From: a virus
Taxonomy: Duplodnaviria; Heunggongvirae; Uroviricota; Caudoviricetes
Length of the DNA: 14,741 bases
Reading direction: 5' to 3' (one strand)
Virus record (IMG/VR): IMGVR_UViG_2657245664_000011
The translations under genes were made by a program, and so were the position numbers. This document shows, piece after piece, positions 1 through 14,741 of this stretch. How positions within the stretch are numbered: the first letter of the stretch is position 1; the number at the start of each line of letters is the position of its first letter. The notes under the pieces are model-generated. The model worked only from the letters and a program-made list of their open reading frames with translations. It made no database searches and was not told the origin of the DNA.

Positions 1-1053
1 TTACGGGGTAATGCCAACCGCTGCCGCCACTTTGTCGCCACTTGGCAGCGTTGCCAGAGGATTGAAACGGAGCGCCGTTTCTAGATGATCCGGTGCCAGA
101 TGTGCGTAACGCATAGTCATTTTTATATCGTGGTGTCCGAGAATTTTTTGTAAGGCCAGAATGTTTCCACCCGACATCATGAAGTGCGCCGCAAACGTAT
201 GGCGCAGAACGTGTGTGAGTTGACCGCGAGGGAGCACGATAGACGTTTTTTCCATCACGGATAAAAATTGAAAATAGCAGTCTGTGAAGAAATTGAACCC
301 ATCAAGCGCCATGATCTCTTCGTAAAGCTCTTTACTGATAGGGATGCTTCTGTTTTTCTTCCCCTTCGTTCTGACAAAGGTAATTCGGTATTTGGTCACC
401 TGTGAGCGGGTAAGATTTACGGCTTCACGCCAGCGTGCGCCTGTGCTTAAGCATATCTTAACTACCAGTGCCAGAATTGGGTCCTGACGTTTGCAATCAG
501 CCAGCAATTCAACAATCTGCTCATGGGTAAGCCATGCCATCTCTTTTTCTGCGATGGTGAATTTTCGCATGTTCTCCAGTGGGTTCGGATACGACCATTC
601 GCCCAGACGGGATAGTTCGCTAAAAACACTACTTAGATAGCTTTGCTCCAGGTTAATGGTGACCGGGCTTGCTCCTTTCTTCCATTTCTCGCTGAAGTAG
701 ATCTCGCCTGTCAGGCGTTTATCTCGATAGTGGGCAAACATTTTAGAGGTGAGATCGGTTGCAAGAGGATTGCCCAGAGCGTCAACCATCAACAGCAATT
801 TGTCATAGACATGCTGCCCAGCTGTCAGAGATTTACCATGTAGTTTGAACCATAGCTCAACCACGTCTTTCAGTGTTCGACGATCCACTGATTCACCCAG
901 CCAGGGCTTTGCTTCGGTTTCTTCCATCGTGTGGCGCTCAAAAGCCAGTGCTTCGCCTTTGGTGGCGAATTGTTTACGCACACGACGCCCACTTCGTCCG
1001 GCGGGGTAACATTCGCAAAGCCATTTCCCTGTGGTTAGTTTTCGTACTGCCAT
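1..1053 (-). CDS. int: Tyrosine site-specific integrase, P2/186 family
   Basis: 350-aa ORF whose C-terminal region carries the tyrosine-recombinase signature (LRHTFA ... GHHDIKMTMRYAHL, with the catalytic Tyr). It sits at the prophage end, co-oriented with the repressor. The stop codon is at positions 1-3, so the gene is complete. Confidence 0.9.
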   Translation of the reverse strand: MAVRKLTTGKWLCECYPAGRSGRRVRKQFATKGEALAFERHTMEETEAKPWLGESVDRRTLKDVVELWFKLHGKSLTAGQHVYDKLLLMVDALGNPLATDLTSKMFAHYRDKRLTGEIYFSEKWKKGASPVTINLEQSYLSSVFSELSRLGEWSYPNPLENMRKFTIAEKEMAWLTHEQIVELLADCKRQDPILALVVKICLSTGARWREAVNLTRSQVTKYRITFVRTKGKKNRSIPISKELYEEIMALDGFNFFTDCYFQFLSVMEKTSIVLPRGQLTHVLRHTFAAHFMMSGGNILALQKILGHHDIKMTMRYAHLAPDHLETALRFNPLATLPSGDKVAAAVGITP

Positions 1054-1080
1054 AAAAAGCCCTCATATCAGAGGGCTAAA
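1054..1080 (-). terminator. Hairpin followed by a T-run immediately upstream of the int ATG; candidate intrinsic terminator for the cargo gene and/or an RBS-sequestering structure
   Basis: On the minus strand the sequence reads AGCCCTC-TGATAT-GAGGGCT-TTTTT-ATG (7-bp stem, 6-nt loop, T5). The GAGGG in the 3' arm is also the only plausible Shine-Dalgarno for int. Confidence 0.35.
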
Positions 1081-1135
1081 TTTAACTGTATATGTAACCA
1101 GTAATCAATGTGTGATTACTATGAAACATACATTG

Positions 1136-2812
1136 CTAAGCAACATGTAGTTCATCGTTGGCGGAAGTGGCTGCTTTGCGCTCCTGCTCAATAGCTAGAG
1201 ACTCTCTATATTCTTTCGCCTCTGCAAACATTGTCCAGTGGGCGTTGATGTTCATGTCTTCAATAACTGATTTGATTTCTTTTAAATTTACGTTAAAAAA
1301 CTCTTTTCGTGAGTTAATTTTATTGACCTGCTTTTCGTTGAAAACTTTATGCAGATGGTTTTCTAATGATGGTGCATCATCACTATAAATCATCGCATGA
1401 ACATCGAACGAAAAAGGAACACTAGCATCTCCGAGTTCACGAACACGATCAAGTGGTTCAAGGCGGCGTGTCATTCCAATTTTATATACATCTTCGCCAA
1501 ATGAACCAATATTACTAATGATATAGACGTGGCCTGATCTGGTTTGTTGAGCCATAGAAATAGCTCGTTGATTTTTAGCTTCAGCTTCTTCATATTTTAA
1601 CTGTAGTTCAGCTATTTTTTGCTCTAAAGCTAAGCGTTGTTCTTCATTTGCAAGCATAAGTTCTTTCGTTGCTTTATTTATAGCTTGCTGAATAGCTTTT
1701 TCTTCTTTTTCAGCTTCTTTTATCGCTTTTTCATATTCTCTACGAGCTCTTTCCTCTTCACGAAGCTGTTCTTTAATCCTTCTTTGCTCTTCTTTTTCTT
1801 CGAGCATAATTTCATTAACTGCTACACCCCATTTTAGCTCGTTGAGTCTTGCCTGAAGATAGATGTCACTTATTTTTGCGGACCTAAAGGCAGAGCCATT
1901 GTAATTTACTAGTTGAAATGCATCTTTTATTTCTTGGGAAAGTTTTCCAAAATTGTTGTGTTTGACTTTTGATAAAATACTGTCAACTCTTCCATTGAAG
2001 GCATCCAAAACAAAGTTTATGGCAGTATTACGCCTGTTTTGCTCAACATAATCACACGAAGCAGCTTTATTAGTTTTTATTAATGATTTGGTTAACTCTC
2101 TGGCTTTTTGTAATTCCTTGCCTGCATCTGTAAATTCATAATTTTCTGCCAGCTCATCAAGTACACTACGGTTAGGGATGATCCATTCATCACCATAACC
2201 TTCAATTTTATTTTTCATTGATTTTGCAACTGCTTCATATTTTTCTGCAAACTCTTTAGCTTCATATGCTGAACCAGCAATCTCCTTTGCTCTTTCTTCT
2301 GCATCAGAAATAATTTTTACTGCATTGTCATTAGCATTTGAGATTAGCTCATTTGCTTTATTATTAGCATTATCAAGACGTTCTTTGGCTTTCAGGCGTG
2401 CATCGCGAGCGTCTTTGGTGATTGCTATAGCTTCGCTATTAGCGTTGCTTATTGTCATCTGAGCTTGATAATTTGCTTCGTTTACTGTTTTAGCCGCCTT
2501 AATTTGGGCTTCATCTATTTTTTGCTTGGCTATTGAGTCCGCATTTTTTATCTTATTCTCTGCATCCATTACTGCGCTGTGCAATTCTTCGTATTGCCAC
2601 AATGGTGCTGCTCGCCCTTCAAGCTCTGATAATTCTCGTACGGTCTGTGCTAGTTTTTCTTGATTTTCAATCAGTTGGTTAGAAAGGGCTATGTTGTTAG
2701 CTGTCAGGTTATCTATAGCCGCTTTGTGTTTTTTACTTTGTTTAAATAATATTACAGCTAGAACAGGGGCGAGAAATGCTAATAAGAGTATAACGATGGC
2801 AAATGAATTCAT
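1136..2812 (-). CDS. Prophage cargo protein: N-terminal transmembrane anchor, long coiled coils, a central DUF4041-like region and a C-terminal T5orf172/GIY-YIG-like domain; candidate defense or exclusion factor
   Basis: 558-aa ORF with an AAGGA ribosome-binding site 7 nt upstream of the ATG. The N-terminus (FAIVILLLAFLAPVLAVILF) is a hydrophobic helix. Long K/E/A/N-rich heptad-like stretches follow. The C-terminus (GHVYIISNIGSFGEDVYKIGMTRRLEPLDRVRELGDASVPFSFDVHAMIYSDDAPSLENHLHKVFNEKQVNKINSRKEFFNVNLKEIKSVIE) matches the T5orf172 pattern as I recall it. The gene is visibly more AT-rich than the flanking phage genes. Confidence 0.8.
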   Translation of the reverse strand: MNSFAIVILLLAFLAPVLAVILFKQSKKHKAAIDNLTANNIALSNQLIENQEKLAQTVRELSELEGRAAPLWQYEELHSAVMDAENKIKNADSIAKQKIDEAQIKAAKTVNEANYQAQMTISNANSEAIAITKDARDARLKAKERLDNANNKANELISNANDNAVKIISDAEERAKEIAGSAYEAKEFAEKYEAVAKSMKNKIEGYGDEWIIPNRSVLDELAENYEFTDAGKELQKARELTKSLIKTNKAASCDYVEQNRRNTAINFVLDAFNGRVDSILSKVKHNNFGKLSQEIKDAFQLVNYNGSAFRSAKISDIYLQARLNELKWGVAVNEIMLEEKEEQRRIKEQLREEERARREYEKAIKEAEKEEKAIQQAINKATKELMLANEEQRLALEQKIAELQLKYEEAEAKNQRAISMAQQTRSGHVYIISNIGSFGEDVYKIGMTRRLEPLDRVRELGDASVPFSFDVHAMIYSDDAPSLENHLHKVFNEKQVNKINSRKEFFNVNLKEIKSVIEDMNINAHWTMFAEAKEYRESLAIEQERKAATSANDELHVA

Positions 2813-2832
2813 TTTAAAATCCTTTTACTATA

Positions 2833-3429
2833 TTAATTCGAGACTATTGTACTTCTTATACAAGCAACCACTTCAATATCAGAAAATGCACATTCAAAGC
2901 TATTCTCTGCTGTTGTAATTTTAATCATTCCTTTAGGAAGCCTTGTGATTTTTCGAATGGAATAGGTTCCGTCGATATTGATTAACCAGTTTCCATCAAG
3001 TACTTCAGAAAATTTTTGATCACAAATGTATGTGACGAGTCCATCCTGAACAACAATTGGTGATGAAAGGTTTGCAGGAAGAAATGATGAATCGAAGACA
3101 TATGAACCGTCTTCAATCATTTTGCCTGCGGCAAGGCGAAACTTAACAAGCTCTTCTGTAGCTGCTGTCAGCGAGCTTTGCTTAAGGCCTTGTCCGGTAG
3201 TTAACCATTTGAGGGAGGTTCCTGTTTCAAGAGCACATTGGATTATCCAGTCAGCAGGAAATGTATCCCGCAAATACCTGTTCGCTAGTGTGCTTTTTGA
3301 TACTTCCAAGTGATCAGCTAAAGCCTGTCGTGTCGTAAAGCCATAGGCTTCGACTAATCGCTCAATCGCAGCCTTACCACCTTTATTGGGATTTATTTTG
3401 ATCTCACTTGGGTACTTTGATGTTGACAT
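2833..3429 (-). CDS. cI: CI-like immunity repressor (phage 186 CI type, N-terminal HTH plus C-terminal oligomerisation domain)
   Basis: 198-aa ORF divergent from apl/cII. The N-terminal pattern EAYGFTTRQALADHL...LANRYLR...CALETG..LKWLTTGQG is the 186 CI-type HTH as I recall it. Position and length are close to 186 CI. Confidence 0.8.
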   Translation of the reverse strand: MSTSKYPSEIKINPNKGGKAAIERLVEAYGFTTRQALADHLEVSKSTLANRYLRDTFPADWIIQCALETGTSLKWLTTGQGLKQSSLTAATEELVKFRLAAGKMIEDGSYVFDSSFLPANLSSPIVVQDGLVTYICDQKFSEVLDGNWLINIDGTYSIRKITRLPKGMIKITTAENSFECAFSDIEVVACIRSTIVSN

Positions 3430-3451
3430 ATCTCTTTTGCGATCCTAGTAT
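3423..3451 (+). promoter_or_regulatory. Candidate early lytic promoter pR (sigma70)
   Basis: TTGACA at 3423-3428, a 17-bp spacer, then TAGTAT at 3446-3451. It faces apl/cII and overlaps the cI start codon, consistent with a 186-type switch. Confidence 0.55.
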
Positions 3452-3458
3452 CAGTTTT

Positions 3459-3474
3459 GTACCCAATTGGGTAC
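3459..3474. promoter_or_regulatory. Perfect 16-bp palindrome GTACCCAATTGGGTAC at the predicted pR start; candidate operator for CI or Apl
   Basis: Exact dyad symmetry read directly from the sequence. A TTGGGTAC half-site recurs at 3408-3415. Confidence 0.45.
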
Positions 3475-3524
3475 TTGTCACGATTACTACAGGCTCACCA
3501 CAAGCCAATAGGAGATGTTGCATC

Positions 3525-3746
3525 ATGACCCCTAACATTTCAATAACTCTGAATACGCCACACGTCACAATCGAGCGTTATAGCGAACTTACTGGTCTTT
3601 CAATCGACACAATCAACGATATGTTGGCGGATGGTCGCATTCCTCGGCATCGTCTTCGTAAAGACAAGAAAAGAGAAAAGGTAATGATCAACCTTGCTGC
3701 TCTTACCGTTGATGCACTTACTGATTGCAATGTTGTATTCAACTAG
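3525..3746 (+). CDS. apl: Apl/Cox-like excisionase and transcriptional regulator
   Basis: 73-aa ORF that is the first gene rightward of the switch. A small basic protein with an HTH-like segment ([29 protein letters not shown]). The ATG at 3525 is preferred over the upstream TTG of the ORF track because that extension would run through the promoter and into cI. Confidence 0.7.
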
Positions 3747-3778
3747 TTCCATTTTGGGATACATCAGAGGTGTCGACC

Positions 3779-4288
3779 ATGTTTGATTACCAAGTTTCCA
3801 AACATCCACATTTTGATGAAGCCTGTCGTGCATTCGCACTGCGCCACAATCTGGTGCAACTGGCAGAACGTGCGGGCATGAATGTGCAGATTCTGCGGAA
3901 CAAGCTGAACCCAGCTCAACCTCATTTATTAACCGCACCAGAAATCTGGCTGCTTACCGATCTGACTGAAGATTCAACGTTGGTAGATGGTTTTCTGGCA
4001 CAGATTCATTGTCTGCCATGTGTACCGATTAATGAGGTAGCAAAAGAGAAACTGCCGCATTACGTCATGAGCGCAACTGCAGAGATCGGGCGTGTTGCAG
4101 CAGGTGCGGTATCTGGTGATGTAAAAACTAGTGCCGGTCGTCGTGATGCTATCAGCAGCATTAACTCTGTAACACGACTGATGGCTCTGGCTGCTGTTTC
4201 ATTGCAAGCCCGTTTACAGGCTAATCCTGCGATGGCGAGTGCAGTTGATACCATGACTGGCCTTGGTGCTTCATTCGGTTTGCTGTGA
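3779..4288 (+). CDS. cII: CII-like activator of lysogeny establishment (186 CII type)
   Basis: ATG at 3779 with an AGAGG ribosome-binding site 8 nt upstream gives a 169-aa product starting [21 protein letters not shown], which closely resembles 186 CII as I recall it and matches its length. Confidence 0.8.
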
Positions 4289-4295
4289 GGTGTTT

Positions 4296-4592
4296 ATGCT
4301 GACGAAAGAACCATCATTTGCATCGCTGCTGGTAAAACAAAGCCCGGCAATGCACTACGGTCACGGCTGGATCACGGGTGAGGATGGAAAACGCTGGCAT
4401 CCATGTCATTCACAAGATGAATTGCTGTCTGAATTGACCACGAGGAAACGGAGAAAGTCCAAATGTATGCGGCAGAAAGTGAAGTGGTTTATCAGTTTCG
4501 TTACAGAGGGGAGAGTTATTCAGTACCTGAAGGTGATTTGCTCTGTTGCTATCCGTCATTGTCGGGCGATGGCAGTTACTTTTTCACGTTAA
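4296..4592 (+). CDS. Hypothetical early protein in the fil/dhr position
   Basis: ATG at 4296 with a GAGG ribosome-binding site. The N-terminal half looks protein-like, while the Cys/Arg-rich C-terminal third overlaps the next ORF and may not be translated as drawn. Confidence 0.4.
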   Translation: MLTKEPSFASLLVKQSPAMHYGHGWITGEDGKRWHPCHSQDELLSELTTRKRRKSKCMRQKVKWFISFVTEGRVIQYLKVICSVAIRHCRAMAVTFSR

Positions 4593-4687
4593 AGGATGGG
4601 ACGTTTTTACGGGGAGAGCAGGTTAAAGAGACGATACGAAAAAATGTATCTCCTCTTGAGCGTTACCGTAAGAACAAAGAACGATAG
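4463..4687 (+). CDS. Hypothetical early protein
   Basis: 74-aa ORF with a GGAG ribosome-binding site and natural-looking composition. It overlaps the preceding ORF by about 130 nt in another frame. Confidence 0.5.
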   Translation: MYAAESEVVYQFRYRGESYSVPEGDLLCCYPSLSGDGSYFFTLKDGTFLRGEQVKETIRKNVSPLERYRKNKER

Positions 4688-4709
4688 CTGCGTTTGGGGG
4701 ATATGAAGT

Positions 4710-5051
4710 ATGGCAATTAATGGCGCTGCAGCAACTGTTCCATTAAGCCCCGGTGAACGCCTGAATGGACTTAATCACATTGCGGAGTTAAGGGCGAAAG
4801 TTTTTGGCCTGAATATTGAGTCAGAGCTTGAGCGGTTTATTAAAGATATGCGTGATCCACGGGATATCAATAATGAACAAAATAAACGGGCACTGGCTGC
4901 CATATTCTTTATGGCAAAAATTCCAGCTGAACGTCATAGCATCAGCATTAATGAGCTGACCACTGACGAAAAGCGGGAGCTGATTAAAGCAATGAATCAT
5001 TTTCGTGCAGTGGTGAGCTTATTTCCCAGACGGCTAACCATGCCGAATTAA
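4710..5051 (+). CDS. Hypothetical early protein
   Basis: 113-aa ORF co-oriented in the early operon with a G-rich ribosome-binding site upstream. Confidence 0.55.
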   Translation: MAINGAAATVPLSPGERLNGLNHIAELRAKVFGLNIESELERFIKDMRDPRDINNEQNKRALAAIFFMAKIPAERHSISINELTTDEKRELIKAMNHFRAVVSLFPRRLTMPN

Positions 5052-5118
5052 CCAACTAATGAAATTAATGGCGTAAACCCGCCGGGCATCCCTTTATCTA
5101 AATTCAGGAGAATTGATT

Positions 5119-5352
5119 ATGCGTAATATTGAAACCCTCACGACTAAAACCGGACCGGATGACGCAGGGCTTAATATTTTACTGACAGAGGCTCGTCTGG
5201 AAGAACGCCGGGCAAGGGCTGAAGCAATGGCTGCTCGCCTTGATAGCCTGGCGTGTCATATCTCATCCCGCCAGCTAAACCACGTGGAAGCGGCAGAACT
5301 GCTGCGCGTGACTGCTGAAGCAATCCAGAACGAAGCGCAGGAGATCCACTAA
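5119..5352 (+). CDS. Hypothetical early protein
   Basis: AGGAG ribosome-binding site 8 nt upstream of the ATG at 5119. Its stop overlaps the next start (TAATG), suggesting translational coupling. Confidence 0.5.
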   Translation: MRNIETLTTKTGPDDAGLNILLTEARLEERRARAEAMAARLDSLACHISSRQLNHVEAAELLRVTAEAIQNEAQEIH

Positions 5353-5579
5353 TGGCTGATGCAATGGATCTCGTACAGCAGCGCGTTGAAGAAGAACGCC
5401 AGCGCCATATCCGTGCAGCCCGTGCCAAATCACCGGGCGTGTCACGCGTACTTTGCATTGAATGTGAAGCGCCAATTCCGCCAGCACGACGCCGCGCCAT
5501 TCCGGGAGTGCAGCTTTGCATTACCTGTCAGGAAATCGCAGAACTGAAAGGCAAACATTACAACGGAGGTGCTGTATGA
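5352..5579 (+). CDS. TraR/DksA-family C4 zinc-finger protein
   Basis: 75-aa ORF with CIECEAPIP...CITCQ, two CxxC pairs at the spacing typical of phage TraR-like proteins. Confidence 0.7.
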   Translation: MADAMDLVQQRVEEERQRHIRAARAKSPGVSRVLCIECEAPIPPARRRAIPGVQLCITCQEIAELKGKHYNGGAV

Positions 5580-6433
5580 GCACCATCCTGAAATGGGCGG
5601 GAAATAAAACCGCCATTATGCCAGAACTGAAAAAATACCTTCCTGCTGGCCCGCGACTGGTTGAACCTTTCGCGGGTTCCTGTGCTGTGATGATGGAAAC
5701 GGATTATCCCAGCTATCTGGTTGCGGATATTAATCCTGATTTAATCAACCTCTATAAAAAGGTTGCCGCTGATTGTGAATCGTTTATATCTCGCGCCAGA
5801 GTTTTATTTGAGATCGCAAACAGGGAGGTGGCTTATTACAACATAAGGCAGGAGTTTAACTGCTCAACTGAAATTACTGATTTCATGAAAGCGGTATATT
5901 TCCTGTATCTCAATCGTCACGGTTACCGTGGTTTATGTCGCTATAACAAGAGCGGGCATTTCAACATTCCCTACGGTAATTATAAAAATCCGTATTTCCC
6001 TGAAAAAGAACTTCGCACATTTGCAGAAAAAGCCCAGCGAGCAACGTTTATCTGCGCCAGCTTTGATGAAACGCTGGCGATGTTGAAGGCGGGAGATGTG
6101 GTGTATTGCGATCCGCCATATGACGGTACGTTTTCCGGCTATCACACTGATGGTTTCACTGAAGATGACCAGTATCACCTGGCATCCGTTCTTGAACATC
6201 GGTCATCAGAAGGACATCCGGTCATTGTTTCTAACAGTGACACATCCCTGATCCGTTCGCTGTATCGCAATTTTACTCACCACTATATCAAGGTAAAACG
6301 CAGCATCGGTGTGGCAGCTGGCGAGGGTAAATCAGCAACAGAAATCATTGCTGTTTCCGGGCCGCGCTGCTGGATGGGATTTGATTATTCGCGTGGCGTG
6401 GATAGTTCTGCCGTGTACGGAGTACGTGCATGA
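5576..6433 (+). CDS. dam: Dam-family N6-adenine DNA methyltransferase (orphan, phage-encoded)
   Basis: ATG at 5576 with a GGAGG ribosome-binding site. Carries ILKWAGNK, an AdoMet-binding motif (EPFAGSCAV) and the catalytic DPPY. Start and stop overlap the neighbours as ATGA, so it is translationally coupled between the TraR-like gene and gene A. Confidence 0.85.
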
Positions 6434-7956
6434 GTCATGCCGATATGAACAACTGCTGCGGCTTTAACGAGGCTGCCGCAGCATTCTCATGGAACAGCCC
6501 GAAAAAGGCCATTAACCCTTATCTGGACCCGGCGGAAGTTGCGCCGGTTTCTACGCTTTCAAACCTGATCACTCTGTACGCTGCCGATAACGAGCAGGAA
6601 CAGTTGCGCCGCGAGGCACTGAGTGATCAGGTCTGGGAGCGTTATTTCTTTAATGAATCACGTGATCCTGTCCAGCGCGAAATGGAGCAGGATAAGCTCA
6701 TTAGCCGGGCAAAGCTGGCGCATGAGCAGCAGCGTTTTAATTCAGACATGGTCATTCTGGCGGACGTCAACGCCCAGCCTTCCCATATCAGCAAGCCGCT
6801 GATGCAACGTATTGAATACTTCAGCAGCCTGGGCAGGCCAAAGGCTTATTCCCGCTATTTACGTGAGACGATTAAGCCATGTCTGGAACGACTGGAGCAT
6901 GTACGCGACAGTCAGCTATCTGCATCTTTTCGCTTTATGGCAAGCCATGAAGGGCTGGACGGCCTGCTGATCCTGCCTGAAATGAGTCAGGATCAGGTGA
7001 AACGCCTGTCCACCTTGGTAGCTGCGCATATGAGTATGTGCCTTGATGCAGCTTGTGGTGATTTGTATGCCACCGATGACGTTAAGCCAGAAGAAATCCG
7101 CAAGACATGGGAAAAGGTGGCAGCGGAAACCCTGCGTCTGGATGTCATCCCACCTGCGTTTGAGCAACTCCGTCGGAAAAGAAACCGCCGTAAACCCGTG
7201 CCGTATGAACTCATTCCGGGTTCGCTGGCGCGTATGTTGTGCGCCGACTGGTGGTATCGGAAATTATGGAAGATGCGTTGCGAATGGCGGGAAGAGCAGT
7301 TGCGCGCTGTTTGCCTGGTCAGCAAAAAAGCATCTCCTTATGTCAGCTATGAAGCCGTGATGCATAAACGTGAGCAGCGCCGTAAGTCGCTGGAGTTTTT
7401 CCGTTCTCATGAACTGGTGAACGAAGACGGCGACACGCTGGACATGGAGGATGTGGTAAACGCCAGCAGCAGCAACCCTGCGCATCGCCGCAATGAGATG
7501 ATGGCCTGTGTTAAAGGTCTGGAGCTTATCGCGGAAATGCGCGGTGACTGCGCCGTTTTCTACACTATCACCTGTCCGTCGCGTTTCCATTCCACGCTAA
7601 ATAACGGCAGACCAAACCCGACCTGGACAAACGCGACGGTAAGACAAAGCAGCGATTATCTGGTCGGCATGTTTGCTGCATTTCGTAAGGCGATGCACAA
7701 AGCCGGGTTGCGCTGGTATGGCGTGCGGGTGGCTGAGCCGCATCATGATGGCACAGTTCACTGGCACCTGTTGTGTTTCATGCGCAAAAAAGACCGCCGT
7801 GCCATCACTGCATTACTGCGTAAGTTTGCCATCCGTGAAGACCGCGAGGAGCTGGGCAATAACACTGGGCCGCGCTTTAAGTCTGAGTTGATTAAGCACT
7901 GTGTGTCAGGCTGGATGGCGTGGAAAAATAGGTTTGTCGCCATTTTTTGTGAATAG
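6430..7956 (+). pseudogene. A: Replication initiation endonuclease gpA (rolling-circle HUH type), C-terminally truncated
   Basis: 508-aa ORF containing the HUH motif (TVHWHLLCF). It ends in a short atypical tail that overlaps the inverted terminase fragment. P2/186 A proteins are about 700-760 aa, so the C-terminal part is missing. Confidence 0.75.
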
Positions 7957-8764
7957 CCATACCGGAAGCCACTTTGCGCAGCTCCTGGAATTTCGGTATC
8001 CAGAAATATTCATCCAGATACAGGTTGCCGTGGTAACTCTGGGCCGTGCGGGCATTGGTGCCGAGGAAGTACAGCGTGGCCCCGTTAGGAAGCACCATCG
8101 GATCGCCTTTCAGCTCCACCTCCACTTCTTTGGCGAAGTCGATGATGTACTGCTTAAAGACGTGGGCCTGAGCCTTGCTGGCGGAAAGGAAAATCTGGTT
8201 ACGCCCGGTTAGCAGGGCGTCAATCAGGGCTTCACGGGCAAAATAGAAGGTCGCGCCGATCTGGCGTGACTTCAGCAGGTTGCGGATGCGGTTGGTTTTT
8301 CCGGCTTCCCACCAGTGGCGCTGGTAGTTGAACATGGAGGAATGGAAGATTTCTTCCAGCTTCTCAATCTGTTCATCGGTGAAAACGTTCTTTTCCGGCT
8401 GACGGCGCGGGCCTTTGTTGCGGTTGGCGACGTTAGGGTTTAAGTCGGCTTCGTTGCCGCCATTGTTAAACTTGCCGATCCGCGCATGGCGCTCCGACTG
8501 GCGCGCCAGCAGGTCAATCTCTTTGAAATCTTTCCCTTCTTTGTGCTCCTTCATAATGAGCTGGCAGTAGCGTGCGGCGGTGGTGAGCTGCATCTGATCC
8601 AGCGGCCCATAGTCACCCCACTTGTCGCGTTTTTTCCAGCTGTGAACGGTTGCAACTTTCTCGCCCAGCATTTCAGCAATGCGGGCTACGCGGTATCCCT
8701 GAAAGTACAGCAGCATGGCCTGCCGACGGGGATCGAGATCTGCGGGTGTCAGTGTGGTGTTCAT
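7892..8764 (-). pseudogene. P: Terminase ATPase (large subunit) gpP, N-terminal fragment only
   Basis: 290-aa ORF with P2 gpP-like N-terminus and Walker-type motifs ([24 protein letters not shown]). A full gpP is about 590 aa, and the nuclease half is absent. Its orientation is opposite to gene A, as in P2. Confidence 0.8.
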
Positions 8765-8813
8765 GGCACAAACCTACAGCCTTGAATGAAGGCTTTCCCC
8801 GCCTGCGGTTTGT

Positions 8814-9998
8814 GTGGTTGCGGGTTTACTTACTGCACCGTTGTCATCTTTGCGCCGCACGGCATCACTGACGGGAAATGTCATGAAAACTGTAGCAGGT
8901 GCGCCGGTTGCACTTTTGCGGTCTGGATTATCCGGTTTACGTGCTGTTGCTGTGATGTTTATGAATCCTCTGGCGGTACTGCGCGGTGGACTGGTCGCCG
9001 CAGGCACGGTGCTGCGAGTACTGGCATCTGGTCCACTGGCGATGCTGCGCGTTGCCCTGTATGCCGTATCTGGTCTGTTAGGTGCTCTGCTCAGTCCGAT
9101 AGGTCTTGTGGTTACTGCACTGGCGGGCGTGGCGCTGGTTGTCTGGAAATACTGGCAACCCATCACCGCATTTCTTGGTGGCGTGGTGGAAGGATTCAAA
9201 GCGGCGGCAGGTCCCGTCAGTGCAGCATTCGAACCACTTAAGCCTGTGTTTCAGTGGATTGGCGACAAAGTGCAGGCGCTCTGGGGCTGGTTTACTGATC
9301 TGCTGACGCCCGTTAAGTCGACCTCTGCCGAACTGCAGAGCGCAGCGGCAATGGGGCGACGATTCGGGGAGGCACTGGCGGAAGGGCTGAATATGGTTAT
9401 GCATCCGCTGGACTCCCTGAAATCTGGCGTTTCCTGGTTGCTGGATAAACTCGGCATTGTCAGTAAAGAGGCTGCAAAGGCGAAACTGCCGGAAAGCGTG
9501 ACGCGTCAGCAACCTGCGACGGTGAATGCAGACGGTAAAGTGATGATGCCATCGGGTGGTTTTCCGTCATGGGGATATGGCTTTGCGGGGATGTATGACA
9601 GCGGCGGCTATATCCCGCGTGGGCAGTTTGGCATCGTCGGTGAAAACGGGCCGGAAATTGTTAACGGCCCGGCAAATGTGACCAGCCGGAGAAATACAGC
9701 TGCACTGGCTGCCGTTGTTGCCGGAATGATGGGCGTTGCTGCCGCGCCAGCAGAGCTTCCACCGTTGCACCCTTTGGCACTTCCCGCGAAAGGTGGAGAA
9801 GCAATTGTGAGTCGCGCAGCCACTGTGCCGCTCGTTCAACGGATTGAGGCACCGACGCAGATCATCATTCAGACGCAGCCAGGACAAAGTGCGCAGGATA
9901 TTGCGCGGGAGGTGGCACGCCAGCTTGATGAACGTGAACGCAGGCTGAAGGCAAAAGCCAGGAGTAACTACAGCGATCAGGGGGGATACGACGCATGA
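8814..9998 (+). pseudogene. T: Tail tape measure protein gpT, C-terminal fragment
   Basis: 394-aa G/A/L-rich ORF whose stop overlaps the gpU start (ATGA). The frame opens only at 8790, a few bases from the terminase fragment start, and the first possible start is a GTG. P2 gpT is about 815 aa. Confidence 0.7.
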
Positions 9999-10480
9999 TG
10001 ATGGTGCTGGGATTGTACGTGTTTATGCTGCGCACCGTTCCGTATCAGGAACTGCAGTATCAACGCAGCTGGCGACATGCGGCAAACAGCCGGGTAAACC
10101 GTCGTCCGTCCACGCAGTTTCTGGGACCGGAAAACGACATGCTGACGCTTTCCGGTGTTCTTATGCCGGAGATAACAGGCGGCAGGCTGTCGTTGCTGGC
10201 ACTGGAGCAGATGGCAGAACAGGGGAAAGCATGGCCCCTGATTGAAGGCAGCGGCACGATTTACGGCATGTATGTGATTGAGGGACTGAATCAGACTAAA
10301 ACGGAGTTTTTCCGCGACGGTATGCCGCGCAGGATTGAGTTCACCCTTTCGCTAAAACGGGTGGATGAATCCCTGTCCGATATGTTCGGTGATCTCAGTA
10401 CTCAACTGAATAATCTGCAGGACACGGCAACGTCTGCCTTAAGCGATATCAGTAAAACGGTGGGAGGGCTGCTGTCGTGA
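9995..10480 (+). CDS. U: Tail protein gpU
   Basis: 161-aa ORF in the T-U-D order, coupled to T upstream and D downstream. Its size matches P2 gpU. Confidence 0.85.
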   Translation: MMMVLGLYVFMLRTVPYQELQYQRSWRHAANSRVNRRPSTQFLGPENDMLTLSGVLMPEITGGRLSLLALEQMAEQGKAWPLIEGSGTIYGMYVIEGLNQTKTEFFRDGMPRRIEFTLSLKRVDESLSDMFGDLSTQLNNLQDTATSALSDISKTVGGLLS

Positions 10481-11577
10481 ATTTCAGCTCTGAACTGCTT
10501 AACAAAGGAAACAAAACTCCCGCATTCAGCATCAGTATTGAGGGGAAGGATATCACCACTGTGCTGGATAACCGCCTGATGAGTCTGACGCTGACGGACA
10601 ATCGGGGCTTTGAAGCGGACCAACTTGATCTGGAGCTGGACGACGCCGACGGAAAAATCGTGCTGCCGCGCCGTGGTGCGGTCATTACGCTGGCGCTGGG
10701 CTGGAAGGGGCAGCCGCTTTTCCCGAAAGGGGCATTCACGGTGGACGAGATTGAACACACTGGCGCACCGGACCGCCTGACTATCCGGGCGCGAAGTGCT
10801 GATTTTCGGGAAACGCTGAATACCCGCCGTGAAAAATCGTGGCATAACACCACCATCGGGGAAGTGGTGAAGGAAATAGCCGCGCGGCACAAGCTGAAGA
10901 TGGCACTGGGTAAAGACCTGTCGGATAAGCCCGTGGAGCATATAGACCAGACTAATGAGAGTGACGGCAGTTTTTTGATGCGGCTGGCGCGCCAGTACGG
11001 TGCCATTGCATCGGTGAAAAATGGCAATCTGTTATTCATCCGGCAGGGACAGGGCAAAAGCGCCAGCGGTAAACCACTGCCGGTGATTACTATCACACGT
11101 AAGGACGGCGACAGTCACCGCTTTACCCTGGCAGATCGCGGAGCTTACACGGGGGTAATTGCCAGCTGGTTGCATACCCGCGAACCCGCGAAGAAAGAAA
11201 GCACTACGGTGAAGCGTAAGCGCAGGACTAAGAAGCAGAAGAAAGAGCCGGAAGCGAAGCAGGGCGATTACCTGGTGGGGACGGATGAAAACGTGCTGGT
11301 ACTTAATCGCACTTATGCCAACCGGAGCAACGCTGAACGGGCAGCGAAAATGCAGTGGGAACGCCTGCAACGCGGCGTTGCGTCATTCTCGCTACAACTG
11401 GCGGAAGGGCGGGCAGATCTCTACACGGAAATGCCAGTGAAAGTCAGTGGCTTTAAACAGCCGATAGATGATGCGGAATGGAGCATTACGACTCTGACGC
11501 ATACCGTCAGCCCGGATAACGGTTTTACGACCAGTCTGGAGCTTGAAGTGAGGATTGATGATTTCGAAATGGAATGA
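10477..11577 (+). CDS. D: Tail protein gpD
   Basis: 366-aa ORF with a GTG start overlapping the U stop. It occupies the P2 D position immediately before ogr. Confidence 0.85.
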   Translation: MNFSSELLNKGNKTPAFSISIEGKDITTVLDNRLMSLTLTDNRGFEADQLDLELDDADGKIVLPRRGAVITLALGWKGQPLFPKGAFTVDEIEHTGAPDRLTIRARSADFRETLNTRREKSWHNTTIGEVVKEIAARHKLKMALGKDLSDKPVEHIDQTNESDGSFLMRLARQYGAIASVKNGNLLFIRQGQGKSASGKPLPVITITRKDGDSHRFTLADRGAYTGVIASWLHTREPAKKESTTVKRKRRTKKQKKEPEAKQGDYLVGTDENVLVLNRTYANRSNAERAAKMQWERLQRGVASFSLQLAEGRADLYTEMPVKVSGFKQPIDDAEWSITTLTHTVSPDNGFTTSLELEVRIDDFEME

Positions 11578-11667
11578 TTCTTCGCAATGGAGAACTTTTA
11601 AGTTTGCAAAATGGAATAATGCGGTATCATTATTGTGAATTTAGCAAAAATGGGGAGAACTCGAAAA

Positions 11668-11886
11668 ATGATGATTTGCCCACTGTGTGGAAGTGCCGCC
11701 CATACTCGCAGCAGTTTTCAGGTATCTTCATTGACCAAAGAGCGTTACAACCAGTGCCAGAACATTAACTGCAGCCATACTTTTGTTACCCATGAAACTT
11801 TTGTTCGTTCGATTGCAACGCCAAAAGAGTCAAATCCGGTTCAGCCGCATCCAATGAAATCAGGACAGGTGGCGCTCTCTCTTTGA
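11668..11886 (+). CDS. ogr: Ogr/Delta-family zinc-finger late transcription activator
   Basis: 72-aa product MMICPLCGSAAHTRSS...QCQNINCSHTF with the CxxC-(22)-CxxxxC arrangement of P2 Ogr and 186 B. A GGGGAG ribosome-binding site lies upstream. Confidence 0.85.
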   Translation: MMICPLCGSAAHTRSSFQVSSLTKERYNQCQNINCSHTFVTHETFVRSIATPKESNPVQPHPMKSGQVALSL

Positions 11887-11972
11887 CGCTGCCGCCATTT
11901 TGTCGCCATCGTTAAAAAACAGTGCTTCTAACATCATGATTTTAAACAGCATAAATTTCAGGCAACAAAAAA

Positions 11973-12009
11973 CCCATCAACCTTGAACCGAAATGGCGGG
12001 GTTGATGGG
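11973..12009. other. Inverted repeat CCCATCAACC / GGTTGATGGG (10-bp stem, 17-nt loop) in the ogr-ybjL intergenic region; possible terminator or part of attR
   Basis: Read directly from the sequence. It lies between convergent ogr (+) and ybjL (-) at the expected prophage-chromosome boundary. Confidence 0.3.
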
Positions 12010-12121
12010 CTCCACAAAATGGGGACATCAAAGAAAAGCAGTGGCACTAATTAAGACTGATGCCCTGCGGAAAAGTTCTGCGGTTGTGCAAAAAAATTTC
12101 ATTTTCAGGGCAACTTCAGTT

Positions 12122-13807
12122 TTATCCTAATCCTGGCCATACCATGACGATGATTGTCCCTGCCAGCGTCAGCAGGACGTTGGCGATTGCATAGGTGCCC
12201 GCATAGCCCAGCGCCGGGATGTTACTGCGAGCTGTATCACTGATGATCTCCATTGCCGGCGCGCAGGTACGTGCGCCCATCATTGCGCCGAACAACAGCG
12301 CGCGGTTCATTCGCAATACATAAGCACCGAACAAGAAACAGATAACCACGGGCACCAGACTGACAATCAATCCGGCAATCAACATCTGACCGCCAATCGC
12401 GCCCAGGCCGTTATTAATACCGCTACCGGCGCTCAGACCAACGCCTGCCATAAACACCATCAAGCCGAACTCTTTCACCATGCTTAATGCACCCTGCGGA
12501 ATGTAACCGAAGGTCGGGTGGTTAGCACGCATAAAGCCCAGCATAATTCCGGCGAATAACAACCCGGCAGCGTTCCCCATGCCGAAACTGAATGTGCTGA
12601 ACTGGAAGGTGATCATCCCGATCATCAGCCCAATAACAAAGAAGGCGCAGAATGCCAGCAGGTCAGTGACCTGGCTGTGAATCGAGATAAAGCCGATGCG
12701 ATCGGCGATGGTTTTTACGCGGCGGGCATCGCCGCTGACTTGTAAAACGTCACCTTTGTTAAGCACGACGTTGTCATCTATCGGCATCTCAATCTGGCTA
12801 CGAATGACGCGGTTAAGGAAGCAACCGTGATCGGTCAACTTCAGTTGTGCGAGACGTTTACCTACAGCGTTATGGTTTTTAACGACCACTTCTTCAGTGA
12901 CGATACGCATGTCGAGAAGGTCACGATCGAAAACTTCTTTACCGTTACGGAAGCTGGGATCGAGTCGGGCATGGGCGTCGGGATAGCCTACCAACGCTAT
13001 TTCATCGCCCATTTGTAGCACGGCATCACCGTCTGGATTTGCCAGAATCCCGTTACGTCGAATACGTTCAATGTAGCAGCCGGTTTGTCGATAAATACCC
13101 AGTTCACGCAGATTTTTGCCGTCGGTCCAGGCCACCAGTTCCGGGCCGACGCGATAGGCGCGGATCACCGGTAAATAAACCTTACGGTTGGCATCAGTGT
13201 CCAGGCCACGTTCGCGGGCGATTTGCTGGGCGCTGGTCTGTAAGTCCTGATGCTGCAATTTCGGCAAGTAACGCGCACCAACAATCAAACTCACCAGACC
13301 GATTAAATAGGTTAAGGCATACCCGAGGCTCAGATTATCCAGTGCCAGTGAGAGCTGCCTGCTTTCCATGCCGGAATGACGCAGTGTATCGCCAGCACCG
13401 ACCAGAACCGGTGTCGACGTCATAGAGCCTGCTAACATACCGGCCGTCAGGCCAATATCCCAGCCAAACAGCTTACCTAACCCTAAGGCGATCACCAGCG
13501 CACTGCCAACCATCACCAGTGCTAACATTAGGTAATTTTTCCCATCGCGAAAAAAAATGGAAAAAAAGTTCGGTCCGGCTTCGACCCCGACGCAGAAAAT
13601 AAACAGCATAAAGCCAAGATTAAGCGCATCGGTGTTAATGCTGAAATGTTGTTGGCCTAATAACAGCGATACGACTAAAACGCCAATGGAATTACCCAGT
13701 TGGATCGAACCAAGTCGTAACTTTCCGAGACATAGCCCAAGCGCGAGGACCACAAATAATAACAGAATGTAATTCCCATTTAACAATTCGGCGACGTTTA
13801 TATTCAC
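12122..13807 (-). CDS. ybjL: Putative transport protein YbjL (AAE-family permease with TrkA-C-like domains)
   Basis: 561-aa polytopic membrane protein whose sequence matches E. coli YbjL as I recall it. Neighbour order ybjL-ybjM-grxA matches the E. coli chromosome. Confidence 0.9.
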
Positions 13808-14076
13808 GGAGGCTAACTTCTTGTTTACTAGTAAGCTGTTGAAAGAAATGGTAATTTACGATAATGTTTTTTACCAGAATTCAGGGCGCAGATTCATTCA
13901 GCGCACCTAAACGATAGTAAAGTAACAATATATTTTACTAGTGTAATCACATTAGGTATCAACGGCTATATGAATTGCGTTGGCCTATATTAGCATGGAA
14001 TGCGAAGCGGCTTTATCTTACTGAACGCCACACTGGCGAAAAATGTGTTCGATAGACGCAGTGTCAGGAGGAACGA

Positions 14077-14454
14077 GTGAAACATAAACAACGTTGGGCG
14101 GGGGCAATCTGCTGTTTTGTCCTCTTCATTGTGGTGTGCCTTTTTCTGGCGACGCACATGAAAGGCGCTTTTCGGGCTGCCGGGCATCCTGAAATCGGCT
14201 TGCTATTTTTCATTCTTCCTGGAGCAGTCGCCAGCTTCTTTTCACAGCGTAGAGAAGTCCTGAAACCTCTGTTTGGCGCAATGCTGGCGGCACCCTGTTC
14301 GATGCTCATTATGCGGCTGTTTTTTTCACCGACGCGCTCATTCTGGCAAGAGCTGGCATGGTTACTAAGCGCGGTGTTCTGGTGTGCGCTGGGGGCACTG
14401 TGTTTCTTATTTATCAGTAGTTTGTTTAAACCACAGCACAGAAAAAATCAGTAA
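14077..14454 (+). CDS. ybjM: Inner membrane protein YbjM
   Basis: 125-aa hydrophobic ORF with a GTG start and an AGGAGG ribosome-binding site 5 nt upstream. Conserved position between ybjL and grxA. Confidence 0.8.
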   Translation: MKHKQRWAGAICCFVLFIVVCLFLATHMKGAFRAAGHPEIGLLFFILPGAVASFFSQRREVLKPLFGAMLAAPCSMLIMRLFFSPTRSFWQELAWLLSAVFWCALGALCFLFISSLFKPQHRKNQ

Positions 14455-14474
14455 AGCCCTCAACGCGAGGGCTT
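14454..14474. terminator. Bidirectional intrinsic terminator hairpin between convergent ybjM and grxA
   Basis: AAGCCCTC-AACGC-GAGGGCTT (8-bp GC-rich stem, 5-nt loop) with A/T runs on both sides. Confidence 0.5.
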
Positions 14475-14483
14475 GTCAGACGA

Positions 14484-14741
14484 TCAGGCGTCCAGATTTT
14501 CTTTCACCCATGCAGCAAAATCGGTATAGCCGCCGATATGTTGCTGATCGACAAAAATCTGCGGCACGGTTTCTACGGGTTTACCTGCCTTTTGTTGTAG
14601 ATCTTCTTTAGTGATCCCTTCCGCACGAATATCTACATACTGATACTGAAAATCATCGCGTTCATTGCTCAATTTCTCAGCCAGATCTTTTGCACGCACA
14701 CAGTAAGGGCAACCCGAACGACCAAAAATAACGGTTTGCAT
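14484..14741 (-). CDS. grxA: Glutaredoxin 1
   Basis: 85-aa ORF MQTVIFGRSGCPYCVRAKDLAEKLS... with the CPYC active site, matching E. coli GrxA. It starts exactly at the window end. Confidence 0.95.
   Translation of the reverse strand: MQTVIFGRSGCPYCVRAKDLAEKLSNERDDFQYQYVDIRAEGITKEDLQQKAGKPVETVPQIFVDQQHIGGYTDFAAWVKENLDA

Follow-up and report, generated by a model that had tools for sequence, protein, structure and literature searches.

A phage 186-like prophage remnant at rybB, with a SNIPE-family gene between cI and int, that looks like very recent decay

Results

A 186-like element lies at the 3' end of rybB

We analyzed a stretch of 14,741 nucleotides (the window), in which positions 1-11977 are a P2-family, phage-186-like prophage remnant followed by host DNA (Table 1). 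The characteristic 186-like gene set and order (int, cI, apl, cII, fil ... A ... Q, P ... T, U, D, ogr, together with att sites) was recognized for the element through Pfam families; at the DNA level it is 96-100% identical to full-length prophages as well as to two phage records, KP12 and 813R9. Within the P2 family (Peduoviridae) the element, a remnant of a common E. coli virus, thus falls on the 186-like branch.

The element is integrated between rcdA and ybjL, into the 3' end of the sRNA gene rybB. The 14-bp att core, which is also present at attL of CPE35 (L001 2913-2926) and at attP of KP12, coincides with the terminator end of rybB, and this gene is rebuilt at attR. The sequence-only reading had placed the end of the element at 12010; the actual end is the att core at 11964-11977, and 11964-12042 is host rybB. 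On the other side, attL lies 75-88 nt to the left of window position 1, so that the left end of the element is beyond the window.

Table 1. Features of the window, with position, strand and basis of assignment
Feature	Position	Strand	Basis
Tyrosine integrase (int), 350 aa, intact	1..1053	-	Pfam Int_N, Phage_integrase; no internal stops
Terminator-like hairpin and T-run in the cargo/int gap	1058..1077	-	Terminator scan
SNIPE (PD-lambda-1) homologue (cargo gene), 558 aa	1136..2812	-	PADLOC, Pfam, hydropathy
CI immunity repressor, 186-type, 198 aa, intact	2833..3429	-	Pfam Phage_CI_repr, Phage_CI_C; 32% identity to 186 CI
cI/apl switch region	3430..3524	.	Promoter scan, palindrome search
Early lytic operon, all genes intact	3525..6433	+	Pfam, RefSeq annotation of identical CPE35 sequence, integrity table
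apl/cox-like	3525..3746	+	
cII	3779..4288	+	
fil	4296..4592	+	
DUF5347	4710..5051	+	
DUF2732	5119..5352	+	
TraR/DksA-like	5352..5579	+	
Dam methylase	5576..6433	+	
Truncated replication endonuclease gene A	6430..7956	+	Pfam Phage_GPA, junction mapping
J1, A-to-P deletion junction	7893..7895	.	Mapping; 3-bp overlap/microhomology
Terminase ATPase gene P, N-terminal 290 codons	7896..8764	-	Pfam Terminase_5, Terminase_6N, mapping
59 nt upstream of P, up to J2	8765..8823	.	Mapping
J2, deletion junction	8823	.	Mapping to KP12
Tape-measure gene T, C-terminal fragment	8824..9998	+	RefSeq pseudogene annotation in CPE35, mapping to KP12
Tail gene U, intact	9995..10480	+	Pfam Phage_P2_GpU
Tail gene D, intact	10477..11577	+	Pfam Phage_GPD
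ogr/B-type zinc-finger late-gene activator, 72 aa, intact	11668..11886	+	Pfam Ogr_Delta, E 6.7e-22
attR core AACAAAAAACCCAT, right element end	11964..11977	.	14-bp direct repeat
rybB, host sRNA gene	11964..12042	-	Rfam RF00110, 105.3 bits, full length 1-79
Whole host flank	12122..14741	.	
ybjL, host flank	12122..13807	-	RefSeq annotation of identical sequence, Pfam
ybjM, host flank	14077..14454	+	RefSeq annotation of identical sequence, Pfam
grxA, host flank	14484..14741	-	RefSeq annotation of identical sequence, Pfam

Two deletions removed about 22 kb

The deletions were mapped on CPE35 (L001), which lacks one of them, and on the complete relative KP12 (L003). The junctions were read from direct 100%-identity alignments and not from a statistical pattern. 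The description of the element as a gutted prophage was borne out: some 22 kb of a ~34.8-kb genome, and about two thirds of the genes, are gone through two exact junctions. The remnant has neither cos nor Q, it lacks genes O to G as well as the genes for lysis, sheath and tube, and its gene A is truncated. The repressor, integrase, 558-aa cargo gene, early regulators, Dam and ogr, all of which had been called intact, have the same lengths as in full-length relatives, and U and D are likewise intact.

J1 fuses codon 489 of the 804 codons of gene A into the interior of the terminase gene P, which lies on the opposite strand. What is left of A is therefore codons 1-489 followed by ~20 unrelated codons past J1, and the stop codon of the P fragment arises at the junction. 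The 5,945 bp lost are still present in CPE35 (L001 10896-16840). They include the C-termini of A and P, portal gene Q, the four ORFs that fill the A/Q slot as cargo, a small ORF, a cos-like sequence (L001 14206-14300, absent from the window) and a DinI/Tum-like gene with 41% identity to 186 Tum. The candidate defence gene PDC-S42 was removed with them. The sole LexA box of the CPE35 form also sits in this interval, and no LexA box was found in the window; the 186 origin, placed by homology at L001 ~11455, would fall there too.

At J2, the sequence breaks off 59 nt ahead of the P start codon and resumes inside the tape-measure gene T. About 16.2 kb is missing there, comprising genes O to G, FI, FII and E, the N-terminal part of T, and two cargo slots, S/V and G/FI (Z/fun). 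The absence of both canonical P2 cargo loci, as previously proposed, was thereby confirmed, with the A/Q (tin/old) slot falling within J1 and the G/FI (Z/fun) slot within J2. Jointly, the two deletions left none of the usual cargo slots and took out the SOS (Tum-like) module for induction together with cos and the predicted origin.

J2 severed the only late-promoter activator dyad to survive, TGT-N12-ACA, which belongs to the divergent late promoters of P and O. No intact late (Ogr-responsive) promoter is left in the remnant, and U and D (9995..11577) now lack one. The DNA of ogr is identical in many relatives. Its 186 homologue, B, is annotated as directly repressed by CI (U32222); a palindrome search upstream of ogr revealed no pR-type operator. 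Whether in this setting or not, ogr might act in trans on late promoters of a co-resident P2-like phage or P4-like satellite, as the sequence-only reading suggested.

The lysogenic arm carries a gene between cI and int

The integrase is WP_000290937, the same protein as in the full-length STEC383 prophage. In phage 186, pL transcribes cI and then int (U32222). In the remnant, the cargo gene follows cI after a 20-nt, terminator-free gap containing an AAGGA ribosome-binding site, and the first terminator-like hairpin comes after the cargo gene; given this arrangement and the 186 pL layout, the cargo gene is probably co-transcribed with cI. The hairpin (AGCCCTC-tgatat-GAGGGCT-TTTT-ATG), whose stem also covers the GAGG Shine-Dalgarno of int, may act as a terminator. 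Within and next to the switch region we found a pR-like promoter (TTGACA-17-TAGTAT, 3423-3451) and a perfect palindrome, GTACCCAATTGGGTAC, at 3459-3474, which by analogy with the 186 pR/pL annotation is a candidate CI operator.

Overall, the remnant and coliphage 186 (U32222, Eganvirus) share their layout, with int and cI reading leftward and apl, cII and fil reading rightward, followed by A, a LexA-controlled Tum-like gene (in relatives of the remnant) and the B/ogr activator beside att. Protein identities were 70% for CII, 56% for Int, 54% for B/Ogr and 32% for CI. Whereas cI and int abut in 186, here a 1.7-kb low-GC defence gene and the hairpin are inserted between them. The two elements also differ in att site (ileY in 186, rybB here) and in immunity specificity, and the remnant is ~22 kb shorter.

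The cargo gene encodes a SNIPE-family protein

SNIPE is a GIY-YIG nuclease anchored in the membrane. It cleaves siphovirus DNA while this is being injected, and protects by contacting the tape-measure protein or the injection machinery; the authors who described it propose that the N-terminal region sets specificity (PMC13190303). The cargo protein matched the PADLOC PD-Lambda-1 profile (PDLC03976) with 400.7 bits and an E value of 2.4e-120 (its residues 106-550 align with positions 36-481 of the 491 in the profile), so that the int-proximal cargo is a gene of defence type; a 500-aa protein of the original SNIPE type scored 659 bits end to end. Pfam placed the DUF4041/SNIPE domain (PF13250) at residues 267-322 (46.6 bits against a cut-off of 27), PF13250:SNIPE being also the label of the gene in the assembly collection, and T5orf172 and MUG113 GIY-YIG-type nuclease domains at residues 427-520. 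A transmembrane helix was predicted at residues ~4-23 (Kyte-Doolittle mean of 3.16 over residues 4-22, MNSFAIVILLLAFLAPVLAVILF), immediately followed by KQSKKHK. The same pattern occurs in the 500-aa homologue, and the cargo protein is predicted to be anchored in the membrane N-out, C-in. The rest of the N-terminal part contains a coiled-coil region with a weak DivIVA-like match.

The characterized SNIPE of E. coli ECOR26 (500 aa; PMC9519451, PMC13190303) has the same order of transmembrane helix with basic residues, DUF4041/SNIPE and C-terminal T5orf172/GIY-YIG, and both genes are prophage-borne. The catalytic Glu is conserved, E414 of SNIPE corresponding to E484 of the cargo protein; in the alignment, E484 stands opposite residue 414 of the 500-aa homologue in a common APSLE motif. 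Identity to the 500-aa original SNIPE-type protein was 50% across the C-terminal 293 aa, whereas about 264 N-terminal residues of the 558-aa protein could not be aligned with characterized SNIPE. The locations differ as well: the 500-aa comparison copy (E. coli MP1) is in a lambdoid prophage, the cargo gene in the cI-int operon of a P2/186-like phage. By analogy, we predict that the cargo protein is an inner-membrane-anchored GIY-YIG nuclease of the SNIPE family that cuts incoming siphovirus DNA during injection. The 558-aa variant would plausibly be active in defence; no experimental work on it was found in the searchable literature.

The GC content of the cargo gene is 37.0%, as against 47-55% over most of the element. 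It was present in 164 of 5,426 complete E. coli genomes and full-length in 163 of these, one such copy being split by an IS; five of six sampled cargo-bearing prophages were full-length, and the exact allele was listed in 4,753 blocks. Purifying selection on the gene, for which the sequence-only reading had proposed to look, is apparent from a dN/dS of 0.045-0.063 (similar to int and D), but the alleles came mostly from full-length prophages and the value therefore reflects the phage lineage rather than the remnant.

J2 marks a very young clone and J1 is private

J2 was present in a single complete genome of the 5,426 (CPE35) and in one IMG/VR contig. The truncated-T product of J2 occurred in at least 146 blocks of the assembly collection, a figure that may be inflated by one strain sequenced repeatedly. 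J1 was found in none of the 5,426 complete E. coli genomes and in no metagenome or viral contig searched; its one other occurrence was a public contig, Logan SRR16760876_208, at 100% identity. The two-deletion form is thus essentially strain-unique. By the J1 and J2 counts, the remnant is not shared by descent over a diverged host lineage. As a positive control, another remnant junction at the same locus was common to 27 complete genomes.

Carriers of J2 differed from CPE35 by 0-1 SNP per ~19 kb, and the window showed no differences from CPE35 over 14.7 kb. The cargo gene shows no variation within this clone. J2 without J1 occurs in CPE35, the IMG/VR contig and other assemblies, and J1 was only ever seen with J2; by parsimony, J2 would therefore have preceded J1. 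Around 20 of the 24 contigs read have the J2-only form, in which A is intact and the predicted origin, LexA box and Tum-like gene are all still present. The clone contains no fewer than four structural variants that arose independently. Three are deletions (that of the window and L018, and those of L020 and L022), all of which overlap gene A and spare int, the SNIPE homologue and cI; the fourth, an inversion in L021, leaves A untouched.

Decay is frequent at the rybB locus, with many distinct junctions, and a minimal remnant in SCU-118 is reduced to int, cI, apl, ogr and the SNIPE homologue. The remnants that spare the int-SNIPE-cI arm were found with queries containing that arm.

Discussion

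The case looks like ordinary, very recent prophage decay, in which domestication is not proven. We consider it probable that a 186-like prophage decayed stepwise and recently, that its lysogenic arm was retained through position and youth, and that the SNIPE-family gene is plausibly active. J2 would have come first, with the loss of the lysis genes and the greater part of the head and tail genes, and it is now carried by a very young clone. J1, private to the strain, would then have removed the A C-terminus with the origin, the LexA-controlled Tum-like module, the A/Q slot, cos, the portal and half of the terminase. Both deletions appear to be illegitimate, microhomology-level events. The outcome would be dead as a phage, unable to undergo SOS induction, replication, packaging, particle formation or lysis; we infer non-inducibility from the loss, with the J1 interval, of both the sole LexA box and the DinI-like gene. 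The leftward lysogenic operon is probably still active, and CI would silence the early operon (fil etc.) and make the host immune to phages that share its immunity type.

That int, the SNIPE homologue and cI survive would follow from their position at the end of the element, the internal nature of the deletions and the extreme youth of the remnant. Because the J2 clone has so few SNPs, J1 is private and J1 took PDC-S42, retention is most simply explained by recency and position, with no need for demonstrated selection. Arm-sparing deletions and minimal remnants are also what selection for the arm would be expected to yield.

Alternatively, the J2-only form may be harmful. On SOS induction it could undergo A-dependent nicking and in-place replication with neither lysis nor packaging, and deletions of A, the origin or the Tum-like module, J1 included, would therefore be positively selected, leaving the cI-cargo arm as a leftover. 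The structural variants that have accumulated almost without SNPs, the overlap of every deletion with A, and the intact replication and induction functions of the J2-only form make this possible, if rather unlikely, for we estimate that three of three deletions would overlap A by chance ~20% of the time, the L021 inversion spares A, and most of the contigs read are still J2-only.

The sequence-only reading had favoured a domesticated remnant kept for host benefit, that is, a host lineage under selection to retain immunity module and SNIPE-like gene and to purge dangerous phage functions, the survival pattern being the product of selection. Part of this stood: the cargo belongs to a validated defence family, is strongly constrained and is almost always full-length in complete genomes, J2 is common to a clone, the three secondary deletions and minimal remnants such as that of SCU-118 all keep the int-SNIPE-cI arm, and the remnant in 27 complete genomes shows that lineage-fixed remnants do occur at this locus. 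We nevertheless judge selective retention unlikely. J1 is private, the near-absence of SNPs in the J2 clone leaves almost no time for differential survival, and the dN/dS signal comes mostly from full-length prophages. Defence cargo was not spared in general, since J1 deleted PDC-S42, and the use of arm-containing queries introduces ascertainment bias. From the coordinates, we roughly estimate that three deletions would all miss a 3.5-kb arm of an 18-kb element ~40% of the time by chance. Strain-uniqueness of the remnant together with inactivating mutations accumulating in the cargo gene had been named as the outcome that would count against domestication; the former was observed, but not the latter.

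More speculatively, the J2 clone might represent domestication in progress, in which a remnant unable to lyse but still SOS-inducible and able to replicate is disarmed again and again by independent deletions in gene A, the origin or the Tum-like module. This would lead toward a CI-locked cassette, no longer inducible and with constant expression of a SNIPE variant whose distinct N-terminal adaptor might direct it to different phages or to a different injection route than the characterized SNIPE; this we hold to be quite improbable. Misassembly, with J1 and/or J2 mis-joined and the true prophage longer, might be suspected from the lack of J1 in any complete genome searched, yet is hardly credible given that J2 recurs in many assemblies as well as in a closed genome and an IMG/VR contig, that J1 was reproduced at 100% identity in the Logan assembly of a public run, and that the sequences joined at J1 share just 3 bp, leaving no repeat to drive a mis-join.

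Cryptic prophages similarly show internal loss of lytic and structural genes, retention of ends and accessory genes, and many remnants per att site; in contrast, the remnant described here bears no sign of age, its sequence being identical to that of a less-deleted relative. Work by Bobay et al. in PNAS in 2014 is said to provide an example of prophage decay and domestication, with defective prophages retained in bacterial genomes.

In P2-like phages, defence genes cluster at A/Q (tin/old), at Z/fun and in slots within the tail genes (PMC9122126, PMC9519451, PMC13586616). All of the described slots fall in J1 or J2, and the minor int-side slot alone survives here; those studies treat mostly complete elements, whereas ours is a remnant. 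Taken alone, it is an ordinary decaying prophage with a defence gene of a recently characterized family in a cargo position already described. It points, however, to a well-conserved 558-aa SNIPE subfamily across Enterobacteriaceae, inside the cI-int lysogenic operon of 186-like phages, whose divergent N-terminus offers a natural way to ask whether this region sets SNIPE specificity. The J2 clone, in turn, provides near-isogenic natural strains that differ solely in the extent of the remaining remnant, a set in which both the burden of a half-dead prophage and the advantage of its retained defence gene could be measured.

Gene map and integration site

ORF mapping, Pfam searches and the RefSeq annotation of E. 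coli CPE35, where the sequence is identical, yielded a single layout for the window. It contains no tRNA genes. A 14-bp att repeat, AACAAAAAACCCAT, matches that on the rcdA side of the CPE35 locus and also occurs in the attP of KP12, a complete relative; together with the Rfam match to RybB, this repeat places the element in the terminator end of rybB. The remnant outlined in the sequence-only reading as positions 1-12010 is real, with its right boundary now corrected to 11977 and its left end just beyond the window. Given that the att core is the terminator end of rybB, this phage family inserts in an sRNA gene and rebuilds rybB at attR.

Features of the window and their coordinates
Feature	Position (nt)	Strand	Remarks
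Integrase (int)	1-1053	-
Hairpin at int start	1058-1077	-	AGCCCTC-tgatat-GAGGGCT + TTTT
Cargo gene	1136-2812	-	558 aa
CI repressor (cI)	2833-3429	-	186-type
Half-site	3408-3415		TTGGGTAC
Palindrome	3459-3474		GTACCCAATTGGGTAC
Early operon	3525-6433	+	apl-like, cII, fil, DUF5347, DUF2732, TraR/DksA-like, Dam
Replication gene A	6430-7956	+	truncated
Terminase P	7892-8764	-	fragment
Tape-measure T	8824-9998		fragment
U, D, ogr	to 11886		after T fragment
att repeat	11964-11977		14 bp
RybB sRNA	11964-12042	-	full-length; Rfam, 105 bits
ybjL, ybjM, grxA			host genes, beyond the prophage right end

The ogr-attR-ybjL junction was present at this site in 1,105 of the 5,426 complete E. coli genomes (~20%) and the attL junction in 961, both counts being confounded, as measures of preferential retention of the cI-cargo arm, by int-side structural variants. 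Two database records of relatives are apparently mislabelled. KP12 clone KP12_3 (OM835953), a Klebsiella phage record filed under Vequintavirinae, is in fact a P2/186-like genome, complete and with 95-98% identity to the E. coli prophage of the window. In that of Escherichia phage vB_EcoM-813R9 (ON470620), the prophage breaks off at the tail-fibre gene and has host genes on either side.

Two deletions account for the lost functions

To map the deletion junctions, the window was compared by BLAST with the CPE35 locus (L001) and with the complete 34.8-kb KP12. Window 1-7895 corresponded to L001 3001-10895 and window 7893-14741 to L001 16841-23689, both at 100% identity, so the first junction (J1) reflects the loss of 5,945 bp between sequences with 3 bp of microhomology, and it fuses A, at codon 489 of 804, to an internal part of P. 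On KP12, window 7893-8823 mapped to 15688-14757 and window 8823-11977 to 33387-30233, so the second junction (J2) lies 59 nt ahead of the P start codon on one side and inside T on the other, with ~16.2 kb gone. As seen in relatives, the deleted intervals include the A/Q, S/V and G/FI (Z/fun) slots, the cargo of which varies (retrons, OLD-like nucleases, DprA/PRTase, PcfJ, acyltransferase, invertase); the sequence-only reading was thus correct that the remnant lacks both tin/old, i.e., A/Q, and Z/fun. The immediate progenitor form is represented by CPE35, whose A/Q slot (L001 12567-14135) holds a gene for a 297-aa protein and two small ORFs, all removed by J1. The 297-aa protein matched the PADLOC candidate system PDC-S42 (E 8.8e-44).

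In CPE35, a small ORF and a DinI-like gene of 77 aa are closely preceded by the only LexA-box-like site, CTGTAAATATAAACAG (L001 11939-11954). The DinI-like product is 41% identical to the 186 Tum antirepressor and matches it in position; no LexA box was found in the window. The 186 cos region matched L001 14206-14300, within the J1 interval, and had no match in the window; an approximate P2/186 cohesive-end query (up to three mismatches) was unmatched in both the window and CPE35. By protein alignment, the 186 replication origin corresponds to A codon 676 (L001 ~11455), inside the deleted stretch. Activator sites of P2-family late promoters have the pattern TGT-N12-ACA. Such a dyad (cf. the B-protein site annotated in 186) lies in the P/O intergenic region of the intact relative STEC383 and is severed by J2. 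Between them, J1 and J2 have therefore stripped the remnant of the functions for induction, replication, packaging, particle assembly and lysis and of every intact late promoter.

With these promoters gone, no activation target for ogr is left inside the remnant. The gene itself is intact and identical at the DNA level to the ogr of many relatives, and its product shares 54% identity with the B protein of 186. CI directly represses B in 186; here, a search for a CI operator upstream of ogr revealed no 10-mer (up to one mismatch) in common with the cI-apl switch region. The ogr product could possibly trans-activate another P2-like phage or a P4-like satellite, as the sequence-only reading had proposed.

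The cargo gene encodes a SNIPE-family protein

The 558-aa cargo protein matched the PADLOC PD-Lambda-1 models (E 2.4e-120) and contains the Pfam domains DUF4041, now named SNIPE, and T5orf172/MUG113. No NCBIfam model named the protein, the sole match being a weak DivIVA-like one far under the cut-off, and in a literature search DUF4041 was mentioned only in SNIPE papers. SNIPE, formerly PD-lambda-1 and discovered in ECOR26 as a 1,503-nt gene, is an inner-membrane-anchored GIY-YIG nuclease that cuts the DNA of lambda and other siphoviruses during injection; it requires the DUF4041 domain and residue E414, and its N-terminal region, a proposed adaptor, is highly variable among homologues (PMC13190303).

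As a stand-in for ECOR26 SNIPE we used a 500-aa protein of E. coli MP1, which is of equal length and matched the PD-Lambda-1 profile end to end. The C-terminal 293 residues of the window protein were 50% identical to it, with E484 opposite position 414, whereas the first ~264 residues could not be aligned; the N terminus of both proteins is a strongly hydrophobic helix, after which come basic residues. The 558-aa form is found at constant length and 83-85% identity in Citrobacter, Salmonella, Klebsiella, Enterobacter and other genera, and the best 120 matches in a protein search for distant relatives were close 558-aa orthologues only, which did not place the N-terminal region. From these alignments and domain matches, we conclude that the cargo protein belongs to the SNIPE family, as a putative nuclease with a different N-terminal region. 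The MP1 gene (L015 2984-6393) is carried by a lambdoid prophage, where it is flanked by the ren and nin regions and adjoins an HD-domain gene. In ~270 complete E. coli genomes, the matches to the window gene were all distant and confined to the nuclease domain, and these fall into two classes, i.e., DUF4041 proteins of the MP1 type and a separate 'GIY-YIG nuclease family protein'.

The cargo gene was present in 164 of the 5,426 complete E. coli genomes (at least 94% identity), with query coverage of at least 80% in 163 (one of them IS-interrupted) and a truncated copy in the remaining carrier. Five of six sampled carrier loci were full-length prophages of ~34-36 kb at the same site, including that of STEC383, in which the Int, cargo and CI proteins are identical to those of the window; the sixth was rearranged. 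The exact cargo protein allele occurred in 4,753 blocks, i.e., entries, of a large assembly collection, adjoining many different A/Q cargo sets. Nei-Gojobori dN/dS for the gene was 0.045-0.063 (dS 0.20-0.29), similar to int and D and below Dam, which bears out the expectation of purifying selection, here within the phage lineage. The cargo gene is clearly functional in that lineage.

Organization of the immunity arm

The GC content of the cargo gene (37.0%) and cI (40.2%) is lower than that of the rest of the element (47-55%). The cargo gene starts 20 nt past the cI stop codon behind an AAGGA ribosome-binding site, with no terminator between the two genes, and the first terminator-like hairpin lies 3' of the cargo gene, abutting the int start codon. 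In 186, where cI and int abut, these genes are co-transcribed from pL in lysogens, and by analogy we infer that the cargo gene would belong to the lysogenic transcript. Across relatives, the cargo gene co-occurs with the CI type of the window, and the slot is occupied by other genes where the CI type differs; this minor int-side defence hotspot of P2-like phages has already been described.

The hairpin runs directly into the int start codon and its 3' arm includes the sole Shine-Dalgarno-like sequence for int, suggesting that it may terminate the cI-cargo transcript and also block translation of int. A perfect 16-bp palindrome just downstream of a pR-like promoter and a half-site upstream of the same promoter are candidate operators for this CI type. 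In the otherwise full-length prophage of E. coli OkiPb01680, cI has a nonsense codon at codon 79 (L013 4698-5294) and the tape-measure gene has another, and the SNIPE-like gene is intact.

The remnant is young and rare

The sequence-only reading anticipated that a domesticated remnant would be fixed in a lineage. J1 was present in none of the 5,426 complete genomes, and J2 among them in CPE35 only. Exact scans of metagenome contigs and IMG/VR yielded no J1 and, for J2, one IMG/VR contig identical to CPE35, while exact-protein look-up of the J1-specific A fusion returned a single Logan contig (SRR16760876_208), 100% identical to the window. The positive control, an EC3-type P/T junction that differs from J2 but lies at this locus, was common to 27 complete genomes. 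The truncated-T product of the J2 type was found in 146 blocks, a count which repeat sequencing of one strain may inflate; the product is not strictly J2-specific, but all contexts read had the P fragment directly upstream of T, or an inversion of this order. The J2 carriers read differed from CPE35 by 0-1 nt over ~9-19 kb; one metagenome contig had 23 differences, all of them within the terminase fragment. Within this near-SNP-free clone, we identified at least four independent structural variants, namely J1 of the window, the loss of 6.8 kb including the whole of A (L020), a deletion of 3.0 kb from cII to A (L022) and an inversion of T'-U-D' (L021). Thus, J2 marks a clone of very recent origin, and J1 is private.

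The Logan contig ends exactly 16 nt outside both attL and attR. These 16 nt plus the 14-bp core make 30 nt, i.e., k-1 at k=31, which fits an assembly-graph branch at an empty attB; the SRR16760876 sample therefore probably holds both occupied and empty sites, through mixed strains or int/apl excision.

Other remnants occur as well. The EC3-type remnant (L008 13900-14300; E. coli EC3 and 26 others) occupies the same chromosomal site with its P-to-T junction at other coordinates, has another CI type and no SNIPE-like gene, and retains a TIGR02391 gene in the A/Q slot; its presence in 27 complete genomes from varied sources indicates that it is fixed in a lineage. In minimal remnants, found in at least ten complete genomes (SCU-118 and H269-H277) with several junction spacings, no more than ~1 kb separates ogr from a cII fragment, so that only the immunity-region arm and ogr remain; that of SCU-118 (CP051716) consists of int, the SNIPE homologue, cI, apl and ogr only.

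Decay or domestication

We favour recent neutral decay, possibly aided by selection against the residual replication module. That all three secondary deletions in the J2 clone strike gene A suggests, but does not show, selected disarmament of a remnant that could still be induced and start replication but not lyse its host; three of three in gene A would, however, be expected ~20% of the time by chance.

The interpretation given in the sequence-only reading has partial support: domestication, with int, the SNIPE homologue and cI (the left arm) kept by selection, is possible but unproven. In its favour, the cargo belongs to a defence family and has a low dN/dS, J2 is clonal, all three secondary deletions spare the left arm, and very small remnants elsewhere (SCU-118 and about nine others, with different junctions) keep it. 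Those small remnants, however, were all recovered with queries containing the left arm, three deletions would miss it ~40% of the time by chance (a rough calculation), and J1 took out a candidate defence gene, PDC-S42. Moreover, the clone is very young and J1 private, and because the J2 clone is almost without SNPs, survival of the left arm is not readable as selection. A satellite-like or still-mobilisable element was ruled out, given that cos is gone.

Recent neutral decay thus remains our preferred account. The parts of this element are a known kind of defence gene, a known minor hotspot and a known phage family, brought together in a case of ordinary, very recent prophage decay.

Follow-up and report, generated by a model that had tools for sequence, protein, structure and literature searches.

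The question raised by this locus is what a gene encoding a membrane-anchored, coiled-coil protein with a nuclease-like C-terminus is doing between the repressor and integrase genes of a 186-like prophage. The gene lies in a stretch of 14,741 nucleotides (hereafter the window) from the Caudoviricetes record IMGVR_UViG_2657245664_000011, and its product is identical to RefSeq WP_021574262.1. Sequence comparison places the protein in the SNIPE (PD-λ-1) family of anti-phage proteins, which has already been described, and we put at roughly 0.8 the probability that it acts as a protein of this kind. The PADLOC PD-Lambda-1 models match residues 106-551 with E = 2.4e-120 (400.7 bits) and E = 7.9e-117, and in BLASTP the reference SNIPE, the PhiR26_1 protein of ECOR26 (RCP76574.1), is 50% identical over 293 aa (residues 265-555, E = 5e-77). 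Furthermore, RefSeq carries the identical protein under the names "DUF4041 domain-containing protein" and "SNIPE associated domain-containing protein", and PF13250 is currently listed in Pfam as SNIPE. The preliminary description could not tie the protein to a named system, but such a system evidently exists, and since PADLOC, Pfam and the RefSeq PGAP annotation already flag this exact protein, the gene is to be regarded as ordinary and not as new. A literature search for the accession WP_021574262.1 gave no match, and in PHROGs the protein is placed in phrog_1847, a family without assigned function.

Several other assignments were considered and rejected. The label SMC or "chromosome segregation ATPase" corresponds to an NCBIfam SMC_prok_A score of 15.5 bits (cut-off 729.4), which reflects the coiled coil only, and Pfam found no ATPase domain in the protein. 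DivIVA/Wag31 reaches 22.3 bits (cut-off 260) and is confined to the helical region 35-193 (NCBIfam), and the V-ATPase subunit E match is likewise a sub-threshold coiled-coil match in NCBIfam. PADLOC PDC-S57 has the T5orf172/GIY-YIG domain in common with the window protein (E = 4.5e-20, residues 424-546), but the match comprises only profile positions 3-115 of 212, about half of the profile, inside the nuclease domain and without the transmembrane, coil and DUF4041 parts, and it is far weaker than that to PD-Lambda-1.

PD-λ-1 was found in 2022 (PMC9519451) and its mechanism was explained by Saxton et al., Nature 2026 (PMC13190303). According to the available text of the latter, the founding member of the family has been validated by experiment as an anti-phage system made up of one gene; its product, a GIY-YIG nuclease of the inner membrane, cuts siphovirus DNA while the genome is being injected, and has a topology established by PhoA/LacZα fusions, ManYZ as its membrane partner, and a DUF4041 domain that binds DNA as well as the siphovirus tape measure protein, while the E414A substitution abolishes both defence and nuclease toxicity (PMC13190303). 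For proximity labelling in that study TurboID was joined to ManZ, since a fusion of SNIPE itself to TurboID did not function (PMC13190303). The earlier idea of a single-gene defence carried by a prophage is in good agreement with these properties. It is further reported that in 59% of SNIPE homologues a single transmembrane helix is predicted among the first 70 residues, and that the N-terminal ManYZ and DUF4041 tape-measure associations are variable specificity features and not strict family criteria (PMC13190303).

The window protein resembles ECOR26 SNIPE in the order of its parts (transmembrane helix, helical region, DUF4041, linker helix and GIY-YIG/T5orf172 domain), with domain coordinates shifted by 70 residues, and both are single-gene systems borne by prophages in E. 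coli (Table 1).

Table 1. Features of the SNIPE-family locus, in coordinates of the window.
Feature	Position	Strand	Basis and remarks
P2/186-type integrase gene	1..1053	minus	Pfam Int_N, Phage_integrase; WP_000290937.1; directly downstream of the SNIPE-family gene
Terminator-like hairpin AGCCCTC-TGATAT-GAGGGCT and T-run, touching the int ATG	1053..1077	minus	Sequence; putative function
SNIPE / PD-λ-1 family gene	1136..2812	minus	Intact 558-aa ORF, ATG start
GIY-YIG (T5orf172/MUG113) nuclease domain, residues 424-530	1223..1543	minus	Pfam, AF2
Glu484 codon (equivalent of SNIPE catalytic E414)	1361..1363	minus	Alignment mapping; codon checked
Glu/Lys/Arg-rich linker helix, residues 336-423	1544..1807	minus	AF2
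Globular DUF4041 (PF13250) domain, residues about 203-335	1808..2206	minus	Pfam, AF2
Helical, coiled-coil-like N-terminal region, residues 24-202	2207..2743	minus	AF2 helices, periodicity
Single N-terminal transmembrane helix, residues 4-22	2747..2803	minus	Kyte-Doolittle
Shine-Dalgarno AAGGA	2820..2824	minus	7 nt 5' of the SNIPE-family gene ATG
186-type CI repressor gene	2833..3429	minus	Pfam Phage_CI_repr, Phage_CI_C; directly upstream of the SNIPE-family gene

The putative membrane anchor, FAIVILLLAFLAPVLAVIL, has a Kyte-Doolittle mean of 3.16 over its 19 residues, and no other 19-residue segment of the whole 558-aa protein exceeds 1.6, in accordance with the one N-terminal hydrophobic helix that had been proposed. 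Since no more than three residues stand before the helix and KQSKKHK directly follows it, we infer an N-out/C-in topology, which fits the positive-inside rule as well as the SNIPE layout. In the region that follows, AlphaFold2 (AF2) predicts unbroken helices at 2-68 and 71-202, residues 29-200 contain 20% Ala, 12% Glu, 10% Lys and 10% Asn, and the hydrophobic periodicity of 3.5-3.67 residues exceeds that of 499 of 500 shuffles, all of which is consistent with the suggested Asn/Ala/Lys/Glu-rich coiled coil of about 150 residues; matches to ATP synthase subunit b and DivIVA are weak only. This segment is the fastest-diverging one among the enterobacterial orthologues, identity over residues 29-100 is just 13% even inside the subfamily of long proteins, and the N-terminal region varies across the whole SNIPE family, of which residues 24-202 are the variable "adapter" part.

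In the central and C-terminal parts, too, the domains named in the preliminary description were recovered, namely a DUF4041-like region, a second coiled coil and a T5orf172/GIY-YIG domain. The Pfam DUF4041 match covers residues 267-322 (E = 3.1e-12; 46.6 bits, gathering score 27), AF2 places helices and short strands at 217-335, and many positions within residues 175-334 are invariant among 59 homologues. A second long helix is predicted at 316-423 (AF2), after which Pfam finds T5orf172 (residues 427-520, E = 3.2e-17) and MUG113 (residues 443-520, E = 3.7e-20), and all three Pfam matches are above their gathering scores. The VYKIGMTRR motif is located at residues 442-450; E484, the counterpart of the catalytic E414 of SNIPE, is invariant in 59/59 homologues, and so are Y430, K444, R449, R450, H472, N497, N500 and E504. 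The C-terminal domain is modelled with a GIY-YIG fold in which the catalytic Glu is intact. The full-length AF2 model is of moderate confidence (pLDDT 74.8, pTM 0.36), with low values at 198-214 and 451-466, and when PDB sequences were searched with the profile of the family, no solved relative was returned, only weak coiled-coil matches to ATP synthase subunit b and MutS2.

The resemblance to the reference is however unevenly distributed, since identity amounts to 67% in the nuclease, 50% in the linker and 27% in the DUF4041 core, and BLASTP gives no pairwise alignment of residues 1-264, in an N-terminal region that is about 70 aa longer in the window protein. Furthermore, three positions at which mutation altered tape measure binding differ between the two proteins, W257, E223 and N250 of the reference corresponding to K327, S292 and Q320, and whereas the reference gene is found in a lambdoid prophage beside ren, the window gene lies between cI and int in a 186-like myovirus prophage. 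Because residues 1-264 cannot be aligned to the reference, association with ManYZ is not to be assumed for the window protein, and since both the N-terminal helical region and the tape-measure-facing DUF4041 surface differ, the membrane partner and the phage spectrum may differ as well.

[quoted passage not shown] The susceptible phages in the reference system are siphoviruses, and it is from this system that we infer the target range and nuclease activity of the window protein. The abortive infection that the preliminary description gave as one option would instead entail that infection frees or activates the tethered nuclease, leading to degradation of host DNA and death of the cell. It is in agreement with this notion that SNIPE without its transmembrane segment is toxic via chromosome cleavage, from which it follows that the nuclease is able to attack host DNA (PMC13190303). 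SNIPE is nevertheless a direct defence in which DNA is cut at injection and infected cells survive and grow at high MOI, unlike those of the abortive-infection control PD-λ-3 (PMC13190303), and given that the anchor, DUF4041 and nuclease layout is kept in the window protein, an abortive toxin seems highly unlikely. Superinfection exclusion, the other suggestion made at that stage, comes closer insofar as it acts at entry, but SNIPE works by DNA cleavage, and membrane depolarisation by SNIPE is not described in the available text (PMC13190303).

The gene order int, SNIPE-family gene, 186-type cI, cII, fil, dam and gpA is that of a 186-like Peduoviridae early region. The gap between the cI stop codon and the SNIPE-family gene is 20 bp, and a promoter scan of the minus strand found no sigma-70-like promoter in this interval. 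In the record of phage 186, cI and int are annotated as the pL lysogenic operon, and as no promoter was found, it is from the 20-bp spacing and the phage 186 analogy that we consider cI and the SNIPE-family gene to be probably on the same lysogenic transcript. By virtue of this position in the cI-int operon, expression in the lysogen would probably be constitutive, and host and prophage would be guarded against other phages. Rfam and tRNA scans gave no match inside the gene; the Rfam scan placed RybB elsewhere in the window. The cI-int slot is empty in 186, RE-2010 and SEN8, and holds a DUF2511 gene in PSP3 and a 349-aa unknown in 4LV2017. Since these other cargoes gave no PADLOC match, we do not claim the slot as a defence hotspot.

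A lysogenic operon beside cI is furthermore a classic position of an exclusion gene, and together with the divergent N-terminal region and DUF4041 surface this could be taken to mean that the protein excludes P2/186-like myoviruses or other non-siphovirus phages and is not a siphovirus defence. Such a role is in poor agreement with the reference SNIPE, which works via siphovirus tape measure proteins and protected against no myovirus and no podovirus of the BASEL collection (PMC13190303). Homoimmune phages are moreover blocked by CI immunity already, and close homologues exist outside prophages too, so that exclusion of myoviruses or other non-siphovirus phages appears very improbable.

The history of the gene bears on two further possibilities. 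With a GC content of 37.0% (GC3 27%) it is indeed more AT-rich than int (48.9%, GC3 51%) and the rest of the prophage (51.7%), as had been observed, but it is not unique in this respect, for the adjoining cI is likewise AT-rich (40.2%, GC3 32%). The separate acquisition that had been deduced from this composition is, at least as a recent event, argued against by the facts that a Klebsiella orthologue occupies the identical cI-gene-int slot and that synonymous sites are saturated between the two; the arrangement is old in the 186-like phage lineage. Phage homing endonucleases can contain T5orf172/GIY-YIG domains, and a selfish, free-standing enzyme of this kind without any defence role might explain an AT-rich gene in a slot that phage 186 leaves empty. 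The transmembrane anchor, coiled coil and DUF4041, for which homing has no need, however account for about 420 of the 558 residues, the protein matches a validated defence family over its whole length, and the position has been stable between E. coli and Klebsiella phages whose copies are saturated at synonymous sites, and we regard a homing endonuclease as extremely improbable.

Deletions have reduced the prophage in the window to a remnant, in which the capsid genes and most tail genes are missing, along with half of gpA and a portion of the terminase gene, and one might accordingly suspect that the SNIPE-family gene is a silent or decaying passenger, intact as an ORF but unexpressed or non-functional. 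Against this, the ORF retains its full length and recurs at 100% identity in many genomes, and comparison with the Klebsiella orthologue (pN 0.097, pS 0.775, given in place of dS because synonymous sites are saturated in most segments) indicates strong purifying selection. The context of int, cI and Shine-Dalgarno sequence is likewise intact, and the retention of immunity and defence together in remnants is consistent with selection for the module, all of which makes a mere passenger very unlikely.

The closest relatives of the window protein are long (about 545-565 aa) DUF4041/T5orf172 proteins of Gammaproteobacteria, which align with it over essentially their full length, at 83-100% identity inside Enterobacteriaceae and about 50% elsewhere. 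They occur in Klebsiella, Citrobacter, Salmonella, Enterobacter, Halomonas, Shewanella and Aeromonas and in the phages Klebsiella phage KP12 and Escherichia phage vB_EcoM-813R9, and are uncharacterised entries that have often been given the wrong name, "chromosome segregation ATPase" or "V-type ATPase subunit H"; public phage records bearing the former label need correction. Whereas the window gene is prophage cargo flanked by the core phage genes cI and int, the homologues in Aeromonas and Shewanella stand alone on the chromosome among unrelated neighbours, and both kinds of neighbourhood agree with a gene that would work on its own. The discussion of the SNIPE paper also names Zorya, Kiwa and the moron-encoded superinfection exclusion protein HK97 gp15 (PMC13190303). 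These are similar in acting at the inner membrane during genome entry, and HK97 gp15 is prophage-encoded like the window gene, but they are either multi-protein or lack a nuclease, whereas the window protein has a GIY-YIG nuclease domain of its own, and Pfam and PADLOC searches found no sequence or domain relation to them.

The value of the locus as a discovery is small, as the system has been known since 2022 and its mechanism since 2026, and routine tools flag the exact protein. The subtype is nonetheless at least as common as the studied one (164 versus 131 of 5,426 complete E. coli genomes), and it is found throughout Enterobacteriaceae. Somewhat short of even odds, we would tentatively view it as a long-N-terminus subtype of 186-like prophages with an inner-membrane partner other than ManYZ and a different, K327-linked phage range, possibly including phages that the reference misses; if so, a gene placed in the cI-int lysogenic operon and still kept by decayed prophages would amount to a domesticated immunity module. 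Since the subtype is common in E. coli and widespread in Klebsiella, Salmonella and Citrobacter, it is of relevance to the prediction of host range in phage therapy, and its divergent N-terminal adapter and DUF4041 surface provide a natural test case for the published specificity idea.

The 558-residue protein (RefSeq WP_021574262.1) encoded between the integrase and CI repressor genes had been tied to no named system in the preliminary description; in PADLOC-DB, both PD-Lambda-1 models match residues 106-551 (E = 2.4e-120 and 7.9e-117). PD-λ-1 (RCP76574.1, 500 aa) emerged from a functional selection in E. coli ECOR26 (Vassallo et al. 2022, PMC9519451), its gene lies in phage PhiR26_1, annotated as "PD-lambda-1", and the protein, since given the name SNIPE, has been the subject of a detailed mechanistic study (Saxton et al., Nature 2026, PMC13190303). 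The system is already known: it is named, mechanistically characterised and annotated automatically, the RefSeq names being "DUF4041 domain-containing protein" or, newer, "SNIPE associated domain-containing protein", and precomputed Pfam labels listing PF13250 as "SNIPE". BLASTP aligns residues 265-555 to the reference SNIPE at 50% identity (E = 5e-77); identity is highest in the nuclease (67%), lower in the linker helix (50%) and lowest in the DUF4041 core (27%). The first 264 residues give no pairwise alignment with the reference. The published PD-λ-1 domains, DUF4041 at 197-252 and T5orf172 at 357-448, correspond to those of the window protein with a 70-residue shift. The reference catalytic residue E414 aligns with E484, which like the other conserved nuclease residues checked (Y430, K444, R449, R450, H472, N497, N500 and E504) is invariant in 59 homologues.

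The preliminary description was right about the reality of the gene and about its architecture. Residues 4-22 are the sole hydrophobic segment (Kyte-Doolittle 19-residue mean 3.16; at most 1.6 elsewhere), in keeping with the single N-terminal helix proposed, and the suggested coiled coil of roughly 150 residues corresponds to an Ala/Glu/Lys/Asn-rich stretch at 29-200, for which AlphaFold2 models two long helices (2-68 and 71-202) with a hydrophobic periodicity of 3.5-3.67 residues that exceeds 499 of 500 shuffles. The second coiled coil is a long helix at 316-423 in the same model, and the central DUF4041-like region and the C-terminal T5orf172/GIY-YIG-like domain are recovered by Pfam, DUF4041, T5orf172 and MUG113 all scoring above their gathering scores. 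The labels 'chromosome segregation ATPase' (phage records ON470620.1, OM835953.1, KP836356.2 and MW221967.1) and 'vacuolar-type H+-ATPase subunit H' (JGI records) are coiled-coil artefacts, since the Pfam search finds no ATPase domain and the SMC and DivIVA profile scores are far under their cut-offs. A selfish homing endonuclease is an unlikely identity, since anchor, coil and DUF4041 take up some 420 residues and the family match spans the whole length of the protein.

Features of the window (nucleotides) and of the SNIPE-family protein (residues)
Feature	Position	Strand or molecule	Basis and remarks
P2/186-type integrase	1-1053	-	Pfam; flanks SNIPE gene
Terminator-like hairpin	1053-1077	-	7-bp stem, 5 GC pairs, then TTTTT; abuts integrase ATG
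SNIPE-family ORF	1136-2812	-	558 codons, ATG start
AAGGA ribosome-binding site	7 nt upstream of SNIPE gene ATG	-	Sequence
186-type CI repressor	2833-3429	-	Pfam; flanks SNIPE gene
RybB sRNA gene	11964-12042	-	Rfam RF00110, 105 bits
DUF4041	267-322	Window protein	Pfam E = 3.1e-12
T5orf172	427-520	Window protein	Pfam E = 3.2e-17
MUG113	443-520	Window protein	Pfam E = 3.7e-20

Experiments by Saxton et al. (PMC13190303) show that the reference SNIPE sits in the inner membrane, its N-terminus facing outwards and most of the protein lying in the cytoplasm, that its DUF4041 domain binds DNA and is needed for defence, and that without its transmembrane segment it becomes toxic, cleaving the chromosome in an E414-dependent manner. 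Phage DNA is cut during injection and not after prophage induction, the infected cells survive, and siphoviruses are blocked whereas the myoviruses and podoviruses tested there are not. Since anchor, DUF4041 and linker are all present in the window protein and its nuclease is intact, the protein probably shares this mechanism (we put the probability at about 0.8), and it would then, anchored in the membrane, cut phage DNA during injection and leave the infected cell alive. The notion of an abortive-infection or exclusion effector can thus be kept as far as a probable defence role is concerned, in view of the family match, but abortive infection appears to be contradicted by the direct-defence phenotype of the family. 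Exclusion of P2-like phages would find no support in the reference spectrum, which is without the tested myoviruses.

The phage target range of the reference should not be transferred to the window protein. The N-terminal region is described as the part of SNIPE proteins where conservation is lowest and length varies most, and may be a specificity adapter (PMC13190303), and the window protein fits this picture: residues 29-100 are only 13% identical even to full-length relatives as against 71% in the nuclease, residues 1-100 are 60-72% identical among enterobacterial orthologues with a core at about 90%, and pN against the Klebsiella orthologue is 0.20 for residues 1-100 and 0.05 for the DUF4041 region 175-335, a four-fold difference. 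The substitutions W257R and E223K improved binding of SNIPE to the Bas14 tape measure protein (PMC13190303); the equivalent residues here are K327 and S292, and long-type relatives (about 545-565 aa) mostly carry Lys or Arg at both positions, which agrees with the remark in the same paper that such substitutions are common in SNIPE homologues.

At 37.0% GC (GC3 27%) the gene is indeed more AT-rich than the integrase gene (48.9%) and the remainder of the prophage (51.7%). The adjacent cI is AT-rich too (40.2%, GC3 32%), and the low-GC block therefore comprises the whole immunity-plus-defence module. Separate acquisition, as a recent event, does not hold up: the Klebsiella orthologue occupies the same cI-gene-int slot, and the overall pN of 0.097 and pS of 0.775 against it show strong purifying selection and argue for an old arrangement. 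Apart from 5,945 bp that the window lacks, its sequence is identical to that of E. coli CPE35; this deletion brings a truncated gpA and a fragment of the terminase gene together at 7893-7895. The CPE35 prophage itself has already lost its capsid genes and the greater part of its tail genes, and the element in the window is therefore a prophage remnant, located between rcdA and rybB/ybjL. That the SNIPE gene is a dead passenger of this remnant is unlikely, since its reading frame is intact, it is under purifying selection and it is kept in prophage remnants; int and cI are intact as well. The remaining early genes are organised as in phage 186, with a cox/apl-like gene, cII, fil, DUF5347, DUF2732, TraR, dam and gpA. 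At 6430-9998, gpA (508 of ~804 aa) is fused to the 290-aa terminase fragment, which is joined in turn to a tape measure protein fragment (junction ~8764-8820), and no capsid, portal, sheath or lysis genes are left in the window prophage. The RybB gene lies just past ogr at the right end, adjoining ybjL, which fits an attachment site at or near rybB. The gpA-portal region of P2 is a known defence hotspot; its cargo differs among intact relatives (L003, 22914-27081; ON470620.1, 3856-5007), with a PD-(D/E)XK nuclease protein and hypotheticals in one and a Hypoth_Ymh-domain protein in another, and it is deleted from the window prophage.

At 90% DNA identity or more, the gene is found in 164 of 5,426 complete E. 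coli genomes, chromosomal in all, and reference-type SNIPE in 131 of the same set; in one lineage the latter is split by IS5 (NZ_CM144251.1, NZ_OZ392478.1; ~3693445-3696146). Proteins of 558 aa with 83-100% identity occur in Citrobacter, Salmonella, Klebsiella, Enterobacter and related genera, and relatives of about 50% identity in Halomonas, Shewanella, Aeromonas, Pseudoalteromonas and other Gammaproteobacteria. Phage records, among them those of Marinitoga viruses, contain further homologues. When 1.84 billion cluster representatives were scanned exhaustively with HMMER, 3,368 matched at E <= 1e-3, 1,409 of them at E <= 1e-30. Two 'Synechococcus' phages (Ssp-JY37, PP438427.1, 2908-4575; and OM868080.1) carry a full-length homologue. 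It is most similar (87-91% identity) to proteins of Vreelandella/Halomonas and to metagenome proteins without a label, which makes the cyanobacterial host given for these phages doubtful. In Aeromonas and Shewanella the homologues stand alone on the chromosome, consistent with a self-sufficient single-gene system.

In phage 186 cI and int are adjacent and together make up the pL lysogenic operon (phage 186 record annotation). Here the SNIPE gene starts 20 bp after the cI stop codon and has no recognisable promoter of its own, from which we infer co-transcription with cI in lysogens; the hairpin before int could terminate this transcript or modulate int translation. Homology of the int module with Klebsiella phage 4LV2017 ends at 1064, within the hairpin. 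The cI-int junction holds a DUF2511 gene in PSP3 (orf28, 3570-3908) and in 4LV2017 a 349-aa protein (gp02, 1851-2900) with no Pfam or PADLOC match; it is empty in RE-2010 and SEN8, and RE-2010 has a 401-aa unknown protein just after int (4653-5858). Such cargo of related phages, in the slot or just after int, may represent further accessory genes expressed in lysogens.

Follow-up and report, generated by a model that had tools for sequence, protein, structure and literature searches.

A SNIPE/PD-lambda-1 family gene between cI and int of a P2/186-like prophage remnant and a predicted SOS-controlled int leader

Gene content of the cI-int region

The window, i.e. the whole stretch of DNA that was analysed (14,741 nucleotides), contains a P2/186-like prophage which is a deletion remnant of about 12 kb; the term lysogen is therefore used here in the sense of a carrier of a cryptic prophage. 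The genes cI, cargo and int follow each other in the ORF layout of the minus strand (Table 1). Near-identical GenBank/RefSeq records are annotated in the same way, and int is annotated as integrase in ON470620 and in RefSeq records. Positions 1-4000 are 100% identical in E. coli SCU-118. The prophage ends just past position 1, on the attL side, which adjoins the host gene rcdA in relatives. The stop codon of cI and the ATG of the cargo gene are separated by 20 nt, in which the Shine-Dalgarno (SD) sequence of the cargo gene is located 7 nt ahead of the ATG, and the cargo stop codon is followed by 82 nt (1054-1135) before the ATG of int. A preliminary description of the locus had given these distances as 20 bp and about 80 bp and all three genes as co-oriented, which is borne out; the interval 2813-3429 to which it had assigned its finding comprises cI together with the gap of 20 nt; the position of the cargo gene is 1136-2812.

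The region shows the features of a P2/186-type lysogenic control region, namely a CI-family repressor, predicted convergent pR and pL promoters, cII with a pE region, and co-oriented downstream genes. The cox/apl-like gene, for which no match was obtained in Pfam, is annotated as Cox or MerR-family protein in relatives. Phage 186 (NC_001317) has in common with the locus the CI-family repressor, the face-to-face arrangement of pR and pL, cII with its ATGTTTG-N13-CAAACAT site, and fil, and in addition a LexA-controlled operon after gene A that is found in intact relatives. It differs in that its cI and int share a single base, with no cargo present, and in that its int is annotated within the lysogenic operon transcribed from pL and pE. 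The G+C content of the cargo gene is about 35% versus 47-51% in the flanks (12-15 points under the backbone), and the low G+C content is common to the cargo gene and the 3' half of cI.

Table 1 Features of the cI-int region of the window
Feature	Position	Strand	Basis
int, tyrosine integrase, 350 aa	1..1053	-	Pfam Int_N 3e-32, Phage_integrase 7e-22
Hairpin AGCCCTC-TGATAT-GAGGGCT, then T5 and int ATG	1058..1077	-	terminator scan, RNA fold
Candidate int promoter: -35 TTGATT (1108-1103), 17-nt spacer, -10 TTAAAT (1085-1080)	1080..1108	-	read from sequence
Predicted LexA (SOS) box AACTGTATATGTAACCAGTA, fills spacer of candidate int promoter	1084..1103	+	heterology index 2.64
Dyad ATGTATG-N12-CACACAT just upstream of -35	1108..1133	-	alignments
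Cargo, SNIPE/PD-lambda-1 family membrane-anchored GIY-YIG nuclease (by homology), 558 aa	1136..2812	-	PADLOC, Pfam
cI-cargo gap, 20 nt, with cargo SD AAGGA (2820-2824)	2813..2832	-	sequence
cI immunity repressor, 198 aa	2833..3429	-	Pfam Phage_CI_repr 8e-32, Phage_CI_C 4e-27
pR-like early lytic promoter TTGACA-17-TAGTAT, overlaps cI start	3423..3451	+	promoter scan 10/12
Palindrome GTACCCAATTGGGTAC, downstream of pR-like promoter	3469-3484		
Candidate pL: -35 TTGAAA (3544-3539), 17 nt, -10 CAACAT (3521-3516)	3516..3544	-	analogy with 186
cox/apl-like gene, 73 aa	3525..3746	+	Cox or MerR-family annotation in relatives
cII, 169 aa	3779..4288	+	Pfam Phage_CP76 3e-42; compared with 186 annotation
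186-type CII dyad ATGTTTG-N13-CAAACAT, pE region	3779-3805		186 annotation compared

By its sequence, the cargo protein is a member of the SNIPE/PD-lambda-1 family. It was matched by the PADLOC models PDLC03976 (2.4e-120) and PDLC03977 (7.9e-117) for PD-Lambda-1, which cover residues 106-551, and by the Pfam domains DUF4041 (residues 267-322), T5orf172 (427-520) and MUG113 (443-520); the earlier suspicion of a defence gene is thus upheld by PADLOC (E=2e-120). A scan of the cargo protein, CI, Cox and two unknown cargo proteins against NCBIfam yielded no useful match. Published SNIPE is an inner-membrane-anchored GIY-YIG nuclease that cuts siphovirus DNA on injection, and its N-terminal region was proposed to be an adaptor setting phage and receptor specificity (PMC9519451, PMC13190303). 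The studied protein has 500 aa versus 558 aa in the cargo protein and the same order of N-terminal transmembrane (TM) helix, coiled coil, DUF4041 and C-terminal GIY-YIG/T5orf172 domain. Identity amounts to 50% across 293 aa comprising DUF4041 and the nuclease, where the catalytic glutamate is kept (E414 of the studied PD-lambda-1 aligns with E484 of the cargo protein), and the N-terminal approximately 260 aa of the cargo protein cannot be aligned with the studied SNIPE. Read by eye, residues 4-23 of the cargo protein (FAIVILLLAFLAPVLAVILF) are hydrophobic throughout and are followed by KQSKKHK, making this segment a candidate N-terminal TM helix. Homology to the studied nuclease suggests that this allele, too, would be active in defence. 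The genomic contexts differ, as the studied SNIPE is encoded by the lambdoid prophage PhiR26_1, where its gene lies between ren and rha in the opposite direction to the adjoining genes and not behind a repressor gene; a provenance of the published SNIPE from the same cI-int slot was ruled out by this source.

The leader of int

The interval between the cargo gene and int has the length of about 80 bp given in the preliminary description but is not an empty spacer, as it holds a promoter-like element, a predicted LexA box (1084-1103) and a hairpin (1058-1077). A -35 element of the type TTGAC/TTTAC and a -10 element of the type TAnnnT hold the same register in 46 leaders, and the site is a candidate sigma-70-like promoter, with its predicted start falling within the 5' arm of the hairpin. 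The heterology index (HI) of the LexA box, computed with a matrix built from LexA sites, is 2.64, to be read against a range of 0.1-9.2 for 17 E. coli LexA sites; the best of 200 shuffles reached 7.8 and the next-best site in the window 13.4. The 77 loci compared across species include 40 that have a box with an HI below 10 at 27-34 nt ahead of the int ATG, and no LexA box was found near int in the 186-type loci, in 186 itself (best HI 12.1) or in P2. In an intact relative, a second pair of LexA boxes was detected upstream of a DinI-like operon. LexA is predicted to bind to 1084-1103, and int would then be induced in the SOS response; the literature searched, the coverage of which was partial, gave no account of LexA-controlled int in P2-like prophages.

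The hairpin has a stem of 7 bp with 5 G-C pairs, and its 3' arm contains the SD sequence of int, GAGGG. Folding gave -13.3 kcal/mol for the hairpin and a z value of -4.75 for a leader segment of 111 nt. Since the stems are too divergent for covariation counts with MAFFT, leaders were folded individually and compared with a control gene set: among 46 unique leaders, which come from many genera, 38 have the SD sequence paired at dG<=-8, by at least eight different stem sequences, versus 23 of 220 control genes. The T5 tract behind the stem corresponds to T4-T7 in Escherichia/Klebsiella-type leaders. In Serratia-, Yersinia- and Rahnella-type leaders the hairpin is kept and the U-tract absent, which rules out a purely terminating function as the conserved role; masking of the SD sequence looks to be that role.

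The dyad marks the beginning, 2 nt past the cargo stop codon, of the leader sequence that is conserved whatever the cargo. Its half-sites resemble the CII site of phage 186 (ATGTTTG-N13-CAAACAT), with a spacing of N12 versus N13, and it also occurs in Rahnella/Pantoea-type elements without detectable cII. If it were a CII site, the arrangement would parallel pI of lambda. The proximal half-site showed only partial matches to the IHF consensus.

The cI-int slot in related prophages

In E. coli relatives, the rcdA-adjacent site carries between cI and int either a 63-aa ORF only, a gene for a 329-aa unknown protein, an OLD/AriA-like ATPase, a KAP NTPase, Old, or IS5 insertions, and at least six states of the slot were distinguished in this species. 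This comparison of the int-repressor interval agrees with the earlier proposal of a variable cargo gene rather than a core gene. Approximately 30 of 77 species-level loci contain cargo, which falls into 27 protein clusters. All of the cargo genes selected run in the direction of cI; the first one starts a median of about 20 nt past the cI stop codon, usually at most 30 nt and in some cases overlapping it, and the final cargo stop codon lies about 80-90 nt ahead of int, flush with the conserved leader. The slot is a fixed position that reaches from cI to the conserved int leader, with exchangeable content. In phage 186 and in all of the 15 186-type loci, cI abuts or overlaps int and cargo is absent.

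Twelve of 20 cargo representatives matched PADLOC models, one of the 12 weakly (PDC-M34B, 4e-7); the matches include Old (6e-232), AbiU (7e-127), HEC-01 A/B, PDC-S20, PDC-M11A and PDC-M18 A/B. About ten protein families of the slot had no match in Pfam or PADLOC. The unknown families of the slot include a 329-aa DUF2207_C-like protein, proteins of 309 aa and 493 aa, and a 350+201-aa pair. With its variable and defence-rich content, the enrichment being judged on the raw count of 12 of 20 representatives, the slot is a prophage defence hotspot in the sense of Rousset et al. (2022). The SNIPE allele of the window is present in 164 of 5426 complete E. coli genomes, and the entire int-SNIPE-cI-cII stretch is likewise found in 164. 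Among 1286 matching E. coli records SNIPE occurs in 164, so that it is lacking in most relatives that share int and cII, and seven more species contain the module of cI and SNIPE with the identical gap of 19-20 nt.

The preliminary description did not recognise this position as a described hotspot; however, cargo between cI and int is already described and not new. Rousset et al. (2022, PMC9122126, Fig. 7A) described a hotspot of defence genes at the cI-int position of Vibrio K139-like P2-related phages, and a 2026 survey, which covers 8165 P2-like prophages, assigned 8% of the P2 defence systems to an 'integrase-primase' hotspot (PMC13586616). Both resemble the enterobacterial slot in their variable content rich in known defence systems; the former differs in belonging to Vibrionaceae and the latter in being resolved only to the interval int-gpA, in E. 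coli, Klebsiella and Salmonella. Operon structure, a LexA box and an int leader hairpin are not discussed in the passages of PMC9122126 or PMC13586616 used here. A further precedent is the pneumococcal prophage EJ-1 (NC_005294), in which the order is promoter, cI, 28 nt, a gene for a DUF4041 protein, ORF2, an annotated promoter and int. This DUF4041 protein has 34% identity to the cargo protein along the entire length, TM helix included, and the gene family, order and orientation are equal, with int having a separate promoter. EJ-1 differs in being a phage of a Gram-positive host unrelated to P2, and a LexA box was not detected in it (best HI 10.2).

Expression of the cargo gene and of int

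The predicted pR-like promoter agrees in its position with the annotated pR of phage 186. The candidate pL facing it is a poor match to the consensus and was assigned solely by its position relative to pL of 186 (TTGCGA-17-CATGAT, overlapping the apl start); it is proposed as the putative source of a cI-cargo transcript. A consensus promoter scan of the sense strand detected nothing in the 20-nt gap and the adjoining part of cI, as the preliminary description had noted for the gap, and a laxer scan returned two weak 8/12 matches, both within cI (2975-2948 and 3269-3242), versus 4.5 +/- 2.3 in shuffles. A promoter that deviates from the consensus or depends on an activator may be located in the AT-rich 3' end of cI.

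Co-transcription of the cargo gene with cI from the lysogenic promoter, comparable to lambda cI-rexAB, appears to be the best reading, because the cargo gene is situated flush and co-oriented behind cI without a promoter-like element, and because the cargo of the slot varies and is always co-oriented, whereas cI and int of 186-type phages abut without cargo. It is also the most economical one, and the corresponding proposal of the preliminary description is retained in this form. In lambda, rexA and rexB, which have an exclusion/defence function, are located just 3' of cI, are transcribed from the maintenance promoter and are on in every lysogen. Defence or exclusion genes directly downstream of the immunity repressor gene are common to both cases; the differences are that proteins and phage families are unrelated, that the lambda module is fixed whereas the slot is variable with dozens of occupants, and that int follows the slot. 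In this reading, the cargo gene would most likely be transcribed together with cI from pL, and additionally from pE during establishment, and would be constitutively on as long as the prophage is repressed, like rexAB behind lambda cI. It has a ribosome-binding site of its own, no recognisable promoter, and would occupy a plug-in slot at the 3' end of the cI transcription unit.

The LexA-box promoter-like element and the terminator-like, SD-masking hairpin between the cargo gene and int make int look separately controlled. Transcripts reading through from cI and the cargo gene would be terminated or left untranslatable at the hairpin, and transcripts from the LexA-controlled promoter would start inside its 5' arm and expose the SD sequence. 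The latter idea would not be universal, since the predicted start would leave a stem of 5-6 bp in some clades. As a whole, we consider it probable that the SNIPE-family gene in the cI 3' slot is expressed with the cI transcript and that int is governed separately by the LexA-box promoter and the hairpin. The integron integrase promoter is SOS-controlled, and read-through transcripts of IS10 are subject to 'fold-back inhibition'. The likeness is that of a mechanistic analogy only, consisting in a LexA box overlapping a recombinase promoter in the case of integrons and in a hairpin that hides the recombinase SD sequence only in transcripts started upstream of the recombinase promoter in the case of IS10; the elements and proteins are unrelated, and in some clades of int leaders promoter-proximal transcripts would keep part of the stem.

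The preliminary description had expected a single leftward transcript from pL comprising cI, cargo and int; int would then rely on read-through across the cargo gene, as it relies on pL in 186. The premise that repressor and integrase genes are expressed together in P2/186-type phages agrees with the annotation of 186, in which a single lysogenic operon contains the overlapping genes cI and int and runs to a terminator past int. The co-orientation of all three genes, the result of a stock scan reporting no strong consensus promoter ahead of int, and the shortness of the hairpin with five U residues only, at which read-through could be substantial, would fit such a transcript as well. It is nevertheless unlikely, as a terminator-like hairpin buries the int SD sequence directly ahead of the int ATG, -35 and -10 elements with a high-quality predicted LexA box are placed upstream at a fixed distance in 40 loci, all these elements are missing exactly where cI and int overlap, and in four related prophage elements the same int leader is preceded by a terminator.

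Alternatively, the cargo gene might be an autonomous moron, transcribed independently of pL from a promoter that is concealed in the AT-rich 3' end of cI. Family members can carry their own promoter, because published PD-lambda-1 works from at most 282 bp of flank: clones of the homologue with 62-282 bp of native flanking sequence were active, although from a different, lambdoid context, and in PhiR26_1 it runs against its neighbours. The low G+C content shared by the 3' half of cI and the cargo gene may mean that they arrived together, and the two weak matches within cI could be taken for such a promoter. Matches of this kind are, however, fewer there than in shuffles, and the 27 unrelated clusters are always co-oriented, usually within 30 nt behind cI and in some cases overlapping its stop codon, which is unexpected for self-sufficient cassettes; the moron is considered quite unlikely. 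Rousset et al. (2022, PMC9122126) noted for the P4 hotspot that its cassettes are found in both orientations. A conserved core function of the cargo protein, e.g. in structure or segregation, for which the annotation as 'chromosome segregation ATPase' in ON470620 and KP12 and the constant association with one and the same cI allele, seen in 164 genomes of E. coli and in seven other species, might speak, has a negligible probability and is refuted by the comparative data, i.e. the lack of SNIPE in most relatives sharing int and cII (present in 164 of 1286 matching E. coli records) and the unrelated genes filling the slot elsewhere, as well as by the G+C content 12-15 points under the backbone and the Pfam matches to DUF4041 and GIY-YIG in place of an ATPase domain.

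Returning to co-transcription of the cargo gene with cI and separate control of int, a generalization can be advanced tentatively, as a possibility somewhat short of even: in a large P2/186-like clade, uncoupling of int by a LexA-repressed promoter and a hairpin would have turned the 3' end of cI into an 'expression socket' for promoter-less genes. A captured gene would be on at repressor-like constitutive levels in lysogens, with the supply of Int undisturbed. If true, this would explain why diverse defence genes are found at this position versus none in 186-type phages with overlapping cI and int, and prophage Int would be a member of the SOS regulon in these phages.

A defence gene behind a prophage repressor gene is a type of arrangement already described; the less expected part seems to be the neighbouring int with an SOS-controlled promoter of its own. 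The retention of cI and SNIPE in a remnant of about 12 kb is consistent with a domestication beneficial to the host, because SNIPE blocks injection by other phages in the model for the family. A characterised family of defence nucleases is now found in a second genomic context, promoter-less as far as predicted and directly behind an immunity repressor gene. The enterobacterial cI-int slot is delimited to the nucleotide, with Old, AbiU, HEC-01, KAP NTPases and about ten unmatched families as occupants, and the latter represent a small and well-bounded place to seek new defence genes. If the leader with LexA box and hairpin is functional, it would provide a design rule for why cargo is taken up here by some P2-like phages and not by others, and prophage integrases would join the SOS-controlled recombinases.

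Gene layout and identity of the cargo

The repressor gene cI, a cargo gene and the integrase gene int follow each other on the minus strand. That these genes are co-oriented, with 20 bp before and about 80 bp after the cargo gene, had been proposed in a preliminary description and is confirmed by the six-frame ORF list, the sequence, Pfam and the annotation of relatives, with the same gene calls in RefSeq genomes and in vB_EcoM-813R9, a near-identical phage; the interval 2813–3429, however, which had been assigned to the cargo gene, comprises cI and the 20-nt gap. The absence of an obvious promoter from this gap was borne out: a stock promoter scan of the gap and of cI returned no promoter-like site on the sense strand, and a laxer scan gave two weak 8/12 matches inside cI (4.5 ± 2.3 in shuffled sequences).

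The cargo had been expected to show the expression pattern of a lysogenic-conversion or defense gene, and by its sequence it belongs to a known defense family, as deduced from PADLOC (PD-Lambda-1 models, 2e-120), Pfam, alignment and the RefSeq product name, already "DUF4041 / SNIPE associated domain-containing protein". PD-lambda-1 was discovered through functional selection (PMC9519451) and later characterized and renamed SNIPE, a membrane-bound nuclease which cleaves phage DNA during genome injection and whose hypervariable N-terminal region probably determines target specificity (PMC13190303). The studied SNIPE, from ECOR26 (RCP76574.1, 500 aa), is 50% identical to the window protein over the C-terminal 293 residues, with its catalytic E414 aligned to E484 of the window protein; the N-terminal ~260 residues of the latter gave no alignment to it. 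The cargo gene is AT-rich (~35% G+C vs 47–51% in int and cII). An IS4-like ISVsa5 element interrupts the SNIPE gene in one E. coli genome (NZ_CP116094), and in another (NZ_CM129039) just 57% of the gene is matched; the cargo thus decays in some lineages.

The window contains the whole element, a ~12-kb deletion remnant (features 6430–11886) that lacks the capsid and portal genes and most of the tail genes, and the repressor–SNIPE pair has therefore been retained in a defective prophage. The P'/T' junction is common to other E. coli genomes, and the A'/'P junction was found in one piece in no complete E. coli genome. Judging by the host genes on the right and by rcdA, which lies just left of int in relatives, the element is inserted between rcdA and the ybjL/ybjM region.

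Features of the element and of related loci (window coordinates unless a locus of a relative is named)
Feature	Position	Strand	Description
int	1053->1	minus	350 aa; phage integrase N-terminal and catalytic domains (Pfam)
T5, then int ATG	after hairpin	minus	
Hairpin	1077-1058	minus	AGCCCTC-TGATAT-GAGGGCT; 3' arm is the int Shine-Dalgarno sequence (SD)
-10	1085-1080	minus	TTAAAT; candidate int promoter
LexA box	1103-1084		20 nt; plus-strand sequence AACTGTATATGTAACCAGTA
-35	1108-1103	minus	TTGATT; candidate int promoter
Dyad	1133-1108	minus	ATGTATG-N12-CACACAT; first leader element on sense strand
Cargo-int gap	1054-1135		82 nt
Cargo gene	2812->1136	minus	558 aa (six-frame ORF list)
Hydrophobic helix	residues 4-23		cargo N-terminus
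DUF4041	residues 267-322		within long coiled-coil region (Pfam)
T5orf172/MUG113	residues 427-520		GIY-YIG-type nuclease domain, cargo C-terminus (Pfam)
cI-cargo gap	2813-2832		20 nt; good SD AAGGA 7 nt from ATG
cI	3429->2833	minus	198 aa; CI repressor HTH and C-terminal domains (Pfam)
GGGTAC	3408-3413		inside cI start region
pR-like site	3423-3451		TTGACA-17-TAGTAT (promoter scan, 186 analogy)
Palindrome	3469-3484		GTACCCAATTGGGTAC; perfect, 16 nt
pL candidate	3544-3516		TTGAAA-17-CAACAT; weak; face-to-face with pR-like site (186 analogy)
CII dyad, 186-type	3779-3805		at cII start (186 analogy)
CII (CP76) protein	3779-4288		among genes divergent from cI/cargo/int (Pfam)
gpA	junction near 7890-7956		truncated at 508 aa; abuts gpP fragment on other strand
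Terminase gpP fragment	7892-8764	minus	N-terminal
Tape-measure fragment	8814-9998		C-terminal; abuts gpP fragment, junction near 8764-8814
gpU, gpD, ogr	after tape-measure fragment		then host genes
Asp-Al_Ex/TrkA_C permease	12122-13807	minus	host, right flank
YbjM	14077-14454		host, right flank
Long cI (312-313 aa)	L003 2440-3378; L007 8940-9878; L010 2903-3844; L026 5974-6912		
307-309-aa protein	L016 6981-7910; L017 6982-7911; L080 6932-7855		
Two adjacent LexA-like boxes	L090 (ON470620) 6635-6669		heterology index 4.6 and 9.9; between gpA end and 62-aa ORF

The cI–int interval across relatives

A 4-kb query from int to cII matched 1286 E. coli records, only 164 of them over the whole stretch, and the SNIPE gene alone was likewise found in exactly 164 genomes. 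Among relatives at the rcdA-adjacent attachment site, the cI–int interval contains only a 63-aa ORF (L002, L006), a 329-aa unknown protein (L003), a 662-aa AAA ATPase (L004), a small ORF with a KAP NTPase (L005), a 589-aa ATP-dependent nuclease (L007) or IS5 insertions; Klebsiella phage 4LV2017 has a 349-aa unknown protein in this interval. In a census of 77 loci, one genome per species, fetched via the int protein and with cI found by profile search, ~30 carried cargo here, forming 27 protein clusters. PADLOC recognized P2 Old (6e-232), AbiU (7e-127), two-gene HEC-01, PDC-S20 (KAP NTPase, three loci), PDC-M11A, PDC-M18 A+B and an AriA/Old-like ATPase; ~10 further proteins were matched by neither PADLOC nor Pfam; one has a Swt1-like HEPN domain. 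Seven other species, from genera that include Klebsiella, Raoultella, Citrobacter, Silvania and Dryocola, have SNIPE next to the same cI allele with a gap of 19–20 nt. In phage 186 cI and int overlap by one base, at 15 loci of the 186 type cI abuts int with no gene between them, and the 115-nt gap of P2 contains no gene. The cargo is therefore exchangeable and the slot genuinely variable, in line with the earlier view of a variable rather than a conserved core gene.

The same position had been thought not to be a described hotspot, which is incorrect in view of published hotspots and of prophage EJ-1. A passage of Rousset et al. 2022 (PMC9122126) describes a cI–int defense hotspot in Vibrio P2-related phages, and PMC13586616 gives an integrase–primase hotspot that accounts for 8% of P2 defense systems; the seven systems that Vassallo et al. 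(PMC9519451) found on P2 elements were assigned by them to the two classical hotspots. Pneumococcal prophage EJ-1 has the order promoter–cI–28 nt–DUF4041 protein–ORF2–promoter–int, its DUF4041 protein sharing 34% identity with the window protein along the full length, and in streptococcal prophages generally a homologue lies next to int. With defense family and slot position both already known, the gene is an ordinary instance.

Two further observations concern cargo. A 307–309-aa protein without counterpart in Pfam, PADLOC or NCBIfam is encoded after SNIPE in two species and is present without SNIPE in Yersinia rohdei; it could be cargo in its own right or an accessory. In E. coli Br_190_kylling (L006, 341–1569), a Panacea-domain protein and a 251-aa unknown protein lie between int and the rcdA-side attachment site, a second cargo position that fits the "integrase-att" hotspot as it appears in an excerpt of PMC13586616.

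Probable transcription of the cargo with cI

Every selected cargo gene of the census lies on the cI/int strand, and the first one begins a median of ~20 nt past the cI stop, about two-thirds within 30 nt and some overlapping the stop codon. Gaps in E. coli range from 2 to 43 nt. P4 hotspot cassettes, according to a passage of Rousset et al. 2022 (PMC9122126), are found in either orientation. Since self-sufficient cassettes are not expected to show uniform polarity, this polarity, together with the short gaps and the lack of promoter-like sites, argues for co-transcription, and the best reading of the sequences is that the cargo uses the promoters of the repressor. The studied SNIPE functions with at most 282 bp of its native flanking DNA and is antiparallel to its neighbors in PhiR26_1, so some family members carry their own promoter. 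The textbook analogue of cargo transcribed with the repressor is cI-rexAB of lambda.

In the control region, the palindrome between the pR-like and pL-like sites and the further GGGTAC are candidate cI operator half-sites. In some relatives the cI product has 312–313 aa, its N-terminal HTH region being duplicated, where others have the ~190–198-aa form. The cI genes of the window and L004 are near-identical over the first ~100 nt and divergent thereafter, which indicates recombination breakpoints inside cI; the cargo may thus be swapped along with the immunity type.

The int leader and its proposed control

Whatever the cargo, homology among the relatives starts 2 nt past its stop codon and continues to int. 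In this leader, the LexA box has a heterology index of 2.64, calculated with a matrix of 17 E. coli sites whose own range is 0.1–9.2; the best of 200 window shuffles reached 7.8, and within the window itself the runner-up scored 13.4. Forty of the 77 loci, in many genera, have a box with an index below 10 at 27–34 nt ahead of the int ATG; no 186-type locus has one near int, nor do 186 and P2. In the intact relative L090, LexA boxes after gpA precede a 62-aa ORF and a DinI-like "SOS induction modulator" gene, a region deleted in the window; their position is as in the SOS operon of 186. The half-sites of the conserved leader dyad resemble the 186 CII site ATGTTTG-N13-CAAACAT, which also occurs at cII in the window; the dyad lies directly upstream of the candidate int -35 and is also present in Rahnella/Pantoea-type elements in which no cII was found. 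Loci with a 55%-identical int (L034–L046, L053 and L086; Rahnella, Pantoea, Ewingella, Pectobacterium brasiliense and others) share this LexA box, at about -30, and the SD hairpin, several with a terminator-like GC stem and T-run just before the dyad; upstream lies a co-oriented conserved pair (~160 and ~385 aa) that is not a CI-family repressor.

The hairpin was picked up by a terminator scan, and a 111-nt leader segment folds at z=-4.75. Of 46 unique leaders, 38 pair the SD in a hairpin at least as strong as -8 kcal/mol, built on at least eight different stem sequences, compared with 23 of 220 control genes from the same loci; the U-tract is confined to Escherichia/Klebsiella-type leaders. 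As only 2 nt separate the end of the -10 from the 5' arm, a transcript from the candidate LexA-overlapped promoter would start inside this arm and leave the SD free; in read-through RNA from cI and the cargo the hairpin would be complete, and such RNA would either be terminated or not be translatable. For some clades, promoter-proximal transcripts would still keep part of the stem. Fold-back inhibition in IS10 and LexA control of integron integrases follow the same logic. No description of an int leader with LexA box and hairpin, or of its association with an occupied slot, was found in a literature search of limited scope.

The preliminary description had placed the cargo in a lysogenic transcript from cI through int; of this, probable expression of the cargo with cI is retained, while the leader elements suggest that int is probably separately controlled. 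If so, the cargo would be an extension of the cI transcript and would not lie within a cI–int transcript, and the int-leader architecture is the part of the finding worth bench testing.

Follow-up and report, generated by a model that had tools for sequence, protein, structure and literature searches.

Putative early lytic promoter and predicted CI operators of a 186-type prophage remnant in Escherichia coli

The stretch of DNA analysed here, referred to as the window (14,741 nucleotides), is the remnant, shortened by deletion, of a P2/186-like (Peduoviridae) prophage of Escherichia coli, located between rcdA and ybjL. The replication gene A, in the 6430–11886 region of the window, is truncated (positions 1–300 of 321 of the Phage_GPA profile) and is abutted by an N-terminal fragment of the terminase gene gpP (7892–8764), encoded on the opposite strand. 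After this fragment, only the C-terminal part of a probable tape-measure gene, gpU, gpD, and ogr are present, followed by the host genes ybjL, ybjM, and grxA; the tape-measure remnant was assigned by its position, and a Pfam search gave no match for it. The tail-gene remnant contains two copies of a 12-bp palindrome, CTGGCGCGCCAG (8498–8509 and 10984–10995). The immunity region is intact. Across cI-apl-cII its DNA is 99.9–100% identical to that of Escherichia phage vB_EcoM-813R9 (ON470620) and of about 170 E. coli prophages, which are integrated beside rcdA, as in the window. These are automatically annotated sequence records in which operator and promoter annotation is absent. The full immunity region was found in 173 of 5,426 complete E. 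coli genomes (coverage of at least 80%), and the same class of CI also occurs in Klebsiella, Citrobacter, and Raoultella and, more distantly, in Xenorhabdus.

The cI gene is located on the minus strand (2833–3429) and encodes a 198-aa repressor of the 186 CI type, as assigned from its open reading frame together with Pfam and PDB matches. The protein matches the Pfam families Phage_CI_repr (PF07022, E 8e-32) and Phage_CI_C (PF16452, E 4e-27), as well as the structures 2FJR (186 CI, E 7e-27) and 2FKD (E 2e-8), and is thus predicted to carry the N-terminal HTH domain and the C-terminal oligomerisation domain of 186 CI. [quoted passage not shown] Downstream lies cII (3779–4288, plus strand), which encodes a 169-aa protein of the Phage_CP76 family (PF06892, E 3e-42). 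A 10-nt repeat, CG[T/A/C]CACAATC, is found twice in apl, 42 bp apart (3563–3572 and 3605–3614), and once in cII (3842–3851). Between int and cI, the minus strand encodes a 558-aa protein (1136–2812) that matches the anti-phage defence protein PD-Lambda-1 (PADLOC, E 2e-120) and contains the Pfam domains DUF4041 and T5orf172; this PD-Lambda-1-like gene is predicted to be defence cargo occupying the int-cI slot of a P2/186-like prophage.

An earlier note on this DNA had described a strong promoter facing apl and cII, with its −35 element overlapping the start codon of cI, followed directly by a perfect 16-bp palindrome of which one half-site recurs nearby, and all of these features are borne out. 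The −35 element TTGACA (3423–3428) and the −10 element TAGTAT (3446–3451) are separated by a 17-nt spacer on the plus strand and match the sigma70 consensus at 10 of 12 positions. In a promoter scan of both strands from 2700 to 4400, this was the sole sigma70-like site. The trinucleotide CAT at 3427–3429 is the ATG of the minus-strand cI reading frame, hence the overlap with the −35 element. The start of transcription is predicted at about G3459 from the position of the −10 element alone. The promoter, pR, reads rightward into apl-cII and, assessed at the level of the consensus, is kept in all relatives examined, which span three CI types; its −35 element is retained in the heteroimmune ones as well.

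The palindrome, here called operator R (GTACCCAATTGGGTAC, 3459–3474), occupies approximately positions +1 to +16 of pR and is exactly 16 bp long, as the flanking T3458 and T3475 are non-complementary. Its half-site TTGGGTAC recurs at 3408–3415, within a second inverted repeat called operator L (GATCTCACTTGGGTAC, 3400–3415), which lies at about −59 to −44 of pR. Because the −35 element overlaps the cI ATG, L is located inside cI (codons 5–10), and part of its conservation may therefore stem from the protein. The two elements belong to a 22-nt direct repeat, TTTTGATCTCACTTGGGTACTT (3396–3417) and TTTTGTACCCAATTGGGTACTT (3455–3476), whose copies are 82% identical and 59 bp apart. The half-site of L and R can be written G-W-W-C-Y-C-A-A and takes the form GTACCCAA or GATCTCAC in the window. 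Taken by itself, a perfect 16-bp palindrome is not significant, since 39 of 200 shuffles of the 14.7-kb window contain one; what speaks for an operator is where the element lies, that it recurs, and how it compares with relatives. With a threshold of 10 matching positions out of 12, the arm skeleton is found twice in the window against 0.5 expected, and both copies flank pR. The degenerate pattern GWWCYCANNTGRGWWC has three matches with at most one mismatch against 0.04 expected, although it was defined from two of these same three matches, L and R. The int gene contains GTTCTCCAGTGGGTTC (571–586), which departs from the operator pattern at one position (0.04 such matches expected) and could be either a distal CI site or a chance occurrence; conservation of this 16-mer in 23 of 23 loci with the same int is uninformative, as it lies in the coding sequence of near-identical prophages.

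A tentative third element, the candidate central operator M (TATCTCTTTTGCGATC, 3429–3444), lies in the pR spacer, 29 bp from L and 30 bp from R. It is identical to L at 10 of 16 positions in register and is poorly symmetric. Its position is that of the central operator of 186 and of a spacer palindrome of phage Cartapus, ATCTTGAATCAAGAT; its specificity is unproven, because the right half, TTGCGATCC, also occurs in the heteroimmune CFT073 type. Positions phased at 21 bp relative to R, with their centres at 3445.5 and 3424.5, gave no motif match by eye. The half-sites of L (3400–3403) and M (3441–3444) contain GATC (Dam) sites, and a D12-class adenine methylase is encoded by the prophage itself (5576–6433). 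It is conceivable that the predicted CI binding is sensitive to Dam methylation; GATC is not strictly kept in the R arms of Xenorhabdus prophages.

The variation of these elements was followed in 81 loci from genomes, IMG/VR, and metagenomes, which were chosen by an exact promoter match, so that conservation of 3423–3452 among them holds by construction. Perfect symmetry of R is found in 17 of the 81 loci, which together contain nine variants of the 16-mer; the perfect palindrome pointed out earlier is therefore real in the window but does not stand as a conserved trait. Substitutions fall mainly at arm positions 3/14 and at the central positions 7/8, with one locus varying also at 2 and 15. 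The sequence GT.CCC..TTGGG.AC is present in all but one of the loci (80/81), the exception reading GGCCCC...GGGTGC. The element thereby forms a local patch of raised variability in a near-invariant non-coding stretch, with values still below the average of the coding region. Operator L varies, among 52 unique relatives, at the central position 3407 and as one singleton at 3401, and all five of its synonymous third-codon positions are invariant in this set. Seven genomes found by CI similarity come from Escherichia, Citrobacter, Klebsiella, Raoultella, Silvania, Dryocola, and one Enterobacteriaceae isolate, that is, from at least six genera. Their CI proteins are 82–96% identical and their 160-bp control regions are about 96% identical. 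The skeleton G..CCC..TTGGG..C of R is invariant in these seven to eight CI-similar relatives.

Comparison of the repressors themselves links the operators to the DNA-binding part of CI. In the loci that share the promoter, the N-domain of CI (residues 1–77, including the HTH) is near-invariant, while at least six unrelated types of linker and C-domain are combined with the same N-domain and operator set (52 unique loci, L003–L115, in the region equivalent to 2833–3200), with a mosaic junction near residue 77–80. The N-domain and the operators thus behave as one unit. A further comparison separates CI from Apl. The prophages of CFT073, HCM-26C-1, and Klebsiella 4LV2017 encode an Apl 100% identical to that of the window, and their DNA is identical to it from 3477 rightward; they have a different CI and, at the same offset (+43.5 from the start of the −35 element), a different inverted repeat, GTGA-N7/8-TCAC. 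Since prophages with an identical Apl and another CI carry another inverted repeat at this place, the R element follows CI and not Apl. The CI proteins of CFT073 (L041, 237–1160, minus strand), of L042 (278–1213, minus strand), and of 4LV2017 (L043) are about 310 aa long and contain two tandem N-domains with an HTH of the 186 CI type. The recognition helix of the second HTH is nearly identical to that of the window CI (ISKSTLANRYMRD vs. VSKSTLANRYLRD); the operators flanking pR in these phages are of the GTGA type, unlike those of the window.

A more distant group consists of 27 Xenorhabdus prophages whose CI is 45–48% identical to that of the window. In these prophages the layout of L, pR, and R is kept, the cI ATG abuts TTGACA, and the −10 element is TAGTAT. 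The homologue of L, GATCTCAATATTGGTAT, is nearly invariant, and the distance between L and R is 61 bp. The R element reads G[T/A]TCT[C/T]-N5-GAGA[T/C/A]C, in which the arms are kept and the 5-nt centre varies freely. Operators bound by dimeric HTH proteins typically show this pattern, in which the arms are constant and the centre is not.

The remaining elements of the switch lie between R and cII. The leftward promoter pL, which the earlier note could not place with confidence, has a candidate on the minus strand (3515–3543) with the −35 element TTGAAA (3543–3538), a 17-nt spacer, and the −10 element CAACAT (3520–3515). It matches the consensus at 8 of 12 positions (3 of 6 in the −10 element), and it lies at the position homologous to 186 pL. 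In the relatives it is near-invariant, with 3522 and 3535 alone varying, and Xenorhabdus keeps TTGAAA-17-CAATAT there. One other leftward candidate, GTGACA-17-AAAACT across the palindrome, also reaches 8/12.

Just to the right of R, the minus strand contains the pentamers GTGAC, GTAGT, and GTGGT at 10-bp spacing (3475–3501; pentamers 3477–3501), in a region common to all CI types with the same Apl. The sites of factors of the Apl/Cox type are direct repeats at intervals of one helical turn, as opposed to inverted repeats (PMC7498355). The tandem pentamers fit such sites and are tentatively regarded as Apl/Cox sites, even if the motif is weak and the middle pentamer varies in the relatives. Similar tandem TGGTGGTNAN repeats are found beside int, on the att side in ON470620, the phage record with 99.9% identity. 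In that record, just beyond the left end of the window (L001, 1110–1169), two copies of AAAACAATAAGTTAGGTT precede the tandem repeats TGGTGGTCAG and TGGTGGTTAT beside int; the former are probably Int arm sites and the latter probably Apl sites.

At the start of cII lies the CII-binding inverted repeat ATGTTTG-N14-CAAACAT (3779–3806), whose arms are identical to those of the annotated 186 site. Near the apl stop and the cII start, an FR-like island, GTTCCATTTTGGGATA (3744–3761), aligns in register with 186 FR. Its positions 3744–3759 are conserved between variable flanks, and it contains a good half-site, TATCCCAA. The island is equally kept in heteroimmune phages, probably since it holds the −10 element of the establishment promoter pE (CAAAAT, the reverse complement of 3751–3756), which weakens it as independent proof of the motif. 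In the 186-type switch, FL and FR are distal operators on either side of pR, at a distance of about 300 bp. A counterpart of FL was sought in cI about 300 bp to the left of pR, where neither a pattern scan nor a conservation dip revealed an FL-like operator; two low-variation patches, at 3240 and 3290, were rejected because they follow the codon periodicity.

The reference for 186 was the record of Eganvirus ev186 (NC_001317), with half-site definitions taken from the GenBank annotation and from a reading of the sequence. In this record, three CI sites form a 57-bp block over pR (TTTACT, TATATT), and seven Apl sites, beginning at the pR start, lie between pR and pL. The latter promoter reads TTGCGA-17-CATGAT, and its −35 element starts 13 nt beyond the A of the ATG of apl; FR is located where apl ends, and the CII site where cII begins. 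Both phages have int and cI leftward, apl and cII rightward, a strong pR in the cI-apl gap, and CI proteins of the same two-domain fold family. The predicted and candidate elements of the window follow the order of the 186 annotation, namely CI sites, pR, Apl sites, pL, apl, FR, pE, and cII, and the distance between the apl ATG and the −35 element of the candidate pL equals that of pL in 186. The 186-type switch architecture proposed in the earlier note is thus upheld as to the identity and order of the genes, but not as to operator placement. In 186 the clear palindrome is located in the pR spacer, whereas in the window the clear palindromes flank pR at about −52 and +8, 59 bp from each other, and the overlap of the −35 element with the cI ATG, which places L inside cI, is also unlike 186. 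The predicted CI sites of the window span about 75 bp compared to 57 bp and are spaced by about 30 or 59 bp compared to about 21 bp. Further differences are the lack of a detected FL-like site in the window and the length of Apl (73 aa vs. 87 aa in 186).

The same note had not recognised the operator sequence from 186 or P2, and here the comparison gave a different answer. The central pR operator of 186, ATCTCTCAATTGGGAGAT, has the core CAATTGGG, which is also the core of the window palindrome; aligned over the site, CCCAATTGGG of the window matches TCTCTCAATTGGGAGA of the central 186 operator, with differences only at the three outermost positions of either arm. The half-sites share C-Y-C-A-A/T-T-G-R-G; the 186 half-site is TCTC[T/C]CAA, so that the outer three bases are TCT in 186 and GTA or GAT in the window. 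Correspondingly, the CI recognition helices are similar, though not identical (SSSLSNRYTRG in 186 vs. KSTLANRYLRD in the window), with an overall CI identity of about 30%. Given the shared core and the similar helices, the operator of the window can be considered a diverged relative of the 186 operator. The 186 operators are spaced two helical turns apart, which matches adjacent dimers of the CI 14-mer wheel (PMC3675496). This two-turn spacing was not found in the window, where L and R are 59 bp apart and M lies 29 and 30 bp from them; wrapping around a wheel is therefore an analogy only for this prophage. As regards the heptamer-of-dimers assembly of 186 CI, the window repressor shows homology in the C-domain.

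The P2 switch offers a second point of comparison. The early promoters of the P2 C/Cox switch (Pe/Pc) face each other, as is predicted for the window, and the first lytic gene is likewise of the Cox type, whose product also serves as excisionase. The P2 C protein is, however, about half the size of 186 CI and has direct repeats as its sites, and cII is absent from P2 (PMC1904268, PMC3448106). The 198-aa repressor of the 186 type, the inverted-repeat sites, and the presence of cII in the window do not fit a switch of the P2 C/Cox type. The immunity classes of 186-type CI repressors have been little studied (PMC3448106). A literature search for the palindrome sequence gave no match, and a search for binding, footprint, reporter, or start-site data found none for the window phage or its close relatives. 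To our knowledge, 186 is the only one of the 186-type CI classes with mapped operators.

Several other explanations of the palindrome can be set against the operator reading. If transcription starts at G3459, R could act mainly as RNA, forming a 5′-terminal hairpin of 6 bp with a 4-nt loop that protects the apl-cII mRNA from 5′-end-dependent decay. The predicted fold does place such a hairpin at the extreme 5′ end of the leader, and the corresponding element of the CFT073 type is likewise an inverted repeat. The fold of the leader is nevertheless ordinary (z −1.75; 11 of 200 shuffles fold equally well), the 3/14 pairing is broken in 32 of the 81 loci with no clean compensatory pattern, and the arms in Xenorhabdus are kept as sequence, not merely as complementarity. 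Moreover, the motif is also present at L, which is upstream of pR and outside its transcript. We consider this explanation improbable, and a hairpin would at most be an additional role beside that of an operator. That the palindrome is a functionless chance feature beside a real promoter is very improbable. The frequency of such palindromes in the shuffled windows and the loss of perfect symmetry in most relatives would be consistent with it, but a chance feature accounts poorly for an arm skeleton that is invariant across genera, a second copy 59 bp away, a positional equivalent kept in the Xenorhabdus clade despite a CI identity as low as 45%, and an element that is exchanged together with the CI type.

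Two further readings leave R a site on DNA, but not an operator of pR bound by CI. The element could lie between the hexamers of a maintenance promoter reading leftward, GTGACA (3481–3476), 17 nt, AAAACT (3458–3453), as its spacer, and would then be an autoregulatory site for that promoter. Besides its 8/12 match, such a promoter would start some 17 nt ahead of the cI ATG and keep the AAGAG Shine-Dalgarno sequence; its −10 element is poor, the geometry is lost in the CFT073-type relatives, where the element is 7–8 nt shorter, and 186 has no promoter at that position. This possibility is about as improbable as a chance origin. Least probable of all is that the palindrome binds Apl/Cox rather than CI. 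The Apl sites of 186 do start at the pR start and fill the interval between pR and pL, yet the preference of these factors for direct repeats speaks against such binding, as does the exchange of the element among prophages with an identical Apl, whose shared sequence begins only at 3477.

The operator reading remains the likely one, namely that the segment holds pR, the early lytic promoter of a prophage of the 186 type, together with operators for the CI of that prophage, and that the palindrome is the promoter-proximal CI operator R. Judged from sequence comparison, L and R are two clear inverted repeats that bracket pR, are predicted CI sites, and co-vary with the CI type. The perfect symmetry of R, a peculiarity of the lineage of the window, would make both of its arms optimal half-sites. 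The system belongs among the switches of the 186 type, though its operator has diverged and is placed differently; it does not amount to a new kind of switch and challenges no current concept. A distinct immunity specificity of the window CI and its operators, as the earlier note suggested, is plausible.

In a lysogen, CI dimers would occupy R and L, and perhaps the weak central site M in the spacer, and by analogy with 186 they may be bridged through the C-terminal oligomerisation domain. The approximately 75 bp spanning L to R would be bent or wrapped, and RNA polymerase would be kept off pR. Silencing of pR would relieve the interference on the weak convergent promoter pL, which could then transcribe cI leftward through pR. 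Upon loss of CI, pR would fire. Apl, made first, may bind the direct repeats just to the right of R and damp both pR and pL; by analogy, it may also direct excision. CII would act at its site at the start of cII and drive the establishment promoter pE. A more far-reaching proposal is that the CI N-domain together with L, M, and R forms a self-contained, horizontally exchanged immunity cassette, that the geometry of about 60 bp reflects a different engagement of the CI oligomer, and that the variation of R is divergence in progress; we regard this as speculative and rather unlikely in its entirety.

The region provides a concrete and testable set of predicted operators for a class of CI repressors found widely among prophages of Enterobacteriaceae. 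Its different operator spacing lets the tolerance of the 186 "wheel" model be probed. Additionally, the region predicts which P2/186-like phages a lysogen of the remnant would exclude.

Follow-up and report, generated by a model that had tools for sequence, protein, structure and literature searches.

The segment at positions 5352 to 6433 of the window, as we refer to the whole 14,741-nucleotide stretch of DNA analysed here, comprises two open reading frames (ORFs) on the + strand: a 75-amino-acid TraR/DksA-type C4 zinc-finger gene (5352 to 5579), homologous to 186 CP81 and P2 orf82, and dam (5576 to 6433), which encodes a 285-amino-acid orphan Dam-family N6-adenine DNA methyltransferase with the predicted target GATC. 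On the same strand they are preceded by a DUF2732 gene (5119 to 5352; PF10809, 3.6e-29; annotated in relatives), the homologue of P2 orf80 and 186 CP80, and followed by a truncated replication gene A (6430 to 7956). Reading of the sequence placed an overlap at each junction: the DUF2732 stop codon and the TraR-like start codon overlap at 5350 to 5354 (CACTAATGG), the TraR-like gene and dam share an ATGA at 5576 to 5579 with GGAGGTG in front (GTATGAGC), and dam and gene A share an ATGA at 6430 to 6433 with GGAG in front (GCATGAGT). All three overlaps are present in 9/9 aligned alleles (TAATG or TGATG, ATGA, and ATGA, respectively), bearing out the TAATG and ATGA junctions by which the original prediction had linked dam to the TraR-like gene upstream and the replication gene downstream. 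The TraR-like product matches PF01258 (3e-11; 43.5 bits against a cutoff of 24.9) and TIGR02419 (66.2 bits; cutoff, 59.7), has all four zinc-finger cysteines (C35, C38, C56, and C59), and is 68% identical to a 186 protein annotated as "unknown function; not essential"; its dN/dS was 0.02 to 0.05 in most comparisons.

The neighborhood of dam consists of DUF5347, DUF2732, TraR-like, and gpA genes, in agreement with the earlier statement that no restriction endonuclease adjoins it, and dam is flanked by DUF2732, TraR-like, and gpA genes in every relative examined. The only nuclease-like gene nearby is PD-Lambda-1 (1136 to 2812), which encodes a T5orf172/MUG113 (GIY-YIG-like) domain and lies 2.8 kb from dam, on the opposite strand and beyond cI.

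Using profile searches, it was found that the dam product matches PF02086 over profile positions 1 to 253 of 253 (2.2e-75; 254 bits against a cutoff of 22) and TIGR00571 "dam" at 318 bits (cutoff, 114.85), with an orphan methyltransferase model as its best PADLOC match (1.6e-110); these matches, together with the lack of a partner endonuclease, uphold its assignment as an orphan Dam-family enzyme. The Dam fold can be regarded as settled because the sequence matches solved structures of Escherichia coli Dam (EcoDam; 2G1P and others) at 3e-73, with 47.6% identity. Catalytic motif IV is D179-P-P-Y182, aligned to D181 to Y184 of EcoDam and invariant in nine alleles; the disruption of this motif that the original prediction had allowed for was thus not seen. 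Motif I, which binds AdoMet, reads F32-A-G34-S-C36, the final Gly of FxGxG being replaced by Cys in all alleles, and D51 is the counterpart of the acidic, ribose-binding D54 of EcoDam. Both motifs had been described as intact, and in the alignment the Cys appears as a slight deviation from an otherwise recognizable motif. EcoDam residues K9, Y119, L122, R124, P134, and Y138, the roles of which have been described (PMC4417163), are all kept in the phage protein, while N120 is replaced by Arg (9/9 alleles). Comparison with six diverged alleles gave dN/dS values of 0.15 to 0.38, with the key residues all invariant, which shows at the level of sequence that dam evolves under purifying selection. 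The protein scored 287 bits against NF008152, the equivalog model of host Dam, under its cutoff of 441, and by this measure the gene is a phage paralogue and not the chromosomal dam. Activity on GATC is predicted.

The gene belongs to an operon arranged as in phage 186. An intact cI repressor gene of the 186 CI type lies on the - strand at 2833 to 3429 (PF07022, 8e-32; PF16452, 3.5e-27), and a candidate pR-like early lytic promoter on the + strand at 3423 to 3451 (TTGACA, 17 nt, TAGTAT; 10/12 matches in a consensus scan) is placed to drive apl-cII-fil-...-TraR-like-dam-A. The position of this putative promoter relative to cI and apl matches that of 186 pR, and one GATC (3441 to 3444) falls inside its spacer. 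Scans for promoters or terminators within the operon, which would make dam independent of pR, gave no more than chance. The early-operon location proposed for dam is therefore corroborated by both its place downstream of the pR-like promoter and the 186-like order, and dam would probably be expressed early in lytic growth. According to the phage 186 record, A appears to depend for its own translation on orf84, the gene upstream, being translated to its end, and terminator tM1 is placed just inside A; by analogy, the TraR-like gene, dam, and A may be translationally coupled.

The partner to which dam would be coupled in the window is dead, because gene A is truncated. Its first approximately 488 codons are authentic and are followed by approximately 20 out-of-frame codons from the antisense of a terminase gene. 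The product matches PF05840 (3e-114) over profile positions 1 to 300 of 321 but loses homology at about amino acid 489, compared with 803 to 804 amino acids for A in intact relatives. An H-W-H motif is present at amino acids 443 to 445, and the alignment with 186 A ends at amino acid 432, just short of GYVAKYISKN and well short of ori. Of the features of the P2 gpA rolling-circle initiator (HUH, a tyrosine pair, and an internal ori), the truncated gene A is without the ori and without the catalytic tyrosines, the latter placed according to the tyrosine pair of P2 A. Alignment by blastn to phage vB_EcoM-813R9 matched window positions 1 to 7895 to 813R9 2889 to 10783 and window positions 7893 to 8823 to 813R9 15757 to 16688. 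The first match thus stops within gene A, and the two meet at a deletion junction (7893 to 7895) with a 3-bp overlap, where gene A, cut at codon ~489, runs into the terminase ATPase gene midway along it, substantiating the description of the prophage as defective. Besides the A C terminus and ori, the deleted DNA comprised the Tum-like and DinI-like genes, cargo genes, the gene for the portal protein, and half of that for the terminase; capsid, lysis, and most tail genes are missing from the prophage as well. A less deleted prophage in CPE35 matches the window at 100% in two pieces spanning 20.7 kb. The direct repeat at 400 to 426 and 18399 to 18425 of the CPE35 locus has an exact match in the window, the 27-nt attR on the + strand at 11951 to 11977 beside ybjL; attL sits just left of the window. 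The prophage here is dead, and dam survives in it as an intact passenger.

This deletion also bears on expression. In intact relatives, a 189-nt ORF and a DinI-like gene follow A and correspond to the split tum antirepressor found in PSP3 and Fels-2, and both lie within the deleted portion. With the antirepressor genes gone, the operon could be turned on only if CI were lost or an antirepressor acted in trans, and SOS derepression in cis is unlikely given the loss of the Tum-like gene. The suggestion that dam may still be expressed on derepression is sound insofar as the ORF, ribosome-binding site, and promoter are intact, but the case is weaker than was assumed, since the cis antirepressor is deleted; without it, the operon in the window may never be expressed.

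The gene is widespread, being found in 1,239 of 5,426 complete E. coli genomes (about a quarter), and each of the 12 matches listed has at least one of two neighbors beside it, a TraR/DksA gene or a gene for a replication endonuclease. The exact protein occurs on at least 1,000 contigs, and its 90% identity cluster has 4,038 members, one of which is named "retron EC67 DNA adenine methylase"; the Fels-2 STM2730 record carries the same description. Gene and order are shared with phage vB_EcoM-813R9 at 99.9% identity and with Cartapus and Klebsiella phages at 97%. In more distant genera, ESSI2_ev015 has a Dam homologue directly adjoining gene A on its upstream side, and SEN4 has one upstream of A with a cytosine methylase gene between them. 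The gene is therefore a long-known, widely annotated component of many P2/186-like prophages in E. coli, Salmonella, and Klebsiella and not a discovery. A search of the literature on P2-like prophage Dam function and on GATC in Peduoviridae found no work on what the enzyme does or on the GATC contrast described below. Identity with M.EcoMIV of an ST131 prophage, a predicted Dam homologue that is silent by RT-PCR (PMC4659465), was considered and rejected, as the sole annotated DNA adenine methylase in the EC958 stretch examined is a 254-amino-acid protein in a Mu-like prophage.

GATC content was compared between dam-carrying and dam-less relatives in 12 genomes from seven genera, with kinship ignored and with expectations from shuffled sequence run for eight of them (Wphi, PSP3, Fels-2, and Cartapus have observed counts only). 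All seven dam-less P2-like phages are depleted; the five with an expectation hold 12 to 75 sites against 108 to 128 expected (pro483, 12/108; 186, 14/112; P2, 25/121; fiAA91-ss, 31/123; P88, 75/128), and Wphi and PSP3 hold 30 and 25, respectively. In contrast, none of the five dam-carrying phages is depleted (107 to 197 sites): RE-2010 has 116 sites with 113 expected, ESSI2_ev015 has 129 with 93 expected, and SEN4 has 197 with 113 expected, with counts of 117 in Fels-2 and 107 in Cartapus. Control palindromes of equal composition (CATG, GTAC, and TCGA) showed no dam-linked split. The prophage part of the window contains 40 GATC sites in 12 kb, and no enrichment or clustering of GATC was found within the window (55 observed versus 50.8 ± 6.2 expected). 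Carriage of dam and GATC content are thus associated, with causation and the choice between MutH and restriction as the agent lying beyond this comparison, and the contrast supports both a GATC target for the enzyme and its involvement in maintaining methylation of phage DNA during replication. That GATC is counterselected in enterobacteriophages, and that this is tied to MutH and under-methylation, is established, as PMC5014478 cites from McClelland (1984) and Deschavanne & Radman (1991). Tentatively, and with a little less than even confidence, we propose that gain of dam directly upstream of A may switch P2-like phages between two genome strategies, in which dam-less phages purge GATC approximately 2- to 9-fold and dam carriers remain at or above expectation.

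We consider it highly probable that dam encodes an orphan GATC-specific adenine methyltransferase of the P2/186-like group of Fels-2, Elveevirus, and the retron Ec67 prophage, and that it most likely keeps replicating phage DNA methylated. In lysogens of an intact phage, repression of pR by CI would keep dam off. Induction or infection would bring about its synthesis from the early lytic message, in translational coupling with the TraR-like gene on the upstream side and gpA on the downstream side. Through this coupling to the TraR-like gene and the rolling-circle initiator, methylase supply would rise with replication. The most likely job of the enzyme would be full GATC methylation of fast-replicating phage DNA, beyond what limited host Dam could achieve, and such DNA would then escape treatment as un- or hemimethylated, whether this means nicking by MutH/MutHLS or Dam-sensitive GATC restriction in other hosts. 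Since the host already has Dam, the selective benefit would presumably be quantitative, and the protection from restriction envisaged in the original prediction is a possible benefit but only one of several.

Shielding of phage DNA from Dam-sensitive GATC endonucleases of the MboI/DpnII type, and not from mismatch-repair nicking, would be the classical anti-restriction reading, which overlaps that of a methylase for replicating DNA and differs from it in the selective agent only. Phage-borne orphan methyltransferases are generally read in this way (PMC3091744; PMC12707154), and the GATC avoidance of dam-less relatives is equally expected from restriction pressure. The known hosts (E. coli, Salmonella, and Klebsiella) all have Dam, however, so that phage DNA leaves them largely methylated. 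GATC enzymes of the MboI/DpnII type are not known to be typical of Enterobacteriaceae. GATC counterselection was also tied to MutH by Deschavanne & Radman, as cited in PMC5014478. Overall, anti-restriction appears rather unlikely. It is improbable that dam instead serves as an epigenetic regulator, methylating particular GATCs that control phage or host promoters (such as the one in the pR-like spacer at 3441 to 3444) or excision, or altering host methylation as a form of lysogenic conversion. Many orphan phage methyltransferases have been suggested to regulate viral cycles (PMC12707154), and Dam methylation is reported to favor excision of the P2-like SopE-phi prophage (PMC7380047), but a gene in a CI-repressed lytic operon should be off in lysogens, prophage methyltransferases are typically transcriptionally silent (PMC4659465; PMC12707154), host Dam already methylates those sites, and the genome-wide difference in GATC points to a bulk effect and not a site-specific one.

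That N120R and the motif I Cys might give the enzyme a non-GATC target, or relax it toward adenines broadly, is very improbable. In complexes of EcoDam, N120 touches a base (PMC4417163), its replacement by Arg is found in 9/9 alleles, and some prophage methyltransferases, such as M.EcoGI, are reported to be nonspecific (PMC4659465); nevertheless, the GATC-discriminating R124, L122, P134, K9, Y138, and Y119 are all conserved, the match to the TIGR00571 Dam subfamily clears its cutoff by a wide margin, and the GATC signature splits dam-carrying from dam-less relatives where control tetramers do not. Scarcely any probability attaches to a restriction-modification-like pair of dam and PD-Lambda-1, which share a prophage and would combine the methylase with a GIY-YIG-like domain. 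PD-Lambda-1 matches a stand-alone single-gene defense model and sits on the lysogenic side of cI. In relatives that keep dam, its place is taken by quite different genes (Cartapus, for instance, has one for a RES-domain protein there); as the cognate nuclease of dam it was ruled out by position, strand, and a lack of co-occurrence. For the copy in the window, there is an even chance that it is a not-yet-decayed leftover without present function. The prophage is without a functional A, ori, Tum-like, portal, capsid, lysis, and most tail genes, and its dam is nucleotide identical to that of CPE35, leaving no time for decay and no evident selection in situ. This reading is compatible with the identity and ancestral function proposed for dam, and against it the intact ORF, ribosome-binding site, and promoter would make expression possible after CI loss or derepression in trans.

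For this window, dam is of little importance, being a routine prophage methylase that can be correctly annotated. More generally, where a dam mutant retains some GATC methylation, a prophage copy of Dam may be its source, and derepression of such a prophage may add further methylation. The contrast between dam-carrying and dam-less phages offers a simple test bed for the old idea that under-methylated GATC is costly to phages. If the association is causal, close relatives that share hosts but differ in dam carriage constitute a natural experiment. It could settle whether the selective agent against GATC is restriction, SeqA binding, or MutH acting on under-methylated DNA, and whether it matters that dam is coupled to the replication initiator.

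Among known systems, the prophage of retron Ec67 resembles that in the window in having a 285-amino-acid Dam homologue, in being 186 related, and in its boundary of an approximately 26- to 27-nt direct repeat; the alleles are matched by cluster name and, unlike in the Ec67 element, no retron was seen in the window prophage, which is heavily deleted. The Dam gene of retron Ec67 was reportedly published by Hsu, Inouye & Inouye in 1990 (PNAS 87:9454), with the enzyme shown to be active, and the Ec67 element is said to have been recognized as a 186-related prophage by Dodd & Egan in 1996. This element is a 34-kb insert with 26-bp flanking repeats and carries the Dam gene (PMC7826664). Orthologues with 95 to 100% amino acid identity occur in Fels-2 (STM2730), RE-2010, Cartapus, vB_EcoM-813R9, and Klebsiella phages such as 4LV2017, which have the identical order of DUF2732, TraR-like, Dam, and gpA genes and the same junctions; these are complete phages with a full-length A, unlike the window with its truncated gene. 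EcoDam (2G1P, 4GOL, and 4RTJ) shares the fold family, DPPY, and GATC-reading residues with the phage protein, which differs in having Arg at N120, a 22-amino-acid C-terminal tail, and a place in a phage lytic operon. P2-like phages package their DNA from cos sites, and we know of no methylation-dependent packaging step among them. T4 Dam, a distant sequence relative (3e-18), and P1 Dmt are likewise orphan GATC adenine methylases and are made in lytic growth, and cutting at P1 pac requires GATC methylation (PMC12707154). Finally, orf84 and A of phage 186 parallel dam and A in that the gene directly upstream overlaps A by ATGA, although the upstream gene in 186 is a PAPS-reductase-like ORF and that in the window is a methylase, with putative coupling of dam to A.

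Two open reading frames, both on the plus strand, lie within 5352 to 6433 and encode proteins of 75 amino acids (aa) (5352 to 5579) and 285 aa (5576 to 6433). The ATG of the 75-aa gene at 5352 overlaps the TAA stop codon of the upstream DUF2732 gene (TAATG), its own TGA overlaps the ATG at 5576 of the 285-aa gene (ATGA, preceded by GGAGGTG), and the TGA of the latter overlaps the ATG at 6430 of the next ORF, the replication gene A (ATGA, preceded by GGAG). As all three overlaps were found in the sequence, the junctions described in the original prediction are exact. In a profile search the 75-aa protein scored above the cutoffs of TIGR02419 (TraR-family zinc finger) and Pfam PF01258.

The 285-aa protein covered the whole profile of Pfam PF02086 (D12-class N6-adenine methyltransferase; 2.2e-75) and scored 318 bits against the NCBIfam Dam subfamily TIGR00571 (cutoff, 115), while not reaching the 441-bit threshold set for chromosomal Dam orthologues (287 bits). 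Its top solved-structure matches were E. coli Dam entries (2G1P, 4GOL, and 4RTJ; 3e-73), and global alignment with E. coli Dam gave 47.6% identity. In E. coli Dam, R124 reads the G:C pair of GATC, L122 and P134 contact the inner pairs, Y119 intercalates, and K9 and Y138 recognize the first pair (PMC4417163). Alignment to E. coli Dam revealed that all six residues are kept in the window's protein, with N120 replaced by Arg. The AdoMet-binding and DPPY motifs had both been predicted to be intact; DPPY is present at residues 179 to 182, and motif I reads F-A-G-S-C, its last Gly being replaced by Cys. The DPPY codons, GAT CCG CCA TAT (6108 to 6119), themselves include a GATC site (6110 to 6113). 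Eight further alleles, two of them (from E. coli strain CPE35 and phage vB_EcoM-813R9) nearly identical to that of the window, all carry an intact 285-codon dam ORF and all three overlapping junctions, and DPPY and the DNA-reading residues are invariant throughout the alignment. Across the six diverged alleles, dN/dS relative to the window was 0.15 to 0.38 for dam and mostly 0.02 to 0.05 for the TraR-like gene.

The window holds a 186/Fels-2-type prophage at the E. coli insertion site between rcdA and ybjL. On the minus strand are int (1 to 1053), a PD-Lambda-1 defence gene (1136 to 2812; 558 aa with DUF4041 and T5orf172/MUG113 domains, single-gene system match 2.4e-120), and cI (2833 to 3429). 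A pR-like promoter (3423 to 3451; TTGACA at 3423 to 3428 and TAGTAT at 3446 to 3451) is followed, in order, by apl/cox, cII, fil, a DUF5347 gene, the DUF2732 gene, the TraR-like gene, dam, and gene A; beyond gene A are terminase and tape-measure remnants, then gpU, gpD, and ogr, and a 27-nt attR is at 11951 to 11977. The promoter contains a GATC in its spacer (3441 to 3444) and sits between two copies of TTGGGTACTT (3408 to 3417 and 3467 to 3476), the second within a perfect 16-bp palindrome, GTACCCAATTGGGTAC (3459 to 3474), which is likely to be an operator. No endonuclease gene adjoins dam among its neighbors in the window, bearing out the prediction of an orphan methyltransferase. PD-Lambda-1, with its nuclease-like T5orf172 domain, was considered as a partner and rejected, as it works as a defence gene by itself and is encoded on the opposite strand past cI; its place is taken in relatives by different genes, such as one for a RES-domain protein in Escherichia phage Cartapus.

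Counter-selection against GATC in enterobacteriophages is known (McClelland 1984; Deschavanne & Radman 1991; see PMC5014478), and if the enzyme acts on GATC in lytic growth, phages carrying dam should be free of it. Seven dam-less Peduoviridae genomes were GATC depleted, with 14 sites in 186 (112 ± 8 expected from dinucleotide shuffles), 25 in P2 (121 ± 10), 12 in pro483 (108 ± 10), 31 in fiAA91-ss (123 ± 11), and 75 in P88 (128 ± 10), giving observed/expected ratios of 0.11 to 0.59 in these five, and with 30 in Wphi and 25 in PSP3 (counts only). The five dam-carrying genomes had GATC at or above expectation, with ratios of 1.0 to 1.75 where measured: 116 sites in RE-2010 (113 ± 9), 129 in ESSI2_ev015 (93 ± 10), and 197 in SEN4 (113 ± 10), the last two being enriched, and 117 in Fels-2 and 107 in Cartapus (counts only). 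The prophage part of the window (1 to 11977), with 40 sites in 12 kb, follows the dam-carrying pattern. The separation was complete across 12 genomes from seven genera, in statistics that ignore shared ancestry. Control palindromes of identical base composition (CATG, GTAC, and TCGA) gave no such split of the two groups (CATG, 131 to 140 versus 111 to 125; GTAC, 57 to 71 versus 57 to 90); TCGA was, if anything, commoner in the dam-less phages. There were 144 TCGA sites in 186 and 138 in PSP3, about twice the number in dam-carrying phages (50 to 86), an excess that may follow compositionally from GATC avoidance or have nothing to do with it.

This contrast lends support to the enzyme being specific for GATC and genuinely active in the phage life cycle. 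It is likewise an argument that dam-less phages are under pressure at under-methylated GATC sites, not at methylated ones, because methylation-dependent nucleases would make dam carriers avoid the site even more. The most likely mechanism is a GATC methylase that protects replicating phage DNA. The gene's identity, its key residues, its synteny and overlaps, the constraint on it, its prevalence, and the compositional association were demonstrated in this analysis; its activity, timing, coupling, and benefit are inferred. The enzyme would be made early in lytic growth, alongside the replication initiator, and would keep rolling-circle products fully methylated where host Dam is limiting, so that they would escape MutH nicking or Dam-sensitive restriction. 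A role in anti-restriction only, epigenetic regulation, an altered specificity, and pairing with PD-Lambda-1 are all readings without substantial weight.

Substantial weight does attach to dam being an inert remnant in this particular locus, which is compatible with protection of replicating DNA as its function elsewhere. Positions 1 to 7895 match vB_EcoM-813R9, and the match restarts inside the terminase gene with a 3-bp overlap (7893 to 7895); this first deletion, of approximately 5 to 6 kb, fused gene A at about codon 489 to a point midway through the terminase ATPase gene. The second (8764 to 8823), which is shared with CPE35 and is the older of the two, left the terminase promoter region abutting a tape-measure gene that lacks its 5' end; lost with it were the capsid and lysis genes and most of the tail genes. 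The window's exact arrangement was absent from the complete E. coli genomes of the collection searched. Gene A is thus truncated (its product is 803 to 804 aa in intact relatives), and its alignment to 186 A stops at residue 432, just short of GYVAKYISKN and a long way upstream of where the ori is annotated; the prophage is defective, as predicted. Also within the deleted stretch were a 189-nt ORF and a DinI-like gene, each the counterpart of one half of the Tum antirepressor locus in PSP3 and Fels-2 (PMC3121763), so the remnant keeps CI and pR without an SOS-responsive antirepressor of its own, a loss that weakens the suggestion that dam could be expressed on derepression. As the window's dam is nucleotide identical to that of the less deleted CPE35 prophage, its intactness is uninformative on selection in this remnant.

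The original observation was confirmed and was in essence interpreted correctly, but the feature was known before and is annotated as a matter of routine. The 1.6-kb region shares 99.9% identity with vB_EcoM-813R9 and 96 to 97% with Cartapus and dozens of Klebsiella phages, whose records annotate the gene as Dam. The dam gene alone was found at >90% identity in 1,239 of 5,426 complete E. coli genomes, with a gene for TraR/DksA, one for a replication endonuclease, or both beside it in 12 of the 12 matches listed. An identical protein is encoded on at least 1,000 contigs, and among the 4,038 members of its 90% identity cluster is one called "retron EC67 DNA adenine methylase," to which the Fels-2 record likewise links STM2730. 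The 1990 Ec67 paper reportedly described a 285-residue ORF, located at 19 min on the map and about 44% identical to Dam. Retron Ec67 itself is an insert of 34 kb with a Dam gene and 26-bp flanking repeats (PMC7826664). In the stretch of E. coli EC958 examined for the published M.EcoMIV, a single DNA adenine methylase is annotated (31787 to 32551), and it is not the P2-like Dam but a different, 254-aa enzyme in a Mu-like prophage. Only the contrast in GATC content that sets members of this phage family with dam apart from those without it, of which no description was found in the searchable literature, is worth carrying forward.

According to the curated 186 record and relatives, the stretch from the TraR-like gene to A is a variable slot, occupied by three nonessential ORFs in 186 (including a PAPS-reductase-like ORF next to A), orf83 in P2, a 173-aa ORF in PSP3, and dam in the window. 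The 186 record places a terminator just inside A and notes that translating the preceding ORF through to its end "appears necessary for translation of A protein." The ATGA overlap that joins dam to A is, by analogy, probably a functional translational coupling, which would link the amount of methylase made to the replication initiator. In more distant genera, too, the block immediately upstream of A includes a Dam homologue: that of ESSI2_ev015 (48% identity) overlaps A directly, whereas in SEN4 (43% identity) a cytosine methylase gene lies between the Dam homologue and A. With a further DNA methylase downstream, SEN4 has three methyltransferase genes around A (26561 to 32049), suggesting that the slot adjoining gene A repeatedly gathers DNA-modification genes.

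Follow-up and report, generated by a model that had tools for sequence, protein, structure and literature searches.

A probable recent deletion joins truncated replication and terminase genes in a cryptic P2/186-like prophage of Escherichia coli, at breakpoints that recur in related remnants

Results

The window holds a P2/186-like prophage remnant with two deletions

We analysed a stretch of DNA of 14,741 nucleotides (the window), which is a piece of an E. coli chromosome. It runs from the int gene of a P2/186-like remnant to grxA, with ybjL and ybjM at its right (Table 1). Position 1 is the last base of the int frame and position 14741 is the first base of grxA; thus, the window was cut at gene boundaries and its edges are not natural DNA ends. 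About 11.9 kb of phage DNA is left in it. The ORFs and their Pfam domains follow the gene order of P2/186-like phages (Peduoviridae), int-repressor-early operon-A ... Q-P / O ... T-U-D-ogr. Apart from its two deletions, the remnant is colinear with P2 and with an intact relative, Escherichia phage Cartapus (Elveevirus; OV696611), which also supplies the coordinates of all breakpoints given below. A 14-nt att core, AACAAAAAACCCAT, is duplicated in E. coli CPE35, where one copy lies beside int and the other beyond ogr, and Logan contig SRR16760876_208 terminates at both copies. By gene order, domains and att duplication, we classify the element as a P2/186-like prophage.

Table 1. Features of the prophage remnant in the window
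Feature	Position	Strand	Size, state and source
int	1-1053	-	ORF list, CPE35 annotation, Pfam
DUF4041/T5orf172 cargo gene	1136-2812	-	ORF list, CPE35 annotation, Pfam
CI repressor, 186-type	2833-3429	-	ORF list, CPE35 annotation, Pfam
Early operon: cII-like, fil, DUF2732, TraR-like genes	between CI and Dam		ORF list, CPE35 annotation, Pfam
Dam methylase	5516-6433	+	ORF list, CPE35 annotation, Pfam
Early/lysogeny arm of the remnant	1-6433		intact
A', truncated replication-initiator gene	6430-7956	+	508 aa
Deletion joint, TAA	7893-7895		exact-match extension from both window ends against CPE35 (L002)
P', truncated terminase large-subunit gene	7892-8764	-	290 aa
Rest of the divergent P/O promoter region	8765-8820		ends at the older joint, 8820; BLAST to Cartapus
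T', C-terminal fragment of tail tape-measure gene	8820-9998	+	RefSeq CPE35 annotation by coordinates
U	9995-10480		intact; CPE35 annotation, BLAST to Cartapus 19742-22698 (T' through ogr)
D	10477-11577		intact; CPE35 annotation, BLAST to Cartapus
ogr	11668-11886		intact; CPE35 annotation, BLAST to Cartapus

The remnant resembles Cartapus and the 186-type phages in its gene order and its CI/cII-type switch, and at the sequence level its identity to Cartapus is 99.8% in the Dam-A region and 98% in P. It differs from Cartapus in that the latter is a complete phage of 33.4 kb with a different integrase and different cargo.

One of the two deletions ends at position 8820. There, sequence upstream of P (Cartapus 3725) is joined to the middle of T (Cartapus 19742) with an overlap of 1 nt, and the segment from O through the 5' part of T (~16 kb) has been removed. 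CPE35 has the same joint, and RefSeq starts a tape-measure pseudogene at the equivalent base of that genome. The deletion at 8820 is older than the deletion between A and P. An earlier note on this DNA, made from the sequence alone, described the A-P joint and did not mention the joint at 8820; the A-P deletion is thus the second in the element.

A' and P' have lost essential parts of both proteins

The ORFs of A' and P' are convergent and, as the earlier note had stated, the end of A' overlaps the 3' end of the terminase ORF, by 65 nt. From 6430 to 7895, A' is 99.8% identical to gpA of Cartapus. Residues 1-488 of 804 are authentic, which leaves the stub 316 codons short of the CPE35 protein and not 200-250 codons short as had been estimated. 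At codon 489, which is of mixed origin, the joint has turned AAC into AAG (N to K); translation then continues through 19 codons of antisense P sequence, foreign to A, to a stop at 7954-7956. In Pfam, A' covers positions 1-300 of the 321 positions of Phage_GPA, versus 1-321 for the 804-aa protein of CPE35. The HUH region (HWHLL) is kept; alignment with P2 gpA places the cut 10 residues before the catalytic tyrosines of the YIAKY motif, so that Y498 and Y502 are lost. The origin of replication, at about codon 675 (Cartapus ~31269; the P2 record annotates the origin nick at 29892), is also lost from A'.

P' retains 290 of 588 codons. It had been described as the N-terminal ATPase half of the terminase: the N-terminal part is there, with the Terminase_5 DNA-binding domain (residues 11-68), but the ATPase half is incomplete, as only positions 1-141 of the 215 in the Terminase_6N ATPase model are kept (Pfam). 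Terminase_6C is absent from P' in Pfam, and the RNase-H-like nuclease domain is lost. The TAA stop of P' was made by the joint, with TA contributed by P and A by the A side; intact P reads ...THSA YPFWSG across this point. The tyrosines and origin of A', cos, Q, the 3' half of P and everything from O to the middle of T are absent, so the element is not a functional (inducible) prophage. With A and P truncated, cos and Q lost, and the segment from O to mid-T lost, it cannot replicate, package its DNA or build particles. Judged from what they encode, A' and P' are dead gene stubs.

The A-P joint is exact and results from loss of 5,948 bp

We compared the window with E. coli CPE35 (NZ_CP075722.1, locus L002), which carries the same remnant at rcdA/ybjL. 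All of the window aligns to this genome at 100.0% identity, as two blocks that together cover a 20.7-kb region of it. Starting from the window ends, exact matches reached 7,895 nt inwards from the left edge and 6,849 nt from the right (1-7895 and 7893-14741, 0 mismatches), and CPE35 has 5,948 bp extra between the two blocks (L002 9396-15343, ~2,978,269-2,984,216 of the record). The blocks overlap by TAA, the sole sequence shared at the joint; the left side of TAA continues as A in CPE35 and the right side continues as P. According to the RefSeq annotation, the missing 5,948 bp comprise the 3' 40% of A (last 316 codons), six small ORFs, one of them DinI-like, cos, all of portal gene Q, and P from its last 298 codons on (its 3' half).

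The joint passes from parental A through TAA to parental P with no IS, repeat, target-site duplication or inserted base. It thus lies in 3 nt common to both parents and lacks an insertion, as in microhomology-mediated illegitimate recombination, and the other joints that we found in related remnants have overlaps of 0-5 nt. An overlap of 3 nt is by itself only mildly non-random (~5%, by our own estimate).

These results uphold the central claim of the earlier note, a deletion junction between truncated A and truncated P with no IS or repeat visible at the joint. Neither gene proved to be full length relative to its homologs, both being truncated against CPE35, and alignment to a relative without this deletion (CPE35), a check of the kind that the note had recommended, located the two ends exactly and revealed the 3-bp microhomology. 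The terminase fragment, on the contrary, is not inverted as had been thought. Since the two genes are convergent in every integrated P2/186-type prophage, with P transcribed towards A, the event is a simple deletion. The loss of cos and Q had been correctly deduced, but tin/old was not part of the missing segment, where the lost cargo consists of the six small ORFs with the DinI-like gene.

Taken together, we consider it highly probable (roughly 85%) that window positions 7892-7956 are the scar of a recent, simple 5,948-bp deletion in a P2/186-like (Peduoviridae) cryptic prophage located between rcdA and ybjL. The deletion must be recent because the flanks in the window are identical to undeleted CPE35. 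The main use of the joint is that this undeleted and 100% identical parent makes both breakpoints exact. On its own, the deletion is ordinary prophage decay: the joint alone records a further stage in the degradation of a cryptic element and presumably has no function of its own.

We also considered whether the joint could be an assembly artefact, that is, a collapsed or chimeric contig. A junction-spanning query found it in 0 of 5,426 complete E. coli genomes, and only one public read set yields it, as might be expected of an artefact. In the independent Logan assembly of this read set, a single contig, SRR16760876_208, contains the exact 508-aa A' product and agrees with the window at each of 11,993 nt, with ~8 kb on one side of the joint and 4 kb on the other; as window and contig may derive from one isolate, the agreement is a control for the assembler and not for the biology. 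However, the two sides share only 3 nt, far too few to mislead a k-mer or overlap assembler, so such an assembler would have no reason to join them. Moreover, each of the two ends is found with other partners in assemblies that are unrelated to the window (see below). We therefore regard an artefact as extremely improbable.

The P end of the joint is reused with different partners

The P end of the joint lies at Cartapus 2798 (P-sense GCTTA/TCCG, with the slash at the break; window 7893). A search for the exact 290-aa P' product recovered many contigs whose P ends at this codon but whose DNA beyond it varies: intact P has GCT TAT CCG here, whereas these contigs read ...CACAGTGCTTA and then the partner sequence. 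A look-up of this kind favours joints that create a stop codon. Hence, we ran a second scan for P sequence followed by any base except T and also examined P-fusion proteins. At least nine junction types have P-2798, at exactly this base, as one of their ends; its partners in them are A-30712 (the window), Q-1192 (L004, L013), Dam-28523 (L005), Dam-28564 (L006), A-29338 (L007, L011, L012), cII-27053 (L137), Q-1367 (L141), Q-1573 (L142, L143) and D-22175 (L135, in the complete genome TUM3755). L135 keeps the opposite side of the P-2798 break, and its joint reads CCAGAACGGA/AAGCGAAGC on the + strand.

The joints of L137, L141 and L142 are independent of stop-codon creation, so the recurrence of P-2798 is not a bias of the look-up. 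Beside P-2798 joints, the P' alleles are separated by as many as 15 SNPs over 310 nt. Because these alleles have diverged while the deletion in the window is recent (its flanks equal CPE35), the P-2798 joints must be separate events. No junction-type sequence at the P site was detected among the GTDB species representatives, and the more than 120 copies in IMG/VR are all intact and read through it. In other samples, two Logan contigs (L009 and L010) stop within 1 nt of P-2798, after GCTT and GCT, respectively; such ends suggest a branch of the assembly graph, that is, a further variant at P-2798 in those samples.

A fixed end with variable partners could arise if an IS had once been inserted at the P site and was then lost with flanking DNA, in an excision-enhancer-type event that leaves no IS behind. 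Deletions associated with IS excision have a fixed end, a variable partner and short microhomology, which is the pattern seen here, and the two Logan contigs that end at P-2798 are consistent with it as well. However, none of the nine joint types contains an IS or a target-site duplication, and at least nine different sites would each need an IS history of their own. P is uninterrupted in CPE35, which is identical to the parent, and the more than 120 IMG/VR copies read through the site; an IS that was later lost is thus very unlikely.

The A end and other breakpoints are also reused

The A end of the joint is GATTAA/CCC (Cartapus 30712, window 7895). L142 and L143 join Q-1101 to A-30713, and they do so in an A allele that is 94.8% identical to Cartapus, as compared to 99.8% for A in the window. 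The order in L142 is P' (up to 2798), Q 1573-1101 and A' (from 30713); it is therefore the joint of the window plus a 473-bp piece of Q between the same ends. In L143 (2268-3292), the joints of L142 are accompanied by an inversion of 604 bp within A' (Cartapus 29689-30292), each end of which has an overlap of 2 nt. When complete genomes were sampled for further uses of the A end, none was seen among the sampled matches.

At least seven further breakpoints recur with different partners in different loci. These are P-3114/3116 (L137, L139/L023, L144), D-22175 (L007 and L135, whose D alleles match Cartapus at 96.8% and 82.4% identity), O-4421..4430, FII-16890..16893, cII-27181..27183, T-20210/20211 and 6268/6270. 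We scored how often endpoints coincide in 40 distinct junctions, with every P-2798 end left out. Eight pairs of endpoints from different junctions fell within 2 nt of each other, versus 0.47 expected under a uniform model and a maximum of 4 pairs in 2,000 simulations; this null is uniform and the loci were selected for carrying P sequence, and regional clustering would raise the expected number a few-fold, which still falls short of the 8 pairs observed. The two ends of the joint are not placed at random: the P end and the A end each served as breakpoints in independent lineages, and the breaking or joining of DNA in these phage genes is therefore strongly sequence-directed.

Several of these sites deserve brief description. 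P-3114 and D-22175 correspond to window positions ~8209/8210 and 11251/11252, and both are intact in the window. On the + strand, P-3114 reads TCCGGT/CAGCAGGGCG and D-22175 reads GCCGG/AAGCGAAGCAGGGCG; AGCAGGGCG is common to the two just after the break. L006 has an inversion-type joint (1827-1829) that connects the tail-tube gene (Cartapus 16893, + strand) to the baseplate/tail gene I (12036, - strand), and the 16890-16893 end is used again in L096, where it is joined to 4430.

A targeting enzyme is possible, and the candidates examined gave no match

Instead of random breakage, targeted cleavage could have produced the deletion: an enzyme with sequence specificity would have cut at a set of preferred sites in the prophage, after which the ends were religated. 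A nuclease that nicks or cleaves, a topoisomerase, or a recombinase that accepts quasi-sites might have this role. Breakpoints do recur to the nucleotide with either side kept, and L142 looks as if four cuts had been religated. Identical words are also broken at the same place, GGCGG/CAACG at 3361 and 4611 and CTGGATA/ACC at 5533 and 7802. Furthermore, retained ends favour A (27/54, versus 25% expected) and TA (12/54, versus 3.9% expected) as their last bases, although these counts are partly dependent because the two ends of one joint share microhomology. G is enriched at -5/-4 and C at +2/+3 of the break ends. Yet no single recognition motif covers all sites; the P2 origin nick, the att core and the invertase site are all unlike the break sites, no CRISPR array carries the predicted spacer, and, by a crude score, topoisomerase determinants are no more frequent than at random positions. 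We therefore hold targeted cleavage to be possible but doubtful.

Specific candidates were evaluated one at a time. Nicking by gpA (an HUH protein) at a pseudo-origin was rejected: the P2 nick GCGCCTCG/GAGTCCTGTCAATAAC and its Cartapus equivalent are unlike the sites, and no joint lies at the origin. Similarly, the core at which Int would act on secondary att sites is unlike either end. An invertase of the Gin/Cin type was dismissed because the gix-like site of the tail-fibre invertase in Cartapus, TTCTCGCATACC-TT-GGTTTGGGAGAA, is unlike the ends and the breaks are not 12 bp from the end of a half-site. In the case of CRISPR type I-E self-targeting, an AAG adjoins the P and D breaks, but the PAM and the 32-nt protospacer are retained, and the predicted spacer is in no array among the 5,426 genomes.

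Structural and recombinational candidates were evaluated as well. Hairpins or cruciforms are not indicated at the P and D sites, where folding z-scores range from -0.8 to +0.3. Chi-like words near the same two sites are on the wrong strand and on the wrong side of the retained ends for Chi/RecBCD. As to cos-like cleavage, 8 nt (AAGCACTG) agree with the cos end of P2 and not with the cos of this phage itself, and the break is 7 nt off the nick. RecA-dependent homologous recombination needs tens of bp, and only 3 bp are common to the two ends. Finally, six symmetric determinants are reported for cleavage by gyrase and Topo IV, -4G, -2A, -1T / +5A, +6T, +8C (PMC10117906). With a crude six-position score, these type IIA determinants reached 3.17 at the 54 ends versus 3.18 at random.

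Discussion

Our analysis describes a deletion that is ordinary in itself; what is noteworthy is that both ends of its joint and several breakpoints of related remnants are reused to the nucleotide in independent lineages. The 5,948-bp deletion may have formed when two broken or stalled ends were joined independently of RecA via the terminal microhomology TAA, either by illegitimate end joining or by template switching; an overlap of 3 bp is weak evidence for any particular joining pathway. The remnant would persist because its lysogeny arm (int, CI, the nuclease-domain cargo gene and Dam) was left untouched. As a tentative and rather speculative extension, P2/186-like prophages of E. coli might decay via a few sequence-determined break sites, namely P-2798, P-3114, A-30712, D-22175, O-4426, FII-16891, cII-27182, T-20210 and 6269, and not at random, through an activity of the host, the phage or a competing element that breaks or joins DNA with a preference for such sites and so inactivates the prophages at the same positions time and again.

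How does this remnant compare to known systems? The K-12 ogr/D remnant and the defective P2-like prophage of E. coli B (ybjL region) are what we take to be the standard examples of cryptic P2-like prophages. BL21 carries a P homologue at ~850 kb, a coordinate that would correspond to the ybjL region. Like the remnant described here, cryptic P2-like elements of E. coli have the Peduoviridae gene order, are adjacent to ybjL, and lost their late genes stepwise while int, the repressor and ogr were kept. Unlike them, the present remnant has an additional deletion from A to P, which none of the 5,426 complete genomes carries.

Illegitimate recombination with one fixed end is known from deletions that start at the origin nicks of M13 and pC194 and from gyrase-mediated deletions. 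The joints studied here are similar in that an end is fixed to the nucleotide, its partners vary and homology is limited to 0-3 nt; they differ in that the phage's own origin nick is not used and no nickase site was found at them. Alternative (microhomology-mediated) end joining also produces ligase-type joins with overlaps of 1-5 nt and loss of the intervening DNA, and it does so with no homology of the size that RecA needs. In E. coli, this pathway involves extensive and variable resection, whereas the ends in our set are reused to the nucleotide.

Current models of prophage domestication treat the inactivation step as a random deletion. If the reuse of breakpoints across lineages is true in a full survey, the inactivation of E. 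coli prophages would be partly deterministic, and the recurrent sites would be a direct handle for finding what breaks DNA there. It is the recurrent breakpoints, and not the deletion itself, that merit a systematic survey; in our searches of the literature, no account of breakpoints that recur among P2-like remnants came up.

The cargo of these elements may also bear on their maintenance. The gene between int and CI in the window encodes a protein of 558 aa with a coiled-coil N-terminal half, a DUF4041 domain (SNIPE in newer Pfam labels) and a T5orf172/MUG113 nuclease-type domain. From its domains, it is likely an anti-phage defence gene, and it may be the reason why the remnant is kept. In relatives, its place is taken by different genes; L005, for instance, has a KAP NTPase there. 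P2-like phages have a known defence hotspot, and the variable slot between A and Q is consistent with this. The content of the slot differs in every remnant: it holds a reverse transcriptase with an SMC-like ATPase, GmrSD, and a PIN protein with DUF6236 (L004, 11895-14484; L013, 1584-3365; L135, 7962-10213).

Follow-up and report, generated by a model that had tools for sequence, protein, structure and literature searches.

Position and origin of a late-gene deletion joint in a decayed P2/186-like prophage at the rcdA–ybjL site of Escherichia coli

In a 14,741-nt stretch of viral DNA (the window, taken here at its full length), the minus-strand terminase gene P starts at 8762–8764, and only 26 nt beyond its start codon a plus-strand frame opens that encodes part of the tape-measure protein T. 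How did these two genes come to lie side by side, and what happened to the late genes that separate them in an intact P2-like prophage? The original prediction, made from the letters alone, read the pair as a deletion joint. The terminase start, the neighbouring T-like frame and its GTG start were all as it had described them, and we traced the joint through complete E. coli genomes that carry the same prophage in intact and decayed forms.

The element and its relatives

The window holds a decayed P2/186-like (Peduoviridae) prophage of E. coli, inserted between rcdA and ybjL. Its order is rcdA, int ... ogr, ybjL, with the integrase at one edge, ogr at the other and conserved host genes outside (Table 1). 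In a BLAST search of phage records, the sequence to the right of window 8820 aligned with the 3' portion of T and then with U and D in Peduoviridae of Klebsiella and Escherichia, at 96–98% identity. Escherichia phage 500465-1 (Peduoviridae, Wadgaonvirus) is about 95% identical to the window and is collinear with it on both sides of the joint.

A search of 5,426 complete E. coli genomes identified strain CPE35 (NZ_CP075722.1), which matches window positions 7893–10600 at 100%. The identity extends over the whole window, in two pieces (1–7895 and 7893–14741). Numbered along the CPE35 locus (L001), window 4841–7895 is L001 1–3055 and window 7893–14741 is L001 9001–15849, both at 100%. In CPE35 a full-length terminase gene is followed by an incomplete tape-measure gene, U, D, ogr and the host gene ybjL. 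The joint between P and T, which we call the second junction, is identical in the two remnants, but CPE35 still has full-length A, its cargo genes, portal Q and full-length P, whereas the window carries an additional, first junction.

The same rcdA–ybjL site is occupied by an intact prophage, referred to below as L007, in E. coli 11899A_LBHALD (NZ_CP130447.1). The cargo, portal, terminase, U, D and ogr proteins of L007 and CPE35 are identical, and between the DinI-like gene and the joint, a distance of about 5.3 kb, the nucleotide sequences show 0 mismatches. Since there are no mismatches around either breakpoint, L007 is the effective parent for this region. Compared with it, the window is short of 15,766 bp (O to mid-T) and 5,948 bp (the 3' end of A to mid-P). 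The early and immunity region of the window is a different allele from that of L007 and carries an additional gene, PD-Lambda-1. In the comparison of L001 1–4576 with L007, the CPE35/window prophage is a mosaic, identical to the 11899A prophage rightwards of the DinI-like gene but with an early region 2–5% diverged and a different immunity module; this pattern implies recent recombination between P2-like prophages.

The PD-Lambda-1-type gene encodes a 558-aa DUF4041/T5orf172 protein that matches the PADLOC model for this system with E = 2.4e-120. The intact relative in 11899A_LBHALD has no PD-Lambda-1 gene at that position. The remnant thus retains a probable defence gene together with its immunity.

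Table 1. Features of the window, late-promoter dyads of the intact prophage L007 and left breakpoints shared by remnants. Positions refer to the window or to L007, as marked.
Feature	Position	Strand	Evidence or remark
Integrase, attL end	window 1..1053	-	Pfam Int_N, Phage_integrase; 'phage integrase' in CPE35, 100% identical; rcdA just beyond in CPE35
PD-Lambda-1-type anti-phage defence gene (probable), between int and CI	window 1136..2812	-	Pfam DUF4041, T5orf172, MUG113
186-type CI immunity repressor	window 2833..3429	-	Pfam Phage_CI_repr, Phage_CI_C; annotated likewise in CPE35
Truncated replication endonuclease A'	window 6430..7956	+	Pfam Phage_GPA over residues 188-489
P', terminase ATPase subunit, N-terminal 290 codons (full length 588 aa)	window 7892..8764	-	Pfam Terminase_5, Terminase_6N
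First junction, 3-nt overlap TAA	window 7893-7895	.	5,948 bp missing relative to CPE35
Retained P-O intergenic DNA, 56 of 142 nt	window 8765..8820	.	identical to L007 22814-22869
T', 3' 1,178 nt of tape-measure gene T, pseudogene	window 8821..9998	+	100% identical to L007 38636-39813
Tail gene U, intact	window 9995..10480	+	Pfam Phage_P2_GpU; WP_000980416.1, accession common to CPE35 and intact prophage
Tail/baseplate hub gene D, intact	window 10477..11577	+	Pfam Phage_GPD; WP_047609445.1 in CPE35 and intact prophage
ogr/B-type zinc-finger late activator, intact	window 11668..11886	+	Pfam Ogr_Delta; CPE35 annotation
Host gene ybjL, attR side	window 12122..13807	-	CPE35 annotation
Late-promoter dyad, P-O	L007 22860 (22860-22877, 18 nt)		TGTGTGGTTGTCGGTACA
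Late-promoter dyad, upstream of V	L007 28768		TGTATCAGCACTGATACA
Late-promoter dyad, upstream of FI	L007 34461		TGTGTGAATAACGGTACA
Shared left end	L007 22868/9		CPE35 and window, joined to 38635; GF31, to 37806; M9682-C1, to 41280
Shared left end	L007 21736		three remnants
Shared left end	L007 23757		three remnants
Shared left end	L007 21942-4		two remnants (VE-V10-F, EC261); also right end of the window's first junction
Shared left end	L007 23032/3		two remnants
Shared left end	L007 23734/6		two remnants
Shared left end	L007 35574		two remnants

Anatomy of the second junction

The joint lies between window positions 8820 and 8821. On its left, window 7893–8820 equals L007 21942–22869 (928 nt, 0 mismatches), of which L007 21942–22813 corresponds to the fragment of P; on its right, window 8819–13054 equals L007 38634–42869 (4,236 nt, 0 mismatches). 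The two alignments overlap by 2 nt of microhomology, TG, at window 8819–8820, and TG is present at both parental breakpoints (L007 22868–22869 and L007 38634–38635). The left parent reads ...GTGTGGTTG followed by TCGG, the right parent reads ...CAACGCTG followed by CGGGTTTAC, and the remnant passes from ...GTGTGGTTG straight into CGGGTTTAC. The missing DNA is one clean block of 15,766 bp (L007 22870–38635). Two parental positions are directly joined, and filler DNA, mobile elements and repeats are all absent at the second junction.

Because both flanks are collinear with an intact prophage and 100% identical to it, the joint is not a chance arrangement. With an intact P2-like prophage matched on either side, the predicted removal of everything between the P–O region and the middle of T is borne out. 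The joint had been sought within 8765–8813, however, and is found 7 nt to the right of that interval, which is itself parental P–O intergenic DNA. We are highly confident that the second junction is the scar of a single, microhomology-associated 15,766-bp deletion inside a P2/186-like prophage. One break fell in the middle of the late-promoter dyad that separates P from the divergently transcribed O, the other at codon 633/634 of T. The ends were joined across the TG identity, a signature that points to illegitimate, microhomology-associated joining (slippage or end-joining) as the probable pathway.

The right flank begins inside a gene. Intact T in L007 is 3,078 nt long (1,025 codons), and the remnant, T', keeps residues 634–1025 (392 codons), with the first 1,900 nt gone. 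What abuts the terminase start is thus the C-terminal part of the tape measure, as predicted, but it amounts to 38% of the protein and not to half. The frame that contains T' opens at 8790, after a TGA at 8787–8789, and its first start-type codon is the GTG at 8814, from which the ORF runs to 9998. This GTG is fortuitous: the first two codons of the ORF (GTG GTT) are derived from the junction and come from the parental P–O intergenic DNA. By eye we saw no ribosome-binding site upstream of it; no plus-strand promoter-like site was found near the second junction, and a Pfam search of T' returned no domain. RefSeq (PGAP) annotates T' in CPE35 as a pseudogene, 'incomplete; missing N-terminus'. T' is a dead fragment without a native start. 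It is not a naturally short, complete T-like protein, since it is base for base the 3' end of full-length T and is annotated as a pseudogene.

Genes and promoters lost, and the order of the two deletions

The second junction took with it 25 complete genes (CDSs), from scaffold O through the tail genes E/E'. Among the genes lost are those for scaffold, capsid, head completion and the small terminase subunit, along with X; the lysis genes (holin, lysozyme, LysA-like, LysB and LysC); R, S, V, W, J, I, H and G; and sheath, tube, E and E'. The invertible fibre segment and its invertase are also gone. The predicted list of missing genes therefore holds from scaffold to tube, but where P2 has the Z/fun locus this lineage has an invertase and a fibre shufflon. 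In L007 the deleted invertible segment is flanked by two probable crossover sites for the fibre invertase, at 32292–32317 and 33765–33790. Against a hix/gix-type consensus, TTCTCGCATACCTTGGTTTGGGAGAA scores 19/20 and its weaker partner 15/20.

Essential morphogenesis and lysis genes are absent from the window. Judging from this gene content and from the single location of our probe in CPE35 (see below), we would not expect particle production on induction.

The promoters went with the genes. In P2 the late operons PQ, ONMLKRS, VWJIHG and FI-FII-E-E'-T-U-D need Ogr and TGT-N12-ACA promoters (PMC3931495), and in L007 exactly one TGT-N12-ACA dyad lies in each of the three late intergenic regions (Table 1). 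Of the 18-nt P–O dyad, the window keeps the left 10 nt, TGTGTGGTTG, at positions 8811–8820. The second junction splits this dyad at its centre and deletes the other two, so that 0/3 parental dyads are intact in the window. With all three lost, Ogr, although still encoded, would have no intact target dyad, and T'-U-D would have lost the promoter P_F, leaving U, D and ogr stranded with no late promoter. P would likewise have been deprived of its upstream activator site before it was truncated. T'-U-D is predicted to be transcriptionally silent, though the genes may be expressed by read-through from elsewhere. The sole dyad-like site left near the joint is a TGT-N12-ACA match, TGTGGTGTTCATGGCACA, at window 8753–8770, which overlaps the P start codon and is also present in the parent (L007 22802). 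With about seven TGT-N12-ACA matches expected per prophage, this one probably arose by chance.

At the first junction A has lost its 3' end and P its 3' half; the DinI-like gene, four cargo ORFs and portal Q are gone altogether, presumably together with the cos region, which we place by P2-type gene order. Full-length A has 805 aa, with an HxH motif at 444–446 and a YxxxY motif at 498–502; the break at residue 489 separates HxH from the catalytic tyrosines. The A' ORF of 508 aa consists of about 489 residues of A followed by about 20 codons of antisense terminase (P) sequence, and this read-through makes it a chimera. The original prediction had listed immunity, integration, early genes, U, D and ogr as kept. 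This stands for all except the early genes, which survive only in part, with A cut short.

The second junction is the older of the two and the first came later, since CPE35 has the second without the first and matches the window at 100% everywhere else. That later 5,948-bp loss deprived the element of portal Q, of half of P and of the part of A that holds the catalytic residues, and presumably of cos as well. On its gene content, the element is predicted to be unable to replicate, to package DNA, to build particles or to be packaged by a helper phage. Both deletions spared int, CI immunity and the PD-Lambda-1 defence gene. Taken by itself, the joint documents one E. coli lineage disarming a P2-like prophage, with the lysis and virion genes going first and the replication and packaging genes next. 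For annotation, T', P' and A' should be treated as pseudogenes, and the element as one that, by its gene content, would be neither inducible nor mobilizable. We also considered a P4-like satellite or a tailocin module and rejected both: A is truncated, the cos region, placed as above, is gone, and the only tail genes are T', U and D.

Other accounts of the joint have to be set against a single deletion. An assembly or scaffolding artefact, in which late genes present in the strain were collapsed or misjoined, is a general possibility for draft assemblies alone, and the source genome of the window lay outside the complete genomes searched. The joint nevertheless occurs base for base in the closed CPE35 chromosome, with a clean 2-nt microhomology and no repeat. 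Moreover, a probe that fuses the Q-P region to U-D-ogr has only one location in CPE35, so that the late genes are not carried by a second such prophage there. With the joint in a closed genome and a single probe location, the idea that the missing genes lie elsewhere or were lost in assembly fails, and we consider an artefact extremely improbable. Equally improbable is a designed, naturally reduced element, be it a satellite-like island or a gene for a natural short T-like protein. The retention of int, immunity, a defence gene and ogr does loosely resemble domesticated or satellite elements. Against this, T' starts in mid-gene behind two junction-derived codons and no ribosome-binding site was visible by eye; of P and A only fragments remain, cos is deleted, and an intact parent of identical sequence exists. 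The exact joint is also present in just 1/5,426 complete genomes (CPE35), which marks it as recent and private, not as an architecture that has been conserved.

A two-step origin is very unlikely as well. In this scenario a deletion like that of strain GF31 came first, and a second one then trimmed T' back to the present joint. GF31 has exactly the same left breakpoint, with its right end 830 bp further left and 2,010 nt of T kept. Its sequence, however, differs at 14/301 nt directly to the right of the joint and by about 5% elsewhere, and it carries other cargo (retron St85). In the window and in CPE35, both flanks match the intact prophage at 100%, so CPE35 does not descend from a GF31-type remnant; a second deletion would, in addition, have had to restart at the identical nucleotide. 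A single deletion thus remains our reading. It is recent, given zero substitutions relative to the intact relative, and it represents ordinary prophage decay, an event of an already known kind. The cryptic ('grounded') prophages of E. coli, such as DLP12, e14, Rac and Qin, have decayed by deletion while keeping immunity and accessory genes (PMC6379469). These belong to lambdoid or other lineages and are old, unlike the deletion in the window.

Recurrent breakpoints among remnants at the rcdA–ybjL site

We retrieved 22 further remnants, nearly all of which could be placed at the same site by the flanking ybjL; the sample consists of complete genomes pulled out by the one Q-P/U-D-ogr probe. In thirty-nine genomes one location covered at least 80% of this probe, with its two halves then within about 2.9 kb of each other, and the best 60 probe records include many more partial cases. 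GF31, the W5-6 group, NCTC9041, M9682-C1 and about 20 more have, like the window, lost the late block and kept the ends and defence cargo. Each has its own pair of breakpoints, and that of the window belongs to the CPE35 lineage alone. At 25 other junctions the overlaps are mostly 2–11 nt, with 1 nt in one, none in one and unmatched DNA in three. Short overlaps at most of these junctions indicate that microhomology joining is the common mode of decay. The joints of L008 (UMNF18) and L021 (504239) contain 11–12 nt of filler DNA and no microhomology, which suggests that these deletions arose by more than one joining route.

Across the 23 remnant types at the rcdA–ybjL site, the very same nucleotide is repeatedly used as a breakpoint, each time joined to another partner (Table 1). 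Twelve pairs of left ends fall within 2 nt of each other among the 23 main left ends, where 0.3 are expected and the maximum in 100,000 simulation runs was 6. Right ends recur at L007 38895 and 41271–41281. Remnants that share a breakpoint differ from one another by 8–19 substitutions per ~300 nt of flank and also in their cargo, so these are independent events and not inheritance. The left breakpoint of the second junction is among those reused, in GF31 and M9682-C1. We argue that the position of this break was therefore non-random, as plain random recombination does not predict such reuse. The shared left end at L007 21942–4 lies inside P, and the remnants in VE-V10-F and EC261 are unrelated to that of the window. 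At the distinct junction sites the dinucleotide is TA or TG in 19/39 cases, against a background of 12%, with the caveat that paired left and right sites are not independent.

What could produce such recurrence? We rejected shared descent, because the flanks of remnants sharing a breakpoint are as divergent as those of random pairs. Pseudo-sites of the fibre invertase, a candidate source of the 2-nt junction identities, were likewise set aside: breakpoints score 2–5/20 in register against the hix/gix-type consensus, which is within background, and do not resemble the real crossover sites, so that only the 2-nt identity fits. The best k-mers at recurrent sites were within the background range and gave no common motif. 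No hot spot had a significant hairpin or cruciform (DNA folding z-scores of -1.2 to +1.4); the L007 22869 site falls within the loop of a weak dyad hairpin. The region contains no Chi, and Chi-like sites are unrelated to the breakpoints, which speaks against Chi-arrested RecBCD resection. Joining at an A-protein (rolling-circle nickase) origin or pseudo-origin would be a further candidate; the P2 nick sequence has no match in this A gene. The recurrence is accordingly not accounted for by invertase pseudo-sites, shared descent, motifs, hairpins or Chi. A pattern scan for more junctions at the 22869 left site found nothing in metagenome contigs, and in species-representative genomes it matched only twice, both times by chance and in an unrelated contig.

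We lean slightly toward the view that the deletion was directed, that is, that L007 22869 is one of a few break-prone sites in P2-like prophages at which a site-preferring process repeatedly starts the loss of the late region. Candidates for that process would be a topoisomerase or gyrase that prefers to cleave there, a site that is bound by protein or at which pausing occurs, and a nuclease or recombinase. Such a view competes with the randomness of the break and not with the deletion itself. It draws on the excess of coincident left ends, 12 pairs against 0.3, on their pairing with different right-hand partners, on the diverged flanks and differing cargo that mark independent events, and on the TA/TG preference at junction sites. 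The lack of a motif above background, of significant hairpins, of any resemblance to invertase sites and of Chi counts against it, as do a sample made up of complete genomes from one probe and a dinucleotide test in which left and right sites are not independent. A more specific proposal, which we offer tentatively, is that the centre of the P–O dyad is a nucleotide-precise deletion hot spot, one of few in P2/186-like prophages, which would point to a specific break-and-join process that disarms them. Independent lineages could then be losing their late genes there, with varying partners and a T-purine (TA/TG) bias, while the ends and defence cargo are spared. Preferential cleavage of the topoisomerase or gyrase type, a pause site bound by protein, or a nuclease of phage or host origin might conceivably underlie it.

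Defective P2-like elements with conserved defence genes have been described (NAR 2026 gkag898, PMC13586616), and the remnants here fit that picture. That study reports no obvious pattern among the core genes that have been inactivated, and it makes no mention of recurrent breakpoints. If anything about the locus might surprise a specialist, it is only that its left breakpoint recurs in independent lineages. If it holds in a systematic survey, domestication at the rcdA–ybjL site would not be just random deletion plus selection; decay would be channelled through preferred break sites.

The remnants also vary in what they carry. The portal-proximal cargo, just upstream of Q, differs in every one of them (L004–L006 and L008–L026), and the late genes are gone in all. 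This cargo includes retron St85, a KAP NTPase with DprA, TIGR02391, an S8 peptidase, HIRAN, PIN and TIR proteins, as well as AIPR, DUF262, DUF4435, a STAS-like protein, the PtuB of retron Ec78 and others. The window's own portal-proximal cargo was lost with its first junction.
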